In this document: piece by piece, positions 1 through 64,000 of the stretch | Layout: each line of letters begins with the position of its first letter | How positions within the stretch are numbered: the first letter of the stretch is position 1 | From: Candidatus Aenigmatarchaeota archaeon | GTDB taxonomy: Archaea; Aenigmatarchaeota; Aenigmatarchaeia; QMZP01 | Assembly (NCBI GenBank): GCA_026397335.1 | Contig: JAPLVB010000048.1 | Coordinates: 136-64,135 of the forward strand | Direction: 5' to 3' | Length of the DNA stretch: 64,000 bases | Program-made: the position numbers and the translations under genes | Notes under the pieces: model-generated | The model's database searches: none | What the model was told of the DNA's origin: nothing | What the model saw: the letters and a program-made list of their open reading frames with translations, nothing else

Positions 1-802
1 CCTGCCCGCAGCATGCGGCCTGAAAAGGGCAGTTCCAGTCTATTTGTTTCGTTTTCAAGCACTGCCTGAATATCTCTCCCGTATCATCCCCACAGCATGA
101 TTCAGCAGATTCCGAGAATGGGGTATCGAAAAAACACTCAGGGCCGGAGCAGTAGACAGCACCTTTGCAGGCGTCCCCACATGCAGGTCTCTGAATGTCG
201 CACTTTCGGGAGGCGCATACAGGGCATAGGGCGTTGTCACCTCCTGTTCCCGGAGGCTGGCTGCTTATGTTCAGGTGAAAGCTGAATATCCTTTTCTTGA
301 CAGAAGAGAGAAAAGCGCTGAACGTGAAATCATATTCCCCCATTGTGTTGTATGTGTTAATCTTTACTGTATAGTTCTGGAATTTTTCGTTTTCTATATT
401 CTGGGCTTTTGAAGGTGTTATGGTAATGTTAAAATCACAGCCAGGGCATCCCTGAAGGTCACAGTCAGGATAGCATGAAAAAAGCTCAACCTTCACATCC
501 GTAAACTTGCCTGACCAGCTTTCGCACATCGGAAATCCCTGATAATTAAGATTATCGTAACAGAACTGGTCCCCGGGATTGCAGTTCGGAGGGAAAATGA
601 TATTTCTGTTCTTTACTGTTATGTTGAATTCTATGAGGCCGCGGCCGACAACGGGCTTTGAAACTGTTGCATAAAACGGATTAGGGCATCCCAGCTGGGA
701 GTCCGCCTCGGGGTTTGTGTCAGGGCAGGTCTGGGCAAGGACACTCCCGTTAAAAAAACCCCAGACAAGACAAAGAAAAAGGCAGGCAGCAACAAGGATC
801 AT
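1..802 (-). CDS. Partial (3-prime truncated by window edge) secreted cysteine-rich protein. It has an N-terminal signal peptide, more than 25 Cys and several N-x-S/T sites.
   Basis: Manual translation of the minus strand from the ATG at 802..800 runs stop-free to position 1 (MILVAACLFLCLVWGFFNGSVLAQTCPD...CPGCDF...CPVCASRKCD...). It is absent from the ORF track because no stop lies inside the window. The hydrophobic N-terminus followed by AQT looks like a signal peptide. Confidence 0.45.
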   Translation of the reverse strand, partial: MILVAACLFLCLVWGFFNGSVLAQTCPDTNPEADSQLGCPNPFYATVSKPVVGRGLIEFNITVKNRNIIFPPNCNPGDQFCYDNLNYQGFPMCESWSGKFTDVKVELFSCYPDCDLQGCPGCDFNITITPSKAQNIENEKFQNYTVKINTYNTMGEYDFTFSAFLSSVKKRIFSFHLNISSQPPGTGGDNALCPVCASRKCDIQRPACGDACKGAVYCSGPECFFDTPFSESAESCCGDDTGEIFRQCLKTKQIDWNCPFQAACCGQ

Positions 803-906
803 TCTCAGATGGACGGCCTTATCCCATTGCCTCAAGCCGTCAGTCAAGAAATCCATATAATATATTTACATGGGCCGCTCTTATATTATTCGAGGACACT
901 TAGAAA

Positions 907-928
907 GAAGGCGTCTCTTGACGCCTTC
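907..928. repeat. GAAG-hairpin repeat copy R1: GAAGGCGTC-TCTT-GACGCCTTC (perfect 9-bp stem)
   Basis: Seen directly. Abuts the ftsY stop codon and is preceded by agaaa. Confidence 0.8.
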
Positions 929-2042
929 ACTCCAGGAGTTCTTTCACGAACTTCCTGGGCTCGAACATCTCTATGCTTTTGTAATCCTGTCCTGTCCCGA
1001 GGAAAAGTATGGGCTTCTTTATTGCGTAAGAGACCGAGAGGATAGCTCCTCCCTTCTTGTTCACGTCTATTTTTGTAAGAACTATCGCGTCCACCCCAGC
1101 CGCTTTGTCAAAGGTTTTTGCCTGCTCCACCGCGTCATTCCCTGTGAGGGAGTCCACAACCAGAACCCTGAGGTCAGGCTTGTTAACCCTCACGACTTTT
1201 GCAAGCTCGTCCATCAGGTTCTTGTCCGTGTGCGAGCGGCCTGCTGTGTCAGCAAGGACTATGTCATATCCCTTGGTTTTTGCGAACTTAACAGCATCAA
1301 AAACCACTGCAGCGGAATCAGCCCCATACTGGTGCTTGATAACCTTCACCCCGAGCTTCTCCCCGTGCACCTCGAGCTGCTCTATGGAGGCTGCGCGGAA
1401 TGTGTCAGCTGCGGCTATAACAGGGGTGAAACCCCTGGATTTGAGGTAGTGAGCCAACTTAGCGATTGAAGTGGTTTTTCCGGAGCCGTTAAAGCCCAAA
1501 AAAATCATGCATGCAGGCCTCCCCTCCGAGCGGGACTTCTTTATTATATCTTCTATATTAACAGCGCCTTGGTTAACAACATCATAGAGGCTGTCCTCAA
1601 ACGCCTCCTTGACCAAATCCTTTACCCCTAACCTTTTCGCCTGCTTCTGGGCAAGGTTCTCCTTCAACCTCTGCTTCAGGAAGTCCACAACCTCCATCGC
1701 GACATTCGCCTCGAGCATTCCATTCTCCGTCTCGGAGAAGAACTCCTCTATATCCGAATCCGAGAGAGCACGGGCGGTGACCCTTTCCCTCACCCGCCCA
1801 AGCAGACCGGGTTTTTTGCGGGATTCTGCTTCACGGGGCTCTTGAGGAATCTCCAAAACAGGATCCCGCTTTTCAGCAGGCTTGGGTCTCTGAAATTGTT
1901 TTTTCTCTCTGACTTCAGGCCTTTCAACCTCTGGCACAGTAAGCTCTTCCTTGGAAGGCTCCTGTTCTGCTTTTTTGGTCAGCTTCTCCACGGAGTCCTT
2001 GAGCTTTTTTTTCAGAAAGTCAAACATGCACTCGCCTTCCAT
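927..2042 (-). CDS. ftsY: Signal recognition particle receptor FtsY
   Basis: SRP GTPase motifs GFNGSGKTTS, DTAGR and TKIDV, preceded by an N-terminal acidic/lysine-rich region. Confidence 0.9.
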   Translation of the reverse strand: MEGECMFDFLKKKLKDSVEKLTKKAEQEPSKEELTVPEVERPEVREKKQFQRPKPAEKRDPVLEIPQEPREAESRKKPGLLGRVRERVTARALSDSDIEEFFSETENGMLEANVAMEVVDFLKQRLKENLAQKQAKRLGVKDLVKEAFEDSLYDVVNQGAVNIEDIIKKSRSEGRPACMIFLGFNGSGKTTSIAKLAHYLKSRGFTPVIAAADTFRAASIEQLEVHGEKLGVKVIKHQYGADSAAVVFDAVKFAKTKGYDIVLADTAGRSHTDKNLMDELAKVVRVNKPDLRVLVVDSLTGNDAVEQAKTFDKAAGVDAIVLTKIDVNKKGGAILSVSYAIKKPILFLGTGQDYKSIEMFEPRKFVKELLE

Positions 2043-2088
2043 TAATTATTGTCATAATTTATATATGCCAATAAAGCCTAATGTTATT

Positions 2089-3117
2089 ATGGAGCCGCAT
2101 TCTATTGAGCTTCCCAGAAAAATCCTCATGGGCAAAGGCGTTTCCGGAAGGATGCTGGGGCTTTGCAAAGAATTAAGGATTATGGGCAGGCCGCTGGTTC
2201 TTGCTGATTCTGTAACAAAGGGGATAGCAGGCGACCGCGTGTTCCAGGACCTCAGGAATCTGGACGCGAGAATGGAGATCGTAAAGGAGGCTACAATCCA
2301 GGAGGTCGCGAGGATAAGCAGGAGGGCAGGGCCCATAGACGCTGTTATAAGCGTGGGCGGGGGTTCTGTGATAGATGTGGGGAAGGCTGTCGCATTCAGA
2401 AAACAGGTGGACTTCATATGCGTCCCTACCGCTCCCTCACATGACGGGATAATTTCAGCAACAGCCAGCCTGCTGCATGGAAGGAAAAAGGTTTCTGTCC
2501 GCGGGAAGATGCCTCTCGCCATAGTGGCTGACACAAAAATCCTGAAAAGTGCGCCAAAGCGGCTGATAGCATCCGGTTATGCTGACGCGGTCTCAAACAT
2601 AACTGCAGTGTATGACTGGAAGCTCGCAAGGAAGAAAGGCGAGTATTATTCTGAGTATGCAGCCGAGCTCGGGATGCTCGCGGCCAAAAAAGCCATGCGC
2701 TCCGCGAACCTGATAAAGCAGGGGAGCGAGCGTGGCGTTCGCAACCTCATGGAAGCCCTTATAACCTCAAGCGTGGCCATGACAATGGCAGGCTCCTCAA
2801 GGCCTGCCTCGGGAGCAGAGCATGCAATTTCTCACGTGCTTGATAGCATGGGCTCCAGGGCACTGCACGGGGAACAGTGCGGGGTGGCTTCTATAGTGAC
2901 TGCATGCCTGCAGGGTCAGGACTGGTGGAAGATAAGGAAGGCCCTTAAGGATGGGGGAGCTCCCACAACAGCAAAAGAGCTCGGGGTGGGCAGGCAGAAA
3001 TTCCTGCAGGCAATAGTGAAAGCCAGGAATTACAGGGAAAGGTACACAATACTGAACGAGAAGAATGTGGACCTGAAAAAAGCAGAAAAAGCGTGCAAGG
3101 ACACAGGAGTTTGCTGA
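2089..3117 (+). CDS. egsA: Glycerol-1-phosphate dehydrogenase [NAD(P)+] (archaeal lipid backbone synthesis, EgsA/G1PDH)
   Basis: DHQS/GlyDH-fold motifs ISVGGGSVIDVGK and PTAPSHDGI. Start moved to the ATG at 2089 (MEPHSIELP) because the longer ORF would overlap ftsY on the opposite strand. Confidence 0.8.
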   Translation: MEPHSIELPRKILMGKGVSGRMLGLCKELRIMGRPLVLADSVTKGIAGDRVFQDLRNLDARMEIVKEATIQEVARISRRAGPIDAVISVGGGSVIDVGKAVAFRKQVDFICVPTAPSHDGIISATASLLHGRKKVSVRGKMPLAIVADTKILKSAPKRLIASGYADAVSNITAVYDWKLARKKGEYYSEYAAELGMLAAKKAMRSANLIKQGSERGVRNLMEALITSSVAMTMAGSSRPASGAEHAISHVLDSMGSRALHGEQCGVASIVTACLQGQDWWKIRKALKDGGAPTTAKELGVGRQKFLQAIVKARNYRERYTILNEKNVDLKKAEKACKDTGVC

Positions 3118-3314
3118 ACTGCTGGAATGACGGCTTGTATCAATTGGGCCAAGCCGTCCATCGAACTGTGCTGGAAAGAAGGCGGCTCCGCCACCTTCAA
3201 TCGGATACCGGGCAGTAAAAAATCTTATTTATAGAACAGAATCAAAATATAAAGCTAAATAATATCTGAAATTATATAAATTGACTAAATTAATCTTTAG
3301 GTTGGGATGCAAGG

Positions 3315-4100
3315 ATGGAAGTTTTAAGGTACATAAAAAGGAAAAAGAAGCCGCGGGTTTTCAAGTACATAAAGAAGAAGAGGAAAGGCCACCCGCTTCA
3401 CTTCACCCTTATAGATCCGGACAAGCAGATGCCCGAGAAGGCCGCGGAGATAGCGGAGAGGGCAAAGAGATTCGGCTCGGACGCGATAATGGTTGGCGGC
3501 TCGCATCCCACGCAGGCAATGTATCTGGATGACTGCGTGAAGGCGATAAAGGCGAAAGTGGAACTTCCTGTGATACTTTTCCCTTCCGCGCATTCCGGGA
3601 TTTCCGCGTATGCAGACGCGATATTTTTCATGTCCCTCCTGAACTCCAAGTCTCCTCAGTATATAGTTGAGGAGCAGATGAAGGGAGCCGTCCTTGTGAA
3701 GAACTACAAGCTTGAGCCCCTTCCAATGGCATACCTTATCGTGGACTCGGGAGAGACAACAAGCGCTGCATGGATGGGTGATGTGCGGCCCATCCCGAGA
3801 GAGAAGCCTGAGTTTGCAGTGGGCTATGCCCTTGCCGCCAAATACTTCGGTATGCGCTTTGTCTACCTGGAAGCGGGCTCGGGGGCAAAGCAACCTGTCC
3901 CTGATGAGATGATAAAAACCGTGAAGCACAGCATAGAGCCCGAGATGCTGCTGGTAGTGGGCGGCGGCATAAGGGACGGGAAGACCGCAAGGGAAAAGGT
4001 GAAGGCAGGCGCGGACATAATTGTCACGGGAACTGTTGCAGAAGGCAAGGATGAGAGCAAGCTAATGGAAGTGATACAGGCGGTCAGGGGGAAGAAATGA
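3315..4100 (+). CDS. Geranylgeranylglyceryl phosphate synthase (PcrB/GGGPS family)
   Basis: Full-length similarity to the PcrB/GGGPS TIM-barrel family (FTLIDPDK, IMVGGS, VVGGGIR). It lies immediately downstream of G1PDH. Confidence 0.8.
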   Translation: MEVLRYIKRKKKPRVFKYIKKKRKGHPLHFTLIDPDKQMPEKAAEIAERAKRFGSDAIMVGGSHPTQAMYLDDCVKAIKAKVELPVILFPSAHSGISAYADAIFFMSLLNSKSPQYIVEEQMKGAVLVKNYKLEPLPMAYLIVDSGETTSAAWMGDVRPIPREKPEFAVGYALAAKYFGMRFVYLEAGSGAKQPVPDEMIKTVKHSIEPEMLLVVGGGIRDGKTAREKVKAGADIIVTGTVAEGKDESKLMEVIQAVRGKK

Positions 4101-5047
4101 ACAAGGACCTGTTGTCCATAAACGACCTCTCAGTAGAGGAGATGCAGATAGTCTTCCGCAGGGCGGATGAGATACGGAAGGATGCGAAAAGGTATGAAAA
4201 CCTCCTGAAAGGGAGGACCTTGGCTCTGATTTTTGAGAAACCCTCCACCCGGACGCGAGTCTCTTTTGAGGTCGGGATGTGGCAGCTCGGAGGAAAATCC
4301 ATATACATGAACTGGAACGACATGCAGCTTTCCAGGGGGGAGAGCATAAAGGACACCACAAAAGTCATGGAAAGGTACGTGGACGGGATAGTCGCAAGAG
4401 TCTACTCCCACAGAGAAGTGGAGGAGCTTTCAAGAAACGCCAAAATCCCTGTCATAAACGGGCTCTCGGACCTTGAGCATCCATGCCAGGTCCTTGCTGA
4501 CATGTACACAATAAGGGAGAAGAAAAAAGTCCTGAAGGGCCTGAAACTCGCTTATCTTGGGGACGGCGCCAGCAATGTGTGCCATTCCCTCATGCTTGCA
4601 TGCACAAAGCTCGGGATGGACATGTATGTGGCCTGTCCGGAAAAATACTCTCCAAATAAGGAGATCCTGAAACAGGCAGAGGAGAACTCGAGGAAGTTCT
4701 GGACAACCCTGAAGATAGTTCCTAAAGTCGCACAGGCCGTGACAAACGCGGATATAATTTATACAGACACATGGGTGAGCATGGGAGAGGAAGAGCAGGC
4801 GAAGAAGCGAAAGAAGGACCTCAGGCCATACCAGCTGAATTCAGAAGTCCTGAAATTAGCGAAAAAGGACTGCCTTGTCATGCACTGCCTCGCAGCGCAC
4901 AGGGGGCAGGAAATCACGGATGAGGTGATTGACGGACCGAACTCAGTGGTATTTGACCAGGCCGAGAACAGGCTCCATGTGCAGAAAGCTCTCCTGACCA
5001 TGATGCTGAGGGAGCCTCCCAAGCAGGTTTTCAGGCCTTTTTATTAG
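4097..5047 (+). CDS. argF: Ornithine carbamoyltransferase
   Basis: STRTR carbamoyl-phosphate motif plus HPCQ, DTWVSMG and MHCLAAHRG (OTC-type HCLP region with an Ala substitution). The start overlaps the GGGPS stop by 4 nt. Confidence 0.7.
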   Translation: MNKDLLSINDLSVEEMQIVFRRADEIRKDAKRYENLLKGRTLALIFEKPSTRTRVSFEVGMWQLGGKSIYMNWNDMQLSRGESIKDTTKVMERYVDGIVARVYSHREVEELSRNAKIPVINGLSDLEHPCQVLADMYTIREKKKVLKGLKLAYLGDGASNVCHSLMLACTKLGMDMYVACPEKYSPNKEILKQAEENSRKFWTTLKIVPKVAQAVTNADIIYTDTWVSMGEEEQAKKRKKDLRPYQLNSEVLKLAKKDCLVMHCLAAHRGQEITDEVIDGPNSVVFDQAENRLHVQKALLTMMLREPPKQVFRPFY

Positions 5048-5137
5048 TCTGGATGTCCCAATAAGGGATTGATAGAAGCGATTGATTTATGGAAGAAGGG
5101 TTGTAGTGCGTAATCAGAAAAAAAGATGCAGGCTGCC

Positions 5138-5278
5138 TTTAACAGCAGCAGCATCCGGAAGCTGAAGCCTTTTTCTTCATGGTCTTTGCGCTGGCTTTCT
5201 TTGCGGCCTTTTTGGCTGGCATTTCAATCACACCCCAATTTTCTAAATGCGTTAAATCTTTTACATCTATATTTGTCA
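5138..5278 (-). CDS. Hypothetical small protein of 46 aa with a lysine/alanine-rich tail ending in GCCCC
   Basis: Manual translation: MTNIDVKDLTHLENWGVIEMPAKKAAKKASAKTMKKKASASGCCCC. It is below the 60-aa ORF-track cutoff and has no homology anchor. Confidence 0.2.
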
Positions 5279-5350
5279 TGATTCACTTAATAAATGTGCG
5301 GGAATTTGTACCGTTATAAAATATAAATGCATAAACTAGATTATTAGAAG

Positions 5351-5388
5351 GAAGGTGGTTGTAATTAGTTGGTTAGGAACCACCTTCA
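5351..5388. repeat. GAAG-hairpin repeat copy R2: GAAGGTGGTT-N18-AACCACCTTC followed by aattag
   Basis: Seen directly; ends 19 nt upstream of the gatD ATG. Confidence 0.7.
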
Positions 5389-5407
5389 ATTAGACATCGT
5401 GAATGGA

Positions 5408-6769
5408 ATGTATGCAAAAAAACTCCAGTCGATTCTTCGAAAGAAAAAAATCAGCACAGGCGAACGTATCGCGGTAGAGAAGGAGAACAGGAAGTATGAA
5501 GGCCTTCTCATGCCCAGGATAGAGCTCGGGGATCAGGAGTCGCTTGTTCTGAAGCTTGACAACGGCTACAATATCGGGATAAGGTTCGGGCCGGGAGTTA
5601 AGATAGAGAAGTCCCGCACTCATGAGCCGGAGGAAGTGAAGGAGGAGGAAGAGTACGAGCTCGGGAAGACGAAAAAGAGATATCTTGAGGTCAGCTTTGA
5701 CCCCAAAAAACCGCCAGTCTGCCTGGTAACAACAGGCGGGACAATCTCAAGCAGGGTGGATTACAGGACAGGCGGGGTTTATGCAGTCAGCAACCCCAAG
5801 GAGCTTCTGCACAATGTTCCTGAGCTGGCGGAAATAGTGAACATAAGGGAGATGGTAACTCCTTTTACAAAGATGAGCGAGGATATGGATTGTTTTGACT
5901 GGAGAAAAATAGCAGAGATTGCTGCAAAAAAGCTGAACTCGGGAGACCAGGGAGTGGTAATCGGCCATGGAACAGACACGCTCCATTTCACGGCAGCCGC
6001 TCTTTCATTCTTCCTGAGAAACCTTTCCAAGCCAGTGGTTTTGGTTGGCTCGCAGCGCTCTTCTGACCGCGGCTCTTCTGACGCGGGAATGAACCTTATA
6101 TGCGCGGCCCGCGTGGCTGTGAGCGATATTGCTGAGGTTGGAATTTGTATGCACGGGGAGCCGGACGACTCGTACTGCCTTTTCCTTCGCGGGACGAAAG
6201 TCAGGAAGATGCACACCTCAAGGAGGGACGCGTTCCGCCCGGTAAATGATTTGCCTCTCGCCAAAGTCTGGCCTGACGGGAGGCTGGACAAGATAAACCC
6301 TGAGCAGAAAAGAAGGAGCGAGGGAAAGGTGGAGCTTGATATAAAATTCGAGCCGGATATAGCTATTCTAAAAGCCTACCCGGGCTCAGACCCGGGAGTG
6401 ATTGATTATTACGTGAGAAAAGGGTACAAGGGTTTTGTGATAGAAGGGACTGGACTCGGGCATGTCCCCACATTTGCAAAAAAATCCTGGATATCCGTAA
6501 TCAAAAAACATTCCGAGCAAATCCCTTTTGTGGTTGCTCCCCAGGCGCTTTACGGAAGGGTTAATACTGATGTTTACACTAATCTCAGAATCCTCTACCA
6601 CGAAGCGAAAGCGATTCCCGGGGAGGACATGCTTCCGGAGACAGCTTACGTGAAGCTCGGGTGGGTGCTTGGTCACACAAAGAACATGGAAAAAGTTCGG
6701 GAAATGATGCTAACGAATTACGCAGGGGAGATAACGCCCAGAAGCCTGCCTGAAACGTATTTGTATTGA
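5408..6769 (+). CDS. gatD: Glutamyl-tRNA(Gln) amidotransferase subunit D
   Basis: Asparaginase-like core (TTGGTISS, GHGTDTL) after a GatD-specific N-terminal domain. Start set at MYAKK (5408) because a palindromic repeat occupies 5351-5388. Confidence 0.85.
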   Translation: MYAKKLQSILRKKKISTGERIAVEKENRKYEGLLMPRIELGDQESLVLKLDNGYNIGIRFGPGVKIEKSRTHEPEEVKEEEEYELGKTKKRYLEVSFDPKKPPVCLVTTGGTISSRVDYRTGGVYAVSNPKELLHNVPELAEIVNIREMVTPFTKMSEDMDCFDWRKIAEIAAKKLNSGDQGVVIGHGTDTLHFTAAALSFFLRNLSKPVVLVGSQRSSDRGSSDAGMNLICAARVAVSDIAEVGICMHGEPDDSYCLFLRGTKVRKMHTSRRDAFRPVNDLPLAKVWPDGRLDKINPEQKRRSEGKVELDIKFEPDIAILKAYPGSDPGVIDYYVRKGYKGFVIEGTGLGHVPTFAKKSWISVIKKHSEQIPFVVAPQALYGRVNTDVYTNLRILYHEAKAIPGEDMLPETAYVKLGWVLGHTKNMEKVREMMLTNYAGEITPRSLPETYLY

Positions 6770-6792
6770 GTCATAAAGTTATAGTCTTACAC

Positions 6793-6856
6793 GAAGTTGG
6801 CGAAGCCAACTTCTCCGTTAAGTCGCGAATAGCGAATGAAGGCGTGAAACGCCTTC
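6793..6856. repeat. Two tandem repeat copies, R3 GAAGTTGGC-GAA-GCCAACTTC and R4 GAAGGCG-TGAAA-CGCCTTC
   Basis: Seen directly. R4 ends 35 nt upstream of the HD-gene ATG and is followed by tatatcaaat. Confidence 0.8.
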
Positions 6857-6891
6857 TATATCAAATCGCGCATTGTTGCAAGGCGAAAGGC

Positions 6892-7500
6892 ATGAACCGC
6901 AAGATGGAGAAAATCAAGGAGCTCCTGAGATGGGAGCTGAGGAAGAACAACCGCATGTACGAGTGGAACCTGCACCTGATTATTGTGAAGAAGTATGCTG
7001 ACAGGCTTGCAGAGATTTACAATGCTGACAAGGAGATTGTGGAGTTATCCGTATGGCTGCATGACATAGGGAAGATACGTTACGGGGAGATCAACCACCA
7101 CATATCAGGGGCGCAGGATGCTGAAGTGATTCTCAGAGATCACAACTATCCGCAGGATGTTATAGACAAGGTAAAGGAATGCATTCTCACCCACAGGTGC
7201 GAGGCTAAGGACAAGCAGCCGGAAGGCATTGAGGCAAAGATACTGGCGACAGCTAACGCGATGTCCAAGATGGATGTTATCCCTGTATTTTTCTGGGAGG
7301 CCTGCCACGAGATGGGGCTGGGCATCCGGGAATCATGCGACTGGGTAGCTGAGGAGATTGAAAGAAACTGGTCGCGCAAAATAATTCTGCCGGAGGGAAA
7401 GGATATGGTAAGGGACAAATATGATGCTTTCAAAGTCATTGTTGAAACCACGCGGGAGTCCCTGAACGGGGAGAAGAATGTGAGGCTGCAGGTTACATAA
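6892..7500 (+). CDS. HD-domain phosphohydrolase
   Basis: HDIGK motif and downstream His/Asp residues typical of the HD superfamily. Start set at 6892 because two repeat hairpins occupy 6793-6856. Confidence 0.6.
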   Translation: MNRKMEKIKELLRWELRKNNRMYEWNLHLIIVKKYADRLAEIYNADKEIVELSVWLHDIGKIRYGEINHHISGAQDAEVILRDHNYPQDVIDKVKECILTHRCEAKDKQPEGIEAKILATANAMSKMDVIPVFFWEACHEMGLGIRESCDWVAEEIERNWSRKIILPEGKDMVRDKYDAFKVIVETTRESLNGEKNVRLQVT

Positions 7501-7545
7501 CACCAGTTGGTTCATAAATGATACATATGGTTCAAATTAAGAGCA

Positions 7546-9417
7546 ATGATAAATATGCTGGACTATGACAAAATCGGGTTGAAGTGTGGGGTGGAAATCC
7601 ATCAACAATTAGATACAAAAAAGCTTTTCTGCGGTTGCGCTTCCGAATCGCAAGAAGAGCCAAAAGCGGAAATCCGGAGAAGGCTGAGGGCTGTTGCCGG
7701 AGAGCTTGGAGAGGTGGATGTGGCAGCCCTGCACGAGGTTTTCAGGGCCAAGGAATTCCACTACAAAATCTATACGGATGCTTCCTGCCTGGTGGAGATG
7801 GACTGCGAGCCCCCGCACCAGATGAACAGGGATGCCCTGGAGATAGGGCTTACTGCAGCCGCAATGCTTAACTGCGAGATTCCTGACGAGATTCACGTGA
7901 TGCGCAAGCAGGTCATAGACGGCTCGAACACGACAGGATTCCAGAGGACTGCCATAGTCGGCCTCAAAGGATTTCTCCTGACACAGAAAAGCAGGGTTGG
8001 AATTAGCAATGTTTCGATAGAGGAAGAGGCATGTCAGATTCTCGCGACCGAAGAGAAATCCGTGACTTACGGCCTGGACAGGCTTTCCATCCCGCTTGTA
8101 GAGATTGGAACCTCTCCTGACATAAGACACCCGGAACAGGCGAAGGAGGTGTGCCAGGCTATTGGAATGCTCCTGCGCTCCACGGGAAAAGTCAGGCGCG
8201 GCATCGGGACAATACGCCAGGACATAAACATATCCGTCCGCGGCGGAGCGAGAATAGAGATAAAAGGCGCACAGGAGCTCAGGCTTATCCCGAATCTGGT
8301 TGAGAAAGAGGTTGAGAGGCAGCTCTCCCTTATCCGGATAATGAATGACCTGAAGGAGAAGGGTTTTAATCATGTGAAGCATGAAGGAACTAATGTGACG
8401 CAGATTTTCGGGAATTCCACTTCAAAAATAACTTCCGGAAAAACCACATACGCGATAAAAATCCCCGGCCTGGCAGGCTTCCTGAAAAGGAAACTCACCC
8501 CCACGCGCACGATGGGGAATGAGCTCGCGAACTATGCGAGGGTTAAGGCAGGCGTGAAAGGGATAATCCACACGGATGAGGATCTGGAAAAATACCAGCT
8601 TTCTCCTGAATTCCAGAAGCTTTCAGACTCAATGAGAACAGGACCGAATGACCTGCTTATAATAGCTGCAGGAGACTCTGACTCCTGCAGGAGGGCAATG
8701 AGAACGGTTGCGGACAGGATTAACCAGCTGCTTTCAGGAGTTCCGGAAGAAACCAGGAAAGCGCTGGAGAACGGGGACAGCGAATACATGAGGCCGCTTC
8801 CGGGTTCCGCACGCATGTATCCAGAGACGGATATCCCTCCAATCCCGCTTGATCCAGGGAAGCTCCGCGAAATCCGCAAAAATCTTCCCGAGCTTATTGA
8901 AGAGAAAATCAGCCGGTTCTCAAAACAGTACAGGATTCAGGAGGAGCTTGCAAGGCAGGTTATCCAGTCAGGGATGGCGGATACTTTTGAGAAGGGAGTG
9001 AAGATACTGATAGAGCCTGTGCTTGTCGCGAGCACGCTCACATCCACATTAACATACCTGAGGCGCGAGTCAGTTCCGGTAGAAAAGCTCACGGAAGGGC
9101 ATTTCCTGGAGATTTTCAGAGCCCTTGCGCACAAGAAATTCTCAAAAGAGAAGCTTCCCGAGATTCTCAGGCTCCAAGCAGAGAATCCGGCCCTGGGAAT
9201 TGAAAAGATTCTTGAGAAAGCAGGCGCAGAAGCCCTGCAGATGGATGAGCTAAGGCATATAGTGCGGGACATAGTTTCAAATAACCAGCAGGCCCTCTCT
9301 CTTGCGAATCCTGAGAAAGCCCTCATGGGGCTTGTGATGGAGAAGGTGCGCGGCAAGATTTCAGGAAAGCTTGTGGCGGAGGTCCTGAAGGAAGAGATTG
9401 ATAAAAGCCAGAAGTGA
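7546..9417 (+). CDS. gatE: Glutamyl-tRNA(Gln) amidotransferase subunit E
   Basis: GatE-specific N-terminus (DYDKIGLKCGVEIHQQL), a GatB-like core and a C-terminal YqeY-like tail. Confidence 0.9.
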   Translation: MINMLDYDKIGLKCGVEIHQQLDTKKLFCGCASESQEEPKAEIRRRLRAVAGELGEVDVAALHEVFRAKEFHYKIYTDASCLVEMDCEPPHQMNRDALEIGLTAAAMLNCEIPDEIHVMRKQVIDGSNTTGFQRTAIVGLKGFLLTQKSRVGISNVSIEEEACQILATEEKSVTYGLDRLSIPLVEIGTSPDIRHPEQAKEVCQAIGMLLRSTGKVRRGIGTIRQDINISVRGGARIEIKGAQELRLIPNLVEKEVERQLSLIRIMNDLKEKGFNHVKHEGTNVTQIFGNSTSKITSGKTTYAIKIPGLAGFLKRKLTPTRTMGNELANYARVKAGVKGIIHTDEDLEKYQLSPEFQKLSDSMRTGPNDLLIIAAGDSDSCRRAMRTVADRINQLLSGVPEETRKALENGDSEYMRPLPGSARMYPETDIPPIPLDPGKLREIRKNLPELIEEKISRFSKQYRIQEELARQVIQSGMADTFEKGVKILIEPVLVASTLTSTLTYLRRESVPVEKLTEGHFLEIFRALAHKKFSKEKLPEILRLQAENPALGIEKILEKAGAEALQMDELRHIVRDIVSNNQQALSLANPEKALMGLVMEKVRGKISGKLVAEVLKEEIDKSQK

Positions 9418-9465
9418 TATTTTGGATAACACAATGCTTATAAGATTTAATATAAGGATAAAGAC

Positions 9466-9825
9466 ATGAAATGTAAAGAAAAAATCCAGATAACCGAGGA
9501 AGCAAAAATTGAACCGTATCAGTACAAGGAGATTTCTCAGTTCAAAAAGGAGGACAGGGTCAGACTGGAGTGCTATAACAAAGAATGTTTTGGCATTTTC
9601 GCTTACGCTGTTCTTGCTGATGATGGAGAATCCGTGCACCCGAGTTTCAAAGGCAACGGCAGATTCCACTGGACACACATAAAAAGCCCCAAGGCCAAAT
9701 CTTTCTATTTGTCTGAACCATACAGGTGCAAAGGATGCGGAACATTGTTTGATAAAGCGATTGTTGTTCAAGAACCGCTTTTCAAAGATTTTGTAAAATT
9801 TGGGTATGACCCGGAGCCTGCTTAG
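9466..9825 (+). CDS. Hypothetical Cys-containing (zinc-ribbon-like) protein
   Basis: CYNKEC and CKGCG Cys pairs; no family recognised. Confidence 0.3.
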   Translation: MKCKEKIQITEEAKIEPYQYKEISQFKKEDRVRLECYNKECFGIFAYAVLADDGESVHPSFKGNGRFHWTHIKSPKAKSFYLSEPYRCKGCGTLFDKAIVVQEPLFKDFVKFGYDPEPA

Positions 9826-9833
9826 AATTAATT

Positions 9834-10856
9834 CTAATTTTCCTTCCTGGCTGCAGCCCACTGGACCAGGGAGCGGACGAAATCCTGGTATGTTTTCCCC
9901 GTGGCGAAGAAGGAGCGCATGAATCCTGCCTTGGGGGAGATGTCCGGGTTCGCGTTCACTTCCAGGACGTGCGGCCTTCCATTTGAGTCAAGCCTGAAGT
10001 CAACCCTCGCATAGTCCCTGAAGCGGAATATTTCAGCGCACTTTATTGCAGTTCTCTTTATCTTTTCCTCGAGATTCTTTTCAATCTCCGCGGGGCATTT
10101 CACAGGGGTGTTTTTGTATTCCTCGCTATCCTCCAGCCATTTCGCATTGTAATCCGTGATTTTTGGCTTACCTTCAGGGAAGTTCTCAAAAACTATTTCG
10201 GATATAGGGAGAATCTCGATTTCGGGATAGTTGCCGAAGAGGGAAACGTGGAACTCGCGGCCTTCGAGATACTCCTCCACGAGCGCGGGCTGCTTGAATT
10301 TGTCCAGAACGAAAGCGACCCTTTTTTCAAGATCCTCTTTGCTGTTCACAACAGCTCCGGAGTCTATCCCGAAGCTCCCGTCCTCATTATTTGGCTTCAC
10401 AATCGCGGGAAATTTGAGCGGGTAGGATATTTTTTGGGAGGAGTGGTAAATCCGGTATCTTGGAGTTGGTATGCCCTCCCTGACAAGTATGTGCTTCGTC
10501 TTCTGCTTGTCATTCGTCATTATCAGGCCGAATATGTCAGAGCCTGTATAAGGAATGTTCAGAAGGTTGAGGATAGCGGGGATGTTTATCTCGTTCTGGC
10601 TGTTCCCGTTTATGTCCTCACAGACGTTGAAGACCATGTCCACGCCGGAATTCTTTACGCGGCTGAAGAATCGCCCAATCGAATATTTCTGGTCCGAGCC
10701 GTTCAGCTCAAGCGGGATTATAACAGGCTCATGACCGAGCGATCTGATGGATTTCCTGAGAGAATTAACATCGTTCTTTATTCCTTCAATTGCGAGAACA
10801 TCATGTTCTGTTCTGCACTTCTTCCCCCCCTTGTCATAAATTATTCCGACTCTCAT
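9834..10856 (-). CDS. ATP-grasp enzyme of the D-alanine--D-alanine ligase family
   Basis: Ddl-like layout: N-terminal domain, then an ATP-grasp core with an EEYLEGREF-type motif and RVDFRLDSNGRPHVLEVNANP. Confidence 0.65.
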   Translation of the reverse strand: MRVGIIYDKGGKKCRTEHDVLAIEGIKNDVNSLRKSIRSLGHEPVIIPLELNGSDQKYSIGRFFSRVKNSGVDMVFNVCEDINGNSQNEINIPAILNLLNIPYTGSDIFGLIMTNDKQKTKHILVREGIPTPRYRIYHSSQKISYPLKFPAIVKPNNEDGSFGIDSGAVVNSKEDLEKRVAFVLDKFKQPALVEEYLEGREFHVSLFGNYPEIEILPISEIVFENFPEGKPKITDYNAKWLEDSEEYKNTPVKCPAEIEKNLEEKIKRTAIKCAEIFRFRDYARVDFRLDSNGRPHVLEVNANPDISPKAGFMRSFFATGKTYQDFVRSLVQWAAARKEN

Positions 10857-11260
10857 TTCTGGTTTATGAAAATATTTTAAAGTTTTTCCAATTGTAAATG
10901 CTGAATTTCTGGTTTTGAAAGAACTAATATATTATTTATTGTATTTGGTATAAATAAGTTTTTCTTTTTTCACATTGTCCTGCACAAATTTACAACAATA
11001 TTTTATGAAAATAAGAAAATAAAGGGAAAGATTTTTAAGCATATCTGCACAATAGATAGTCATGGATGAAGCCGCAAGCAGATGGGTGCGAATTTTTGGC
11101 GGTTTTAGTTCTAGCTACAGGTATTTCTATTTTTACTGATGATCCCGCACCTTTTTCGGGATTGTCTGCAATTTCTACAAATAGAGGGATAATCCTGTTT
11201 TCTGGTCCGGGCTTCTGCGGTTAGATTTACCTGCAGCGCTAAAAAAGAAAGAGGTGGAAA

Positions 11261-11446
11261 ATGACAGAAAAAATCCAGACGGATCTGAAGGAAAACACAA
11301 ATTTGATTATACCGGGAAGGTGCGAACATATAGATTACTGTGTTAAGTTGAGGGTTGTTACAAAAGACTGTTATGACTGTAAAGAGTGCAGAGCAAAAAA
11401 TACTTTCAGTAAACATGGTTATGGGGAGATTCTCCTGGGGTTCTAG
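11261..11446 (+). CDS. Hypothetical small Cys-rich protein
   Basis: 61-aa ORF with a CxxC..C pattern; weak. Confidence 0.2.
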   Translation: MTEKIQTDLKENTNLIIPGRCEHIDYCVKLRVVTKDCYDCKECRAKNTFSKHGYGEILLGF

Positions 11447-11454
11447 CGAACCCT

Positions 11455-11670
11455 TTACTCTTCCCTGCTGCTTGGCAGGTCTGTGCTCTCTGAAAGCTCC
11501 TCAACGCGCCGCTTGATGAGCCTTTCTATCTCGCTCGAGATTTTCAGCTCCTTCAGGACGCAGAGTGCCTTGAATTTCAGAAAAAGGTCCTTTTCGATTT
11601 CTATGGTGGTAGTTATGGTTTCAGGCTTCTGTTCCGGCTTCTCTTCCTGCTCGTCCTCTTCATGGACCAT
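11455..11670 (-). CDS. Hypothetical small acidic protein (possible ribbon-helix-helix)
   Basis: 71-aa ORF with an acidic N-terminus followed by a helical K/E-rich segment. Confidence 0.25.
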   Translation of the reverse strand: MVHEEDEQEEKPEQKPETITTTIEIEKDLFLKFKALCVLKELKISSEIERLIKRRVEELSESTDLPSSREE

Positions 11671-11772
11671 GGGATTTTCTTGGATTTCGGGTTTAAAAAG
11701 TTAACTATGTAAGGAAAAAGCCTGTTTTTACATAGGGGTATATAAATAGGTTCATATATAAATATAGTTTGT

Positions 11773-11794
11773 ATTGGTGATTGAAGGCGGCGAA
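11773..11794. repeat. Degenerate repeat copy R5: GAAGGCGGC-GAA-GCCGGCTTTT
   Basis: Seen directly; right arm imperfect. Confidence 0.5.
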
Positions 11795-12002
11795 GCCGGC
11801 TTTTCTCCAAGAATCTCCCGGGCGCCTTATAAGGGCGGCTCTTAGTTCTCTCCTTAGCACATGTGAATATGGATACTTACATATCGGTAGAGCATGGCAG
11901 GGTACATACAGCCTACCAGTATCTATCGAGTACGAACGAAAGCGAGAGCAATATCCCCACCTATAGCGGAGCCCCCGCCTCCCGATTGGAACGTGCAGTC
12001 GC

Positions 12003-14279
12003 ATGCGGTCGGGTGGAGGTATGGATAATACGCAAATCAAGGTTGATGAGCCTAGGAAGAATGAATGCGAAGCTTACCGGGTAGTTTTGCTGGACGGGGA
12101 GAGGAAAAAAGGCGAGATCAAAGACGTCAGGATTGTAAGGCTGGGCGGCCCAGAAAATAGGTATGTGAAAAGGGAGCCAGGGAAGGACAAATCGGCGGAA
12201 GGCGCTGCGCAGCGCCTTCAATCGAAGGTCGCGGTTCCTGAAATTCCAAGGGCAGCGGCTGTATCCAAAAAAAAGGGCGGCGTGCGGGTAATAGATTTGA
12301 AGAAGGCTTCCGAGAAGGAGGCCGAGAAGGCGAAAGCGAAAGCGGATTCTAAGGCAGAGGAAGAGAAGCGTCTCAGGCGCGATTTGAACAATTCCATAGC
12401 AGAGGGCTCATTCACAACCGCATCAAGCAGCATAGTAAGCTCCTACTCAACCCCCTTTGCGCTGGCGCTTAATGCCTCCAACTCTGAAATCGGGATTCTG
12501 AATTCCGTCCAGAACCTTGCCGGAATTCTTTCGCAGCTTCCTGGCGCAAGGCTCACAAAAAGCATGACCAGGAAAAAAATCTGGGTAATGTGCACCATCC
12601 TTTCCAGGCTGTTCCTGATACCGCTTATATTCATAGGGCTCTTCGCACCTTCCACAGAGATATGGCTGCTGATAATTCTCCTTGGGATGGTTGGCTTCTT
12701 TAGCAGCATGAGAGGGCCCGCATGGTCAAGCATGATGGGCGACCTCGTGCCTGTGGAAAGGAGAGGAAGATACTTCGGCAAAAGGAACATGATAATAGGG
12801 TTTGCAGGCATGGTTGCCACGCTTGGGGCAGGAGCTGCCGTATTCTACTTTGGGTTTCCTGTGATTTTTGGAATAGCCGTTGTCCTCACTTTCATATCCA
12901 TAATATTCTTTTTGCGCATAAGAGAACCAGAACTTAAACAGGAGAGAGAATATCACTACAGGCTGCATTTCCACCCGAGCGATTTAATCTACCAGATAAA
13001 GACGAACAGAAATTTCGCAATCTTCACCATCTACATGACTGTGGTGAACTTTGGTGTCAATATAGCGTCACCCTTTGCTGCTGTATATATGCTCAAGAAC
13101 CTGGATATAGGTTACGCATGGTTTGCAGTGCTGGTTACAATAGGCGCTCTGGCCCAGCTGCTTTCAATGAAATACTGGGGAAACAGGTGCGACAATTACG
13201 GGAACCGCAAGATCCTTGTGATATCCGGAATCCTGATATGCTTCGTTCCCCTAGGCTACATGCTTTCCACGAATGTTTTCCATCTTATACTCCTGAAGGT
13301 ATATGACGGGTTCGTATGGGGCGCTTTCGACCTGGTGGTGTTCAACTACCTGCTTGCCGTCACGCCTTCAGAGAAGAGGCCCGGATTCGTGGCAAACCAC
13401 AATTTCATTACAGGTGCGGGAACTGTCACAGGGGCGTTATTCGGGGCATTCCTGGCCCAGCAGTTCGAAACAAGCAGCTTCATGCTGTTCTATGGCCTCC
13501 AGCTGGTATTCCTGATATCCTTCATCCTCAGGCTAAGCTCCATATCCTTCCTGTCCAGGATAGCAGAGGTGGAGAAGAAGGAGAGCGAGCGCATTCCTGT
13601 GAGATATGTGTTCTGGGACACGGTTGCAATAGGCCCTGCAAAGGGAGTGGAGCATGCCGTGAGCAGCGCCTTCCGCTACCCTTACGGGGTTAAGATTAAA
13701 AGCAAGCTCGGACTAAATAATAACAGAAAAATAAAGCTCTCAACAAAAAAATTTGAGTCAGGGAACTCGCAAAAGCAGCGAATGAAGGTGAACGAAAGAA
13801 AGAAGGTGGAACTGGAGAACGAGACACCTTCAGGCAATAAGCCACCTTCAATCACAAATCACGTTCCAGCGAAGGTGTTTGATCATATAGGTGTCCTTCC
13901 GGTTAAAAAGCAAAAGATTGCGGGCGGATTCAGTCAAGAAAATGGGGTGTTTGAAATGGTATTAGGCAATAGGCAAAAACAGAAATCTGATGATAGAAGC
14001 GAATATGTTGAGCTTGGACTTGAGAGGCAGGCTCCCAAAACAGCGAAGATAGTGGTTCACCATCTCCAGAGGTTCTCGGAGACGGACAAGATTGTGAAGA
14101 GTATCCGCGCGAAAAACATTGTTTTCGTGGGGCTCAAGACCATGAAGCAGACCAATCTGGACGAGCTCAAGCAGGCAGTCGCAAAGATAAACAGGGCATG
14201 CATAGAGAACGGCTCGAACCTTTCGCTCGTGGAGGAGGAGTGGCTGATAATCACGCCTCAGACGGCGGCGATTGTTTAA
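12003..14279 (+). CDS. Fusion ORF joining a multi-pass (about 10-12 TM) transporter-like membrane domain to a SepF-like (DUF552) cell-division domain. The N-terminal ~187 codons are doubtful and a plausible alternative start is at 12564.
   Basis: The TM-rich core carries a GDLVPVERRGRYFG segment that resembles an MFS loop 2-3 motif, but this is weak. The last ~80 aa (KIVVHHLQRFSETDKIVKSIRAKNIVFVGL...WLIITPQTAAI) match the SepF core pattern. The linker at 13784-13855 contains a degenerate repeat copy. An in-frame ATG at 13782 could start a stand-alone 166-aa SepF if an unseen frameshift or stop exists. Confidence 0.5.
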   Translation: MRSGGGMDNTQIKVDEPRKNECEAYRVVLLDGERKKGEIKDVRIVRLGGPENRYVKREPGKDKSAEGAAQRLQSKVAVPEIPRAAAVSKKKGGVRVIDLKKASEKEAEKAKAKADSKAEEEKRLRRDLNNSIAEGSFTTASSSIVSSYSTPFALALNASNSEIGILNSVQNLAGILSQLPGARLTKSMTRKKIWVMCTILSRLFLIPLIFIGLFAPSTEIWLLIILLGMVGFFSSMRGPAWSSMMGDLVPVERRGRYFGKRNMIIGFAGMVATLGAGAAVFYFGFPVIFGIAVVLTFISIIFFLRIREPELKQEREYHYRLHFHPSDLIYQIKTNRNFAIFTIYMTVVNFGVNIASPFAAVYMLKNLDIGYAWFAVLVTIGALAQLLSMKYWGNRCDNYGNRKILVISGILICFVPLGYMLSTNVFHLILLKVYDGFVWGAFDLVVFNYLLAVTPSEKRPGFVANHNFITGAGTVTGALFGAFLAQQFETSSFMLFYGLQLVFLISFILRLSSISFLSRIAEVEKKESERIPVRYVFWDTVAIGPAKGVEHAVSSAFRYPYGVKIKSKLGLNNNRKIKLSTKKFESGNSQKQRMKVNERKKVELENETPSGNKPPSITNHVPAKVFDHIGVLPVKKQKIAGGFSQENGVFEMVLGNRQKQKSDDRSEYVELGLERQAPKTAKIVVHHLQRFSETDKIVKSIRAKNIVFVGLKTMKQTNLDELKQAVAKINRACIENGSNLSLVEEEWLIITPQTAAIV
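12198..12219. repeat. Repeat copy R6: GAAGGCGCTG-CG-CAGCGCCTTC (perfect 22-nt palindrome) followed by aatcg
   Basis: Seen directly. It lies inside the annotated N-terminal extension of the ORF at 12003-14279. Confidence 0.75.
13784..13855. repeat. Degenerate repeat copy R7 inside the transporter-SepF linker: gaaggtgaacgaaagaaagaaGGTGG...CACCTTC...ccaccttcaatca
   Basis: Near-identical to 24904-24950 (gaaggcgaacgaaagaaagaaggtgcacagcaccttcaatcg). Confidence 0.6.
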
Positions 14280-14415
14280 TGGGAAATTGGCAGAATATCA
14301 TTCCTTAATCCATTTCACAGAAAACCAAAACAGTATGAGAATACTGACAGAACTGCTTCTATATGTAGGCGATTCTGTGTTTGGTTTTTTTAAAGTTATC
14401 CTCTAATTATCCTCA

Positions 14416-14595
14416 TGCATGAGAAAGAGATTATAGTTACTGGCTATTCAGGAAATACGATTCAGTTCCTCGATCCTGAGGAAGGAAATGAATTATGCTA
14501 TACATCAGAACGTTTTCTGAAATATTTGAAAGAAAACTTTGATGTCGGAAAAGACATTGTAATAAGGGGCATACCTGGGGACTTATCTTTCTGAA
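14416..14595 (+). CDS. Hypothetical small protein of 59 aa
   Basis: Manual translation: MHEKEIIVTGYSGNTIQFLDPEEGNELCYTSERFLKYLKENFDVGKDIVIRGIPGDLSF. Below the ORF-track cutoff. Confidence 0.2.
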
Positions 14596-14690
14596 GTGCT
14601 AAATCACCAGCACACCCCACGCAACCAGCGCCTTCTCTATAAGGTTTATGGCTACGGCTGGCCTGTACAGGATTTATAACCTTCTGAATA
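14591..14690 (-). pseudogene. Diverged duplicate (about 75% identity over about 90 nt) of the 3-prime end of the marC-family gene at 15386-15480
   Basis: Direct alignment: gtgctaaatcaccagcac...ccacgc.ac.ag.gc.tt.tctat.agg.ttatggc... appears at both 14598-14685 and 15388-15475. Confidence 0.5.
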
Positions 14691-14713
14691 CTATTTAATT
14701 AATGGAGGCATCC

Positions 14714-15028
14714 ATGAAAAGCAAAGACAAGCTTTATCTTGACAGGGCCTCAATTCTTTCGGTCCTGAAGCAGAACAGGGATATCCTGAGGCAGTTCGGC
14801 CTCAAAAGGATAGGCCTCTTTGGATCCTACCTGAAAGGGGAGAGCAATCCGGACAGCGACATCGACTTCATTGTGGCGTTCAACAAAACCACGTTTGACA
14901 ATTACATGGATCTGAAATTCGCTCTGGAAAGGATTTTCAAGAGAAAGGTGGATCTTGTTATTGAGGGCAGCCTAAAGCCCGCCTTAAAGCATGTGAAAAA
15001 GGAAGCGGCCTATGCCAAAGGAATATAG
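14714..15028 (+). CDS. Minimal nucleotidyltransferase (MNT) of an MNT/HEPN toxin-antitoxin pair
   Basis: GLFGSYLKGESNPDSDIDFIV (GS-x9-DxD Pol-beta NTase motif). Confidence 0.8.
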   Translation: MKSKDKLYLDRASILSVLKQNRDILRQFGLKRIGLFGSYLKGESNPDSDIDFIVAFNKTTFDNYMDLKFALERIFKRKVDLVIEGSLKPALKHVKKEAAYAKGI

Positions 15029-15350
15029 GATCTACCTGGAAGACATACTGAGCTGCATTGGCAATATAGAAGAGTATTCAAAAGGGCTCTCATTCTCACA
15101 GTTCAGCAAAGACCAGATGAGGATAGATGCCGTGATAAGAAACCTGGAGATAATAGGGGAGGCTGTAAAGAAGCTTCCGGACGAATTCAGAAAGGATTAT
15201 CGCGATGTCGAGTGGGCCAAGATATCCGGCCTTAGGGACATACTGATACACGAGTATTTCGGCGTGAACCTGGAAATCATATGGGATGTTGTCTCAAACA
15301 AGATTCCAGACCTCAAGAAGAGCGTGAAGAAGATAATGACAGAGATCTGA
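15012..15350 (+). CDS. HEPN-domain protein (DUF86), partner of the upstream MNT
   Basis: RDILIHEY (R-x4-H HEPN motif). Overlaps the MNT gene. Confidence 0.8.
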   Translation: MPKEYRIYLEDILSCIGNIEEYSKGLSFSQFSKDQMRIDAVIRNLEIIGEAVKKLPDEFRKDYRDVEWAKISGLRDILIHEYFGVNLEIIWDVVSNKIPDLKKSVKKIMTEI

Positions 15351-15397
15351 CGCCTGCCTCATCCTATACCTTTTTCTTTCCTGAAAGCGGAGCGATG

Positions 15398-15991
15398 CTA
15401 AATCACCAGCACGTGCCACGCCACAAGGGCTTTTTCTATCAGGCTTATGGCAATTGCTGCTGTCAGGATTCCCATTATCCTTGTGAAGATTTTCAGGCCG
15501 TTGTGGCCGATTATCTTGACTATGCGCGTGCTGTAGTAGAGGAAGAAAAAGCACAGGAACATCACGAAAAATATGGCTGCCAGGGTGATTTCAGCTCCGT
15601 ATGTGTGCGTGAAGTAGATGGAGGTGGTTATTGCCCCCGGACCTGCAAGCAGGGGAGTGGCAACAGGAACTATCACATCAGACGGGTCCTTTTCCACGCT
15701 TCTTGTCTTGGGAAGCTCTCCCTTGATGAATTCGAACGAGAGGTAAAGGAGCAGGATACCGCCCGCTATCATGAATGCGGGAAGCGAGACGCTCATCCTC
15801 TCGAGGATTGCCGTACCGAAAAGGGAGAAGGCCACCAGAAGGAGGAGGGCAGCTATTGTTGCCTCCAGGGCAGCTTTTTTCTGCTTGGTCCTGTCTGACT
15901 TGCCAAAAAGCACCAGGAATGTCGGTATAGCTATAAGCGGGTCTATTATAACGAACATGGAAACGAAAACGGTGAGGAAATCCAGGGGCAT
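15398..15991 (-). CDS. MarC-family (UPF0056) integral membrane protein
   Basis: About 6 TM segments with an N-terminal FVIIDPLIAIPTFL motif characteristic of MarC/NAAT proteins. Confidence 0.75.
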   Translation of the reverse strand: MPLDFLTVFVSMFVIIDPLIAIPTFLVLFGKSDRTKQKKAALEATIAALLLLVAFSLFGTAILERMSVSLPAFMIAGGILLLYLSFEFIKGELPKTRSVEKDPSDVIVPVATPLLAGPGAITTSIYFTHTYGAEITLAAIFFVMFLCFFFLYYSTRIVKIIGHNGLKIFTRIMGILTAAIAISLIEKALVAWHVLVI

Positions 15992-16039
15992 GTATAATAT
16001 TTATCCCTGGCTGTTAAAATAGATTGTGGAAAGAAGCAG

Positions 16040-16435
16040 TTGACAGTTAGCGGTGAACTTATGTCAGAATTCAAACTTGTGGAAAAGCCTGAATGGGGAA
16101 CGCTGGCGACATTCATACCAAACAAGGAGGAACCTGTTTACAACTGGATTTATTACAAGGAGGGTTTCGCGAGGGAACTTGTGTTCAGGCTTGCAGAGAT
16201 GTTCTCGCTCAGAAAGGGTATGCACGTGCTGGACCCGTTCTGCGGGGTAGGGACAACCCTTCTCGCGTGCAAGCAGCTGGGCCTGGATTCATTCGGATTT
16301 GATGTGCACCCTGTGAGTGTCTTTTCCTCAAAGGTCAAGATCAGGGATTATGAGACTAGCGTTCTAAGGAGCGAGATAAAGTCCCTTATCAAGGCAAAAT
16401 TCGTCCCAGGGATTTCCTTCTGCTTGGGCTCATGA
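16040..16435 (+). CDS. SAM-dependent amino-methyltransferase, N-terminal part carrying motif I
   Basis: DPFCGVGTT (FxGxGTT SAM-binding motif I). Confidence 0.5.
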   Translation: MTVSGELMSEFKLVEKPEWGTLATFIPNKEEPVYNWIYYKEGFARELVFRLAEMFSLRKGMHVLDPFCGVGTTLLACKQLGLDSFGFDVHPVSVFSSKVKIRDYETSVLRSEIKSLIKAKFVPGISFCLGS

Positions 16436-17109
16436 ATGTGGCTGTCAAATGCAGCTATGCATACAAGGACGGGGCCGTGATAAAGGTGAGAAAGAAGCCG
16501 GTCCCTCCTATAAGAGACATGCTAAGAAGGCAGCTTTTCCATATGGTGAAAGATATTGAGAACTTCAAGTCTGAGAAGTGCGAGACCTTTGCTGATTTCG
16601 GGGATGCGCGCTCTCTTGCGCTCGAATCCGAGAAGATAGATTGCGTGATAACCTCCCCTCCTTACCTTAACAAAATAGAATATACAAAGGTTTATGAGAT
16701 AGAGCAGGAGCTTTTCCTGAACCGCATACAGGAGAGGCCGGCCATCCGCTCTTATATAGGCCTCTCTCTCCAGAGGCTTGAGAAGAACTCCTTGGGCCTT
16801 GAGAAAGCGCTTGATTATGGAACAGTGAGAAGCCTGCCGCCGGAATCAGTACCTTACCTGATGGACATGTTCCAGGCAATAGAGGAGATGTACAGGGTGT
16901 GCAGGAAGGGAGCGAAAATTGGGATTGTCGTAGGTAATGGATGCTTCCCGACAGGAGTGGTAGACTCGGACATACTCCTGAGCAGGATGGCTGAAAGCAT
17001 TGGCTTTACAGTCCAGAAAATCCTTGTCCTGAACAAGCGCTGGTGCACAAGGAACCGGACGGAGAAGATTGGAATAACAAGAGAAAGTCTTCTTCTGTGG
17101 GAGAAATAG
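16432..17109 (+). CDS. SAM-dependent amino-methyltransferase, C-terminal part carrying motif IV
   Basis: VITSPPYLN ((S/D/N)PPY catalytic motif IV). The ATGA overlap with the upstream ORF is in a different frame. Confidence 0.5.
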   Translation: MNVAVKCSYAYKDGAVIKVRKKPVPPIRDMLRRQLFHMVKDIENFKSEKCETFADFGDARSLALESEKIDCVITSPPYLNKIEYTKVYEIEQELFLNRIQERPAIRSYIGLSLQRLEKNSLGLEKALDYGTVRSLPPESVPYLMDMFQAIEEMYRVCRKGAKIGIVVGNGCFPTGVVDSDILLSRMAESIGFTVQKILVLNKRWCTRNRTEKIGITRESLLLWEK

Positions 17110-17757
17110 CTACCTGAGATGGAAAAGCTTTTCCCACAGCCGCTTGTTATAAACCTTTCCTATCATCCACCCGAAAACAAAGCCGCCTATGTGCGCGAAG
17201 AAGGCTATTCCGCTCCCTTCCCCTCCCAAAAGGCTTATTCCCCCGAAAACCAGCTGGAGGATAAACCAGAATCCTATGATGAACAGGGCAGGCATCTCAA
17301 ATGTCTGGTAGAAGGGGCCTATGGCCTTCACCTTAACCTTCGGGAAAACCGCTATGTATGCCCCCAGCACTCCTGATATCGCGCCTGAAGCCCCGATGGC
17401 AGGAACAGCTGAGAAAGGACCTGACACATAGTGCATAAGGGCTGCGAATATCCCTGCAGACAGATAGAATATTGAGTATTTCACCCTTCCGAACTTGTCT
17501 TCCACATTATCCCCGAAAAGCCAGAGGTACCACATGTTCCCGACTATATGGTCTATACCTCCATGCAGGAACATGGAAGTGATTATGGTGAGGAAAGAGA
17601 ATTCCATTGGCGTGAAGCCATACTGGATTATTATGTTATCGAAGTTGGAAAGGCTCCAGATAAAAATTGCCACATTCAGGACAATAAGGGAAACCGTCAC
17701 GAAAGGGAACTTGCTGGACTGGTTCTCGTCTTTGTACGGGAAGAACTGGCCTTTCAT
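17110..17757 (-). CDS. Rhomboid-family intramembrane serine protease
   Basis: GASGAISGVLGAY (GxSG catalytic Ser) and AHIGGFVFG (catalytic His); about 6 TM segments. Confidence 0.85.
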   Translation of the reverse strand: MKGQFFPYKDENQSSKFPFVTVSLIVLNVAIFIWSLSNFDNIIIQYGFTPMEFSFLTIITSMFLHGGIDHIVGNMWYLWLFGDNVEDKFGRVKYSIFYLSAGIFAALMHYVSGPFSAVPAIGASGAISGVLGAYIAVFPKVKVKAIGPFYQTFEMPALFIIGFWFILQLVFGGISLLGGEGSGIAFFAHIGGFVFGWMIGKVYNKRLWEKLFHLR

Positions 17758-17804
17758 TAAGTAGAATATGCATGCTGGATTTATAAAATCAGAAGCCCAG
17801 TCCC

Positions 17805-17830
17805 AAGCGTTTCTTATTTTTTAAACGCTT
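17805..17830. terminator. Perfect 8-bp hairpin AAGCGTTT-N10-AAACGCTT with a T-rich loop, immediately downstream of the coiled-coil gene
   Basis: Inverted repeat seen directly; a terminator role is inferred from its position only. Confidence 0.25.
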
Positions 17831-17863
17831 TCCAAACGCTTCATTCAGGCTTCGGATTGATTC

Positions 17864-18478
17864 CTAGAACTTAGTTTCCATTCCCTCGCGCAGCTCCTCG
17901 TATTCATGCTCGCGGTGGACATGCTTCAGGTTAAGGAGAAGCTCCCTTTCCTTGAAAAGACGCACAAGCTCAGCCACGCGGTTCTTTATGGCAAGTGTCC
18001 TTGCATTCAGCTTGTCAAGCTGCTCCCTGTCGAAAAGGCTTGTCCCGGGCTTCTCCATTACGAGAAGCTGCTTCTCTATCTCCTCGAGCTCGGAATTCAG
18101 CCTGGGAATCTCTCTCAGGAGCTCCGAGTCGTGGATGACTATCTTCTCAAGAAACTCTTCCGGTATGGTCTCGGGCCATTTCACGTGCTTTATCTTCACC
18201 CCGTCAAGGAATATGTCTATATCGTCGCGTATCTTCTGCAGGTCGGTTGTAAGGCCTTCCTTCTGCTGCTCGTATGAATTCTCAATAATATTGAAAAGGA
18301 TTTTCTTGGATTTCCTGAGCTCATCGTGAACAAGGTCTGTCATCTTCTCGTCTGTGGAAATCATGTAGTGCTTCTCGGAATAGTCATAAGAAGGTATAAG
18401 CTTCTCTATTTCCTTTATCCGCGCCCACATCTTTGTCTTCACTTCCTTCCATCCGGATTCAGCCATAAGTGCCTCCAA
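17864..18478 (-). CDS. Hypothetical coiled-coil protein
   Basis: Charged heptad-like sequence; no motif recognised. Confidence 0.4.
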   Translation of the reverse strand: MEALMAESGWKEVKTKMWARIKEIEKLIPSYDYSEKHYMISTDEKMTDLVHDELRKSKKILFNIIENSYEQQKEGLTTDLQKIRDDIDIFLDGVKIKHVKWPETIPEEFLEKIVIHDSELLREIPRLNSELEEIEKQLLVMEKPGTSLFDREQLDKLNARTLAIKNRVAELVRLFKERELLLNLKHVHREHEYEELREGMETKF

Positions 18479-18481
18479 ACA

Positions 18482-18832
18482 TCATCTCTTACTATCCAAA
18501 TCCCTTTTCAGTTTTAGCATACTGTCTTTCAATTCCGGTATGTCCCTTTGGACAACTTTCCATGTAAGTTCCAAATCAACTCCAAAATACTCGTGTATGA
18601 GGATATCTCTCATACCCGCAATCTCTTTCCATGCAATATCTGGATATTTGTTTTTTATTTCCTTTGGTATATTTTTAACCGCTTCGCCTATAATTTCAAT
18701 TCTTCTTATGACAGCATCCTGTACCTGTTCCGATTCTAAAAAACCATCCTTTGTTATTCCCTTTGTATATTCCTCAATTTTTTCTATGCATTCCAGCATA
18801 TGCTCTATGAAAACTTTCGGATCCTTTTTCAC
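18482..18832 (-). CDS. HEPN-domain protein (DUF86), paralog of the gene at 15012-15350
   Basis: [15 protein letters not shown]; about 50% identity to HEPN copy 1. Confidence 0.8.
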
Positions 18833-19116
18833 ATAATCACTTCCTGCTCGCCAAGAATCCTGTCCCTAAGAAGCGGATGCAGAGAATTATATGTAAGCAC
18901 ATCTACCTCCCTCTTCAGAACCCCCTCAAGCGTTATCTTGAGGCCTGCGAGGTCAAGGAGGCTTTTCTCGCCCCTGAACTCCACAAGCAGGTCTATATCG
19001 CTGCCTTTTTTATTCTCCCCTCTTGCGAATGACCCGAATATCGCTGCCCTTTTGACACCATAACGCTTCAGGACTGGAAGGATCTTTTTCCTTATTTCCT
19101 TATTGTCTTTTTTCAT
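18829..19116 (-). CDS. Minimal nucleotidyltransferase, partner of the HEPN protein
   Basis: [20 protein letters not shown]; its stop overlaps the HEPN start by 4 nt. Confidence 0.8.
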
Positions 19117-19168
19117 GTTATTACCCCTGGGATTACTTCTATAAATTTGGAATTATGGTTAAAAAGCC

Positions 19169-20461
19169 TTATTCCCCGTATTTGCGCCTGGATTTGTATC
19201 TCATATCCAGCTGGTAGCTTATTTCTGTCTGGTATTCCCCGGCTTCTTTGGCGGCTTTGAATGCGTATTTTTCTTCCTCCATCATTATCTCAGGCATATC
19301 AGGAATTATCAGTTCAAAACTTGTGATACCAAGTTCCGAATCCAGATCTACATCAGAAGGATAACCCAGACTTGTTTTGAAATCCCAAAGAAGCTTCCCC
19401 GTCTCAGCGGAGACACACCGCAGTTTGCAGTCCCATGAGCCGAAATATATCTTCCCGTTCCAGGCACCTGCGCCCATGGCTTCATATTCACTTATTTTTA
19501 CTTTCCAGAGCAGCCTCCCGTCAAGCCTTAGGGCATAGAAATTCTTGTCGCAGGCGCCGAAGTATACATTTCTGCCATAAACAACAGGGCAGGCATAGAG
19601 TATGTTCCCTGTCTGGAACTTCCATAACAGCCGGCCAACCTTGGAGACAGCATAGAAGTTCTGGTCATATGAGCCGAAGTAGATGACGCCTTCATGCACA
19701 GACGGAGTAGATATCACTGCGCCTCCTGTCCTGAATTTCCAAAGAAGCTCCCCATCATGGGAAAGCGCATAAAGGTGGTGGTCCCTGCTACCGAAATAGA
19801 TGCCGTCCCTATCGATTGCTATGCCCCAGTTTATCTCATCTGAAGCGGTGAACTTCCACAGAAGTCCGCCCTGCAAGTTCAGGGCGTAGAGGTTATGGTC
19901 CCATGAACCAAAGAATATGTTGTTATTATAAACGGCCGGGGTCATTATCGAAGCTTTTGCGTAAAATCTCCATAGCTCTCTTCCAGTCATTGCATCCAAC
20001 GCATAGAATATGCCATTCTTTGAGCCAAAATAGAGCACGCCTTTATGGGCAATCTGGCAAAATAATTTGCTTCCTGTTTCAAATCTCCACATTTCTTTCC
20101 CGTCTTTGGTAGACACGGCGTACATTATGCCGTCAAATCCCCCGAAATATACAATACCATTTTCTAATGCGGCCTTGTCACCTGCCAGTGGTCCGTTTGT
20201 CTTGAACCTCCATATCTCCTCTCCGGTTTCCGAATCCACTGCATAGAATTTGTGGTCGCATGCCCCAAAATAGGCTATCCCTTCATGAATAAGCACCCTG
20301 CAATCAATGCTGCCGCCTGTGCGTGTGCCCCAGAACACATCCCTGTCAGACTTCTTCAGAGTGGACCATTGCGCAACCTCTTCAATCTCGCCGAATGTTT
20401 TCCTGTCTATCCTGAATGTCGGCGTGGTCCCAGAAAGGTTGGCTGTTTCCAGATACCTCAT
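19169..20461 (-). CDS. PQQ-like beta-propeller repeat protein
   Basis: About 8 repeats of the YFGSxDxxLYALdxxtGxxlWkF type. Confidence 0.75.
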   Translation of the reverse strand: MRYLETANLSGTTPTFRIDRKTFGEIEEVAQWSTLKKSDRDVFWGTRTGGSIDCRVLIHEGIAYFGACDHKFYAVDSETGEEIWRFKTNGPLAGDKAALENGIVYFGGFDGIMYAVSTKDGKEMWRFETGSKLFCQIAHKGVLYFGSKNGIFYALDAMTGRELWRFYAKASIMTPAVYNNNIFFGSWDHNLYALNLQGGLLWKFTASDEINWGIAIDRDGIYFGSRDHHLYALSHDGELLWKFRTGGAVISTPSVHEGVIYFGSYDQNFYAVSKVGRLLWKFQTGNILYACPVVYGRNVYFGACDKNFYALRLDGRLLWKVKISEYEAMGAGAWNGKIYFGSWDCKLRCVSAETGKLLWDFKTSLGYPSDVDLDSELGITSFELIIPDMPEIMMEEEKYAFKAAKEAGEYQTEISYQLDMRYKSRRKYGE

Positions 20462-20776
20462 ACTAATTATATGGCATCCAAAGGTAAAAAAGCCTTTTGC
20501 CGAATCCCTGTGGAAAGGCTTTTATCCCTTAGGAACACACTGTTGCCATGGACAAGAGGCATTCCTGCAGGACGCTTCTCAGGGACAGGTATCTCACGAT
20601 ATTCGAGGAGAGCCTCTATCCCGTCAAGTATTGCCCTGCGTGCGGAGTCTATGTCTATTCTGATGAGAAATCGGGCCAGAGGACAGTGGGCATGGAAACC
20701 AAGGACCCTCAAGTCGTGATGACGTATCTGGAGAGCCATATAATTGAGAATATGGAGAATCTGCCGCTTTCCTGAA

Positions 20777-22824
20777 TCAGATGAAAAGCGGCGCCAGAAC
20801 CAGTGTTATTGTGGCTAACAGCTTGATGAGAACATGAAGGCTGGGGCCTGCCGTGTCCTTCAGCGGGTCTCCAAAAGTGTCTCCGACCACAGCCGCCTTG
20901 TGCGCTTCCGAGCCTTTCCCTCCCAGGGCTCCTGTCTCTATGTATTTCTTTGCGTTGTCCCATGCGCCGCCGCCATTGTTCATGACAGTGGCGAGGAGGA
21001 CTCCTGATATTGTCCCGACCATAAGAAACGCGGCCACGGCTTCTGCCTTAAGCACAATTCCCACTATCACGGGGAATGCGATTGCAAGAATCCCGGGAAG
21101 AACCATGTTCTTTAGCGCTCCCTTTGTGGTTATGTCCACACACTTCGCGTAATCAGGCTTCTTGGTCCCTTTCATTATTCCCTTGTCCCTGAACTGCCTT
21201 CTGACTTCCTCTATTATGTAGCCTGCTGTCTTGCCTACAGCCCTGATTGCCAATGAGCTGAACAGGAAGACCAGCATTGCACCAAGCATTGCTCCCACGA
21301 AAACAGGCACTTTTGCCAGATCCACCACAGCAAAAGCCTTTCCTGTTATGGATGCTACCTCGCCCATGTAAGCTGAGAACAAAAGGAAGGCTGCTAGAGC
21401 AGCGGAACCGATTGCATATCCCTTTGTGAGGGCTTTTGTGGTATTGCCAACCGCATCAAGCCTGTCCGTGTTCTTCCGGATATCTTTCGGGGCGTTGGAC
21501 ATCTCCACAATACCTCCCGCATTATCTGTTATCGGTCCGAAGGTGTCCATGGCAAGTATGTAGGCAGCTGTGGCAAGCATTCCCATGGTCGCGATGGCTG
21601 TCCCGTAAAGCCCGCCGTTCGGAACCCCGGACATCACGCCAAAGGTGTATGAGAGTATTAAAGAGAAGGATATCACTATTATCGGAAGGGCTGTGTTCTC
21701 AAGCGCGACTGAGAAGCCTGTGATTATATTTGTGGCAGTGCCTGTCTTGGATGCCTCGGCAATGCTCCTGACCGGCCTGTACCTGTATTCTGTGTAGTAT
21801 TGTGTTATGTAAACGAACAGCAGGCTCATGACAAGGCCCACCATGCCCGCATAAAAGAACCATATTGCCTGTTCAGGCTTCCCGAGAAGGCTCATGCTGG
21901 CAAAATAGAACAATATCGCGGCAAGTATGCTCGCAACATAATATCCCCTGTTAAGCGCTTTCATCGGGTCTTCATTCTCCCTCGCCTTCGCAACCAATAT
22001 CCCTATTATCGAGGCTATAAGGCCGAATGACCTCGCAACCAGAGGAAATAGAATCCCTCCCACCCCGAAGACCGGGAACAGTGCAACGCCAAGTATCATG
22101 GCTCCTATGTTCTCTGCTGCTGTGCTTTCGAAAAGGTCCGCGCCTCTCCCTGCGCAGTCCCCGACATTGTCACCCACGAGGTCAGCCACGACAGCAGGGT
22201 TTCTCGGGTCATCTTCTGGGATTCCTGCCTCAAGCTTGCCCACAAGGTCTGCTCCCACATCCGCAGCCTTTGTGTATATTCCACCGCCAAGCTGCGCAAA
22301 CAATGCGACAAATGAAGCGCCAAACGCGTAACCCACAATCATGAACGGGGTCTTTACAGGGTCTGCGCCAAAAATGTAATAAATCCCGGCCACCCCTATG
22401 AGGGAAAGCGCGACAACAAATATACCTGAAACAGCTCCGCCAAGTATGGCCACCCTCATTGCGTGGGCGGCTGACTTCTTTGCGGCTGCAGCTGTCCTGA
22501 GATTCGCCCTTACGGATATGGACATCCCTATTATGCCCGCAAGGGCAGAGCAGAATGCTCCAAGAATGAATGCGCTTGATGTGTGGATTGCGTAATCCCA
22601 CTTGCCGACATAGGAATAAACCCCGAAAATTACCAGCGCTGTCACAACAGCCAGGATTGCTATGGTCCTGTACTGCCTCTTTATGAATGCCTCAGCACCC
22701 TCGCGGATGTGGTCAGCTATCTCCTGCATCTTGGGCGTTCCCTTGTCCTGCTTGAGCACGTACCACGCGAAAAAGAGCGCAACGAGTATAGAGAAAATTG
22801 CTATGCCAAATACAATTTCTAACA
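20777..22824 (-). CDS. hppA: Membrane-bound proton/sodium-translocating pyrophosphatase (V-PPase)
   Basis: GGGIYTKAADVGADLVGK and DNVGDCAGRGADLFES signatures. Start set at MLEIVFG (22824) because a repeat hairpin occupies 22856-22874. Confidence 0.9.
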
Positions 22825-22855
22825 TGTTTGCACCGCTCAAAATTTCTTTTTGCTC

Positions 22856-22874
22856 GAAGGCGTGAAACACCTTC
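22856..22874. repeat. Repeat copy R8: GAAGGCG-TGAAA-CACCTTC (loop as in R4; one C.A / G.U position)
   Basis: Seen directly; lies 31 nt upstream of the V-PPase ATG on the minus strand. Confidence 0.7.
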
Positions 22875-23077
22875 TTTCCAAGCTTTGGGTTAAAATTGGA
22901 GGTTAGGCTTATAAAAGTTACGGCAGGGGACGGATTCTTAAACAGATTTCTTCCTTGCGTTCCAGTAGACAAAGCTCCCCAGAATTAGAATCATGAGTAA
23001 AGAGAGCCCGTAAAATACAGGTGGGTTCGCAATGAGCATCCCCACAAGGTCTGTTTCTCCTGCCATGGGAATCACAA

Positions 23078-23275
23078 TTACAGATATTCATTTACTTTTC
23101 TTTTTATCCATTCTTGCTGCCACACATACCTACCTTTTGTGTATTTTTTGATTTCTGCAGGTTCTCCGTTGCGGATATTGTCTTTTATATTAATCGCGCA
23201 CATCAAATCCATAAAACTGTACTCTTCAGGATGTTTTCCCCTCTGCAATTCAGCTTTTGCTGCTAATAAGTTCAT
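23078..23275 (-). CDS. Hypothetical 65-aa protein
   Basis: ORF only. Confidence 0.3.
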   Translation of the reverse strand: MNLLAAKAELQRGKHPEEYSFMDLMCAINIKDNIRNGEPAEIKKYTKGRYVWQQEWIKRKVNEYL

Positions 23276-23324
23276 GATATCACAACTTTTTATTGAAAAT
23301 AAGATTTATTAAAGGTGCGGTTGC

Positions 23325-24584
23325 CTATCTCTCCAATATGAAATACTTCCTGTGCTTCTCCACTTCCGGAATCTCTGCCAGCATCATCTCGCTTGATTTG
23401 CCCACTCCCATAACCGTGAGTTCCTGCATTTTTTTCAGGGCACGCTCGAGCTTGTAATCCTTCTCAGCGAAAATCTCGAACATGGTCTCTCCCTTCTTCA
23501 CGTGGTCCCCGGATTTTTTGTGGAACAGTATGCCTGCACCCTTATCCTTCGGGGCTCCCGCTTCCCTTGCGACCTGTATAACTGCGGTGTTGTTTATCCA
23601 GAGCACATGACCGGAGACTTTGGATTTTACCTGGTCAACGATTTTTCCCAGAGGTATATCCTCGGGCTTTATTTTCGGATTACCACCCTGCGCTTCTATA
23701 ATCTGCCTGAACTTCTTCTCAGCCTTCCCTGACGTGATTATGTGCTTGGCCTTCTCATAGCCATTCCTCATTCCCGCAAACTTGAAGAGGACAGCCGCCA
23801 AGTCGCAGACCTTGTCCAGCTGGTCCTGAGGTGTCCTGTGTCCAGAAAGAATCTGCAAGGCCTCCCTTGCTTCCAGAGCAGGCCCTACCCCGTAGCCTAC
23901 AGGCTGCTCACCAAATGTGGACAAACATTCAACCTTTATCCCGAGCTTCTTTCCGAGCTCTATGAATTGGTTCCCAAGCTCTTTCGCTTCGCCTATTGTC
24001 CTTATCTTCACTCCCTTTCCTGTTGGTATGTCTATCACGAGATATTTTGAGCCCATGGCCTTCTTCTTTGACATCACGGAAGGAAGGAGCATCGGGTCTA
24101 TGGAAAGAGGGTGCTCTATCTCTATGAATATGTCATCCGCCGGGGCGAGGTCAAGCGCGCCTCCCCACACCAGGCATGCATTAGTCTTCTTCACGACCTT
24201 CTTTATTTCTTCCAGCGTCAGACTCACGGGGCAGATGCACTCCATCTTGTCAGCTGTTCCTGCGGGAGCAGTTATCGCGCGGGATGAGGTTTTTGGGATA
24301 GTCAGGCCCGCTGCGGCGACTGTTGGAACAAGAATCATGGAAGTCTTGTCTCCCGGAATTCCCCCAATGCCGCACAGTCTCTCTTCCACGCAGCCGTAAA
24401 GCCCTATCTGTCCGGGCTGGATAAACCTTTCGGTTATGTTAACGATTGCGATTTCCCTTTTCCTGTTGTATGAAAGCTCCACCCTGTCCAGCGCCTTGAC
24501 ATCCAGCTCGTCTGCATCCTCCCTGTTGAGAATGACTATGGGCTTTTTGGCTTCCACATAAAGGGGCTTTGCTTTCAGCAGCAT
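23325..24584 (-). CDS. Thymidine phosphorylase family protein (probable archaeal AMP phosphorylase)
   Basis: TSSRAITAPAGTADKME and GDKTSMILVPTVAAAGL match the TP/AMPpase core. Confidence 0.7.
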   Translation of the reverse strand: MLLKAKPLYVEAKKPIVILNREDADELDVKALDRVELSYNRKREIAIVNITERFIQPGQIGLYGCVEERLCGIGGIPGDKTSMILVPTVAAAGLTIPKTSSRAITAPAGTADKMECICPVSLTLEEIKKVVKKTNACLVWGGALDLAPADDIFIEIEHPLSIDPMLLPSVMSKKKAMGSKYLVIDIPTGKGVKIRTIGEAKELGNQFIELGKKLGIKVECLSTFGEQPVGYGVGPALEAREALQILSGHRTPQDQLDKVCDLAAVLFKFAGMRNGYEKAKHIITSGKAEKKFRQIIEAQGGNPKIKPEDIPLGKIVDQVKSKVSGHVLWINNTAVIQVAREAGAPKDKGAGILFHKKSGDHVKKGETMFEIFAEKDYKLERALKKMQELTVMGVGKSSEMMLAEIPEVEKHRKYFILER

Positions 24585-24661
24585 TTTTTCACGGCTCGCT
24601 TGTATAATTAATTTGTAATATTATATGGGTTAGGCCTAATTTAAAGGTTCGAAAATGGAAA

Positions 24662-24682
24662 GAAGTCGGCTCTGCCGGCTTC
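24662..24682. repeat. Repeat copy R9: GAAGTCGGC-TCT-GCCGGCTTC followed by aatcgaaattcg
   Basis: Seen directly; one U.G position. Confidence 0.7.
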
Positions 24683-24822
24683 AATCGAAATTCGTAACCG
24701 ATAGGAGTCAGCCATGAAAATATGTTTTTGTGTAACCGACAAGGAGTTAAATCACATCAAAAACCAGTATGGGCCAAAACATTTATATACCCTTGTGCTA
24801 TAATTATATTAAATAAATTTTT

Positions 24823-24894
24823 AGCGACTGAGCGATTGAAGTCGGCTTCGCCGACTTCGGTCTAAATTCCGGATTCAACAGTCGCTTCAATCGA
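24823..24894. repeat. Nested repeat copy R10: outer AGCGACTG/CAGTCGCT and CGATTGAAG/CTTCAATCG arms enclosing GAAGTCGGC-TTC-GCCGACTTC
   Basis: Seen directly; the outer arms are perfect reverse complements. Confidence 0.8.
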
Positions 24895-24903
24895 AAAAAG
24901 TGA

Positions 24904-24957
24904 GAAGGCGAACGAAAGAAAGAAGGTGCACAGCACCTTCAATCGAGAATCGCCTTC
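24904..24957. repeat. Nested repeat copy R11: outer GAAGGCG...CGCCTTC enclosing GAAGGTGC-ACA-GCACCTTC, with aatcg following both
   Basis: Seen directly; ends 22 nt upstream of the MC1 ATG. Confidence 0.8.
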
Positions 24958-24979
24958 AATCTAAACGCGAGGTGTAAAA

Positions 24980-25288
24980 ATGGCGAAAAAGAGAAGGGCT
25001 TCCTCAAAGAAGTACTACGTTCTCAAAAGCGGAAGGAAAGTCTCAATCTTCACAGGAAGACAGCCAAGGCAGGCTGCTTTGAAGGCAGCAACCAGGGGAT
25101 TCACAGACATAAGATTGAGGGAAAGAGGACGCAAGAACAAAGACAGGACATATACAGTCCATGTTTTCCAGGGATCAAGGAAGAAGGTCAGCCTTCCAGC
25201 ATCAAGCAAGGTTGACTGGCTGCCAGCACAGGTCTGGAAACCGACTGTGAAGAAAGTCCGAGTTGAAAGACTGAAAACAATAAGATAA
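24980..25288 (+). CDS. Chromosomal protein MC1 family
   Basis: FTGRQPRQAALKAATRG...IRLRERG...VHVF aligns closely with the Methanosarcina MC1 core (FTGKQPRQAALKAANRG...IRLRERGTKKVHVF). Confidence 0.85.
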   Translation: MAKKRRASSKKYYVLKSGRKVSIFTGRQPRQAALKAATRGFTDIRLRERGRKNKDRTYTVHVFQGSRKKVSLPASSKVDWLPAQVWKPTVKKVRVERLKTIR

Positions 25289-25359
25289 ATAATTCAGATT
25301 CAGGGAGTCACACCCATTTTAACCTCTCCCTTTTTATTTTTATTTCTACAGAATTTCTT

Positions 25360-25704
25360 ATGGACATCAAATCTTTCTATAAGCAAGAAATGACAAGGTT
25401 AAAGGAAAATCTGAAAGAAGCTCCGGGATTGGAGGATTATTTTCTTTTGGTGTACGAAAATAAAAAGGAAGGAAGATTCATAACAAGAATATGCCCTGAG
25501 CAGCCCGACCTTATTCATAATATGTTTGAAGAGGTTAACCATTTCCTTCCTATTCATGGAAGCTTAAATTATATATGCTGCTGGCGGACTATTGGAGAAG
25601 AAATTCCTGAGGAAATAGAAATCGAAACTTATACGCGGTTATCGCAATCTGAAATTCTAGAGGAATTAAATAAAATTATGAAATCAATGAAAAGATTTGT
25701 CTAA
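25360..25704 (+). CDS. Hypothetical protein
   Basis: ORF only. Confidence 0.35.
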   Translation: MDIKSFYKQEMTRLKENLKEAPGLEDYFLLVYENKKEGRFITRICPEQPDLIHNMFEEVNHFLPIHGSLNYICCWRTIGEEIPEEIEIETYTRLSQSEILEELNKIMKSMKRFV

Positions 25705-25709
25705 TCCAT

Positions 25710-26573
25710 TTATACGAAAATCCAAAGCAAACTCCCGACAAAAAGAGTCACATAAAGATTGATAATGAAAACCGGGGCGAACCTCACTCCCTCCTTTATC
25801 CACATGCTTCCTCCCTTCCTTCTGAGTTTCTCTATATCCTTCTTTGTCAAGCCTTTCCATTTGTCTCCTATCAGCACGTCGCCCACGCGCAATTCCTTTA
25901 CTGGAAGTTTCTTCCTGAAAAGGTTCTGCTCCACAAACCTTCCGTAGCGGATGAAAATTATCACAGCAGCAAAAAGCACCGGAATGGAAAGAAGGTTGTA
26001 CATGGAAGAAACAGGGATTCCAAGGGAAATGTTGAGATAGAACACCATTGCCAGACAGAGCGCAGCAAATCCTGCCACAAGAAGGATAATGTTCCTTGAA
26101 TCTTTCTTCAGCTCTTTCGTGAATTTTGCGGAGATTTTCCTGTGCATTATCCCAAGTACAATTGAGTATAGGACAAGATAACAGAATGAGATGAAAAAGA
26201 AGTTGAATAGCATGATTATCGGGAACGGGAACTGCCCGAAAAACTGGAATGGGGGCCCTGCAATCTCAAAAACCGAGTAGGTAGGAAAAAGGAACCCCAT
26301 ACTTCCAAGAAGCCACGCGTCCCCGTCTCCCCACTGCTTCATGAAATAGAGAATCAGCCCGAAGCCAAGGAACAGGAGGCCAACTATTGCACAAGAGAAA
26401 AGAATCCACCAGTCCCCAAGCAGGTAGGAGAATACTCCGCGAACAGCAATGGCAGAGATTATTATGCAGTAGGGAAGCCAGTCAGGAAACTCCGTTGTCT
26501 TGATATCCCAGTATGCACCAAGCCCAAAACCCGCAGTCCCTATGGCCAGAAGTATCCACTCGTAAACAAGCAT
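25710..26573 (-). CDS. A24-family aspartic peptidase (archaeal prepilin/preflagellin peptidase, PibD/FlaK-like) with a C-terminal extension
   Basis: Polytopic membrane protein with GAYWDIKTTEFP (first catalytic Asp region) and WGDGDAWLLG (GxGD-type second Asp motif). Confidence 0.55.
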   Translation of the reverse strand: MLVYEWILLAIGTAGFGLGAYWDIKTTEFPDWLPYCIIISAIAVRGVFSYLLGDWWILFSCAIVGLLFLGFGLILYFMKQWGDGDAWLLGSMGFLFPTYSVFEIAGPPFQFFGQFPFPIIMLFNFFFISFCYLVLYSIVLGIMHRKISAKFTKELKKDSRNIILLVAGFAALCLAMVFYLNISLGIPVSSMYNLLSIPVLFAAVIIFIRYGRFVEQNLFRKKLPVKELRVGDVLIGDKWKGLTKKDIEKLRRKGGSMWIKEGVRFAPVFIINLYVTLFVGSLLWIFV

Positions 26574-26612
26574 GATAATAATGGGTTGTGTGGTTTATAT
26601 TGGATACGCTTA

Positions 26613-26978
26613 TTATGTCTTTTTATCCACCTTCGAAATCATCCTGCTCAGCTTAAACGGCAGGTAAAACATCCCGCCGTATAAGAAAGGGAACAGGAAG
26701 ATGCTGATAATGTTTATCGTGCGAAACAGGAAGGCTTCAGCCAGCATACCCACCACAATTCCAAAAACAACAGGGTATGCGATTTTTTTGTCCTTAAAAA
26801 CAAAGTAAGCCACTGAGAATATGAGAGCATACCAACCTAGTATGAGCCAAGGCCATCCGGGTACTTCCAAAAGAAAAGGGCTCCCGAAAAGGAGCCTGGG
26901 GACATTTTCAAAAATCATTGCTGAGAGATAGGCCAGAGCGAGAAAGACAGCAAAATCTTTCAGGCCACCCCTTTTCAT
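26613..26978 (-). CDS. Hypothetical small membrane protein (about 4 TM)
   Basis: Hydrophobic profile only. Confidence 0.4.
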   Translation of the reverse strand: MKRGGLKDFAVFLALAYLSAMIFENVPRLLFGSPFLLEVPGWPWLILGWYALIFSVAYFVFKDKKIAYPVVFGIVVGMLAEAFLFRTINIISIFLFPFLYGGMFYLPFKLSRMISKVDKKT

Positions 26979-27047
26979 AATATCATTTTATGTGTTGTAT
27001 ATACTATTTATTAACCTCAAAAACACTTCACTCATAAGGCGAGGCGT

Positions 27048-27545
27048 ATGATATTATCAGTCCAGACCGAGGGCTTTTCCGCGGATGCGAAGATTTTAGC
27101 CATAGGACTGAAGAGGCAGGCGTTCCTAAGGATTTGGAAGTCCTGGGAATTCGCGGACGAGAGGGAAATGATTTTTGACTTCATGAAGTATTTCCTCAAG
27201 ACAGATGATAAGATAGTTATAGGCTTCAATAACCTCAAGCTGGACATCCCTCTGTTACTCCTCCGCTCTGCAGGCCTTCCAAGCTTTGGAGAATTCTTCA
27301 AGAAGATGAATTATGCAAACGCGGAGGATTTGTTCGTGATACTCACATTCATAAACAGGGGCGTGATAAAGGGCCTTGACTATTACTGCAAGAAGGAAGG
27401 CATAGCCTGCGACTTCTCAGACAGGGAGATTATAAGCGCATACAATTCAAAGGATTATGCGAGATTCCAGGAGCTTTTCAAAAAGAAGCTTGAGGCGATG
27501 GATGCATTGTTCCTGAAGATGTGGGAGAAGGTGACGAAGGGATAA
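27048..27545 (+). CDS. RNase-H-like (DnaQ/PolB-exonuclease-fold) protein; catalytic residues appear degenerate
   Basis: Exo-II-like VIGFNNLKLDIPLL; the Exo-I position reads QTE rather than DxE. Distant paralog of the gene at 28133-28729. Confidence 0.35.
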   Translation: MILSVQTEGFSADAKILAIGLKRQAFLRIWKSWEFADEREMIFDFMKYFLKTDDKIVIGFNNLKLDIPLLLLRSAGLPSFGEFFKKMNYANAEDLFVILTFINRGVIKGLDYYCKKEGIACDFSDREIISAYNSKDYARFQELFKKKLEAMDALFLKMWEKVTKG

Positions 27546-27553
27546 ACAGCAGC

Positions 27554-28078
27554 TTAAATAAAGTCAGATATTTTATGCTTCTTTTCTTCATGCCACAACC
27601 AGCCGAGCAATATTACCGCGTCCAAGGCTTCCGTTATATTTGGCGCGTTCAGATAGCTTATGACATGGATTTTCCAGCTTTGCATGGAGAAAGGAAAAAG
27701 CCACATAACTCCTTCATAGCTGCCTCCTCCAATAAGACAGTCAAGTGATATATGAAGAAGTATAGCAAAGGCTGCAACAAAAAAATAAGCCGATTGCCTA
27801 TGCTTCTTGCTTTTCCAGAGGATTGCCGCGGGTATTAAAAATAGGAAAGCAAAGAAAGGCGTGTGCGTTATTCCTCCATGCTGGAGCAATGCGGGAATAT
27901 TCAAATTGAATAAGCCTGCTGTCATTTCCAAGACAATGTCTATGTCCGGCAACAGCCCGAAAAACCCTGCCAAGAAAATCGTGTAGATAGTGAAGTATTT
28001 TTTATGCTTTGCTACATAGTCTCTATATAAGTCAACCAGGATGATGCTTGACAAAACATGGGTTACGGCTAATGGCAT
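27554..28078 (-). CDS. Membrane-bound metal-dependent hydrolase (YdjM/DUF457-like)
   Basis: THxLxS N-terminus with DIDI, HGGITH and HISLD His/Asp clusters across TM segments. Confidence 0.5.
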   Translation of the reverse strand: MPLAVTHVLSSIILVDLYRDYVAKHKKYFTIYTIFLAGFFGLLPDIDIVLEMTAGLFNLNIPALLQHGGITHTPFFAFLFLIPAAILWKSKKHRQSAYFFVAAFAILLHISLDCLIGGGSYEGVMWLFPFSMQSWKIHVISYLNAPNITEALDAVILLGWLWHEEKKHKISDFI

Positions 28079-28132
28079 ATATAGTATTTAATTCACTGAA
28101 GAATAATAAGAACCTTTGCCAAAGGTGCACTT

Positions 28133-28729
28133 ATGGATATGTACTTCGACATAGAGGTCGCTTACACAGACCCTAAATATTTGGAACTTATGAAGCTTGG
28201 GAGGAAGACCCCTGACCCGCACCCTAGCAACTGCAAGATAATCACGATACAATACCAGCTGCTCAAGGATGACGGGACGCCTAAAGGCCCCTTGAGAATA
28301 TTCAGGGAGTGGGATTCTTCTGAGGAGCAGATTATCAGGAAGATTGCGACCATGATACATCCCCAGAGGAAATGGGAGTTCATACCAGTGGGCCACAACA
28401 TCTATTTTGACCTTGGGATGCTTAGGGAGAGGGCCTCCCTTTACGGGATAAACTACCCTGCCTGGTTTATCTACAATGACCTGCCGAGCATAGACATCAA
28501 GCACATATGCGTGGGAATGAACGCATTCAAGCTCAAGGATTCGGGGCTGGACAAGTTCTCAGGAAAGGAGACAAGCGGATTGAACGTGCCTGTATGGTAT
28601 CAAGAGAAAGAGTATGGCAAGATAATAGATTACATAGAGAAAGAGGCGAAAGAGTTTATAGAATTCTACAGGAAACTGAAGGAGACGCTTCCTCTATTTC
28701 GCCAGCAGCATGGATTTTGTAAGGATTGA
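28133..28729 (+). CDS. Predicted 3-prime-5-prime exonuclease with the DEDD/RNase-H-like fold
   Basis: YFDIEV (Exo I DxE), IPVGHNIYFDLGML (Exo II) and YGKIIDY (Exo III Y-x3-D). Confidence 0.5.
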   Translation: MDMYFDIEVAYTDPKYLELMKLGRKTPDPHPSNCKIITIQYQLLKDDGTPKGPLRIFREWDSSEEQIIRKIATMIHPQRKWEFIPVGHNIYFDLGMLRERASLYGINYPAWFIYNDLPSIDIKHICVGMNAFKLKDSGLDKFSGKETSGLNVPVWYQEKEYGKIIDYIEKEAKEFIEFYRKLKETLPLFRQQHGFCKD

Positions 28730-29162
28730 CATGCCCCAGATATTTGTCTATTTCTTTGCTTGTTTTATCCATCTTGGCTTTTAGTATGTTCATAACATCT
28801 TTTGTTTCTTTGGGAGAAAACCCAGCTTCTGTAGCATCGGAAATATTCCTTTCTATGAATAAAATATCGCTTGCAGCTTTCCAAAAACGTCTTTTTTCTA
28901 GGTCTTCCTGTGCACACTCCAATTGTTCTTTGTAAAAGCCCTTCTTGTCGCAATATGCTTTAATAGAGTCAAGCATCCCAAGACCTAACAGCTTTCTATA
29001 AAATTCAGACGACTCGTCTTTGTCAGGATGGCATACATATTTTACAAACCTGCTTGTAAGACCAAGGGCTCCATATTCACCTGAAAGTATAGAGTTTAGA
29101 ATTTCCTTTGCAATAACCCCTTCAAAGAAGGTATTGTAAAATTGGGAATCCAATCCTTCCAT
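28656..29162 (-). CDS. Hypothetical protein (start set at MEGLDSQ to avoid overlapping the upstream gene)
   Basis: ORF only; its 3-prime end overlaps the exonuclease gene antisense by about 74 nt. Confidence 0.3.
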   Translation of the reverse strand: MEGLDSQFYNTFFEGVIAKEILNSILSGEYGALGLTSRFVKYVCHPDKDESSEFYRKLLGLGMLDSIKAYCDKKGFYKEQLECAQEDLEKRRFWKAASDILFIERNISDATEAGFSPKETKDVMNILKAKMDKTSKEIDKYLGHVNPYKIHAAGEIEEASPSVSCRIL

Positions 29163-29167
29163 AATAC

Positions 29168-29554
29168 TCACTTTCTTTCGTATATTTCCAGTTCGTGCGG
29201 TCTTGTTTGCTTGGCGCCCAAAATAGTATTCATTGCCCTCAACCCGTTCAATCTCTCTGTCAATTGCCTGCATACATAGGCGGCTCCGTCAGCTGTTTCT
29301 TCCTCATCGTTTGGGAGCGTTACAGGGCCTTGAATACTCGTTTTGCTATGAGAATCGAGTTCAAATATCATGACATAATCAGTGTCAGTGCCGTGGGGAA
29401 CCTCACTTTCAACTATCAAGGTCCCCTTGATATACAATTCTAATTTCGGTCTGTACATTCTTTCAAGATTGGTTAATTCCACTGTCTGCTCAAAGCATTC
29501 GTCCCTGAAATCCTTCTTAATTTTAGGAACCCTATTCTTTATCATATTTACCAC
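29168..29554 (-). CDS. Hypothetical protein
   Basis: ORF only. Confidence 0.35.
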   Translation of the reverse strand: MVNMIKNRVPKIKKDFRDECFEQTVELTNLERMYRPKLELYIKGTLIVESEVPHGTDTDYVMIFELDSHSKTSIQGPVTLPNDEEETADGAAYVCRQLTERLNGLRAMNTILGAKQTRPHELEIYERK

Positions 29555-29902
29555 TTATTGATGGTTACTTTATTCCTTTATAAAGCTTTCTCCAAGGGAA
29601 TCCTCACTTCCCTCTTTTGCCTTGGGTAAATCCTTATTAAAATGCTTACCATTGGGGGCAGCTTTTTGCCGTTCCTATAGACAAATCCCTCAAAATCGCT
29701 ATCTATCACCTCTATTTTGTCTCAAGAGAAGCTTCCCTTCCACTAAGGGGTCAAATTTCAGGGAACCCTCACTCTAGTGTCTAAAAGTCATTTTATAAAA
29801 TATATTATATAAAGAATATTTATAAAAATATAATATAAAATAGATATTTTTGAATAGTATATATTTTATAGATATAATTAAAAATGGTTAAAATAAAATA
29901 TA

Positions 29903-30478
29903 TTATTTAAAATCTATATTTCTGAAGGCTTTCTCTACATACATGCTGTTTTTTCTAATCTGGAAAGACTGATGAAATCCGAAAAATGAGTCCCATGATA
30001 CCGATTTAGTTACAGTGAAAAATCTATAATTCTCTCCTTCCGGTTGGATAATCCACAAAGAAGTTTTCGGGCTTTCAAGATAGTCGATGGCTTTCCTTAT
30101 AGCGCATGGACCGCATTCCAAGGTTATTGTTTCTTCTCCCTTCTTTGCAAGAACATCTGGTATGCCTCCCATAAAACCGCATTCTATTGACGCTATTCTA
30201 TATCCCAAGTCTTTAAGCAATCTGATGCCGAATGCCTTCATCTCCTTCTGAGGACCCCGGATTCCTCCTATCTTTACAGGAGTCTTTTTGAGCGTTTTCT
30301 TTCTGATGAAGATCGCTTTGTTGTCCAGAAAACCAGCAACTATAACCGCATATTCGCTACTTGTATATCTGATATTGCCTTGTGTGAAAATATCATTTAT
30401 CCTATCAATTGTTTCGAATTTTGTCTTGTAGGTCTTTATGAGGGAGACATATCTCTCCGCTTCAGTTGTCATGCACAA
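29903..30478 (-). CDS. Hypothetical protein with a weak PD-(D/E)xK-like motif
   Basis: GGIPDVLAKKGEETITLECG resembles a restriction-endonuclease-fold PD...ExK with the Lys replaced; speculative. Confidence 0.3.
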   Translation of the reverse strand: MCMTTEAERYVSLIKTYKTKFETIDRINDIFTQGNIRYTSSEYAVIVAGFLDNKAIFIRKKTLKKTPVKIGGIRGPQKEMKAFGIRLLKDLGYRIASIECGFMGGIPDVLAKKGEETITLECGPCAIRKAIDYLESPKTSLWIIQPEGENYRFFTVTKSVSWDSFFGFHQSFQIRKNSMYVEKAFRNIDFK

Positions 30479-30485
30479 ACCTCTT

Positions 30486-31064
30486 TCAGAACAAATCGCC
30501 CATTATCTTCTCATAGCTTTTCTGCACGGAATCCATGCTAGGCGTTCCATAAACGTCTATGGTTGTCTTTATGGAAGAATGTCCGAGTATCTTTTGGACC
30601 TCCTCCATCCTCATCCCTTTCTCCAGCATCATCCTGGCGAAGGAGTGCCTGAAAAGATGAGGATTGATGCATTTCTTGGCAGGGTTTGGGTGATTTACCC
30701 CAGCTCTTTGGCCGCATTTTGCCACTATTTCATTGATTTGCTTAAGGGAAATGGTGCTCTGCTTGTTGCTTATTATGAGCTTGCCGGATGACCTGTCCCC
30801 TAGATAGAACTTAATATCCTGAAGGGTATCGGAATCTACAGGCACAGTCCTGCTTTTGTCTCCTTTGCCGCTCCTTATGTATATCCTTTTCTTTCCGAAA
30901 TCGACATCCTTTATGGTGAGATCCCGGAGCTCGAACCTTCTCATTCCTGTCCTGGCAAGTATCTTTATTATAACCCTATCCCTGAGGGAAGAAGCACACA
31001 AGATAATTTTCCCTATGTCTTCCTTTGCCAAATAATAGAAAGACTCCTTTGCAGCTTCTGACAT
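30486..31064 (-). CDS. Tyrosine recombinase/integrase, short catalytic-domain-only form of about 192 aa
   Basis: ARTGMRRFEL (box I Arg), KGDKSRTVP (Lys), HLFRHSFA (H-x-x-R) and LGHSSIKTTIDVYG (His...Tyr nucleophile). No N-terminal core-binding domain. Confidence 0.8.
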   Translation of the reverse strand: MSEAAKESFYYLAKEDIGKIILCASSLRDRVIIKILARTGMRRFELRDLTIKDVDFGKKRIYIRSGKGDKSRTVPVDSDTLQDIKFYLGDRSSGKLIISNKQSTISLKQINEIVAKCGQRAGVNHPNPAKKCINPHLFRHSFARMMLEKGMRMEEVQKILGHSSIKTTIDVYGTPSMDSVQKSYEKIMGDLF

Positions 31065-31259
31065 GTATTAAATTACGTTACACTTATTTATAAAGGTTAC
31101 GTTTTAGTTACACTTTATAAATTAATGTTACATATAAAGTTACAAAATATACATTCTGTAACGTTTTCTATAGAGAACATCTTTTGGAAGGTACTCAATA
31201 ATCAGGAGGCTAGCTTCCTAAGCTAAACTACCCCAGAAAACGCGATTTGCTCTTGGAAC

Positions 31260-31631
31260 CTAAGCGGCGACTTTCTTCTCTTCCTTTCCGGGCTTTGGCT
31301 GCTTCTTCTTATCTTCCTTTGCTGCGTTCTCCTCTATCTGGGAGAACTTCTTTATCATTGCCTCCACATTATGCGCTATGTCCCAGCCGTCATCCGTGAG
31401 TATGACCTTCTTTATGCGGCCCTGCTTATCGAATTTAACTATGCCCAGGTTCCTGAAAGCGTTTAGGATCTTTATTGTGTGCGAATACGTACAATCAGAT
31501 TCCTTGGCCAGAATAGTCGCATAAACGGGCTTATCCTTGCCGGTTTTCAGGCCCATGAGAATCCTTGCCGGCTTCTCCCTAAGAAACAAATCCTCTAACA
31601 TCCGGTTTTGTGGCATAGTTCTCATCTTCAA
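31260..31631 (-). CDS. Winged-helix DNA-binding protein with a lysine-rich C-terminus
   Basis: wHTH-like segment YATILAKESDCTYSHTIKILNAFRNLGIVKF. Confidence 0.45.
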   Translation of the reverse strand: MKMRTMPQNRMLEDLFLREKPARILMGLKTGKDKPVYATILAKESDCTYSHTIKILNAFRNLGIVKFDKQGRIKKVILTDDGWDIAHNVEAMIKKFSQIEENAAKEDKKKQPKPGKEEKKVAA

Positions 31632-31945
31632 TTTTCACAATAATTTTATGTATTTGTATTATATAAATGTTTCGTTTCTTATTTCATATAATATAGTTTA
31701 TAAAGTATTCTTTATTTATAATATAATAAAATAGATATTATATAAAATAGTTATTTAATTAGAATTATTAAAATATAGTTATTTTAATATATATTATTAA
31801 GTAGTATATTTTTAATCCTCACGGCCAAAGTGAGAGTTCCTTCCAAGAATGGCCCAATAAGGTGAGAGAGATGTTTCACGAGAGAATAGGGTCAATACAT
31901 ATCGGTTTATATAATAATCTCCCTAAGGGCGTAGATTCTAGGATA

Positions 31946-32977
31946 TCAGCCCTTCCACTCCAGCAGAATGGCTGCGAGTAGCAGGACGAATCCCAGGATT
32001 ATTGAGAGGATAAAACTGATTTCAGTGGCAGCAGGGTTCAGGATCATGTCTGTGGCACTATATGCTACCAGGGTTATTGCGAATCCGAACAGAGGGATGG
32101 CAGCTATCTTCCTGGAGCGCTTCTTCTTCACGTTCACGTTTCTGCCTATCCACGGTATCGTGCCCGCGAGGAAGAACAGATATACAGAGTGGGATATGAA
32201 CTCGGCCGCGACATTGATTATGCCTAGGTTCAGGGCTTCTATGGCATGGGAATAACCCCTGTAAGCGGCAAATATAGCCATAGCAATTCCAACCACATAT
32301 CCGAAGAATGCGAATCTTCTGTGATTGAAGGAGTCCTCGAATTCCCTCATCATTCTGAGAACATATGTGTCAAGCTTGAATCCCCTTATGAAAAGATAAA
32401 CACCCACAACCCCGAGAATGAGCCTCCATCCCTCAAAACCGAATATAGCATAGATGATAAGAACGACAGCAGGAATGCCGAAGAGCAGGCGCGAGACCTT
32501 GGGATATTCCAGTGTCTCATGCACGAAGTCCTTTACCTTGAAATAGACGGACTGGAGCTGGTCAGCCTGCCTCACCACGACCCTTTTCACGGAAAGTATG
32601 GGGACCCTGGACTGGATTACAGGCATAACACGCTCATCCTCGCTGCCGTCTGTAACAAGCACAGCAAAATTGGCCTCAAACCTGGAAAGAACGCTCTTCA
32701 GCTGCTCCCCTATTATGCGGTCTGACTTTATCCCAACATCCCTGTCTCCTGTAATAATCGCGATTTCCACGTTATACTGCTTTCTCATTTCGTCATACAC
32801 CTTCACTGTCTGGAAAATCCCGTTGAAGTCAGAGGATTCAGGGTCTTTAAGACCCATATCTATGCCTGTCTTCAGGACGCTATCCCTCCCGATAATGGGG
32901 CCTTTGACTGATATTTTCTGGCCTATGTCATTGTCCCTGTCCACGTTCAAAACCAGAATCTTGTCTGTGGATTTCAT
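31946..32977 (-). CDS. DUF373-like archaeal membrane protein (soluble N-domain plus about 6 C-terminal TM)
   Basis: Architecture and N-terminal ILVLNVDRDNDIG-type segment; family assignment is from memory. Confidence 0.45.
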   Translation of the reverse strand: MKSTDKILVLNVDRDNDIGQKISVKGPIIGRDSVLKTGIDMGLKDPESSDFNGIFQTVKVYDEMRKQYNVEIAIITGDRDVGIKSDRIIGEQLKSVLSRFEANFAVLVTDGSEDERVMPVIQSRVPILSVKRVVVRQADQLQSVYFKVKDFVHETLEYPKVSRLLFGIPAVVLIIYAIFGFEGWRLILGVVGVYLFIRGFKLDTYVLRMMREFEDSFNHRRFAFFGYVVGIAMAIFAAYRGYSHAIEALNLGIINVAAEFISHSVYLFFLAGTIPWIGRNVNVKKKRSRKIAAIPLFGFAITLVAYSATDMILNPAATEISFILSIILGFVLLLAAILLEWKG

Positions 32978-33013
32978 GCTTAGAATATGGGGTTGGGGTA
33001 TAAAAAGGTGAAA

Positions 33014-33499
33014 TTACACATCATCTAAAGAATTCCGCTTTAAAATTTGCTTTACCCTTTCGCTATCAATTTCCTTGAAAGACGGATTACCTAGTGTAAT
33101 TTTTTTTAATTGCCCATTTTCCAATTTTGCATATTTACACTGGATAACTACAGGAATAAATCCTATAACATTGGGATAAGATTTCGTGTGACTAGCAATG
33201 TCCTGAAACTCTTCCAAGAAAGTTATAAAATTATCTTCTTGCCCTGCATAAATAATATTAAGTAGACAGAGGCTATCAGAACTGTCTTTACCCGGATTTG
33301 GTTTTTCAAAGCATTCTACTTGTTCTGGATTGAGAACTTTTACGCGTGGTTTAGTAGCAAAGTAATCAAGCCAAGTATCAATCATATACTCAGGAGTATA
33401 CAAATTCATTTTGTACATTAACTCTTTATGCGCATCGCTTCCAAAAAGGGTTGAATAGGGACATTTACCCTTTTTTCCAAAGTAATTATTCTTACCCAC
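33014..33499 (-). CDS. Hypothetical protein
   Basis: ORF only. Confidence 0.4.
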   Translation of the reverse strand: MGKNNYFGKKGKCPYSTLFGSDAHKELMYKMNLYTPEYMIDTWLDYFATKPRVKVLNPEQVECFEKPNPGKDSSDSLCLLNIIYAGQEDNFITFLEEFQDIASHTKSYPNVIGFIPVVIQCKYAKLENGQLKKITLGNPSFKEIDSERVKQILKRNSLDDV

Positions 33500-33600
33500 A
33501 ATTTCGCCCCTATTAATTATATATTAACAGTTAACCTTTATATTTTTCGTCAACTGCCAAAATCTGTTAAGAAATTGACGTTAAAGTATTTAAACCTTTA

Positions 33601-33616
33601 CCCACTGTTTAGTGGG
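33601..33616. terminator. Hairpin CCCACT-GTTT-AGTGGG next to an A5/T5 run just past the 3-prime end of the tRNA
   Basis: Perfect 6-bp inverted repeat. On the tRNA strand the order is tRNA, TTTTT, then hairpin. Confidence 0.3.
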
Positions 33617-33621
33617 AAAAA

Positions 33622-33770
33622 TGGGGCCATCGAGATTTGAACTCGAGTCTAGAGCTGATTTGCGAAAGAAGTCGGAATTGCGTTAGAAGGTGCTCATGCG
33701 CCTTCATTCTCACGTTCCGACTTCAAACGTCCCGAAGCTCTGATGCTAGACCAAACTACACCATGGCCCC
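33622..33770 (-). tRNA. tRNA-Pro(CGG) with a 74-nt intron at the canonical 37/38 position. Exons are 33731-33770 and 33622-33656; the intron is 33657-33730. CCA is not encoded.
   Basis: Hand-folded. Acceptor GGGGCCA/TGGCCCC (7 bp) with discriminator A. T-arm TCGAG-TTCAAAT-CTCGA. Anticodon stem AGAGC/GCTCT with loop TTCGGGA (U33, anticodon CGG, G37). The D-arm is imperfect (GUGU/GCAU with wobbles). The 5-prime half resembles archaeal tRNA-Pro (GGGGCC.TGG.GTAG..TGGTCTA). Confidence 0.65.
33669..33724. repeat. Nested repeat copy R12 forming the tRNA-Pro intron: outer GAAGTCGGA/TCCGACTTC enclosing GAAGGTGC-TCAT-GCGCCTTC
   Basis: Seen directly; flanked by cgaaa and aaacg. Confidence 0.8.
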
Positions 33771-33781
33771 GATTCACGAAA

Positions 33782-33803
33782 GAAGGTGTCTCTTGACACC
33801 TTC
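33782..33803. repeat. Repeat copy R13: GAAGGTGTC-TCTT-GACACCTTC (same loop as R1; one compensatory C-G to T-A change)
   Basis: Seen directly; 11 nt upstream of the tRNA 5-prime end and preceded by cgaaa. Confidence 0.8.
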
Positions 33804-33818
33804 ATTTTAAGGTTCGAA

Positions 33819-33836
33819 GGTATCGCTTGCGATACC
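33819..33836. promoter_or_regulatory. Perfect palindrome GGTATCGC-TT-GCGATACC in the divergent spacer between the tRNA and the aminotransferase gene
   Basis: Seen directly; function unknown (candidate operator). Confidence 0.2.
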
Positions 33837-33889
33837 CCTGACTATCCCTTAAAGGATTGTTAATATAGAGAAGGGAACAATATTAATAC

Positions 33890-35188
33890 ATGGCTAAAAA
33901 GCCCCTGAAATCCGAGTCAATTCTGAAAAGGGATTCAAGGGTTATTTCTCCTTCTTACACCCGGAGCTACCCGCTTGTGATAGAGAGGGGAAAGGGGATT
34001 TACATATGGGATGTGGACGGGAAACGTTATCTTGACTTTACATCAGGGATTGCGGTCGCGAACGTGGGCCATTCGAATCCCGAGGTCGTGAAGGCGATTC
34101 GCTCGCAGACAGAGAAAATCCTGCACAATGCAGGGACGGATTTCTATAACGAACCGGCTGTTGCACTTGCGGAAAAGCTATGCGAAATAACCCCGGGAAG
34201 CTTTTCCAAGAAGGTCTTTTTCGCGAACTCGGGGACAGAGACAGTGGAGTGCGCGTTCAAGCTCGCGCGCTGGTATACGAAAAAACCCCGCATGATATCG
34301 TTCCTGGGGGCCTTCCACGGCAGGACTTTCGGGAGCATGACCCTTTCCTCCTCAAAGCTCACACACAGGGACCATTTCAGCCCGCTTGTTCCAGGGGTGG
34401 ATTACGCTCCTTTCCCCTACTGCTACAGATGCCCGCTCGGGAAGAAAGAGAAATGTGAGAAGGAATTCTCCTGCCTGAGTTACCTTGGAACGCAAATCCT
34501 CAAGAAGGTTGTCCCGCAGGATGAGCTTGCAGGAATTATAGTGGAGCCCATACAAGGAGAAGGTGGATACATAGTTCCACCGGACGGCTTCCACAAAGAG
34601 CTCCAGAAGCTCTGCAGGGAAGAAGGTTGCCTTTACATCATGGATGAGGTGCAGACAGGATTCGCAAGGACCGGGAAGATGTTCGCCTCCCATGTTTTTG
34701 GCGTGGAACCGGACATAATCTGCGTTTCAAAAGCGATAGCAGACGGGCTTCCCTTGGGAGCATGTGTGGCTAAAAGCGAGATAATGTCCTGGCCAAGGGG
34801 AGCGCATGCCAACACTTTTGGTGGTAATCCCCTTGCGTGTGTGGCAGGCCTCACTGTTATCGACTACATCCAGAGGGAAAAACTCTATGCCAAGGCGGAG
34901 AAACTTGGGGAATTCGGAAAGAAATACCTTAAGGACCTCATGCAGGAGCACAAGATAATAGGGGACGTCCGAGGGAAAGGGCTCATGCTTGCCGCGGAGC
35001 TTGTCAAGGACAGGAAGACTAAGAAACCTGCTTTTCAGGAAGTGGAGAAGATTGTGAACACGTGCTTCAAGAACGGGCTGCTCCTGCTCACTTGCGGCTA
35101 CTCCACAGTCCGGTTCATCCCACCCCTGATTATTGAGAGAGACGAGTTCGAGCGTGGGCTGGAGATTTTCGCGGATACCCTAAAATAA
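33890..35188 (+). CDS. Class-III PLP-dependent aminotransferase (acetylornithine/4-aminobutyrate aminotransferase family)
   Basis: Full-length fit to the family: SGIAVANVGHSNPEV, GTETVECAFKLAR, DEVQTGFARTG, and a SK region around the Lys. Confidence 0.85.
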   Translation: MAKKPLKSESILKRDSRVISPSYTRSYPLVIERGKGIYIWDVDGKRYLDFTSGIAVANVGHSNPEVVKAIRSQTEKILHNAGTDFYNEPAVALAEKLCEITPGSFSKKVFFANSGTETVECAFKLARWYTKKPRMISFLGAFHGRTFGSMTLSSSKLTHRDHFSPLVPGVDYAPFPYCYRCPLGKKEKCEKEFSCLSYLGTQILKKVVPQDELAGIIVEPIQGEGGYIVPPDGFHKELQKLCREEGCLYIMDEVQTGFARTGKMFASHVFGVEPDIICVSKAIADGLPLGACVAKSEIMSWPRGAHANTFGGNPLACVAGLTVIDYIQREKLYAKAEKLGEFGKKYLKDLMQEHKIIGDVRGKGLMLAAELVKDRKTKKPAFQEVEKIVNTCFKNGLLLLTCGYSTVRFIPPLIIERDEFERGLEIFADTLK

Positions 35189-35650
35189 TCAGAGCAGAAG
35201 CTTTTTCATTCCCTCGGAAAGCTTCACCATGTTTATCTTTTTCTGCCGCTCTTTTGTGATTATGCCTTTGTTTTTCAGAGAGTGCAAAATCCGAAAGACC
35301 TTGACTTTTGGAAGGCCGGTCTGCCTGACAATCTCCGCCTGCGAGACCTCTCCCTTGTTTTCCAGAATTACTTTCATTACAATTGACTCATTCCTCTCAA
35401 AGAACGCAAGAAGCTGTTTTTTGTCCACAGGAGGCTTCTCAAATTTTGGAGAAAGGAGGTAATAAGCCAGAACCCCAATAAACAGGCCCATGGAACCTAT
35501 GAGCGGAACGAACAGATAGAGAGGAATGGCGCAGCCGCAGGCATTCCCGCTCGAGACCTGCATCTGGACGTAAAGCGAGCTCAGGGCAACCGCCAGGATA
35601 AATATTGTAAGCACAAGCATGCCTGTCAGGAATTTTTTCTGGGGGTTCAT
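35189..35650 (-). CDS. Membrane-anchored winged-helix transcriptional regulator
   Basis: Two N-terminal TM segments followed by a MarR/ArsR-like HTH (EIVRQTGLPKVKVFRILHSLKNKGII). Confidence 0.45.
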   Translation of the reverse strand: MNPQKKFLTGMLVLTIFILAVALSSLYVQMQVSSGNACGCAIPLYLFVPLIGSMGLFIGVLAYYLLSPKFEKPPVDKKQLLAFFERNESIVMKVILENKGEVSQAEIVRQTGLPKVKVFRILHSLKNKGIITKERQKKINMVKLSEGMKKLLL

Positions 35651-35686
35651 ACGAAGAATTTGCTTTTAGGATTTATAAAATCCAAA

Positions 35687-37009
35687 TCAGTGAACATACC
35701 CCTTCTTCCCCTTTATATAGTCCTTTGAGATTCCAGAGCCATACTCATTCCCTGTTTCCCCATAGTTTTTGAATTCTGTCTCAGGCTTTCTTTCTTCTAC
35801 CCTTTCTTCGCCTCCCGAGGGCCACGTTACCTCGAAAATATTTTTTGACATTTCGGGTTCTATGTTCAGCCGGGACTGGTAGCTCAGGCCTGTGGGGAAT
35901 TTCCACAGGAGCTTTCCTTCTGTTGTTACAGCATAAAAATTGCAGTCCCATGAGCCGAAATAGATAATATTGCCTGAAATGACCGGTATGGACACAACAA
36001 TCCCGTTTGTTGCGAACTTCCAGAGCATTTTCCCCGTTGCAATATCAACAGCATAAATGTTGTTTTCCTCGCTTCCAAAATAGGCCGCATTGTTGAAAAC
36101 GATGGGTGTGGACGCTATATATTTTGTTGAAAATTTCCACAAGATTTCTCCTGTCGGTATTTTAACTGCATAAAGATTGTTATCTCTCGAAGGGACAAAA
36201 AGTACGTTTTTGTGCAATACAATGGAATTGCTGATGCAGTCTTCTGTCCTGAATCTGAACACAAGCTGCCCGGATGTGTTTACGCCGTACACATTGTTGT
36301 CCATGCTCCCGAAGTATATGACATTGTCAAGAGGAATGGAATTATACCGTATGCTATTTTTTGTTGGGAATTTCCATAAAAACCTGCCTTCCAAGGTCAA
36401 TGCATAGAAATTGAAGTCCTCGGAACCTATATACAGGACATCCTTGTAAACCATCGGATAGGCGCATACAGGGCCGGCTGTCTTGAACTTCCACTTCAGC
36501 CTTCCGTTAAGTCTAAGACAGTATACATTTCCATCTTTTGCACCGAAATATATGGAATCCCTATATACGCATGGCTTTGACAATATTTTATCACCCACGC
36601 TGAATTTCCACAGGAGATTCCCTGTGTTTATATCCAATGCGTATAAGTTCCCGTCAAATGAGCCAAAATAAACCACGTTTTCTGCCAGCATGGGATGGGA
36701 GCATACGCCGAATGTATTGAATTTCCATACAAGGCTACCATCTTTTGATATTGCGTAGAAATTATTGTCGCACGCGTTGAAATAAATCGTGTTGTTATGT
36801 ATGATGGCTTCGCTCCAAATGCTTCCTCCTGTTTCTATATCCCACTCCGCGTTAATCCTGCGTCTTTTCATTTCCATTACGGCGTATTCTATCTGGATAT
36901 TCTCGAATTCTGGACTAAGAGTAAAGCTGGAGCTGGCCCGCATAGAATACTCTCTACCAGAAAGGTACTTTTCCATATGTAGTATTTTTATTGAAAGCTT
37001 TATTAACAA
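35687..37009 (-). CDS. PQQ-like beta-propeller repeat protein, paralog of the gene at 19169-20461
   Basis: Same repeat signature (YFGS.D.NLYA...G.LLWKF). Confidence 0.75.
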   Translation of the reverse strand: MLIKLSIKILHMEKYLSGREYSMRASSSFTLSPEFENIQIEYAVMEMKRRRINAEWDIETGGSIWSEAIIHNNTIYFNACDNNFYAISKDGSLVWKFNTFGVCSHPMLAENVVYFGSFDGNLYALDINTGNLLWKFSVGDKILSKPCVYRDSIYFGAKDGNVYCLRLNGRLKWKFKTAGPVCAYPMVYKDVLYIGSEDFNFYALTLEGRFLWKFPTKNSIRYNSIPLDNVIYFGSMDNNVYGVNTSGQLVFRFRTEDCISNSIVLHKNVLFVPSRDNNLYAVKIPTGEILWKFSTKYIASTPIVFNNAAYFGSEENNIYAVDIATGKMLWKFATNGIVVSIPVISGNIIYFGSWDCNFYAVTTEGKLLWKFPTGLSYQSRLNIEPEMSKNIFEVTWPSGGEERVEERKPETEFKNYGETGNEYGSGISKDYIKGKKGYVH

Positions 37010-37085
37010 AGGCCTTTAAGGCGATTGCTATCAGTTTCACAAACTGAAACCAACCTTTATATATAGTTTCAGCAAGTGCTTTGTT

Positions 37086-38291
37086 ATGGACGTCAAAAGA
37101 ATAAGGGAGGACTTCCCTGTCCTAGAGAATTCGAAGGGAATTGTGTACTTTGACAATGCCTGCATGAGCCTGAAACCCAGGCAGGTCATCCAGGCAATGC
37201 TGGAGTATTACGAGAGGTACACAGCTTGCGTAGGCAGGAGCAACCACAGGCTGGGGAAGATTGCTACCGAGAAGTATAATGAGGCGCGGAAAGCAATTGC
37301 CAAGTTTGTGGGGGCGAAAAAACCCGAGGAGATAGTCTTCACCCGCAACACAACAGAAGGGATAAACCTGGTTGCCAATTCCCTGGATTTGAAAAAAGGA
37401 GACATCGTCCTGGCAAGCGACAGGGAGCACAACTCCAATCTAATTCCCTGGCAGCTGCTCAAGGAACGGAAAGGGATAGAGCACAGGATTGTGCGCTCGC
37501 GGGAGGATTGCACTTTTGACATGGAGGAGTTTAAGAAATCCATGAGCAGGCAAGTCAAGCTCGTGACAATGGTTTGGACTTCCAATATAGACGGCTACAA
37601 GCTTCCTGTCTGGGAGATAATAAAAACTGCGCATGATTTTGGCGCGCTCGTTTTGCTGGACGGGGCGCAGGCTGTCCCGCACTCAAAAACAGATGTGAGG
37701 AGAATGGATGCGGATTTCCTGGCTTTCTCAGGCCACAAGATGCTAGGGCCCACAGGGACAGGAATCCTTTATGGCAAGTATGAGCTTCTTGAGAGACTGG
37801 AGCCTTTCATGGTCGGAGGGGATACTGTGGAAAGGACAACGTACGAGACGCACAAGTTCCTGAACCCGCCTGAGAAGTTTGAGGCAGGGCTGCAGGATTA
37901 TGCAGGGATGATAGGACTAGGGGAGGCTGCAAGGTATCTTGAGAGGATAGGTATGGAGAACATAGAAAAACACGAGGTTATGCTTAACAAGCTCATTTCA
38001 GAAAGGATTTCCCAGATACCAAACCTCCAGATGGTTGGAATCCAGAACCCGGAACTAAGAGGAGGGATAATATCCTTTAATATAAGGGGAATGAAATACC
38101 ATGACATATCGCTCATGCTTGACCACAACCATGGGATTCTCATTCGTTCAGGCCAGCACTGCTGCCACTCATGGTTTAACGCACGCGGAATAGAGGGCTC
38201 AGCAAGGGCTTCCCTCTACTTATATAATACACAGGAGGAAGCGGAGCTGTTCGCGGAGGCCGTGCAGAAAATAGCAAAATTGGGAAAGTGA
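37086..38291 (+). CDS. Cysteine desulfurase (class-V aminotransferase, SufS/CsdA-like)
   Basis: SGHKMLGPTGTGILYGK (PLP Lys) and a C-terminal RSGQHCC active-site Cys region. Confidence 0.85.
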   Translation: MDVKRIREDFPVLENSKGIVYFDNACMSLKPRQVIQAMLEYYERYTACVGRSNHRLGKIATEKYNEARKAIAKFVGAKKPEEIVFTRNTTEGINLVANSLDLKKGDIVLASDREHNSNLIPWQLLKERKGIEHRIVRSREDCTFDMEEFKKSMSRQVKLVTMVWTSNIDGYKLPVWEIIKTAHDFGALVLLDGAQAVPHSKTDVRRMDADFLAFSGHKMLGPTGTGILYGKYELLERLEPFMVGGDTVERTTYETHKFLNPPEKFEAGLQDYAGMIGLGEAARYLERIGMENIEKHEVMLNKLISERISQIPNLQMVGIQNPELRGGIISFNIRGMKYHDISLMLDHNHGILIRSGQHCCHSWFNARGIEGSARASLYLYNTQEEAELFAEAVQKIAKLGK

Positions 38292-38295
38292 TTTT

Positions 38296-39099
38296 ATGGT
38301 TATTTGTATAGTTGCGCTTGTTGTTTTTGGAATCATGGGAATCTTTTCAGCCAGCCACAGGAAGATTGCTAAAGAAGCGTTCTCCTGCGTGAAAAGGATG
38401 CTCACGTTCCGGCCGTGCGAGACAGGGTTTGATGACAAGGTGCGCTCGAAGGTCACAGCAAAGCTGATGAAAAGGAGCGAAAGAGCGGCTGGGGTTTTTT
38501 ACAGGAATTTCAAGGTGATTTCACTAGCATTCACGGTAGTGTTTTTTGTGAGCATGGCTTATTCAGCCTACGGGCTTTACAATCTTGCTGTTTTGGGGAC
38601 ATGCGACCCCGCAAATCCCCAGAACTGCGTGTTCAATCCAGGAAGCGACCCCAACAGGGTGATATGTCCCTACCAGGGGCTGAGCCCGAATGCGAGCGTC
38701 GCGACCATAGGCAATTTCAGGAATATAGAGTCCGCGAGCATAGAAGCCAAGCCCGCTGCTTATTTTTTCGGCACCACTTGGTGTCCCCACTGCTTATGGG
38801 AAAGGCCGATTTTCATGAATGTCACAGCCAAGTTCTCCGGTTTCATAGACACGAAGGCGATAGAGATTGATATAGAGCAGCCGCCTCTTGAGATGGAGAT
38901 ATTCAAGCACTATTCCCAGGAGGAAGGGAAGATACCTGTGATTGTGATAGGGGGAAAGTACTTCAGGGTGGGGAGTGGGGAGAGCCTAGGAGAGGAGACG
39001 GAAGCGAATGTCCTCACGGCAATCCTGTGCAAGGTCACGAATGACCCGATTTCTGACTGTTCCAGGACAGAGGTCAAGCAGCTTGAGGCCGGATTGTGA
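38296..39099 (+). CDS. Membrane-anchored thioredoxin-fold thiol-disulfide oxidoreductase
   Basis: FGTTWCPHCL (CxxC) in a Trx-like domain after N-terminal TM segments; immediately downstream of sufS. Confidence 0.5.
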   Translation: MVICIVALVVFGIMGIFSASHRKIAKEAFSCVKRMLTFRPCETGFDDKVRSKVTAKLMKRSERAAGVFYRNFKVISLAFTVVFFVSMAYSAYGLYNLAVLGTCDPANPQNCVFNPGSDPNRVICPYQGLSPNASVATIGNFRNIESASIEAKPAAYFFGTTWCPHCLWERPIFMNVTAKFSGFIDTKAIEIDIEQPPLEMEIFKHYSQEEGKIPVIVIGGKYFRVGSGESLGEETEANVLTAILCKVTNDPISDCSRTEVKQLEAGL

Positions 39100-39141
39100 A
39101 GAATTGCATGATGGCCAGAATGTATGCGGAATAACAGCACT

Positions 39142-40557
39142 TTAGGATTTCTTCTTGTCAGGCTTTTTTGCAGGCTTGGATTTTTCCTTATCAGGCTCCT
39201 TGATAGATGGAAGTTGTGAAGCAGCTTCTTTCGAAGGTCGTTCCTCTTCGTGCTCTATCTCATCCTCCAGCTCCTCTTCCTTCTCTTCCACCGTTTCCCT
39301 GTTCGCGTAGTTTTTCACGGAGAGCTGGCCACCCGCGAACCTGCTGCTGGCCGCGAACTTTGCCATGAACGTGCTGAAAATAACAGTGAGTATTATCACA
39401 ACCACGACCATGTTCATTATGCTGGCCGCGGCAGCGCCGAGGTTTGCTGCTATAAGGGCGGCAGCCACTATGGGAGCCATTGCAGCCGCGTCTATTCCCC
39501 TTGGGGCCACGAAGCTCATGACGAATCTCTCCTGTTTTGTGTAGTTCTTCCTTTCCTTGCCAAGAATGATGTTTACAAACAGCGGCCTTGCAAGCACGAT
39601 GGCTATGAAGAAAAGCAATATCGGGATGATGTCGGATAGGCCGAAAGTGAGAGTCACCTGCGCCCCAAGGAATGTGAAGACTGCAATCCTCAGCATCTCG
39701 GAGAAGTGGTCGTCAAACCTCTTCACATCATCCTTCTCCTGGAATCCCATGTCTCCTACTATAAGCCCACAGATAGCCACGGCCAGGATTCCGGAGCCGC
39801 CCACGTATTCGGACGCGGCATACGTGAGGAGGGCTATGGAGAGCATGAGCAGGACCGTGTAGTCTTGGGCCATCCTTTTTACAAGCTTGGAAAAACCCAA
39901 CCCGAGAATTATTCCCGCGCCAACTCCAGCCACCATCATCAGCACGAATTTGGAGAAGTAAGCCATAGGCTCGATTATGGCTCCGGGCTGGATTGACACG
40001 AAGTCAAGGAAGACAAGGGGTATCAGAATGCACATGGGGGAGTTGAAAACCGCCTCTGTTTTTAGCATGGTCATAACGCGCCTGTAATCCTTGTCCAGAA
40101 TGGAGTCGAAAGTGAATATTATCGCGTCCGCGGTTCCGCTCAGGACGCCTCCGAGAAGGAGCGCGAACACCCAGTCGATGCCGAATATGAAATGTGCCGC
40201 AACTCCGAGAATTATTGTATTAAAAGCAACCCCCAATACCGCGAACTTGACCGAAATTCCGGAGGTCTTCCTGAAGGAGCGGAGTCCCACGTTGAACATT
40301 CCCGCGAACACTATCATTATCAGGGCAAGTATCCTGAGGAAGTCGGGGACGGCTCCCATCGCGCTTATGCTGACAGGCTCTATCTTCATGTATTGGGCTA
40401 TAAATGGGTTTCCCAGAATAGTTGGGCCCAGCAGGAGCCCCAGAAGTATCAGGAATATGCTGTCGGGTATATTCCTCTTCTTGAAGAAGTTTGCCAGCAG
40501 CACGCCAAGCCCGAGCAGTATGGCGAAATATGTTATAGCTATTAAGGCATCGCTCAT
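39142..40557 (-). CDS. Na+/H+ antiporter (CPA1/NhaP type) with an acidic, lysine-rich C-terminal tail
   Basis: 12-13 TM layout with CPA1 motifs (FFLPPIIF-like, ILFGGV..SGTADA). Confidence 0.85.
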   Translation of the reverse strand: MSDALIAITYFAILLGLGVLLANFFKKRNIPDSIFLILLGLLLGPTILGNPFIAQYMKIEPVSISAMGAVPDFLRILALIMIVFAGMFNVGLRSFRKTSGISVKFAVLGVAFNTIILGVAAHFIFGIDWVFALLLGGVLSGTADAIIFTFDSILDKDYRRVMTMLKTEAVFNSPMCILIPLVFLDFVSIQPGAIIEPMAYFSKFVLMMVAGVGAGIILGLGFSKLVKRMAQDYTVLLMLSIALLTYAASEYVGGSGILAVAICGLIVGDMGFQEKDDVKRFDDHFSEMLRIAVFTFLGAQVTLTFGLSDIIPILLFFIAIVLARPLFVNIILGKERKNYTKQERFVMSFVAPRGIDAAAMAPIVAAALIAANLGAAAASIMNMVVVVIILTVIFSTFMAKFAASSRFAGGQLSVKNYANRETVEEKEEELEDEIEHEEERPSKEAASQLPSIKEPDKEKSKPAKKPDKKKS

Positions 40558-40696
40558 GAACTATATTTGTCCGAAGGGGCTTTTATAGGTTAAAAATTTG
40601 CTGATTTAACCTCCCGCAACAACAATAATTATTATACAATCATCTCGACAAAACCCGAATGCAAAGACATATATACCTCTAAGGTCCAATCTTGAC

Positions 40697-41596
40697 ATGA
40701 AAAACAACAATGTGGAACGAACGCTGAAGATAGCCATAATCCTGACTTCTGTGATATTCGTTGTGGAGCTTGCGGGAAGCTTTGCCTCGGGCTCCCTCTC
40801 GCTCCTGGGGGATGCAGGGCACATGCTCAGGGATGTGTTTGCATTAGCCGTATCTCTAAGCGCGGTAATGATAGCCAAGAAGCTCCCGACAAAGGAGAAG
40901 ACGTTCGGCTACCACAGGGTTGAGATACTTGCGGCCCTGCTGAACGGGATTCTGCTGATAGTGATAAGCGGGTGGATTTTCGCGGCGGCATATATCCGTT
41001 TCTTCACCCCGGCTCCCATCCAGAGCTTTACCATGCTAGTGGTAGCTTCCATAGGGCTTGTGGTTAACGTTATTGTGGCGTTCAGCCTGCGAGGTCACCA
41101 TGACCTGAACGTGAGGAGCGCGTTCTTCCACGTGCTGACGGATTTGCTCTCCTCTGTGGCTGTTGTGTTTGCTGCAATCTGGATATTCTTCACCGGACAG
41201 ACCATAGTGGACCCGATACTCGGGACGCTAATCGCGATTCTCGTTTTAATATCAGCTTTCAACATCATCCGCGATTCCATTCACATCCTGCTGGGATTCG
41301 CCCCCAAGGACGTGAATTTCGAGGGGATGATAAAGGACATGGAGAGCGTGAGTGGCGTGGACGGTGTGAACAACGTCCACCTGTGGACATTGTGCTCGAA
41401 TGTGAACATACTGGACGCGCACGTGCTCACGAAAGAACCCAGCATGACAAAAATCGAGAAGATGAAGGATGAGATAAAGCAGAGGCTTGGGAAGTACAAC
41501 ATAAGGCACGCGACCCTGGAATTCGAGTGCGAGGAATGCAGGGAGTGCAAGGAGTGCAGCATAAATAATAGCAAGGTCAGGGAGATGAAGCACTAG
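40697..41596 (+). CDS. Cation diffusion facilitator (CzcD/ZitB family) with a Cys-rich C-terminal tail
   Basis: 6 TM segments with HxxxD motifs (HMLRDV, HVLTDLLSS) and a cytoplasmic C-terminal domain; tail reads CEECRECKECS. Confidence 0.85.
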   Translation: MKNNNVERTLKIAIILTSVIFVVELAGSFASGSLSLLGDAGHMLRDVFALAVSLSAVMIAKKLPTKEKTFGYHRVEILAALLNGILLIVISGWIFAAAYIRFFTPAPIQSFTMLVVASIGLVVNVIVAFSLRGHHDLNVRSAFFHVLTDLLSSVAVVFAAIWIFFTGQTIVDPILGTLIAILVLISAFNIIRDSIHILLGFAPKDVNFEGMIKDMESVSGVDGVNNVHLWTLCSNVNILDAHVLTKEPSMTKIEKMKDEIKQRLGKYNIRHATLEFECEECRECKECSINNSKVREMKH

Positions 41597-41652
41597 ATTC
41601 AGCTCAAGCGGTGTTATTTGCTAGATTTAAATAAAAGAATATAACTAAAAAT

Positions 41653-42123
41653 ATGGCATTTGTTTTTGAACAAGAGAGCCGGTTAATTGTAACGCTCAAA
41701 AAACAGCACTCCAATATCTTGCTGTATTTGAACAATTTCAACCCGCTTTTATCCGGTAAGCCATTTTCAGAGGCGACTTGCATAGTTACGCTAAGAGAAC
41801 TTAGAAAAATCCTGGTTGAGCATTTGTCATTGGAGGATAAAGAGCTTTATCCGGCTCTTGAACAATCCAAAGTTAAAGAAATCAGGGAAACAGGAAGGAA
41901 ATTGTCAGAAAAAATGCAAGCAATCTCCCAGAAGGCCTTTGATTTCTTTAACAAATACAGCTCAATGAAAACATCTGACATGACCAGCGCACGCTTCAGG
42001 AAAGAGCTCAGTGACTTGAAGGAGCTTATTGTAAAAAGGGTAAAACTGGAAGAAGAGATACTCTATCCTCTATACAGGAAAAACCCCCTAATGACCGAAA
42101 AAGAAAAAAGGAAGTTCTCTTGA
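41653..42123 (+). CDS. Hypothetical protein, possibly a hemerythrin-like HHE domain
   Basis: Two H/E...E(L)YP-type segments (VEHLSLEDKELYPAL, EEEILYPLY); weak. Confidence 0.3.
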   Translation: MAFVFEQESRLIVTLKKQHSNILLYLNNFNPLLSGKPFSEATCIVTLRELRKILVEHLSLEDKELYPALEQSKVKEIRETGRKLSEKMQAISQKAFDFFNKYSSMKTSDMTSARFRKELSDLKELIVKRVKLEEEILYPLYRKNPLMTEKEKRKFS

Positions 42124-42138
42124 ATCACGAACACTTTT

Positions 42139-43722
42139 TTATGGTTTTCCTCTCCTGTAGAAATCGTCCCTGAGCTTCCTTCCAGTCTTCTCCTCCCATT
42201 TGGGGATGGGAAGGGAGAACTTCTTCTGTGTGGGTTCCCTGTACATATCTGGCATCACATTGAACGCGCAGAAAGGAATAATCGGCATCTTGGGGTCAGG
42301 AGTGGCATAGTGTATGCAGCAGCGCTTCACACGCTCCACGTCATAATTGTACTGGTCCATGAAGTGCATCATTCCCACGAACAGGCTCTTGTGGTGGAAT
42401 TCTCCAAGCGCGCTGTAGTCATGCTTCATGAGGGCATTGTATATGACTTTGGAAAGGCTGAAACCCTTGGGCTGTTTCTGCTTGTCTATGAAGCTGTTGA
42501 GCTTGAACATGAGGTTCAGGCCTGCCTTGTAGCGGTTCTTTCCTCTCCTGATGTCATCTGCCAGCGTGTCCAGGTAGCGGAAAAGCCCCTCCACATCCAC
42601 GAATCGCGTTATGGGGAGCATCTTCCCGTTGTCATTGAAAACATAGGTTGCCATCCCACAGCTAAAGTGCGTGGAAAGGGAGTACTTCTGCTTCTTGGTA
42701 ATGGCCTCCACAAAATTTGTTATGGGCATTACGCTGGGAACTGGGTAGAAATCCTCCCTGGAGACTTCCCCTTTTGTCTGTTCCTCTATACTTTTTATGG
42801 CGTCAGGGATGGTTATCCTGAAATTGTCCCTCTCCTTCTTGGGCATCCTGCCCACCAAAGAGACAGGCTGGTAGTTCACACCTCGTATAACATCATTGTT
42901 CTTGAACCCGAAGCGGAGGATGTCCCCGAGCTCGTGGTCATTCACACCCTTTATAACTGTGGGTACAAGGACTATCCCTATCCCGGCTTTCCTGCAGTTT
43001 TCCATGGCTTTGGGAACCTCCCAGTGGTTCTTGGGGTTTGTCTTCTCGGTAACGCCGTCAAAGCTCATGTAAAGGATATTCACTCCTGCCTCCCTGACAC
43101 GCATGGCTAGAGCAGGCGACTGTGAAAGGCGGATCCCATTAGTGTTCAGCTGGACGTGGTCTATTCCCCCTTCCTTGCAGATTTTTATTATCTCAATAAG
43201 ATCTTCCCTCATGGTAGGTTCCCCGCCTGTAAGCTGAACTGCATTGCACGGGACAGGCTTCTCGTTCACAAGATTCTTCACCATGAAGCGAATTTGCTCA
43301 AGTGTGGGCTCGTACACGTAACCCATCTTCTGTGCATAGTAGAAGCAATACCAGCATGCCAAATCACACCTGTTAGTAACCACTATATTTGCAAGGGCCG
43401 TATGGCTCTTGTGCATCTTGCACAGGCCGCAATCATTCGGGCAAATAGGATTCTCCTTCTCCACGTTAGGGTTTGACACACCCTTTCCGTCCCTGGCAAA
43501 GCTCCTGGCTTTCTCGTACATCTGGTAGTCTCCCCAGTACAGTTCCTCAAAATCCCCATGTGTGGAACAGGTCTTCTTAATCCAGACCTTCCCGTCCCTC
43601 TCGAATATCTCTGCGGGAAGAACCTTCTGGCATTCAGGGCAGACTGACTGGGTCTTCACAAGAGCATGGTTGTACGGGTGCCTTATCACCCTGTGAATTT
43701 TTGGGGATTTTTTCGCTGGCAT
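42139..43722 (-). CDS. Large radical-SAM enzyme with extra Cys clusters; candidate tetraether-lipid-synthase (Tes/GDGT-MAS)-like protein
   Basis: Canonical CDLACWYC (Cx3Cx2C), plus an N-terminal CPEC...C.TH rubredoxin-like motif, CPNDCGLC, and C-terminal CC/C motifs; 527 aa. The Tes assignment is inference from architecture. Confidence 0.7.
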   Translation of the reverse strand: MPAKKSPKIHRVIRHPYNHALVKTQSVCPECQKVLPAEIFERDGKVWIKKTCSTHGDFEELYWGDYQMYEKARSFARDGKGVSNPNVEKENPICPNDCGLCKMHKSHTALANIVVTNRCDLACWYCFYYAQKMGYVYEPTLEQIRFMVKNLVNEKPVPCNAVQLTGGEPTMREDLIEIIKICKEGGIDHVQLNTNGIRLSQSPALAMRVREAGVNILYMSFDGVTEKTNPKNHWEVPKAMENCRKAGIGIVLVPTVIKGVNDHELGDILRFGFKNNDVIRGVNYQPVSLVGRMPKKERDNFRITIPDAIKSIEEQTKGEVSREDFYPVPSVMPITNFVEAITKKQKYSLSTHFSCGMATYVFNDNGKMLPITRFVDVEGLFRYLDTLADDIRRGKNRYKAGLNLMFKLNSFIDKQKQPKGFSLSKVIYNALMKHDYSALGEFHHKSLFVGMMHFMDQYNYDVERVKRCCIHYATPDPKMPIIPFCAFNVMPDMYREPTQKKFSLPIPKWEEKTGRKLRDDFYRRGKP

Positions 43723-43834
43723 AAAATCAATTGTCTTTGATGGTTTTTAAAGTTTTCAATCCAACGTTTCCAATTCGTTAATCAACAGTTAATGGGAGAC
43801 AAATGGTTAAAAATGCCCGGAAGCAATCTTTATC

Positions 43835-45079
43835 ATGGACTTCTCTTCTGATACAGGCTCCCTGTGCGCAAGGTGCAAGGGAAGGATGTGGTGCGGAAAG
43901 GACAGGTGCCCCCTTCTTGTCAAGTTCTATGCGCAGACAAAGGCCAAGCCTCTTATAGATTCCTTACATCTTGAGGGTTCTTCTCCCCCATCCGTTTTTG
44001 TTGGCAGGTTCAGCTACCCGAAGGTTTACATAGGTCCAATGCTCCCCCCGCAGCATGGGGATACGAGCTTAATGGACACGCCCGAATTGTGGACAGGAAT
44101 GAGCATAGATGAAATAGTGGACTTTCGCTTCCAGCTCGTGCGCGGGAAGTTCCTTAACCCGGTAAAGAATTTTGACGGAAAGATTATAGAGCAGACAAGG
44201 GAGATAGCGCTGGCTGAAAAGTCTCCTGACGCGGAACTGGAGTTCAAGAAGAAGCCGGCAGGCAAGCTTGTCATGAATGATGAGATTCAGCCTTTCGGGC
44301 CTTCCGCGCTGCTTGCGAAACTGGATGTGGGGAATGTGAAGTTTGACAAGTATATAGAGAAGGCCTTTTATGACACAGACCTGAAGGCGAGGGAGGCTGT
44401 GATAAGCCTGCATGAGAGAGGGGTTCTGGTCTCGAAAATCCAGAAGGCTTTCTCAGTGGGGGCTTTCGGTGTGGGGAAGAACCGCAAATTTGTGCCCACA
44501 AGATGGAGCATAACTGCAGTTGATGACACGCTTGGGAAGAACCTCATGACTTATACGCGGGATTATCCCCTGATAAACGAGTTCAGGGTTTATGAGCACG
44601 TGCAGCTGGACAACCGCTGGCTCATTCTCATGCTTCCAAGGGAATGGTGCTATGAGCTGATAGAAGCATGGTATCCGAACACGATATGGAACCCTGCCGG
44701 AAGGAACATAGAGATTTTCTCTGACCATGAATTCTATGACGGGAGGACTACATATGCGGACATAGGAGGCTGTTACTATGCGGCAAGGCTTGCCACGAAC
44801 GAGCTGCTCAACCGAGAAAAGCGCCAGGCAGGAGTGGTGATAATGAGGGAGACCCATCCCGGATACATAATGCCGGTGGGGGTGTGGAATGTTCGGGAGG
44901 CTGTGCGCGCAGCTGTGAAAAATCCCCCGTACAGGTTCGCAACACTCCAGGAAGCCTTGGACTTCGTGGGCAGGAGAATGGACATTCCTGTAAGCAGGTG
45001 GATTGAGAAAAGCTCTATTCTGAAGGATACCATGAGGCAGAGGAAGCTGGTGGATTTTTTCATGGCTAAGACAACTTAG
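43835..45079 (+). CDS. Hypothetical protein with an N-terminal Cys4 zinc motif; possibly Nre-family (DUF650/651) DNA-repair-associated
   Basis: CARCKGRMWCGKDRCP N-terminus on a ~414-aa archaeal-style protein; family assignment from memory. Confidence 0.35.
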   Translation: MDFSSDTGSLCARCKGRMWCGKDRCPLLVKFYAQTKAKPLIDSLHLEGSSPPSVFVGRFSYPKVYIGPMLPPQHGDTSLMDTPELWTGMSIDEIVDFRFQLVRGKFLNPVKNFDGKIIEQTREIALAEKSPDAELEFKKKPAGKLVMNDEIQPFGPSALLAKLDVGNVKFDKYIEKAFYDTDLKAREAVISLHERGVLVSKIQKAFSVGAFGVGKNRKFVPTRWSITAVDDTLGKNLMTYTRDYPLINEFRVYEHVQLDNRWLILMLPREWCYELIEAWYPNTIWNPAGRNIEIFSDHEFYDGRTTYADIGGCYYAARLATNELLNREKRQAGVVIMRETHPGYIMPVGVWNVREAVRAAVKNPPYRFATLQEALDFVGRRMDIPVSRWIEKSSILKDTMRQRKLVDFFMAKTT

Positions 45080-45494
45080 CAGCCGAACCATCATCCTTGG
45101 TGACCTTCTCCTTCACGGCCTCATATAGCGGCCGGAATATGGCCTTAGCAATAGAAATTATGTCCTCTATATCCGCCGTATTCGGCCTGTAGCCATAATA
45201 ATTTATGTTGTGCCTCAGCCGTTTCAGGTTCCATAAAAGACTTATTGGTTTTTGTGTGTTCACGCTCAGTTCTGTAAGCTCCTTTATCGGAGCTGAATGA
45301 TCTTCTGATTCGATGCCTTTGGAGACCAATAAGGCATCCCCTAACATCCTAAAGCATTCATATATGTTCCTTACAATAGTCGGCCCAGAAGATTCAGTGA
45401 CTTTCATTGCTAATGTAAATTCCATATCTCTTTTTGCGGCTTCGGTGAGGCTTAATGCGTTCTTTTTATCCGGTCTTTTGTACCTCGTTTTCAT
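45066..45494 (-). CDS. HEPN-domain protein, partner of the upstream wHTH-nucleotidyltransferase
   Basis: RLRHNINYYG (R-x-x-H-N HEPN motif); 4-nt overlap with the NT gene. Confidence 0.55.
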   Translation of the reverse strand: MKTRYKRPDKKNALSLTEAAKRDMEFTLAMKVTESSGPTIVRNIYECFRMLGDALLVSKGIESEDHSAPIKELTELSVNTQKPISLLWNLKRLRHNINYYGYRPNTADIEDIISIAKAIFRPLYEAVKEKVTKDDGSAAKLS

Positions 45495-46081
45495 GGCCTC
45501 GCTTCCAGAAAGCCTTCCAGCACGATACCGTTGGCTATATTTGCGAACAGGTTCAAATCAACTTTGTTTCTTGAGAAAATATACAGATTCACCGTAACAT
45601 TCTCTCTGTAACCAAACTGGGGAATAGCTCCCAACTTGACAAGCTTCACGTCTTCATTACCCACGACTTCCACGGCAATGTCAATGTCGCTTTTTTCCAT
45701 ATCGTCACCTTTCCTGTAACTCCCGAACAGGGTTATCGATCTAGGATTCGGTATGATATGATGGATTTCCTGGAGTATCGAGGATTCATAGATTAGCATT
45801 AGATGGTAAGGAATCTTTCTTGTGTGATTAAAAGGATGGTTCTGGTTGCAGGAAATCCTCCAGAGCCTGCCTAGGACTTCCCTGTTGAGGAATCCATCAT
45901 CCACGAAGTCTAAGACAATCCTTTTTGCTGTGGTTTTGGATATTCCCAACTCTTCGGAGAGGTCATTCAGCCCCATTTCTCTGGAGGGATAGGCAAAAAA
46001 CCAATGCTGAACATGATTGTAGGCTTCAGTCAGTTCAATCATTTCTACCTTCAATTTCTTGTTCATGTTATATGGTAACAT
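45491..46081 (-). CDS. Nucleotidyltransferase with an N-terminal winged-helix domain
   Basis: LFGSYRKGDDMEKSDIDIAV (GS...DxD), preceded by an HTH (LSEELGISKTTAKRIV). Confidence 0.75.
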   Translation of the reverse strand: MLPYNMNKKLKVEMIELTEAYNHVQHWFFAYPSREMGLNDLSEELGISKTTAKRIVLDFVDDGFLNREVLGRLWRISCNQNHPFNHTRKIPYHLMLIYESSILQEIHHIIPNPRSITLFGSYRKGDDMEKSDIDIAVEVVGNEDVKLVKLGAIPQFGYRENVTVNLYIFSRNKVDLNLFANIANGIVLEGFLEARP

Positions 46082-46189
46082 TCGCTACCTTATAAGCTTT
46101 TTGGTTACCAAGTGGTAACCTATATTACCACATGAACTTTTTGGGAACCATCAAATCAGCAATTTATTCCCACAAACAAATTCTTTTTC

Positions 46190-46762
46190 ATGCAGAATAC
46201 ACTCTACCTTAAAGACCGCCATGAATGGCGGGCCTGGCTCGAGAAGAACCACTCCACAGCGAAGGAGGCATGGGTGGTATTCTACAAGAAGCACACGGGA
46301 AAGAAAGGCGCGCCCTACCTGGATGTTCTGGAGGAGGCTCTGTGCTTCGGTTGGATTGACGGCCCGCTGAAGAGGATTGATGATGAGAAGCATGCCATAA
46401 AGTTCACCCCGAGGCGGAAGCACAGCGTGTGGGCCGAGAGCAACATAGAGCGAGCCAAGCGAATGATAAGGCTGGGGAAGATGACCCCTGCAGGGCTGGA
46501 GAAGTTCAAGGGGCACGAGAGCAGGAAGGTCCCGAAGGTCATTCCCATGCCCGAAGACCTGGAGAACGCGCTAAAGAAAAACAGGAAAGCATGGGAGAAC
46601 TTCCAGAAGTTCGCTCCAAGCCATCGCAAGCACTATTTCTGGTGGATAATCAGCTCCAAAAAGCCCGAGACTAGAGAGAGGAGGATAAAAGAAGTGGTGA
46701 ATAGGGCTGCGATAAACAGGAAGCTTGTGTGGGAGAGGGTGGCTGAGAAGTATAGGAAATAA
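46190..46762 (+). CDS. YdeI/OmdA-family protein
   Basis: FGWIDG, WFYKKH...PYL-type N-terminus and HRKHYFWWI C-terminal segment. Confidence 0.5.
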   Translation: MQNTLYLKDRHEWRAWLEKNHSTAKEAWVVFYKKHTGKKGAPYLDVLEEALCFGWIDGPLKRIDDEKHAIKFTPRRKHSVWAESNIERAKRMIRLGKMTPAGLEKFKGHESRKVPKVIPMPEDLENALKKNRKAWENFQKFAPSHRKHYFWWIISSKKPETRERRIKEVVNRAAINRKLVWERVAEKYRK

Positions 46763-46857
46763 AGAGGCTGGACTGGCACATGAAGCTATTGGGAAAAATG
46801 AGGCTGCCCTAGGCTATGACATGAGAGTTTGTTGGAAAAGGCCTAGCTTTTATTGCT

Positions 46858-47238
46858 TTGCCCGATTATCTCTATATGGACAAGAAGTTCGATGATTTGC
46901 TCTGGAAAGAGCCCACGATATGGATGCCTCCCAGCGGGAGAAACTGGAATTATGAAAAAATCTTAGCCATTTCCGACCCTGAATTCTCAGAATTCTATCT
47001 TGCGTTAATGACAGAGTACAGGGACAACGAAGGATGGTGGAGCGGAGAAAAGATACCGAAATGCTTCAAGTGTCACAATGTCATTCCCGGCCCTGAAACG
47101 CTGAGGCGCTTAACAGGCCGCACGCTCGATCCGGAATGCTTCCGTGTTGTTTACGCAAGTGAAAGAAACGATTATGGCCCGATAGTGCAGAAATACTGGG
47201 ATAGGGTTGCAAAACTCGATTTGACGGGGAAACCATGA
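46858..47238 (+). CDS. Hypothetical protein
   Basis: ORF only. Confidence 0.35.
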   Translation: MPDYLYMDKKFDDLLWKEPTIWMPPSGRNWNYEKILAISDPEFSEFYLALMTEYRDNEGWWSGEKIPKCFKCHNVIPGPETLRRLTGRTLDPECFRVVYASERNDYGPIVQKYWDRVAKLDLTGKP

Positions 47239-47268
47239 AAACGTCGGTTTCTGGCCGGAAAAGTAAAG

Positions 47269-48009
47269 CTAGAACTTCTCCAACCACTTCACAGTCAGCC
47301 CAATAACCTCATCTACCTTCCCCGTGAAGAAGTGGTTCCCGCCTTCTATGATTTCCAGCTTGGAGCCCTTAGGAAGGAGCTTGATGGCCTCCCTGGAATC
47401 CTGGACCGGGACAATGTCATCCGCGTCCCCATGGATTATCATGACAGGCTTCTTGACCGCGGAAAGGATTTTCTCCCTGTCAACGCCTTTCCTCTCGTTA
47501 ACGTACAGCCTTTCTATCTTATGCTCCACGCCCCTGGCGTTCTTTATCATGGCAAATCCCTTTTTATCCAGCTGTTCCTTCACCTCTTTCGTGGAGTATA
47601 TGGAAGGGACCTTTGCAGTGGTCACGGGAGCCCACAGTACGAGCGTGTAGATGTCCTTGTCATACGAGAGGATGGATATAAGGCCTCCGAGACTCGAGCC
47701 CACCAGTGCGATTTCTGTATATCCTTTCCCGCGCATGAACAATATTGCGCTCCTGAGATCATCCACTTCCTTGGCGACAGTTATGGTGTCCGGGTCGCTC
47801 TCCCCGCATCCCGAGAAATCGAACCTCAGGACGGCTATCCCTATGGCCTCAAGTCGTTGTGCCAGCTTGGGGATTTTCTCGTGAGAGCCTGTCTTGTCGC
47901 TCGTGAAGCCGTGTGCTATAATCACCGCTTTCTTTGTAGGCCTTTCGGGTGTGTGCAGAATACCTACGAGGTTCAATCCCCTCGAGTTCCGGAAAGTCAC
48001 TCTTTCCAT
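47269..48009 (-). CDS. Alpha/beta-fold hydrolase
   Basis: GSSLGG nucleophile elbow (GxSxG) with downstream Asp/His candidates. Confidence 0.75.
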   Translation of the reverse strand: MERVTFRNSRGLNLVGILHTPERPTKKAVIIAHGFTSDKTGSHEKIPKLAQRLEAIGIAVLRFDFSGCGESDPDTITVAKEVDDLRSAILFMRGKGYTEIALVGSSLGGLISILSYDKDIYTLVLWAPVTTAKVPSIYSTKEVKEQLDKKGFAMIKNARGVEHKIERLYVNERKGVDREKILSAVKKPVMIIHGDADDIVPVQDSREAIKLLPKGSKLEIIEGGNHFFTGKVDEVIGLTVKWLEKF

Positions 48010-48012
48010 GCT

Positions 48013-48288
48013 TCACTTCCTAGCCAGCAAAATCTCAACCTCCTGGAGAGAAGCTCCGTCCACGAAAATCTCCTTGTGACTGCTCTGCAAGCCGCGGACT
48101 ATCCGGACATCCCTTCTCAGGATTTTTATGAGATTCTTTACAATCTCCTGGTTGGCCTTCCCGCCTTCCGGGGGGCTTTTTGTGGTGACTGTTATCTCGT
48201 CTTTCCCGAGCTTTACTGAAAATCTGCCGGAGCCAGGCCTAGCTTTGATTTCCAGGATTACCCCGTTCTGTACCTGCCTTATTGTCAT
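48013..48288 (-). CDS. DUF167/YggU-family protein
   Basis: Family pattern (...KARPGS...V.APP.GKAN..I...I...). Confidence 0.65.
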   Translation of the reverse strand: MTIRQVQNGVILEIKARPGSGRFSVKLGKDEITVTTKSPPEGGKANQEIVKNLIKILRRDVRIVRGLQSSHKEIFVDGASLQEVEILLARK

Positions 48289-48821
48289 TTCAACCTCTTG
48301 AGAACTTCCCTGTCCAGCTGGATGTGGTCACACTCTATATCCACCAGCGCTTTGAAAATCTCCCTCAGTCTGGGTTCTTTTGCCTCTCCAAGAAACTTCC
48401 CGTAATGTTTGACGGCGCTGGTCTCCCTTTCCAGAGACTCGTTTACAGAGTTCTTGTCAATAGCTGTGCAGAGCTTTGGGTCAAAATCTATGTCAGGCTT
48501 GGGAGCTTTTAGTATCCTCGCGTGCAGGCTGGCATGCTCCTTCTCTATGTTGGAGAGGGTCTTGAACATCCCCTGTATGAAAGGGTCTTTTGACACTTTG
48601 GAAACGCACAGGTAAAAGGAGGCGTTGCTTATTTCCAGTTTAAGCGCTTCTTCCATGTTCTTCCTTGACTTTGGAGAAAGCTGTACATCATCCTCATACT
48701 TCCAGTCCTCTGCCGGGATTATATACTCCTGGTGCGCTCCGCAGAACGGGCAGTTGCTGGGCCTTTCATATCCTATGTAAGGCTCCGCGCATATCTTACA
48801 TCTCCACACTTTGGTTTGCAT
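48285..48821 (-). CDS. Rubrerythrin-family ferritin-like protein with an N-terminal rubredoxin-like Cys4 (reverse rubrerythrin arrangement)
   Basis: CKIC...CPFC followed by ExxH di-iron motifs (EKEHASLH, ETSAVKHY, ECDHIQL). Start set at MQTKVW (48821). Confidence 0.6.
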   Translation of the reverse strand: MQTKVWRCKICAEPYIGYERPSNCPFCGAHQEYIIPAEDWKYEDDVQLSPKSRKNMEEALKLEISNASFYLCVSKVSKDPFIQGMFKTLSNIEKEHASLHARILKAPKPDIDFDPKLCTAIDKNSVNESLERETSAVKHYGKFLGEAKEPRLREIFKALVDIECDHIQLDREVLKRLK

Positions 48822-48901
48822 AACATCACCTGATTTTAGAGTGCTCATAATACAGAGCAGCAAAACAATATTATGATACAAACTCATAATATAAATGTGA
48901 T

Positions 48902-49150
48902 TTGATGGCCATAGAGGAAGAGTTATCAAAGAGGATGAAGTCCCTGCCGGACATTGTAGTGGCCCTGGTATGGGCAGGGATATTCACAGGAGCAGGCTTC
49001 CTTTTCGTGTTTTTCGCGAAAGCTCTCTACACACTACCAGGCTCGTTTGACCTTCCCTGGCTCATGATTTTTGCGGTCGTGTTTTTCGCGATTATAGTCA
49101 GAAAGAGGATAAAGATAATACGGCAGGACACAAAGCCTGCACTGTCGTGA
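48902..49150 (+). CDS. Hypothetical small membrane protein (2 TM)
   Basis: Hydrophobic profile only. Confidence 0.3.
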   Translation: MMAIEEELSKRMKSLPDIVVALVWAGIFTGAGFLFVFFAKALYTLPGSFDLPWLMIFAVVFFAIIVRKRIKIIRQDTKPALS

Positions 49151-49189
49151 TTTCTGGAAAGGATTCGCATTTCAATTATTTTTGGCTGT

Positions 49190-49750
49190 TTAGCCAGAAG
49201 CATGCTTTGCCGGCTTCGCTCTCTTTTTCTTCCTGGATTTTGGCTTGCTTTGTGTTGCCGGCTTTGGAATCGCCTTAAGCCTTTTGCCGCAGTTGGAGCA
49301 GAACATGTTGGCTGGCGGGTTTTCCGTGTTGCAGCCTGGGCATATTAATATCTTTACAACACCCCTGGCTTCAGAAGGCTCAGAAGGCAGTACAGGTTCC
49401 TGGGCTTTTGGCTGTATTGGTATTGCTGGCTTGGGTTCAGGCTTGGGTTGTTCCACAGGGATTTTTGGAGGGTCAGCAAGGGTTTCGGGAGGCCTGAGCT
49501 GGCTGACAACATTCTGCTTGAGCTGATCTATCTGCCTGGATTCGATTGGAGGAAGCTTCTCGGGAGTTCCCTCAAGAAGCTTCTTCTTCCCGTAAAATCC
49601 GCCTATAGTTGAGAAAAGAAGCCCTGCAACCATAAGCCCGAATCCTGTCGGACCATATGACATAAAGGCAATCATATAAAGCCCTACGAAAATAAGAACA
49701 AGACCGATTGCATACATCCCTATTACTTTCATGAATCTTCCTGCGGCCAT
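49190..49750 (-). CDS. Hypothetical membrane protein with a Pro-rich linker and a C-terminal zinc ribbon
   Basis: 2 TM segments, PEPKP repeats, and CPGC...CSNC. Confidence 0.4.
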   Translation of the reverse strand: MAAGRFMKVIGMYAIGLVLIFVGLYMIAFMSYGPTGFGLMVAGLLFSTIGGFYGKKKLLEGTPEKLPPIESRQIDQLKQNVVSQLRPPETLADPPKIPVEQPKPEPKPAIPIQPKAQEPVLPSEPSEARGVVKILICPGCNTENPPANMFCSNCGKRLKAIPKPATQSKPKSRKKKRAKPAKHASG

Positions 49751-49885
49751 AATATATTTATCATAAAGCCCGAATATAAATCAGATGGTTAAAACGGGGG
49801 AAATGGCAGGGAAACATTCGGCAAAACCCGAAACAAAGCGAAAGCGTTAAATATAAAGGATACATTCAAATTTTAATGGAGAGCC

Positions 49886-50431
49886 ATGCCAGAGGAAAAA
49901 ATCACGCTGGACAGGAAGACCTTCAGGAGCCTGGCTTCTGACACGAGAATCTCGATACTCAAGAGCCTGGACGTGAGGAGGAAGATGCTCACGGAGCTCG
50001 CCAAGGAGATGGGCATGTCCCCTTCCACAGTGAAGGAGCACATGGAAAGCCTGAGGAAGGCTGGTCTCGTGCAGCTCAAGGATGACGGGCACAAATGGAA
50101 GTATTATGAGCTCACCAGGGACGGGAAGAACATTCTCCATCCTGGGGATACGAAAATCTGGGTTATACTCTCACTGTCCGGAATGGCATTACTTGTAACA
50201 GCGTATGACATGCTCACGGGCTCGCTCATGTCTGCGGCTTCACAGCTCAAATCAGGCGCGCCTGATGCTTTGAGGGAAGTAGGCGGCGCAGCAGCTCCTA
50301 TGGCCTCTAGCGCGCCTGTCCAGCAGATCCCATACTTTAATATAGTAGGTATGGTGCTATTTGCCGGAATATTCGCACTGACACTCGGTTATTACCTTGG
50401 CACAAGAAAATCCTGGAGTCTGGATTTCTAG
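49886..50431 (+). CDS. ArsR-family winged-helix regulator with a C-terminal membrane segment
   Basis: ISILKSL...LTELAKEMGMSPSTVKEHMESLRKAGLV, then a TM helix. Confidence 0.6.
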   Translation: MPEEKITLDRKTFRSLASDTRISILKSLDVRRKMLTELAKEMGMSPSTVKEHMESLRKAGLVQLKDDGHKWKYYELTRDGKNILHPGDTKIWVILSLSGMALLVTAYDMLTGSLMSAASQLKSGAPDALREVGGAAAPMASSAPVQQIPYFNIVGMVLFAGIFALTLGYYLGTRKSWSLDF

Positions 50432-50593
50432 AAGAAAGATGGAAGCTGAAACACGCTGGCTAAGTATTTCCACCCTCACCCGGTTTTCGGGATTTTTATG
50501 GTATGGGGGTACTATTACTTCCGGAAAGCGTGCTTATTTGCTTACGAACGGGGTTCCATAACCCCTTAAAAAATTAACTATCATCTATCCTGT

Positions 50594-51454
50594 ATGGACA
50601 AATGCGAGATGAAAAGTCCTCCAGTTCTTTACAGGATACCAGGTGTGGTAAGCCAGGCAGCCGATGCGATTTATCAGCATTATGGACAGGGTTTGGAAGG
50701 AATAGAGCAGGCAACCATTCCCGAATTGAAGGAGCTGAAAGGGGTCGGAGACCAAAGTGCAAGGTGCATACATGCATTTTTTCATGAGCCTTCCTATGAG
50801 CTGTGGTATAATGACAATTTAAGACCCGTGTATAACAGGAAATCAGAGTATGAGGTTCTGGGTACAGTTCTTGGCAGGAGGGTAAGGACAATACTTTCAC
50901 TCAAGCGACTGCCCGTGGGCACAATAAAGGATTTGAGCCTCAGCGAGCTGGAAAAAATCCATGTAGAATACATTAAACGCAGGAAAGTGAAGAAGGAAAA
51001 AATAAGCCCCAAAGAGGCGAGAAAAATCCACGATTATTTTCACTTGACGGGATTCGAGTTCCACACAAGGCCCAGAGGGGCTGGAAGGCAAAAGGTCAAG
51101 GACAGCCTGCCGGAATTCAGGCCGAAGTTCCCGGAGGAAATTCTGAGGAAGGTGGTAAGCGTCATTTCAGGGAAAGAGGTGGATGACTGGAGAAATTCCC
51201 TTGAAGAAAAGTACGGGGATTTTGTTCATTTTGAGAGGTTTGTGCTTTACCTTAACCAGAAAGCAAGACCTGATGAAACGACTTCGGCGCTTCCTAGGAT
51301 TTTTTCAGACCTCCGGCATTATGCATACCGGACATTTGACAGGGAAAATGAAATTGAAAACAAGTTCTATAAGGATTTATCAGAAAAGGAAATATTGGAT
51401 GATAGCAGATACAAAAGTATGCTGGAAGAACTGAGACTCAAATGGCCGATTTAA
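50594..51454 (+). CDS. Hypothetical protein with a helix-hairpin-helix motif
   Basis: LKELKGVGDQSARCI. Confidence 0.4.
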   Translation: MDKCEMKSPPVLYRIPGVVSQAADAIYQHYGQGLEGIEQATIPELKELKGVGDQSARCIHAFFHEPSYELWYNDNLRPVYNRKSEYEVLGTVLGRRVRTILSLKRLPVGTIKDLSLSELEKIHVEYIKRRKVKKEKISPKEARKIHDYFHLTGFEFHTRPRGAGRQKVKDSLPEFRPKFPEEILRKVVSVISGKEVDDWRNSLEEKYGDFVHFERFVLYLNQKARPDETTSALPRIFSDLRHYAYRTFDRENEIENKFYKDLSEKEILDDSRYKSMLEELRLKWPI

Positions 51455-51476
51455 GTGGCGGCTTCCAAAGATAATT

Positions 51477-51905
51477 ATGGACCGCACAGACACTGTCCTT
51501 CTCGCAATAGCATCCGGCCTTGTTATAGTGGTGATAGCGGTTTCCTTCTCACCTCCTGCTTTCTCGCGGGAGATTACCAAAGAGCTGTGCGAGGACTCGG
51601 ACGGGGTTTGGAACGAGTGCGGGTCCCTATGCACAGGAGAGCCCCCGGGAACAATGTGCGCTGATGTGTGCGTGCCTCTATGCGAGTGCAAGTCCAACCT
51701 TCAGTGTCCGCCAGGTTTCTACTGCAAGACTTCCGGAGCTGTTCCTGGAGAGACCGGAACATGCGAGCCATTCCTGGCAAAGAGATGCGAGTTTAATGAG
51801 GACTGCCCCCAGCCAAGGTGCCTGGGGATGCATGCTGTCTGCCAGGGCGGGGAGTGCAGGATTGTGAGCGAGCAGGGCGCGCTTTCTAGGTGTGGGAACC
51901 CTTAA
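51477..51905 (+). CDS. Membrane-anchored or secreted cysteine-rich small protein with more than 16 Cys in the ectodomain
   Basis: N-terminal TM/signal segment followed by CEDSDGVWNECGSLCTGEPPGTMCADVCVPLCEC... Confidence 0.45.
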   Translation: MDRTDTVLLAIASGLVIVVIAVSFSPPAFSREITKELCEDSDGVWNECGSLCTGEPPGTMCADVCVPLCECKSNLQCPPGFYCKTSGAVPGETGTCEPFLAKRCEFNEDCPQPRCLGMHAVCQGGECRIVSEQGALSRCGNP

Positions 51906-52213
51906 AACCCTTTGTATCAACTTTAATTCTAGGTGTGGTCATGGGAGAATGGGTAAAATATCCTATTTTCATAAAATTCGAGCATAAATATGGAAGCCGA
52001 AAGGCACAGCAAATATTTGACAGCCTGGAAAGATGGTATTCCCCCAGAGGAGGGTTTAATAGATTTTCATATGACTGGTTTAAAATACAATTAGAAGATA
52101 TAAGAGATGACGGGATTAAAGCAAAAATAATAACGGAATTCATGAGCGAGGATGAAATAATGGAGGCTTTTAGGGAAAAGGCAGAGCTTTTGGAAAAGCA
52201 CAAAATCAGGTGA
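51890..52213 (+). CDS. Hypothetical protein
   Basis: ORF only. Confidence 0.3.
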   Translation: MWEPLKPFVSTLILGVVMGEWVKYPIFIKFEHKYGSRKAQQIFDSLERWYSPRGGFNRFSYDWFKIQLEDIRDDGIKAKIITEFMSEDEIMEAFREKAELLEKHKIR

Positions 52214-52875
52214 TTGGTATGCGCTTCAAGAAATGGATTGCTGCGGGATCTATTGCGTTGGCGGCAGCGGGGATTGGCCAAGAGATAATCAGCAAGAAGA
52301 GCGCTCATGAACTGGATGAGGCAAGGCTGGAGAGGGAAAAGGCCGAGCAGGATTATGATTACATAAAGAGCAAAATGGAAGAGTCAGAAGTAATGGCTGG
52401 CATTCTCAGGGATATCTATGAAGACATCAAAAAAAGCAGCCTGGGCAAGTCGGATTCGGACCCTTTCGAGCGCAACCCTGCTGAGTGGAAAACACTGCCC
52501 ATACCTGAAGGTTCATACAGGGAGGGGTCGGGAAAGAGCTACAAGGTAATTGTTGAAAAACCATTTTTTGTCAGGGAAGACGGGGAGATTTGCATATGCT
52601 TGAAGCAGGACGGATATTTTGATGCGATAGCAGTAAGCACCAAGGCAGGAGTTTCTTTTGGCCTCCCGGGAAAAGAGATTGGTGTGATAATCTCCCCGGA
52701 GGAGCTATTTGATTTGCTTGAAGGACGGCGCGTGCCTTTTAGTGTGATGGGAATAGAACAAGGAGTTTATGGTCTCAAGGTAAAAGGTTCTTACAGGGGA
52801 GAATTTTCAAATCCGTTTATTTCTGATGACAAGCCTCTGAAAGAATACAGGGATGACAGCCTCAACATAGGGTAA
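52210..52875 (+). CDS. Hypothetical N-terminally anchored protein
   Basis: N-terminal TM segment; ORF only. Confidence 0.35.
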   Translation: MIGMRFKKWIAAGSIALAAAGIGQEIISKKSAHELDEARLEREKAEQDYDYIKSKMEESEVMAGILRDIYEDIKKSSLGKSDSDPFERNPAEWKTLPIPEGSYREGSGKSYKVIVEKPFFVREDGEICICLKQDGYFDAIAVSTKAGVSFGLPGKEIGVIISPEELFDLLEGRRVPFSVMGIEQGVYGLKVKGSYRGEFSNPFISDDKPLKEYRDDSLNIG

Positions 52876-52887
52876 ATAAAGATATAA

Positions 52888-53541
52888 TTATTTCCTTCTC
52901 CTGGAATATGTGCACGGCCCGTTAAGGGGGCACCTACTGCAAAGGGGCTTGTTTTTGCAAATCTCTTTCCCCAGCCTGACAATAAGGGCGTGATACTCCT
53001 TGTACACGTCCACATCCTTGGGAAGGTTCTTCTCGAAGAAAAGCCGGGTTTTATCGTATTCCCATTTCTCCTTTATCATGCCAAACCTTGTGAATATCCT
53101 GCGGGTGTAGGCGTCCACAACGAAAAACTTCTTGTTGGCTGCGTAAAGGAGGATTGAGTCAGCGGTTTCAGGTCCAATACCATGGATGAGAAGCAGGTCC
53201 TTCCTGTCCACTCCGCGCAGGAAGCTTTTCTCACTGTCAAACTGTGAAACAAACCCAGCAAGGGCCTTGAGCCTGTGGGCTTTCTGGGTGTAGTAGCCAG
53301 AGGAGCGGATGAAGTTCTTGAGGACATGGTTCTTGACCTTCAGGGTTTGTTGGGGGGATATTACTCCAGCGGATTTGAGGCTGGAGAGAGCTTTCTCCAC
53401 ATTAGACCAGTTGGTGTTCTGGGTTAGCACAGCTCCTGCACACACCTCCCACTCAGGAGGGGAGAATCCGTTCTGCATGGGCCACCATCCCTGGGGCCCG
53501 AATTCTTTCAGAAGCCGGCGGTAGACCTGAACGGGTTTCAT
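52888..53541 (-). CDS. HhH-GPD DNA glycosylase (endonuclease III-like) with a C-terminal 4Fe-4S cluster loop
   Basis: LLLIHGIGPETADSILLYA (HhH-GPD) and C-x6-C-x2-C-x5-C (CKNKPLCSRCPLNGPC). Confidence 0.75.
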   Translation of the reverse strand: MKPVQVYRRLLKEFGPQGWWPMQNGFSPPEWEVCAGAVLTQNTNWSNVEKALSSLKSAGVISPQQTLKVKNHVLKNFIRSSGYYTQKAHRLKALAGFVSQFDSEKSFLRGVDRKDLLLIHGIGPETADSILLYAANKKFFVVDAYTRRIFTRFGMIKEKWEYDKTRLFFEKNLPKDVDVYKEYHALIVRLGKEICKNKPLCSRCPLNGPCTYSRRRK

Positions 53542-53593
53542 AAATATTGTTTGGTCTAGGAAGTTAAAAAGAATTAAACCCAATTATCTTTGA

Positions 53594-54328
53594 TTGAATA
53601 TGCTTTACCTTGTAGGCCTCGGGATATGGGATGAGAAGGACATCTCCCTGAAGGGGATAGAAGCCTGCCGTCGCTCCAGTCAGGTTTACGCTGAACTTTA
53701 CACAGCCCGCTGGGGAGGCTCGCTCAAGAACCTGGAGAAGATTATAGGAAAGAATATACACCTTCTTGAAAGGACAGATTTGGAAGACGACTCCTCGAAG
53801 CTTGTCAGGAAATCCAAATTCTCGGATATAGCTATCCTTTTCCCAGGAGACCCGCTTTCCGCAACCACCCATCTCGCGCTTGTTTCCGAGGCGAAGGAAT
53901 CCAAAATTCCTGTTAAGGTTATCCACTCCTCCTCAATCTTCACCGCAGTGGCTGAATGCGGTCTCTCCCTCTATAACTTCGGGAGAACCGTGAGCATACC
54001 AACTCCACAGAAGAATTTCCAGCCCAGCTCTTTTGCGGATTCCATCCTGGAGAACAGAAGGCTTGGAATGCACACTCTTGTCCTTCTTGACATAAGCATG
54101 CCCGTGGCACAGGGAATAGACATCCTTCTGGGGATAGAGAAATCCTCTAGGAAGAAACTAATCTCGGACCAGAAGATAGTTGCGGCCTCTGGTCTGGGCT
54201 CTGACAACCAGAAAATCCTTTACAAAAGTGCGGGAGAGCTTCTTGTTTCCGGGTTGAGTCCTCCAGCGGTCCTGATAATACCGGGCAAGATGCACTTCAC
54301 GGAGAAGGAGTTCTTGGATAAGCTCTAA
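53594..54328 (+). CDS. dph5: Diphthine synthase (diphthamide biosynthesis methyltransferase)
   Basis: Tetrapyrrole-methylase-fold N-terminus MLYLVGLGIWDEKDISLKGIEA..VYAELYT and overall Dph5 length. Confidence 0.8.
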   Translation: MNMLYLVGLGIWDEKDISLKGIEACRRSSQVYAELYTARWGGSLKNLEKIIGKNIHLLERTDLEDDSSKLVRKSKFSDIAILFPGDPLSATTHLALVSEAKESKIPVKVIHSSSIFTAVAECGLSLYNFGRTVSIPTPQKNFQPSSFADSILENRRLGMHTLVLLDISMPVAQGIDILLGIEKSSRKKLISDQKIVAASGLGSDNQKILYKSAGELLVSGLSPPAVLIIPGKMHFTEKEFLDKL

Positions 54329-55998
54329 AATTTCGGGATTTTGAGCATCCAGCCTGCTTCGATATGGTCAGGATTGTTCTCAAGTGTAGGATATTTTCCT
54401 TTGTTCTCTTCAACAATTTTCTTTACAGCGTTTCCAATATTAGTGTCCAGCTTGAGATTTTTCGCTATATTCCATAAACAGTCGCCTTTGTTCACATTAT
54501 AAATATTTTCTTTATTGGCAGCAGGCCTTATTTCTGCAACTATGTTCGGCAAACTTTCATTTTTGGCTTCAAGCTGCATTTCTTTATTGGCCGGTAAATT
54601 CAAAGCATCAAAAGGATTTTGCGGGCTGTATACTGCAGTATATGCTGGTTTTTTCAATCCCACGATTTTCATGGCTTTATCGCTTAATTTGTGGTTAAGA
54701 TAGGTATCCGCTGCAACTATCATTAATGCCGCCGGTATCAAGAGTGGCGCCAATTGCTTGTAATACTGCCATTTAGATTTCCGTTTTCTGACCCAATAGC
54801 CTTTTCTTTCAGTTACAATCCCTGCCGTTCCATGAAGATTAACGGCATACCCGGCCCAATCATCCAGATTTTTGAATTGATGGTGGCTGCCATTCTCTTT
54901 CATCACTTCTTCATACCATGTCTTTAATTGGGATTCGTCAAAATCAACTTTTGTTTCAATCTTTTCATAATACTTGGTAAGAAGCCTGCCGGCCTTTTTA
55001 GGTTTAATACCTTTGACAGACATGATACTCTTTGCCAGGATTTCTGTTGGGTTATATCTATCGTCCCCGCCGTTTTCAAACATCAATGCCTCGTCCTGCA
55101 GGGCTATTTCATTACCTTCCGTATTCATGGTTCCCGAAGGATATGCCGCTCCGCCGCAACCCTCCATTTCACTTTCATAAAGCTCATCAAGCATCAAACT
55201 ATACTTGTAGGAAAATTCTTCCACCGTCTCATACTCTTTATTCTTCACAGCCTTGTACCATTTCCTGAGCTGCTTTTCATCGACATGTTTGCCAACTTCT
55301 CCAAGAAGCTTGGCAGCAGTCTTGTATCCTACACCTTTTATATTCATGAAATATTTGGCCGCGGTCTCCGTGTCCTCCCCTTTCAGGGAATTTTTCATGT
55401 CCTCACTTAGGATGTATTTGTCAGTGTGATGTTTGCGTCTGGTTTTTTCAGGCACCAGCTCCAGAATCTCCTCATCCAATTTTTCAGGAGCAAGCTCAAG
55501 CAGCTCTTCTTCAAAAGGCACCTTATCTTCGAAAGCATACTCGGGAGCAAGCTCAAGCAGCTCTTCCTCAAAAGGCACCCTGTCTTCGAAAGGAAAGTCC
55601 AGAATTTTTTCTTTGGCTGAGCCTTTATGTTCAAGAAGCAGAGGCTTTGACAATGAATAATCTGTCACCACAAGCGGTTTCTCCATTTTTTTGCCGTTAT
55701 TCCCGAATAAATAGTTGGCAATGGCTGAATTGTAAAAAGTCTTTCCGTTAGAAGGGATTGGGATTTCTGTTTTTTTAACCAAGCATCCTTTAGTCCGATC
55801 TGTCATTTTTTGTATGTCGTAATCAAGCCCGTCCATAATCCTTTGTATTTCATCGCGAGGAGCATCACTGAAGTTAGCATACTTGCCCTTTCTTGGAAAC
55901 CAATTGCGATAAATACCCATTCCCCATTCTGCAGCGCTGCTAAATACTCCTCTATCTGCACGATTATCGCGATATCCTAATTCTTCCATATTTGTCAC
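54325..55998 (-). CDS. LysM-domain protein containing internal tandem acidic repeats
   Basis: C-terminal LysM (GDCLWNIAKNLKLDTNIG...AGWMLKIP), one TM helix, and a repeated FEDxVPFEEELLELAPE unit. Confidence 0.55.
   Translation of the reverse strand: MTNMEELGYRDNRADRGVFSSAAEWGMGIYRNWFPRKGKYANFSDAPRDEIQRIMDGLDYDIQKMTDRTKGCLVKKTEIPIPSNGKTFYNSAIANYLFGNNGKKMEKPLVVTDYSLSKPLLLEHKGSAKEKILDFPFEDRVPFEEELLELAPEYAFEDKVPFEEELLELAPEKLDEEILELVPEKTRRKHHTDKYILSEDMKNSLKGEDTETAAKYFMNIKGVGYKTAAKLLGEVGKHVDEKQLRKWYKAVKNKEYETVEEFSYKYSLMLDELYESEMEGCGGAAYPSGTMNTEGNEIALQDEALMFENGGDDRYNPTEILAKSIMSVKGIKPKKAGRLLTKYYEKIETKVDFDESQLKTWYEEVMKENGSHHQFKNLDDWAGYAVNLHGTAGIVTERKGYWVRKRKSKWQYYKQLAPLLIPAALMIVAADTYLNHKLSDKAMKIVGLKKPAYTAVYSPQNPFDALNLPANKEMQLEAKNESLPNIVAEIRPAANKENIYNVNKGDCLWNIAKNLKLDTNIGNAVKKIVEENKGKYPTLENNPDHIEAGWMLKIPKF
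55488..55601. repeat. Two tandem copies of a 57-nt unit inside the LysM gene
   Basis: ggagcaagctcaagcagctcttc.tcaaaaggcacc.t.tcttcgaaag occurs twice in direct succession. Confidence 0.8.
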
Positions 55999-56188
55999 TC
56001 TTTAGTCATAAATATAATATATTTGCAGTTAAGTATTTAAGCTTTTGCCCTGTACTTTAAAAAATTCTGGTCATATAAGGGCAACATTCCGGCCGGAAAA
56101 CAGGAACCTTTAAATAAGTTCGCCACCATTACTTAAACGGAAATTCAGGTCCGGGTTTTTTGTTTAAACCTAGCTACATGGAGGAATC

Positions 56189-56497
56189 ATGCCAGAAAAT
56201 TTTTGGAAAAGACTAAAGGAGTATACAAAAAAAACAAAGGAAATAAGCATTGCCCCAGAAGAAAGGTCAGATTATCTTGCATTAGAGAAAAAATATGGAG
56301 ATTTTGTAAACCAATTAAATGAAGCTGCAAGAATAGTGAGAAACAACGGGAGTCATCCGGATAATTTAAAGAAATTGTATGAAGCAAAAAATGAATATAT
56401 GAGTTTTGTGACAATATTAGAACAAACAATGGGCAAAAAAGAAGCCACAAAAATCCGCATAAACCCAAAATATATAATAAATGATTCTATGGATTGA
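56189..56497 (+). CDS. Hypothetical helical protein
   Basis: ORF only. Confidence 0.3.
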   Translation: MPENFWKRLKEYTKKTKEISIAPEERSDYLALEKKYGDFVNQLNEAARIVRNNGSHPDNLKKLYEAKNEYMSFVTILEQTMGKKEATKIRINPKYIINDSMD

Positions 56498-56506
56498 AAA
56501 AAAGAT

Positions 56507-56707
56507 TTATTCAGCCTTCTTCGCGGCAGGCTTCTTTGATTCCTTCTGGAAGGTATGTGTCCACTTAACGCTCTTGCCTTCCCTGCCGAGCTTCCAGTTA
56601 CCCTGGCACTTTGAGTTGCAGAAGTAGAATATCTTCCCGTCATTCCTGACAAACATCTTACCCCTGGCTTCAGGTGTCTTTCCCCCGCAAAACGAACACT
56701 TTGCCAT
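56507..56707 (-). CDS. rpl24e: Ribosomal protein L24e
   Basis: CSFCGGK...FCNSKC zinc-binding N-terminus with the L24e length. Confidence 0.85.
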   Translation of the reverse strand: MAKCSFCGGKTPEARGKMFVRNDGKIFYFCNSKCQGNWKLGREGKSVKWTHTFQKESKKPAAKKAE

Positions 56708-56717
56708 AACTTCCCTC

Positions 56718-56918
56718 TCACCTTCGGCTCATGGCAGCCACGCTGTCCATTGTAGTGTCCTTTAGGAGTATCACATCTCCCCTCTTTATTGGGCCTACAA
56801 CATTCCTTGTAAGAATCTTCCCCTTGTCCCTTCCGTCAAGGACCTTGCACCTGACCCTGCACACTCCCTTGACTCCTAACCTTTCCATAACCTGGATAAT
56901 TTCTGCTGCATCAGGCAT
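56718..56918 (-). CDS. rps28e: Ribosomal protein S28e
   Basis: AEIIQV..R.G..G....RCK.L.GRDKG.ILTRNV.GP...GD.L pattern. Confidence 0.85.
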   Translation of the reverse strand: MPDAAEIIQVMERLGVKGVCRVRCKVLDGRDKGKILTRNVVGPIKRGDVILLKDTTMDSVAAMSRR

Positions 56919-56959
56919 GCTTTCACCTTTTGACTTGCAATATATATGACAATACCAAT

Positions 56960-56980
56960 GAAGTAGGCTACGCCTACTTC
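56960..56980. repeat. Repeat copy R16: GAAGTAGGC-TAC-GCCTACTTC
   Basis: Seen directly; 41 nt upstream of the S28e ATG on the minus strand. Confidence 0.75.
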
Positions 56981-57046
56981 GCGTAAGGCTTTCGCCTCAC
57001 AACACTTAATTATTTGAAATTTTAACTTTTCGACTTAACGGAGAAG

Positions 57047-57104
57047 GATTCTGGAGTGAAGGCGAATTTGAGTTGGAAGTCGGCTATGCCGACTTCGTTC
57101 TTTC
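57047..57104. repeat. Nested repeat copy R14: outer GAAGGCG/CGCCTTC enclosing GAAGTCGGC-TAT-GCCGACTTC
   Basis: Seen directly; lies between the S28e and L7Ae genes. Confidence 0.8.
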
Positions 57105-57164
57105 GAACGCCTTCTTTCTAAGTTCCTGCGCCTACTTTAAATAAGATTTGTGTTTTGCAAATCC

Positions 57165-57527
57165 TTATTTCATGAGCGACTTGACTTTCTCCGCAATCTC
57201 GTTCACCAGCTTCTTCGCGTCACCTTCCTGCGCAATTGCGATTGATGAGGTGGGAACGTCTATCCCGCATGCCTTGCCTAGCTCAACCTTTGAAGGCACA
57301 AAAACATACGGCACTTTCTTCTCATCGCATAGAACCGGAAGATGCATAAGGATCTCCGGAGGCGTGACGTCCTCGGCCATTACAACAAGCTTTGCAATTC
57401 CCCTGTCTATCGCCTTGGTGGTCTCGTTTACGCCTTTCTTGATCTTTCCGCTGGATTTCGCGACTGTAACGGCTTCGTAAACCTTTTCCACAAGATCCTT
57501 CGAAACCTTGAATTTCACGAATGTCAT
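57165..57527 (-). CDS. rpl7ae: Ribosomal protein L7Ae (K-turn binding)
   Basis: Full-length match ([28 protein letters not shown]...LP.LC.EK..PY..V.SK..LG.A.GI). GGAGG lies 7 nt upstream of the ATG. Confidence 0.9.
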
Positions 57528-57560
57528 ATCATCCCCTCCTAAAAGGTACGATTTTGGAAA

Positions 57561-57581
57561 GAAGGCGACTTCGTCACCTTC
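57561..57581. repeat. Repeat copy R15: GAAGGCGAC-TTC-GTCACCTTC followed by aaac
   Basis: Seen directly; 33 nt upstream of the L7Ae ATG on the minus strand. Confidence 0.75.
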
Positions 57582-57650
57582 AAACTTTGGACGCCTTTTC
57601 AGGTCTAAGTTTACGATTATATAACTATATTAATATATAAACGTTTGGAT

Positions 57651-57962
57651 TTATAACTTCCCCGTTCTGAGCGCCTTCACCCTGCTTTTGTAGAAATTGA
57701 TGGCCTCCCTCAGGGCCTTCCTGCCTGCTGGGGTGAGGGCGTAAACCTTTTGCCGGCCTGAGACAGTCTTCTTCACGTACCCGGACTTTGAAAGCAGATA
57801 AAGGACCTTGTATGCGGTGACAGTGCCCGGCTCGAACCCGAACCTCTCTCTTATATCCTTCCTTATCACGTAAGCATGCATGGGGCCATCCTGCAGAATC
57901 CTGAGTATGTAAACCCACAGGCACTCCTTCGTGTTCAGCTGGACCAGACGAGAGAGAGGCAT
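57651..57962 (-). CDS. PadR-family transcriptional regulator
   Basis: LWVYILRILQDGPMHAYVIRKDIRERFGFEPGTVTAYKVLYLLSKSGYVK. Confidence 0.8.
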   Translation of the reverse strand: MPLSRLVQLNTKECLWVYILRILQDGPMHAYVIRKDIRERFGFEPGTVTAYKVLYLLSKSGYVKKTVSGRQKVYALTPAGRKALREAINFYKSRVKALRTGKL

Positions 57963-57996
57963 ACTATCTTATTCTTTGTTTTACATAAATAATGTT

Positions 57997-58659
57997 ATGA
58001 AAATCGACCTGCACGTCCACACCAAGTGGTCTGAGGATTCCATAAACTTGCCCTGGCTCATAATGAAAATGATAAAGAAGCGAAAGCTTGACGGCCTTGC
58101 TGTAACAGACCACAATTCCATCCGCGGCTGGAAAAGCATGCAGGAAGCCGCTCGGAGATACGGCCTCCAGCTCATCCTTGGTGAAGAGATAAAGGTCTAT
58201 CATAATGGAAAGCTCTCGGGAGAGGTTCTAGGGCTGTTCCTCAACGAGGAGATAAGGAAAGGCGAGCCGGAAGAGGTTATAGACCATATCAGGCAGCAGG
58301 ACGGGGCTGCAGTGATAGCCCACCCCTTTGACAGGATAAAGGGCTTCAGGAACCTTGATTCTTTCGCTGGGAAGATAGACGCGGTGGAGGCATTCAACGC
58401 GCGGGTCTTCTCCATGGCTACAAACAATATGGCATTTGATTTTGCCGAGAAAACCAGACTGGGATGCACAGGAGGAAGCGACGCGCATATACCGATAGAA
58501 GTGGGCCTGGCTTACACTGTGGCAGACTGTTCGGACCTTGAGGGCTTCAGGAAAGCGCTCAAAAGAAGGGAAACGCGATTCTTCGGGAGGATGGTTTTCC
58601 CGCTAACACATTTCTGCGGGATAACTATACTTTCTTTAAAGAAGGCTGGGTATTTTTGA
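57997..58659 (+). CDS. PHP-domain phosphoesterase
   Basis: MKIDLHVHTKWS, VTDHN, IAHPF and GGSDAH metal-binding motifs. Confidence 0.75.
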   Translation: MKIDLHVHTKWSEDSINLPWLIMKMIKKRKLDGLAVTDHNSIRGWKSMQEAARRYGLQLILGEEIKVYHNGKLSGEVLGLFLNEEIRKGEPEEVIDHIRQQDGAAVIAHPFDRIKGFRNLDSFAGKIDAVEAFNARVFSMATNNMAFDFAEKTRLGCTGGSDAHIPIEVGLAYTVADCSDLEGFRKALKRRETRFFGRMVFPLTHFCGITILSLKKAGYF

Positions 58660-58672
58660 TTAGCGATTTCTT

Positions 58673-59236
58673 TCAGTAGCCTCTTCTTTGTTTTGGGGAA
58701 TAAGGAGGATTGTCTATCATTATTTTTATCTTAGGTACATATCCAGGGTCAGACATTGACCTCAAGCCATCTTTATAGTGCTCCAGGTGGAATTTTTCTT
58801 CCAAGTATATCCGATTAGAAAGTTTGGATTTTGCTTTTGCAGCGTTTTCTTTAATTTTGGCATTAATTTCTTTAATTTCCGATTTTGTCAGTCTCATTTC
58901 CTCCCTTAACTTCACATTCTTGGTTTCAGTCTCATAAACCACATTTATCAGCTTGCGACCCTTTATTGCAAACATAAATGCTATTTCAAGAGGAGGAATC
59001 TCGCTTTCGTAAAGTATTTTTTCAAACTCTTCTGGGTTATAGATATGGGAATCCGGCTTAGGTTTTCCGACCTTTTTGGCCTGCTCAGGAGCGGGGATAT
59101 TAGCAGGGTGTTCCTTGAACCCGCAGAAATAAGGCTCATTGTCTTTAACGGTTTCGTCAAATGGGTCGGCGCCCTTGAATTTTCTCTCAGCCTTGAGAAT
59201 CTTTTCAAGGGGTTTGGGCTCCATATCTTTTTTCAT
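58673..59236 (-). CDS. Hypothetical protein that shares a C-terminal tail motif with the next gene
   Basis: C-terminus KIKIMIDNPPYSPKQRRGY. Confidence 0.4.
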   Translation of the reverse strand: MKKDMEPKPLEKILKAERKFKGADPFDETVKDNEPYFCGFKEHPANIPAPEQAKKVGKPKPDSHIYNPEEFEKILYESEIPPLEIAFMFAIKGRKLINVVYETETKNVKLREEMRLTKSEIKEINAKIKENAAKAKSKLSNRIYLEEKFHLEHYKDGLRSMSDPGYVPKIKIMIDNPPYSPKQRRGY

Positions 59237-59278
59237 GCTTAATCTCTCTTGGAAAGAAATAAAAGCCTTTCAGGCGAT

Positions 59279-59908
59279 TCAGTAATTCCTTTTCCATTTT
59301 TTGGGGCTATAAGTCTCCGGCTGCCCAAAGACAACTTTTACTTTTGGAGAGTAGTTGGCCTGTGATGCATTCGCAAAATCATAATGCTTCTGAGATTCAA
59401 AGAGAGACAGAAGCACCATGTAGTCAGAAAATCCTGACTTCCCGTTGAGGTCTTTCAGGAGTTCCTCAAAAACCTTTTTGCCCAGCTTCATTTCACGCTT
59501 GAAGATGCATGAATAGGTCTCCGCATCGTAGACGTAGTTCGTGATATTCTTGCAATCAAGGCTATAGACTTCCTTCTTGGAACTTCCCATGGCGCTGATG
59601 GCCCCTCCTTCCCAGATTACTTGCCCGGACCCCATATCATTTGGGTGCCTTTTATATTCTCTTCTCAATCCGTCTAAGAATAACCGAAGGGTTTCAGCTG
59701 GCACGGACTGGGAGCAGAACTGATGGCCTTTCTTGTAGAGTCCTCTTGGATTTGCCTTTGGAACTCCTGTTCGGTTATATGGATATGTTACCCCAAATCC
59801 CAAAGGCCCCAGTACCTCATCGTTGTTAATAGAAATTGAATCCGGGTTGACCGGATAACCTTTGGTTCCCTCACGCTCCAGAATCTCTCCATGCTTCTTT
59901 GCCTTCAT
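59279..59908 (-). CDS. Hypothetical protein that shares a C-terminal tail motif with the previous gene
   Basis: C-terminus KVKVVFGQPETYSPKKWKRNY. Confidence 0.4.
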   Translation of the reverse strand: MKAKKHGEILEREGTKGYPVNPDSISINNDEVLGPLGFGVTYPYNRTGVPKANPRGLYKKGHQFCSQSVPAETLRLFLDGLRREYKRHPNDMGSGQVIWEGGAISAMGSSKKEVYSLDCKNITNYVYDAETYSCIFKREMKLGKKVFEELLKDLNGKSGFSDYMVLLSLFESQKHYDFANASQANYSPKVKVVFGQPETYSPKKWKRNY

Positions 59909-60043
59909 ATGCTTTCTATTGTCAGGAAAAAATAAAAACCCATGCTATCCCAGGATGCTATTTTACACCCATAAAATATATAAGCCCCCGGAACCAACTA
60001 TTTTACAGGTGTATAATACTAAGGGTTTCGGGGTGAATTATTT

Positions 60044-61144
60044 ATGGGTGAAATAAAGCTTGCTATCGCGGGCGTGGGCAACTGCGCCTCTTCCCTTGTG
60101 CAGGGATTCTTCTATTACAAGGACGTTGATTCCAACAATAGGCTCATACCGGGGCTCATGCACAACGTCCTGGGAGGGTATAAAATCTCGGACGTGAAGC
60201 CAGTCGCCGCGTTTGACGTGGACGCGCGCAAGGTCGGGAAGGACCTTTCCGAGGCAATATTCGCGCTTCCCAACTGCACAAAGGTCTTCTGCAAGGATGT
60301 CCCGGACATGGGCGTGTCCGTGATGAAGGCGCCCGTCTTGGATGGCATCGCGGAGCACATGAAAGACTATCCTGAAGATAGGAGTTTCTTAGTCTCCAAA
60401 GACAAGCCTGTGGACGTGGCGAAAGTTCTCAAACAAACTGGAGCAGAAGTGTTTGTTAATTATGTTCCAGTAGGTTCTGAACAAGCTGCACAATACTATG
60501 CACAGTGTGCGCTGGACGCAGGCTGCGCATTCGTGAACTGCATGCCTGTTTTCATAGCCTCTGACCACAAGTGGTCCGAAAAATTCCACCAGGCCGGCCT
60601 TCCAATAGCAGGGGATGACATGAAGAGCCAGCTAGGTGCAACCATTCTGCACAGGACGCTTGTGAAGCTATTCGCAGACAGGGGAGTGAAGATAGACAGG
60701 ACATACCAACTCAACACGGGCGGGAACACGGATTTCCTGAACATGCTGGAACGCTCCCGCCTGAAGAGCAAGAAGCTGAGCAAGACCCGCTCAGTCCAGT
60801 CGCAGCTTCCTGTCCCGCTGGAAGAGGAAAATATACATATCGGACCGAGCGATTATGTGCCCTGGCAGAAGGACAACAAGATATGCTTCATTCGCATAGA
60901 AGGCCGCAAATTCGGGGACGTCCCTCTTGACCTTGAGCTCCGCCTCTCGGTTGAGGATTCTCCGAACAGCGCGGGAGTGGTCATAGATGCAGTAAGGTGC
61001 GCGAAGCTTGCCCTGGACAGGAGCATCTCCGGACCCCTGACAAGCATATCCGCCTACACCATGAAGCATCCGCCCCAGCAGTATCCTGACCCGGTGGCCA
61101 GGCAGATGGTGGAAGAATTCATTAAAGGGGAGAGGGAGCGCTAG
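60044..61144 (+). CDS. myo-Inositol-1-phosphate synthase family protein (archaeal/bacterial short form)
   Basis: N-terminal Rossmann [16 protein letters not shown], a GGNTDF segment and a length of about 366 aa; assigned from memory. Confidence 0.55.
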
Positions 61145-61288
61145 CTTCTTTTCCACCTGCAAAACCCCTAAATAAGCCCTATTTCTGCTCCTTTTCCGCT
61201 ATGCTGCACCTCACAGAAACCTTTATAAACCCTCTTTTTAAGAGTAAATAAGTGTTACTATTAAGTGGTTACAATATCTAGGTGGGTT

Positions 61289-62305
61289 ATGGACCTTCAG
61301 AAAGAGATGGGGGAGCATGCTAGGATACTGGAATCTCTCCAGACGGCCAAAGGGCTCTTTCTGGCTGCACCCAGCCAGGGAACAGGCTACAACAAGGCCT
61401 GGATAAGGGACAACATTTACGAGTCTCTGGGACTGGAGATTGTCAGGCCTGAGAAGGTGGGTCTGGTAATCCACAGGCTGTTTGACATCCTCAGAAAGTA
61501 TGGGTACAAGATAGACTGGGCTATAAAGGAGAAGCCTGTTTACGCATACCAGTATATTCACGCAAGATATAACCCCGAGACTCTTGAGGAATTATGGGAT
61601 GAATGGGGAAACAAGCAGAATGATGCTGTAGGGGCGTTTCTTTTCAAGGTCGCTGACCTTCTGAGGAAAAGCCACAGATTGATCAGGAATTCCGGGGATA
61701 TGAGAATTCTGAAAAAGCTGGTTCTTTATTTGCAGTCCATCAGGTACTGGGAGGATAAGGACAATGGAATGTGGGAGGAGAACGAAGAGGTACATGCCTC
61801 CTCTGTGGGAGCATGCCTCGCAGGGCTGAAAGCAATTTCCAAGTTTATTGATGTTCCAAAGGAACTGATAGGAAAAGGGCAGGAAGCACTGGAAAAACTG
61901 CTTCCTAGGGAATCAGAAACCAAGGAAGTGGATCTGGCTTTGCTTTCGCTTATTTATCCTTACAATATTGTAACTCCAGCCCAAAGAAAAGCAATCCTGA
62001 GGAATGTGGAAAAGAAACTTGTCAGGAAAAGGGGCTTGATAAGATACTCTGGAGACAAGTACTACAAAAGGGACGGGGAAGCCGAGTGGACCATGGGATT
62101 CCCCTGGCTTGCTATAATCTACAAAATACTTGGGGACAGAAAGAAGTTTGATTTTTACATGAGAAAGACAAGGTTCGTTATGAACGGTTCAGGCCATCTT
62201 CCTGAGCTTTATTTTGCAGGCTCAAAAGAGCACAATGACAATACACCCCTTGGCTGGGCGCAATCCCTCTATCTGGTGGCGCTGGCTGAGGGGATGGGTT
62301 CTTAG
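61289..62305 (+). CDS. Glycoside hydrolase family 15-like (glucoamylase/glucodextranase-related) protein
   Basis: (alpha/alpha)6-barrel-like pattern (GYNKAWIRDN, DNGMWEE, YSGDKYY, GWAQSLY). Confidence 0.5.
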   Translation: MDLQKEMGEHARILESLQTAKGLFLAAPSQGTGYNKAWIRDNIYESLGLEIVRPEKVGLVIHRLFDILRKYGYKIDWAIKEKPVYAYQYIHARYNPETLEELWDEWGNKQNDAVGAFLFKVADLLRKSHRLIRNSGDMRILKKLVLYLQSIRYWEDKDNGMWEENEEVHASSVGACLAGLKAISKFIDVPKELIGKGQEALEKLLPRESETKEVDLALLSLIYPYNIVTPAQRKAILRNVEKKLVRKRGLIRYSGDKYYKRDGEAEWTMGFPWLAIIYKILGDRKKFDFYMRKTRFVMNGSGHLPELYFAGSKEHNDNTPLGWAQSLYLVALAEGMGS

Positions 62306-62334
62306 GATTTTAATCCATTCCGCTTATTTTCTTT

Positions 62335-62715
62335 ATGGACGGCATTTCAGTCGTGATAAAGAAGGACGGCAAATACATGATGATACAGCAGGCCAAGGGA
62401 AGACCTTTCCAGCTTAAATGGATGGCTGTTTCCGGTGCTATCAACGAGGACGAAACAAAAGAGGAATCAGTCATAAGAGAAACCAAAGAAGAGGTGGGAT
62501 TGGATATAGAAATATTAAGGGAAATTGCAACTCTTAAGTCCGACTGGAAATCAGAAAACACGCATTTCTTTATTGCCAACTGGAAAAGCGGGAAGATAAA
62601 AGCTGACCCACGGGAAATAAACAAATATGGCTGGTTCACCTATGAGGAAATCCTGGAGCTGGATTTGATGCCAGCGACCAAGGTTTTCTTTGAGAAGCAC
62701 TTCAGGCCGTTCTGA
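62335..62715 (+). CDS. NUDIX hydrolase
   Basis: Nudix box GAINEDETKEESVIRETKEEVGL. Confidence 0.8.
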   Translation: MDGISVVIKKDGKYMMIQQAKGRPFQLKWMAVSGAINEDETKEESVIRETKEEVGLDIEILREIATLKSDWKSENTHFFIANWKSGKIKADPREINKYGWFTYEEILELDLMPATKVFFEKHFRPF

Positions 62716-62722
62716 TAGAGTT

Positions 62723-63412
62723 CTACCCCTTGTACCTGTACTTGAATCCCCTGGGGAATCCACCCCTGAGGAAGCGAAGGCCAAAGTAAATCCCGCCTGC
62801 CACGAGAAGAATAACCACTACATACTGGGTAACTGGGTTGGCTGTCACAAGCCCTGTGGTAGGGATTGCTTCAGGTTGTTTTTGGGCTGGCTCAGTCGCA
62901 TTTTCCTGCTGCTCTGGCTTTGATGCCGGGACTGTTGCATTGATGATTGGCGTGGCTGTTTTGTTGATAAGTGGAGCTTGCGTCTGGTTCTGCTCGGCAG
63001 GATTCGCGGCGTCCTCCGGGACTACGCCACCTATAACTATTTTCGTTGGGGAGATGTTTGCGCCATCAGCGGCGAACCATATTATGGCGCTCTTCTCACC
63101 GTCAGGAATGATTATCTTTATGGATGAGTTTTCACTTTGTCCCGCTTTCAGGCTGCTTGTGGTAAAGTTAGCCCCGCTGTACCAGCCCTCTGGAATCAAT
63201 GGGTAAACCGTTGTCGAGGCTTCGCATGAGCCTGTGTTAGTCACAGTTATGTCTATCCACACAAAAGTTTTGCTAATATTCACAGAATCTGGAGAAGTGA
63301 TGGCAAACTGGGGCGCGCACCCGGAGCTGTCCTGAGCAAAGGTTGCCTGAGCTATGAAAACAAATGCCAGAATGGCAAAAACTGGCAAGCAGGCGAACCT
63401 GGGTTTTTGCAT
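62723..63412 (-). CDS. Secreted/surface protein with an N-terminal signal peptide, a Thr/Pro/Gln-rich region and a C-terminal TM anchor
   Basis: MQKPRFACLPVFAILAFVFIAQATFA signal peptide; C-terminal VVILLVAGGIYFGL TM followed by a basic tail. Confidence 0.45.
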   Translation of the reverse strand: MQKPRFACLPVFAILAFVFIAQATFAQDSSGCAPQFAITSPDSVNISKTFVWIDITVTNTGSCEASTTVYPLIPEGWYSGANFTTSSLKAGQSENSSIKIIIPDGEKSAIIWFAADGANISPTKIVIGGVVPEDAANPAEQNQTQAPLINKTATPIINATVPASKPEQQENATEPAQKQPEAIPTTGLVTANPVTQYVVVILLVAGGIYFGLRFLRGGFPRGFKYRYKG

Positions 63413-63474
63413 AATCAGCCCCGGATTTATATATAATAAATTATTGATTATGCAAGCTTAAATCATAATTCTGC

Positions 63475-64000
63475 TTACCATCTGCGAGAAGGTCCGCGCC
63501 TGTGCGGAGCTCCGCGTCCAAAGCTTTCCTTCCGTTCCCTCCCCGCATACGGGTTGAAAGGCACTTTCGCGAAATTCTCCTTCTCACCCTTCTGGACAGA
63601 GAGTCCAGGATTCAGCTGTAAAATGCGACGGAAATTCTGGTGGTCTGCAGGAGCCAGAAGGGTTATTGCTTTCCCGGATTTTCCGGCCCGTGCGGTCCTT
63701 CCTATCCTGTGCGTGTAGTCATCGCTCTTGTCCGGGACGTCATAATTGAAGATGTGGGTGACTCCCTTTATGTCAAGCCCCCGCGAGGCCACATCTGTCG
63801 CGACAAGGACATTGATATTTCCCGCGTGCATTTCACTCATGATTCTCTCGCGCTTCTCCTGTTCAAGCCCGCCATGTATGACCTTTGCGTTCACGCCGTT
63901 TGAAACAAGGTTCCTGTAGACCGCGTCACATGTTGTCCTGCGACCGCAAAAAATCATTGCCAGCTTTGGATTCTCCTTCTTTATCAGATGGACAAGCAGG
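63475..64000 (-). CDS. DEAD-box RNA helicase, partial (the N-terminal part lies beyond the window edge)
   Basis: Helicase C-domain motifs VLVATDVASRGLDI (motif V) and HRIGRTARAG (motif VI). The ORF continues past 64000. Confidence 0.85.
   Translation of the reverse strand, partial: LLVHLIKKENPKLAMIFCGRRTTCDAVYRNLVSNGVNAKVIHGGLEQEKRERIMSEMHAGNINVLVATDVASRGLDIKGVTHIFNYDVPDKSDDYTHRIGRTARAGKSGKAITLLAPADHQNFRRILQLNPGLSVQKGEKENFAKVPFNPYAGRERKESFGRGAPHRRGPSRRW

Follow-up and report, generated by a model that had tools for sequence, protein, structure and literature searches.

A tRNA-Pro(CGG) gene from an uncultured aenigmarchaeote whose 37/38 intron is composed of two nested copies of a dispersed hairpin repeat

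The origin, movement and loss of archaeal tRNA introns is an old open question. A pre-tRNA of bulge-helix-bulge (BHB) shape is the standard substrate of the splicing endonuclease EndA (PMC5829648, PMC4090602); the motif consists of two 3-nt bulges containing the cut sites with a 4-bp helix between them, relaxed forms of it have been defined, and in DPANN archaea variants of EndA go together with heavily disrupted tRNA genes (PMC5829648). Intron 'transposition' among the tRNA genes of Thermoproteales, by a mechanism given as unknown, was described by Fujishima et al. 2010 (summarised in PMC4090602), and in Caldiarchaeum subterraneum a tRNA-Thr gene gained an intron and was split via a mobile element encoding a recombinase (Sugahara et al. 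2012, PMC3293823).

The locus described here lies in a 64-kb stretch of DNA (the window) from a metagenome-assembled genome (MAG) labelled Candidatus Aenigmarchaeota, which belongs to DPANN. Like a canonical archaeal BHB intron, cut by EndA and joined by RtcB, its insert lies at position 37/38, extends the anticodon stem and, as threaded below, has flanking helices and two 3-nt bulges four positions apart; unlike a canonical intron, it has three of the four central pairs, and two nested units of a repeat found across the genome make up its body instead of private sequence. In the Thermoproteales case, as far as the summary relates it, an intron resembles introns found in other tRNA genes, whereas the related copies here are mostly intergenic hairpins and the variation appears when a single orthologous gene is compared between relatives. 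The likeness to Caldiarchaeum lies in a single tRNA locus that is heterogeneous in intron content at the population level, with a mobile element held responsible; that element, however, is 1.8 kb long with a predicted recombinase, whereas the present repeats are non-coding hairpins of ~45–49 nt, and a mobilising enzyme was not found among the window ORFs scanned.

Bacterial REP/BIME and MITE-like repeats are short, non-coding imperfect palindromes that are numerous, intergenic, variable in presence and often nested or clustered. The window family is similar in being short, palindromic, intergenic, nested and variable between relatives, but differs from REP/BIME in being archaeal, in its conserved GAAG...CTTC stem base and in its tandem A.A (or U.U) flank mismatches. 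Unlike the case of REPs, a RAYT/TnpA-type partner was not seen in the window, and occurrence within a tRNA intron is not a known feature of REPs.

With intron search, ARAGORN placed a minus-strand tRNA-Pro(cgg) at c[33622,33770], in exact agreement with the coordinates of the original prediction, and returned the same 74-nt intron at the canonical 37/38 site. The full gene also matched Rfam RF00005 (41.7 bits, E 8.7e-8, against a gathering score of 29 and with relaxed filters), the alignment accommodating the intron by an insertion of 78 nt within the anticodon loop. Exon 1 (tRNA positions 1–37) occupies 33731–33770 with the anticodon CGG at 33732–33734, the intron 33657–33730 and exon 2 (positions 38–73) 33622–33656, all on the minus strand; the discriminator is A73, CCA is not encoded and TTTTT comes next at 33617–33621. 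Removal of the insert restores a standard tRNA cloverleaf from the exons, both in the ARAGORN call and in the RF00005 match. The D-arm had been described as poorly paired, which proved wrong: G10.U25, U11-A24, G12-C23 and U13.G22 pair in the ARAGORN drawing, and the arm is invariant across 14 close-relative versions of the gene. The gene is real and probably functional.

Neither ARAGORN in default mode nor Rfam at the gathering threshold with default filters detected this tRNA, and at two orthologous loci with two introns each (L001 and L003; loci are numbered in this way throughout) ARAGORN reported nothing even with intron search. That default tRNA finders miss the window's gene fits the incomplete tRNA sets reported for DPANN genomes (PMC5829648). 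ARAGORN with introns found no second tRNA gene within the 64-kb window, and no other tRNA gene was found at the L001–L003 loci. The only other Rfam match was a chance hit to mir-5911 (13.6 bits versus a cut-off of 84). A functional small RNA inside the intron was considered and rejected, since C/D-box-like motifs were absent by direct reading.

Related versions of the gene were retrieved from metagenomes by an exact 29-nt pattern common to the relatives, and the comparison set comprised 14 orthologous versions from related Aenigmarchaeota-labelled MAGs and metagenomes. The first 29 nt of the gene are identical in these 14 versions, and the exons overall are nearly invariant. Pair 27:43 covaries, being A-U in the window, G-C in L003, L081, L082, L083, L085 and others, and G.U in L001, L002 and L084; because A27 is private to the window's gene, a 22-nt exon 1 pattern gave zero exact matches in the GTDB genome collection.

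The intron folds as an independent stem that prolongs the anticodon arm (z = -5.2). The remark in the original prediction that a strict BHB could not be drawn stands, but a relaxed BHB can be: Watson-Crick pairs close each of its 3-nt bulges, and its 4-bp central helix contains one C34.A mismatch. In this threading (cut sites are marked by a slash; all positions are on the minus strand), the exon strand U32 U33 C34 G35 (33733–33736) faces the intron strand CAAA (intron positions -6 to -3; 33659–33662), giving U-A, U-A, C.A and G-C, or 3/4 pairs. The bulge at the 5' splice site, G36 G37 / A(i1) (33730–33732, predicted cut 33731/33730), is closed by G35-C(-6) and C(i2)-G(-7); that at the 3' splice site, U(-2) C(-1) / A38 (33656–33658, predicted cut 33657/33656), is closed by C31-G39 and U32-A(-3), and four positions separate GG/A from UC/A. 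The outer helix h is the 5-bp anticodon stem AGAGC/GCUCU and the inner helix h' runs as C-G, G-C, a UUU/UUU internal loop and then a 10-bp stem, the threshold for flanking helices being at least 2 bp. Because the anticodon stem, the central helix, the two cut-site bulges and the two G-C pairs are all present, the endonuclease should remove the insert, and since everything between the two bulges would be discarded, a repeat could be tolerated there. An alternative 38/39 register, which would yield the same product (i1 and position 38 are both A), was rejected because its helix was unacceptable on direct reading.

The introns of the window, L001, L003, L081, L086 and L093 thread onto one BHB frame, with a 5-bp outer helix, 3/4 central pairs, 3-nt bulges GG/N and YC/A and an inner helix. 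A conserved T-loop intron of the relatives threads onto the same frame with 3–4/4 central pairs, so imperfect central helices appear to be normal in this lineage.

The mismatch nevertheless gives some substance to the view that the gene is dead, the repeat insertion and C34.A having made the precursor unspliceable while another tRNA reads CCG. The BHB is missing from the unconstrained minimum free energy fold, and imposing it takes 6.0 kcal/mol, more than in any other of the six orthologues tested. Set against this are undamaged exons, the compensatory A27-U43 pair, the Watson-Crick closure of both bulges, intact putative promoter boxes and an intact oligo-T tract after A73, the lack of another tRNA in the 64 kb, and L001, whose intron is still nested in this way although its flanks are 76% identical to those of the window. 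A dead gene is accordingly an improbable reading, and on the modelled fold the window intron is probably spliced despite the C.A mismatch. Neither EndA nor RtcB is encoded within the 64-kb window.

The repeat family itself stands out clearly from background: the window contains 13 GAAG...CTTC hairpins with at least 8 pairs, where 100 dinucleotide shuffles averaged 0.46 and never exceeded 3. A family covariance model (R1), trained on 12 dispersed non-tRNA copies with the intron and leader copies left out, gave about 20 distinct window matches at E<1e-4. Membership was judged by an 8–10-bp stem, starting with GAAG and ending with CTTC, together with the family flanks (..GAAA on the 5' side, AATCG.. 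on the 3' side) as R1 captures them, and the intron units and the unit in the 5' leader were accepted as members. Nesting of the units, with the plus-strand flanks gcgaaaGAAG and CTTCaaacg, was found as originally described. The outer unit (GAAGTCGGAA...TTCCGACTTC, 10 bp; 33668–33724, plus strand) was assigned from homology and from a healing test, in which it scored 13.0 bits against the family HMM once the inner copy had been removed in silico; this was better than all 400 shuffles (200 whole-sequence and 200 flank-only) and under the 14.6–32 bits of the seed copies. This unit has homologues in L081 and L086, as their single-unit introns, lies antisense to the tRNA, its flanks gcgaaa/aaacg reading on the plus strand, and forms the BHB inner helix h'. 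The inner unit (33672–33719 with flanks, minus strand; stem GAAGGCGC/GCACCUUC at 33686–33705) sits in the loop of the outer one, with its family orientation sense to the tRNA. R1 matched the leader unit at 33.5 bits (E 6.9e-9) and the inner unit on both strands, with 26.9 bits (E 1.6e-6) for the minus and 20.5 bits for the plus strand, which bears out the earlier proposal that the intron links a dispersed repeat family to tRNA-intron biology; units were likewise recovered within the introns of L001, L002, L081, L082, L086 and L091/92. An intron composed of two nested members of the dispersed hairpin family is supported by these results. The idea that every dispersed copy is an excisable intron was rejected, since the copies, read directly, form long palindromes whose pairing is imperfect, with 2x2 A.A mismatches placed symmetrically, and not BHBs.

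As read from the 14 orthologous versions, intron turnover at this gene is fast. Among these closely related uncultured archaea the one gene occurs in at least five intron states, with an identifiable high-copy hairpin repeat filling introns and probably creating one. Three versions (L083, L084, L085) have no 37/38 intron; in L081 and L086 the intron (37–38 nt) is essentially one complete family unit with a single leading base, matched end to end by R1 and with almost no recognisable trace of an older intron; and in two versions the 37/38 intron is unrelated, the L003/L093 lineage having a different, older type. Five versions have family hairpins as a separate insert at 33/34, between U33 and C34, which in L091/92 is 49 nt long and holds a single unit. 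The intron 3' tail (A/C)G(A/G)A(U/C)C is common to all intron types, including those outside the family, and the types are scattered on a neighbour-joining (NJ) tree of the neighbour gene, which they do not follow. Repeats are known to cause misassembly and the source is a MAG, so that short-read assembly might have brought repeat copies into the tRNA gene by collapse or false joins; such an artefact is hardly credible here, as hairpin-containing versions came from independent samples and assemblers, several being identical (L086=L087=L088, L089=L090, L093=L094), and the BHB frame is preserved at each exon-intron junction.

The order of events was approached through two outgroup loci, L096 and L098. 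Both carry a 37/38 intron and are uninterrupted at 33/34, and an R1 search of 48.7 kb of outgroup and other loci gave zero family copies. The intron site is thus judged older than the family, since the outgroups have the intron without family copies, and the 33/34 insert is judged derived, since both outgroups are uninterrupted there. For 37/38 this polarity is drawn from the two outgroup loci, the single-gene NJ tree giving no support. Colonisation or replacement of an existing 37/38 intron by the repeat is most likely, and de novo insertion is the best reading of the 33/34 insert in the five relatives.

The account we favour, with some confidence, is therefore of a functional, BHB-spliced tRNA-Pro(CGG) whose older 37/38 intron was taken over by hairpin repeats. 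An ordinary protein-spliced BHB intron would have existed at 37/38 before the repeat family; lineage-specific palindromic repeats of ~45–49 nt, otherwise intergenic, would have taken over its body, the antisense 10-bp stem of the outer unit coming to serve as the inner helix h', and a second unit would have inserted into the loop of the first in sense orientation. The splicing endonuclease would remove the whole insert and an RNA ligase would restore the loop UUCGGGA. Members of the same family have also landed in the probably transcribed 5' leader of the gene, and relatives carry them in the 3' trailer, within further introns and, newly inserted, at 33/34.

The original prediction had offered two other origins, insertion into an intact anticodon loop or descent of the family from a tRNA intron. 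Under the former, a unit would have inserted precisely at the 37/38 junction of an allele without an intron, the inner unit nesting later, and the product would have been spliceable by chance through pairing of the unit's own arm (…UCGAGAAUC) with U32-G35. Such a gain would suit the intron-less ingroup alleles, the one-unit introns of L081 and L086, the derived 33/34 inserts and the scatter of intron types on the neighbour-gene tree; it is nonetheless rather unlikely at 37/38, and less likely than takeover, because the outgroups and the L003/L093 lineage, with their older-type intron, make intron presence ancestral, the common 3' tail is what retention of an existing BHB frame would leave, and 37/38 has no target-site duplication. 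An allele may also have lost its intron and later received a unit, and alleles without an intron do exist in L083–L085.

Descent from a tRNA intron, with excised intron RNA copied back into DNA and then spread, is very improbable, the intron site predating the family in the family-free, intron-bearing outgroups. Both flanks are present in the dispersed units, which are complete palindromes, but in the intron exon sequence replaces one flank; units occur in both orientations within the single intron of the window; the dispersed copies show no BHB on direct reading, and there is no reverse transcriptase in the 64-kb window. These points outweigh, in our judgement, the flank ...CG(A)GAAUC common to the dispersed units and the intron, and the GGAAGGC..GCCUUUCC hairpin within the older-type intron of L003.

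Filled and empty sites of the repeat were seen in several places. A site at 24.87–24.96 kb in the window is filled and its counterpart in L001 empty; downstream of the tRNA, an insert is present in L003 and absent from the window; leader and trailer inserts differ between loci, and filled versus empty sites occur in intergenic DNA as well. Target-site duplications are inconsistent, TCTAAA flanking one insertion and a possible TCGGG lying at the L084 leader site on direct reading. A scan of roughly 50 ORFs of the window revealed neither a transposase nor any other mobilising gene; the only recombinase in the window is a tyrosine recombinase gene (30486–31064), in a stretch also conserved in L001. 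A viral or mobile carrier was rejected, neither the tRNA 29-mer nor the hairpin-unit pattern having a match in the viral contig collection.

A bolder reading, which we hold tentatively, makes the hairpin repeat a mobile element that both generates and remodels archaeal tRNA introns. A unit landing in the anticodon loop would bring its own stable inner helix and an arm (…UCGAGAAUC) able to pair with the loop, forming an instant BHB that the host endonuclease would remove. The single-unit introns of L081 and L086 and the 33/34 inserts (L091/92 and four others) would then be newborn introns, and close relatives would swap whole intron alleles by recombination via the invariant exons, as L003 versus L095 may illustrate. 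If true, the gain of tRNA introns in Archaea would have a mechanism open to direct observation.

The 5' leader of the window's gene is itself rich in hairpins. The family unit there (33768–33817, minus strand; stem 33782–33803) ends ...CUUCUUUCGUGAAUC directly before tRNA +1. Its tail resembles the intron tail, and a cut of the leader by the splicing endonuclease was considered and rejected, G1 being paired in the acceptor stem. Two further hairpins at 33819–33855 (minus strand), GGTATCGCAAGCGATACC at 33819–33836 and CCTTTAAGGG at 33846–33855, are not family members. Roughly 83 nt of the window leader, including these two hairpins, are missing from L083 and L003, in which the leader is without the family insert. 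Upstream, at 33858–33891 (minus strand), lie boxes conserved in close relatives, CTATATTAACA at 33858–33868 and an A/T-rich box at 33879–33891, which we regard as a putative promoter. Where relatives lack leader inserts, their A/T box is ~27–40 nt upstream of tRNA +1, and the window therefore probably transcribes a leader of ~85–90 nt. The A/T-rich box overlaps the start codon of a divergent aminotransferase gene; HemL was rejected as the identity of this neighbour, which NCBI names as an acetylornithine/GABA-type class-III aminotransferase.

The stretch at 33622-33770 (minus strand) reads GGGGCCATGGTGTAGTTTGGTCTAGCATCAGAGCTTCGGG, then 74 nt, then AGCTCTAGACTCGAGTTCAAATCTCGATGGCCCCA, followed by TTTTT. 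Neither ARAGORN in default mode nor Rfam at the gathering threshold returned an RNA gene anywhere in the 64 kb. ARAGORN with intron search gave tRNA-Pro(cgg) at c[33622,33770], in agreement with the original prediction of a tRNA-Pro(CGG) with a 74-nt intron at the canonical 37/38 site, and the Rfam tRNA model with relaxed filters matched end to end (41.7 bits, E 8.7e-8; gathering score 29), its alignment showing the intron as 78 nt inserted into the anticodon loop. The D arm, previously thought to pair poorly, forms an ARAGORN stem of G10.U25, U11-A24, G12-C23 and U13.G22, which is unchanged in all 14 gene versions from close relatives. The whole precursor fold (MFE -61.1 kcal/mol; z = -5.2 versus shuffles) kept the acceptor stem intact, and in it the intron forms a long continuation of the anticodon stem. 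Compensatory change at pair 27:43 (A-U in the window, G-C in most versions, G.U in three) speaks for selection on the tRNA gene.

Short GAAG...CTTC hairpins of at least 8 pairs occur 13 times in the window, against a mean of 0.46 and a maximum of 3 in 100 dinucleotide shuffles. With wider flanks, the family unit is a 45-49-nt imperfect palindrome whose canonical strand approximates CGAnnnnnGAAA-GAAGGYGnn-loop-nnCRCCTTC-AATCGAnAnTCG, tandem A.A mismatches separating the inner stem from the outer. Nearly all copies in the window are intergenic (one, at 22856, lies upstream of an H+-PPase domain), and units are nested, one in another's loop, at four sites (13784, 24904, 33668 and 57058). Two copies inside a 758-aa ORF (12003-14279) were dismissed as coding copies: the ORF joins, by chance and in frame, the genes of an MFS transporter and SepF, and the copies lie before and between these genes; the nested hairpin at 13784-13849 occupies the in-frame spacer. 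Wherever a unit lies between co-directional genes (six sites, with copies at 3164-3212, 5337-5401, 6779-6870 and 13788-13863 on the plus strand and 22842-22888 on the minus), its canonical strand (GAAA-GAAGG..CCTTC-AATCG) has the same sense as those genes, a pattern that may point to an RNA-level function or to insertion with a strand bias. A weak match at 39196-39242 (22.6 bits) falls within the final ~33 codons of a Na+/H+ exchanger ORF (39142-40557, minus), beyond its Pfam domain, and is the one family copy that may be in coding sequence.

A covariance model of the family (R1), trained on 12 dispersed copies with everything near the tRNA excluded, matched both a leader unit 5' of the tRNA (33768-33817; 33.5 bits, E 6.9e-9) and the inner hairpin of the intron (33672-33719; tRNA strand 26.9 bits, E 1.6e-6; opposite strand 20.5 bits). 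The outer hairpin (33668-33724) was missed because R1 is unable to span the nested insert. When the inner unit was removed in silico, the healed outer unit (GAAGTCGG-AATT-CCGACTTC, flanks gcgaaa/aaacg) scored 13.0 bits on the plus strand with a sequence-only family HMM, less than the seed copies (14.6-32 bits) but more than any shuffle (best score 1.7 among 200 of the whole sequence and 9.9 among 200 of the flanks only). The intron is thus two family units in opposite orientations, one within the other, and the two models agree with its earlier description as a nested family member. The observation of an intron-bearing tRNA-Pro(CGG) with a family repeat is confirmed; of the interpretation attached to it, the composition of the intron from family units stood, whereas the poor D arm and the proposed origins, as stated, did not.

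Orthologs from related MAGs and metagenomes were gathered via the neighbouring aminotransferase gene and the 29 invariant nucleotides at the 5' end of the tRNA, the outgroups being read directly, giving 14 distinct ingroup versions and two outgroups (L096 and L098/99). The class-III aminotransferase gene (33890-35188, divergent from the tRNA; acetylornithine aminotransferase family at NCBI, 4-aminobutyrate aminotransferase in the JGI annotation of its relatives) remains syntenic with tRNA-Pro(CGG) even where its protein is only 62% identical and is a useful anchor for locating the tRNA gene. The 37/38 intron is absent from L083, L084 and L085 (loop GGAGCTTCGGGAGCTCC), is a single unit of 37-38 nt in L081 (CCGATTGAAGTAGGCATGGCCTGCTTCTTTCGAGAATC; R1 24.5 bits, E 1.3e-6) and L086/87/88 (ACAATTGAAGGCGGCGAAGCCTCCTTCTTTGAGAATC; 22.2 bits), has the nested two-unit form in the window and L001 (inner unit of L001, 36 bits), and is of an unrelated type, A-GGCCTTTCTTTAC..., in L093 (28 nt), L003 (80 nt) and outgroup L096. 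A compound arrangement in L002, L082, L089/90, L091/92 and L095 runs GGAGC-TT, insert, CGGG, TGCTCCCAGCCGTGGGGCAGAATC, AGCTCC, with family hairpins in the insert between U33 and C34 (49 nt with one clean hairpin in L091/92, 31.3 bits, E 1.5e-8; nested hairpins in L082; more in L002) and a 24-nt piece that is a conserved mini-intron at 37/38, the loop of which holds an extra family unit in L002. Such a tRNA-Pro gene would have three or four exons, the middle one 4 nt long; the ARAGORN label of tRNA-Arg(gcg) for L002 is a miscall. A T-loop intron of 51-64 nt, between positions 59 and 60, was present in 10 of the 14 versions (L001, L003, L081, L083-L085 and L089-L095) and absent from the window, L002, L082 and L086; ARAGORN with intron search returned nothing at the two-intron loci L001 and L003.

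The bulge-helix-bulge (BHB) is defined as a 4-bp helix between two 3-nt bulges (PMC5829648). The threaded window precursor has an outer helix AGAGC/GCUCU, a central helix of U32-A, U33-A, C34.A and G35-C, bulges G36 G37|A and U C|A38, and an inner helix (h') of C-G and G-C leading through a UUU/UUU internal loop to the 10-bp outer-unit stem. Watson-Crick pairs close both bulges, the sole defect being the C.A inside the central helix; the earlier statement that no strict BHB could be drawn holds for this mismatch, but a relaxed BHB with both bulges does thread. The BHB was missing from the unconstrained MFE fold of the window precursor, and forcing it cost 6.0 kcal/mol versus 2.9-5.6 in five orthologues, on a scale uncalibrated on proven substrates. 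On the same frame the T-loop intron has 4/4 central pairs in L083 and L001 and 3/4 in four others, so that a single central-helix mismatch is common among introns evidently maintained by the lineage. The window intron is predicted to splice, with good probability, and very probably both works like and is a canonical archaeal BHB intron of relaxed form. The 33/34 site of the compound versions threads HBh'-like (central helix GAGC/GCUU, bulges UU|G and AA|C), with no outer helix found on the 3' side.

The right arm of the unit reads, in tRNA sense, ...CUUC-UUUCG-AGAAUC: its UCG pairs with the CGA at the intron start (h'), its AGAA pairs with U32, U33 and C34 (G35.A being a mismatch), and its UC forms the 3' bulge with A38. 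Because the same arm pairs with its own left arm (CGAUUCUCGA) in free-standing units, the tRNA-Pro(CGG) anticodon loop, on a direct reading of the sequences, substitutes for the unit's missing left arm, a fit that may reflect targeting, microhomology-mediated insertion or mere selection among many insertions. The leader unit ends ...UUUCGUGAAUC|G+1 and the leaders of several relatives end AGAAUC|G; with the matching intron end, the terminal GATT of the unit (antisense reading) thus adjoins a mature RNA boundary at both leader and intron. In the 3' trailer of L081, L089 and L091/92 a family hairpin (GAAGGTGTC...GACACCTTC) stands about 11 nt past discriminator A73, other loci having an oligo-T tract directly after A73, and leader and trailer units bracket the mature tRNA ends.

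Both outgroups (aminotransferase identity 70% for L096 and 62% for L098/99) have introns at 37/38 and in the T-loop and an uninterrupted GGAGCTTCGGG, and no family copy reached E<0.1 with R1 in the 48.7 kb searched from outgroup and other loci; R1 copies were present in nearly every ingroup locus searched. We conclude that the 37/38 site is older than the family, that the 33/34 insert is derived and built of family hairpins, and that the intron-less alleles are most simply losses. It had been proposed that either the element inserted into the anticodon loop or the family descended from a tRNA intron; the link between family and intron is real, but the site predates the family. Intron loss followed by re-insertion of a unit at 37/38 is conceivable; we favour the view that the family colonised or replaced an intron body already in place, since the outgroups indicate a site that predates the family. 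The ends that matter for splicing are retained, and every intron type has the 3' tail (A/C)G(A/G)A(U/C)C, which pairs with U32-G35. Since intron types are discordant with the neighbour-gene tree, and L003 and L095 share 96.7% identity over 1.6 kb of flank while their anticodon-loop introns are wholly different, whole intron alleles appear to have been exchanged among closely related lineages, presumably with the invariant exons as the recombining segments.

Presence/absence differences of the family at the DNA level are clear. At 24.87-24.96 kb the window carries about 90 extra nt that hold a nested unit and are bounded on either side by TCTAAA, L001 having a single CTAAA there; downstream of the tRNA, L003 but not the window has about 85 nt inserted (GAAGTAGGC...GCCTACTTC); and leader and trailer inserts vary between loci. 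The window ORFs encode no transposase, reverse transcriptase or splicing endonuclease (EndA), and neither the tRNA pattern nor the hairpin-unit pattern was found in the viral contig collection. A short tyrosine-recombinase gene (30486-31064, minus; Phage_integrase 6e-35) lies about 2.5 kb from the tRNA, flanked by AT-rich stretches, and probably belongs to the chromosome (XerA-like), a recent integration being the less likely reading, since 30486-33008, including this gene, aligns with L001. The stretches at 29790-29870 and 31646-31803 are very A+T-rich (GC about 0.36), with many long imperfect AT palindromes.

Among the closest published ideas to the window intron are intron transposition among Thermoproteales tRNA genes, by an unknown mechanism (Fujishima 2010, as related in PMC4090602), the gain of a Caldiarchaeum tRNA intron via a recombinase-bearing element (PMC3293823), and the heavy tRNA gene disruption of DPANN lineages with modified EndA (PMC5829648). 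No published case in which a dispersed intergenic hairpin repeat makes up a tRNA intron was found, a weak negative given the incomplete coverage of the literature. In outgroups L096 and L098/L099 two copies of the tRNA's first 13 nt (GGGGCCGTGGTGY), separated by about 80-95 nt, lie upstream of the tRNA body, and the 3' acceptor strand of L096 is matched by the upstream copy alone. Either an additional intron close to position 13 or an att-like repeat left by an integrated element could explain the duplication.

Follow-up and report, generated by a model that had tools for sequence, protein, structure and literature searches.

The 527-aa protein described here is a clear ortholog of the archaeal tetraether lipid synthase (Tes, also known as GDGT-MAS), and its gene is native to the genome of a DPANN archaeon and not a contamination from a host. 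Judging from its sequence, the gene very probably codes for the Tes of a Candidatus Aenigmarchaeota archaeon, a four-metal-site radical-SAM enzyme that couples diether lipids, and tetraether production by the organism is plausible. The contig comes from a Ca. Aenigmarchaeota (DPANN) MAG, and the window, i.e., the whole 64-kb stretch of DNA that was analysed, was annotated with Pfam and NCBIfam. The open reading frame begins with an ATG, and the first-pass annotation had given its coordinates and length exactly. The corresponding NCBI entry (MCX6815020.1) is named only “radical SAM protein,” a label that persists through database lag, while the enzyme itself is an ordinary, orthodox Tes. The gene and its domains are located as follows:

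42139-43722, minus strand: Tes/GDGT-MAS ortholog, 527 aa (NF045702, 7TOL, Foldseek)
43534-43656, minus strand: rubredoxin-like domain, residues 23-63 (Pfam PF23545 Zn_ribbon_HMPTM, E = 2.5e-21)
43411-43443, minus strand: N-terminal auxiliary [4Fe-4S] site, C94-x3-C98-x2-C101-x2-H104 (aligned with C73/C77/C80/H83 of the M. jannaschii enzyme)
42910-43386, minus strand: radical-SAM core, residues 113-271 (Pfam PF04055, E = 3.4e-29)
42268-42660, minus strand: C-terminal auxiliary-cluster and lipid-binding domain, residues 355-485 (mapping to the M. jannaschii enzyme, invariance)

The family assignment is carried by the NCBIfam Tes equivalog NF045702, against which the protein scores 748 bits (cut-off 450, E = 4.1e-225), residues 23-505 matching positions 1-485 of the 486 in the profile; with such an E value the motif pattern is not due to chance. 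By sequence, the closest match among solved structures is M. jannaschii GDGT-MAS (PDB 7TOL, E = 3e-151, residues 18-511, full length), to which the protein is 49.7% identical, and identities of 60-70% are reached with homologs from Nitrososphaeria, Thermoprotei and other such lineages. Lineages of this kind are GDGT producers. The initial call of a candidate tetraether lipid synthase is therefore borne out by the best curated model, by the best structure and by the alignment of the auxiliary-cluster and rubredoxin ligands.

Each published metal ligand of GDGT-MAS maps one-to-one onto the protein and is conserved in it. Conservation was counted over 81 homologs, with a second check in a 46-sequence alignment. 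The rubredoxin iron ligands C28/C31/C52/H55 align with C9/C12/C33/H36 of M. jannaschii, C52 being present in 81/81 sequences, H55 in 80/81, and C28 and C31 in 79/81 (the other two are gaps). C94, C98, C101 and H104 of the N-terminal cluster ([4Fe-4S]N) are invariant (81/81), as are the three cysteines C119-x3-C123-x2-C126 of the radical-SAM cluster ([4Fe-4S]RS), equivalent to C98/C102/C105, and the SAM-binding GGEP motif lies in the core at G166-G167-E168-P169. In the C-terminal domain, M452 takes the place of M439, the labile Met ligand of the M. jannaschii enzyme, and is found in all 81 homologs. The same holds for C355, C468 and C485, whose invariance suggests that they are the Cys ligands of the C-terminal cluster ([4Fe-4S]C). 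The active-site residues Q268/S271/R275/Y459 of the M. jannaschii enzyme are represented here by Q285/S288/R292/Y472, conserved both in the homologs and in the 46-sequence alignment. The motifs named in the first-pass annotation are all real, CPEC being C28/C31, C.TH being C52-S-T-H55, CPNDCGLC being C94/C98/C101 and CDLACWYC being C119/C123/C126. Of the “C-terminal Cys pairs” also reported there, by contrast, one pair stands (C468/C469), but C469 occurs in just 53/81 homologs and C485 and C355 are single.

The predicted structure agrees with the sequence comparison. The AlphaFold (AF2) model (pLDDT 89.2, pTM 0.89) was superposed by Foldseek onto 7TOL/7TOM with TM 0.87/0.93 and an rmsd of 2.1 Å over 509 columns covering all four domains, while the runner-up, MoaA, reached TM 0.33 over the core only. 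The four domains and the predicted fold of the protein are those of M. jannaschii GDGT-MAS (MJ0619; 7TOL/7TOM), and so are the ligands of the rubredoxin iron, of [4Fe-4S]N and of [4Fe-4S]RS, as well as the labile methionine that binds [4Fe-4S]C. The two proteins differ in an extra basic, disordered N-terminus of about 20 residues in the protein studied here (pLDDT <50 at residues 1-15), in the replacement of C438 by Met451, and in the host, a DPANN archaeon in one case and a methanogen in the other.

The mechanism can be carried over by homology from the characterised M. jannaschii enzyme, for which the Met439 ligand and an S–C intermediate on [Fe4S4]C have been reported (Lloyd et al., 2022, PMC9433317). 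On this basis, Tes would be a radical-SAM protein, either soluble or associated with the membrane, that binds metals at four sites. Its radical-SAM [4Fe-4S] cluster (C119/C123/C126) would cleave SAM reductively, and the resulting 5'-deoxyadenosyl radical would attack a fully saturated phytanyl chain in an archaeal diether phospholipid, taking a hydrogen from its terminal methyl carbon. An S–C bond to the C-terminal [4Fe-4S] cluster (M452 with C355/C468/C485) would then hold the substrate radical until a second SAM activates another phytanyl chain at its terminal carbon and the two carbons join into a C40 biphytanyl. One such coupling between two lipids would give GTGT and a second one GDGT, with four SAM consumed in total, and an intramolecular coupling within one lipid would yield macrocyclic archaeol; electron transfer is the presumed role of both the rubredoxin iron and the N-terminal auxiliary cluster. 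The same tail-to-tail radical coupling has been proposed for bacterial Tes homologs and membrane-spanning lipid synthases, whereas the relatives of the present protein are archaeal. A few relatives labelled “bacterium” or “Falkowbacteria” (L059, L067, L071) are placed among archaeal sequences and probably reflect binning errors.

Three further genes of lipid or head-group metabolism were recognised in the window:

2089-3117, plus strand: glycerol-1-phosphate dehydrogenase (G1PDH, egsA; NF002022, 394 bits, just below the cut-off of 413)
3315-4100, plus strand: geranylgeranylglyceryl phosphate synthase (GGGPS), directly downstream of G1PDH (TIGR01769, 260 bits against 161.6; Pfam PcrB, 1.9e-61)
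60044-61144, plus strand: myo-inositol-1-phosphate synthase (Pfam PF01658, 8e-36; TIGR03450, 493 bits, below the cut-off of 638)

The coordinates first claimed for egsA and GGGPS are correct, and the identity of G1PDH is further indicated by its best PDB matches (4RGQ/4RFL/5FB3, E = 1e-47 to 1e-52, glycerol dehydrogenases reaching about 1e-17). The “membrane-lipid theme” into which these genes had been grouped with Tes holds in part: G1PDH and GGGPS are real, but they lie 38 kb from Tes as pathway context and not as operon partners. Tes stands alone, and a search of the 64-kb window for DGGGPS, CarS, GGR/ferredoxin, GGPP synthase and mevalonate genes found none, so that the theme is a loose one. 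DGGGPS, CarS, GGR, GGPP synthase and the mevalonate genes are all required for the archaeol substrate. In other archaeal loci (L031, L033, L042, L045, L049) the G1PDH-GGGPS pair is found 1.3-8 kb from Tes. The myo-inositol-1-phosphate synthase gene, 16 kb from Tes, possibly supplies a head-group precursor.

Tetraether lipids are not safely predicted from the gene alone, since haloarchaea are reported that carry Tes homologs yet have no detectable GDGTs, and Saci_0703 gave no product on heterologous expression (Zeng et al., 2022, PMC8941075). One alternative accepts the enzyme and assigns it another physiology, in which the organism cannot make isoprenoid diethers de novo and Tes remodels diethers taken up from a host, turning them into membrane-spanning tetraethers. 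This is rather unlikely. In its favour, DPANN archaea generally depend on hosts for lipids (Zeng et al., 2022), Aenigmarchaeota have been described as lacking a complete mevalonate (MVA) pathway (Li et al., 2021), the missing archaeol-pathway genes noted above fit a scavenger, and the substrate of Tes is a finished, fully saturated diether phospholipid (Lloyd et al., 2022), so that the enzyme could act on imported lipid. On the other hand, the same contig encodes G1PDH and GGGPS, a pair conserved across Aenigmatarchaeota. These enzymes catalyse steps one and two of the committed route by which archaeal lipids are assembled de novo, and a pure scavenger would have no use for them; moreover, MVA genes occur in some Aenigmatarchaeota MAGs (2024 survey), and the absences are judged from 64 kb of genome only.

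A Tes-family protein that yields no GDGT in vivo, as may hold for haloarchaeal and bacterial homologs, whether for lack of activity, with macrocyclic archaeol as its sole product or with another lipid as substrate, has a slight chance of being the right description. Besides the GDGT-less haloarchaea, it draws on product ratios that vary among Tes homologs in vivo (MA_1114, for example, is weak) and on the proposal that bacterial homologs act on other lipids (Zeng et al., 2022). Such a description is opposed by an equivalog score far over the cut-off, by the conservation of all the ligands and tested active-site residues, and by the 60-70% identity to the homologs of Nitrososphaeria, Thermoprotei and other lineages. 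The preferred reading remains an orthodox Tes, and from it a broader proposal may tentatively be drawn, somewhat short of even likelihood, namely that Aenigmatarchaeota, in contrast to the classic DPANN scavengers of lipids, natively encode G1PDH, GGGPS and Tes, either make their own GDGT or convert host diethers, and are an unrecognised in situ source of GDGT-0 in anoxic or thermal habitats.

Tes homologs in DPANN MAGs have been called unexpected and perhaps belonging to the hosts (Zeng et al., 2022), and the sequence studied here also derives from a MAG. That the contig or the gene comes from a co-binned host is nevertheless very improbable. Tes shares a single 64-kb contig with housekeeping genes as well as with G1PDH and GGGPS; gene order in the window is colinear with that of two Aenigmatarchaeota contigs (L002 and L003), and genes of the window recur, in synteny, on the closed Aenigmatarchaeota chromosome CP070801.1 (1.05 Mb), which carries a Tes of its own. 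This linkage and synteny establish that, at least in this DPANN lineage, Tes is a native gene. Another closed genome, of 0.83 Mb (CP070662.1), likewise encodes Tes, and both the GC content (0.497) and the codon distance (0.173) of the gene are typical of the contig. The nearest relatives of the protein are sequences from Aenigmatarchaeota MAGs: in an NJ tree it groups with L002 and L003 with bootstrap 100/100, and a well-supported Hadarchaeota clade leaves it outside, the backbone of the tree having bootstrap values of 13-16%. The closed chromosomes (1,051,577 and 832,879 bp) were not among the best 120 of at least 8,000 GGGPS matches.

For enzymology these results add nothing new, and their value lies in the genomic context. 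That Tes is native to a small DPANN archaeon, when members of this group are commonly taken to obtain their lipids from others, is a modest point of interest, which bears on the dependence of the symbionts on host lipids and on the contributors to the environmental GDGT pools used as proxies, although by itself it is no proof of tetraether production. Under the broader proposal on Aenigmatarchaeota given above, the caveat of host contamination raised for DPANN Tes (Zeng et al., 2022) would fall.

Membership in another radical-SAM family (TrsS, MoaA, PqqE/AhbD/anSME) or identity with the HMPTM methanopterin methylase can be dismissed with near certainty, because the 350 bits of the TrsS model and the roughly 80 bits of MoaA, like the scores of AhbD and PqqE, all fall under the family cut-offs, the structural matches to rival families are confined to the RS core (TM 0.33), and the “HMPTM” in the name of the N-terminal Pfam domain is the outdated name of the same family as GDGT-MAS, MJ0619 (HMPTM_METJA) having once been annotated as methanopterin methylase and being GDGT-MAS itself (Lloyd et al., 2022). 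The next-best family, the radical SAM (seleno)protein TrsS (NF045646), with which the protein has the N-terminal ribbon and RS core architecture in common, matches residues 23-489 but stays short of its cut-off of 490 bits, with a score 400 bits lower than that for Tes. For MoaA (GTP 3',8-cyclase) the scores are 81 bits against 284 (TIGR02666) and 78 against 325 (TIGR02668). A best match in a PqqE/AhbD/anSME-like family, named beforehand as the outcome that would count against Tes, was absent: the SPASM/twitch maturases (PqqE, AhbD, NirJ and others) give at most 51 bits against cut-offs of at least 380, e.g., AhbD 51 against 500 and PqqE 36 against 381, and match only residues ~112-280.

Other genes in the window were located as follows:

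927-2042, minus strand: FtsY
7546-9417: GatE
15398-15991, minus strand: MarC-like protein
47269-48009, minus strand: hydrolase
57165-57527: L7Ae

The long plus-strand ORFs at 870-1469, 15281-15898 and 47332-48219 were rejected as spurious, as they overlap the FtsY, MarC-like and hydrolase genes, respectively, and an antisense ORF of 266 aa within the Tes gene (42310-43110, plus strand) looks spurious as well. Rfam and tRNA scans of the 64-kb window gave zero matches.

The Tes gene is single-copy, stand-alone and monocistronic, with no lipid gene co-transcribed. It is flanked by one hemerythrin-domain gene and one Nre-family gene, both unrelated to Tes, whereas MA_1486, one of the known Tes proteins along with Saci_0703 and Maeo_0574, adjoins genes for GGR and ferredoxin (Zeng et al., 2022). 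Upstream of the gene, a putative promoter was read by eye:

43744-43757, minus strand: putative archaeal promoter of Tes

It consists of a purine-rich, BRE-like GAAAAC followed by a TATA-like TTTAAAAA at –29 to –22 of the ATG, a position which suggests that the Tes mRNA may be leaderless or nearly so.

Residues in this section are numbered on the product of the tetraether lipid synthase gene (Tes, or GDGT-MAS), hereafter the query:

42139-43722, minus strand: Tes ORF, ATG start, 527 aa
Query residues 23-63: Zn_ribbon_HMPTM domain (Pfam, E 2.5e-21)
Query residues 113-271: Radical_SAM core (Pfam, E 3e-29)

The first-pass annotation had proposed this protein as a candidate Tes, and the ORF and the cluster motifs that it listed are all found where it placed them. 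The 16 cysteines of the query include those of C28-P-E-C31, C52-S-T-H55, C94-PND-C98-GL-C101 and C119-DLA-C123-WY-C126 and, in the C-terminal part, the CC pair C468/C469 together with C485 and C355; the "C-terminal Cys pairs" of that annotation is a loose phrase, since there is a single pair and its C469 is kept in just 53 of 81 homologs. Against the NCBIfam equivalog NF045702 ("tetraether lipid synthase Tes", cut-off 450 bits) the query scores 748 bits over residues 23-505, nearly the entire model. The other radical-SAM families, in which the best hits might instead have fallen, are all under their NCBIfam cut-offs: the next-best, TrsS, scores 350 bits (cut-off 490), MoaA ~80 bits (cut-offs 284-325), and AhbD, NirJ, PqqE and other SPASM enzymes at most 51 bits (cut-offs of at least 380). 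The sole full-length match among solved structures is the Methanocaldococcus jannaschii GDGT-MAS (Mj; 7TOL/7TOM, E 3e-151, residues 18-511), the second match being MoaA (1.6e-9). HMPTM is ruled out as a competing assignment because the mj0619 product, UniProt HMPTM_METJA, is GDGT-MAS itself (Lloyd et al., 2022, PMC9433317), which makes the Pfam name an older label of the Tes family. NCBI already lists a relative with 68% identity to the query (P0031) under the name "tetraether lipid synthase Tes". The family is known, with a solved structure and a curated equivalog model, and the query is an unnamed new member of it.

Lloyd et al. (2022, PMC9433317) describe in the Mj enzyme a rubredoxin site (C9-X2-C12-X20-C33-X2-H36), an N-terminal auxiliary cluster bound by C73/C77/C80 and a conserved His, a CX3CX2C radical-SAM cluster and a C-terminal cluster with a labile Met439. 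In an alignment of 81 sequences (the query, the Mj protein and 79 homologs whose translations come from species-representative genomes) these ligands correspond to C28/C31/C52/H55, C94/C98/C101/H104, C119/C123/C126 and M452, all invariant or nearly so there and likewise in the independent 46-sequence alignment A1. C355, C468 and C485 are further invariant cysteines in the 81 sequences, and we infer that they bind the C-terminal cluster as its Cys ligands, which the paper text consulted does not list. The position of Mj C438 is Met451 in the query and C469 is variable, so that neither is likely to serve as a ligand. Mj Q268, S271, R275 and Y459, of the SAM-site loop and active site, are kept as Q285, S288, R292 and Y472. 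An AlphaFold2 model of the query built on A1 (mean pLDDT 89.2, pTM 0.89, disorder limited to residues 1-15) superposes on 7TOL/7TOM with a TM of 0.87 (query-normalised) or 0.93 (target-normalised) and an rmsd of 2.1 A over 509 columns; the remaining PDB matches share the radical-SAM barrel only (TM about 0.33). The query has no predicted transmembrane segment; its highest Kyte-Doolittle score over 19 residues is 1.02.

Catalytic activity and product spectrum would, by analogy, follow those of characterised homologs. The substrates of GDGT-MAS are archaeal diether phospholipids with full saturation, and its S-C-bonded states were observed as S-AG and S-GTGT; no role is assigned to the rubredoxin iron or the N-terminal cluster in that study (PMC9433317). 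In that enzyme the 5'-deoxyadenosyl radical takes H from a terminal phytanyl carbon, the radical so formed on the substrate is trapped on the C-terminal [4Fe-4S] cluster as an S-C bond, and a second SAM completes each C-C bond, hence four SAM per GDGT; GTGT is an intermediate towards GDGT, and macrocyclic archaeol the intramolecular product. In M. maripaludis, Zeng et al. (2022, PMC8941075) obtained GDGT, GTGT and macrocyclic archaeol with Maeo_0574 and MA_1486. Nothing in the query sequence is at odds with this scheme.

The first-pass annotation had also seen in the window a membrane-lipid theme with egsA and GGGPS, both of which are real; they are listed here with MIPS and two marker genes:

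927-2042, minus strand: FtsY (SRP receptor), divergent from G1PDH
2089-3117, plus strand: G1PDH (egsA), NF002022 394 bits, just under the cut-off of 413
3315-4100: GGGPS, TIGR01769 260 bits (cut-off 161.6)
57165-57527, minus strand: ribosomal protein L7Ae
60044-61144: myo-inositol-1-phosphate synthase (MIPS)

The G1PDH ORF is much closer to solved G1PDHs (E 1e-47 to 1e-52) than to glycerol dehydrogenases (about 1e-17). The three or four lipid-related genes are spread over 58 kb and form no cluster; essentially every window ORF of at least 110 aa was annotated, and none of them encodes DGGGPS/UbiA, CarS, GGR, a polyprenyl synthase or an enzyme of the mevalonate pathway, so that the theme is real but loose. 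Comparison with other Tes loci lends it some support: Tes has the G1PDH-GGGPS pair at a distance of ~1.3-8 kb in one MAG each of Aenigmatarchaeota (L031) and Bathyarchaeia (L033), in Ca. Hecatella (L042) and in two contigs of Hadarchaeales type (L045, L049). The FtsY / G1PDH-GGGPS arrangement recurs in the Aenigmatarchaeota contigs L031 and L082. FtsY and L7Ae are usable as phylogenetic markers of the contig.

From the Tes gene, tetraether (or macrocyclic) lipids are plausible in this organism. The prediction is limited by certain haloarchaea that carry Tes homologs yet have no detectable GDGTs (Zeng et al., 2022, PMC8941075), and by the conflict between Li et al. (2021), who noted G1PDH and phospholipid enzymes in Aenigmarchaeota but judged them incapable of de novo membranes, a complete MVA pathway being lacking, and a 2024 survey in which MVA genes are present in some Aenigmatarchaeota MAGs. 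Alternatively, Tes may serve a different physiology and remodel diethers of host origin. G1PDH and GGGPS on the contig speak for lipid assembly that is at least partly autonomous.

Tes homologs in DPANN MAGs have been called "unexpected" and perhaps host-derived (Zeng et al., 2022, PMC8941075), and we argue against such an origin here. The query itself is deposited in NCBI as MCX6815020.1 ("radical SAM protein"), in a MAG of Ca. Aenigmarchaeota; its 64,452-bp contig also carries, under neighbouring accessions, the G1PDH, GGGPS, MIPS and GatE of the window. The window is colinear over about 35-50 kb with two other Tes loci (L002, L003), where Tes is 89-90% identical, and shares a Na/H exchanger, class-III aminotransferase, Peptidase_A24, MC1 and AMP-phosphorylase (51-67% identity) with the Tes region of CP070801.1, a closed Aenigmatarchaeota chromosome of 1,051,577 bp; a second closed small genome, CP070662.1 (832,879 bp), likewise encodes Tes. 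GC content, GC3 and codon usage of Tes match its own contig, and relatives at 63-90% identity are predominantly Aenigmatarchaeota. In a bootstrapped NJ tree the query groups with L002 and L003 (100/100), a Hadarchaeota clade (100/100) excludes it, and in the commonest replicate groupings (73/100 listed) its immediate sister comes from an archaeal MAG, either DPANN-labelled or unlabelled; the low support of the deeper backbone (13-16%) permits no inference on vertical inheritance versus ancient transfer. This physical linkage is evidence that Tes, like G1PDH and GGGPS, belongs natively to the genomes of Aenigmatarchaeota, and it is the sole addition to what is known of the family.

Three Tes homologs with 57-59% identity to the query (L059, L067, L071) are nested within archaeal sequences in the tree although their contigs bear the label "bacterium" or "Candidatus Falkowbacteria"; these contigs are probably archaeal and mis-binned. 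CP070801.1 also carries, about 3.4 kb away from its Tes, a B12-binding radical SAM gene (L001 14990-16381) that the window lacks; a lipid-methylase role for it is speculation.

Tes is a stand-alone gene in the window, near the following:

37086-39099, plus strand: SufS-like cysteine desulfurase (457 bits, cut-off 475) and 267-aa membrane protein
41653-42123, plus strand: hemerythrin-domain gene, convergent, downstream of Tes, 15 bp gap
43835-45079, plus strand: archaeal Nre-family gene, divergent, upstream of Tes, 112 bp gap

The upstream spacer holds GAAAAC-TTTAAAAA at -35 to -22 relative to the ATG, which would fit a putative archaeal BRE/TATA element and a leaderless transcript, and past the stop codon the coding strand carries an oligo-T run. 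Further nearby genes encode a cation-efflux protein, a Na+/H+ exchanger, a thioredoxin-fold membrane protein and the SufS-like desulfurase; no lipid gene is among the annotated ORFs close to Tes. The GC of the hemerythrin-domain gene (0.39) is far below that of its neighbours, and L002, colinear in other respects, lacks it at this position and has the cation-efflux gene immediately after Tes, which suggests a recent insertion. The SufS-like/267-aa pair, 4 kb from the Fe-S-rich Tes, is kept in L002, and the 267-aa protein has a thioredoxin-like WCPHC motif and no Pfam match. Paralogous PQQ-like beta-propeller genes (Pfam Beta-prop_ACSF4/PQQ_2) lie at 19169-20461 (minus) and 35687-37009 (minus), and homologs of them occur close to Tes in several loci of Aenigmatarchaeota (L013, L016-L018, L025).

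Elsewhere in the 64-kb window, where no tRNA genes were found, the stretch 28656-31780 has a low GC (about 0.39 vs 0.48) and contains, besides unannotated ORFs:

30486-31064, minus strand: tyrosine integrase (Pfam Phage_integrase, 6e-35)
31260-31631, minus strand: HTH protein

AT-rich repeats (29777-29914 and 31696-31780) flank the integrase/HTH segment; this may be a small integrated element. A 758-aa ORF (12003-14279, plus) joins a charged N-terminal region, an MFS transporter (residues about 138-560) and, at the C-terminal end, a domain of the cell-division protein SepF (683-756, E 1e-7). Such a fusion would be unusual, provided that the ORF is real; in L082 a 760-aa gene without family assignment lies downstream of GGGPS. 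An archaeal D-Ala-D-Ala-ligase-like ATP-grasp protein (9834-10856, minus; Pfam Dala_Dala_lig_C 7e-30) is under all NCBIfam cut-offs, that of the archaeal pseudomurein Ddl model included. Two small DUF86/HepT-like proteins, assigned by eye from sequence (15012-15350, plus; 18482-18832, minus), and a nucleotidyltransferase/HTH protein (45491-46081; Pfam NTP_transf_2) with its adjoining 142-aa partner (together within 45066-46081, minus) are probably toxin-antitoxin modules.
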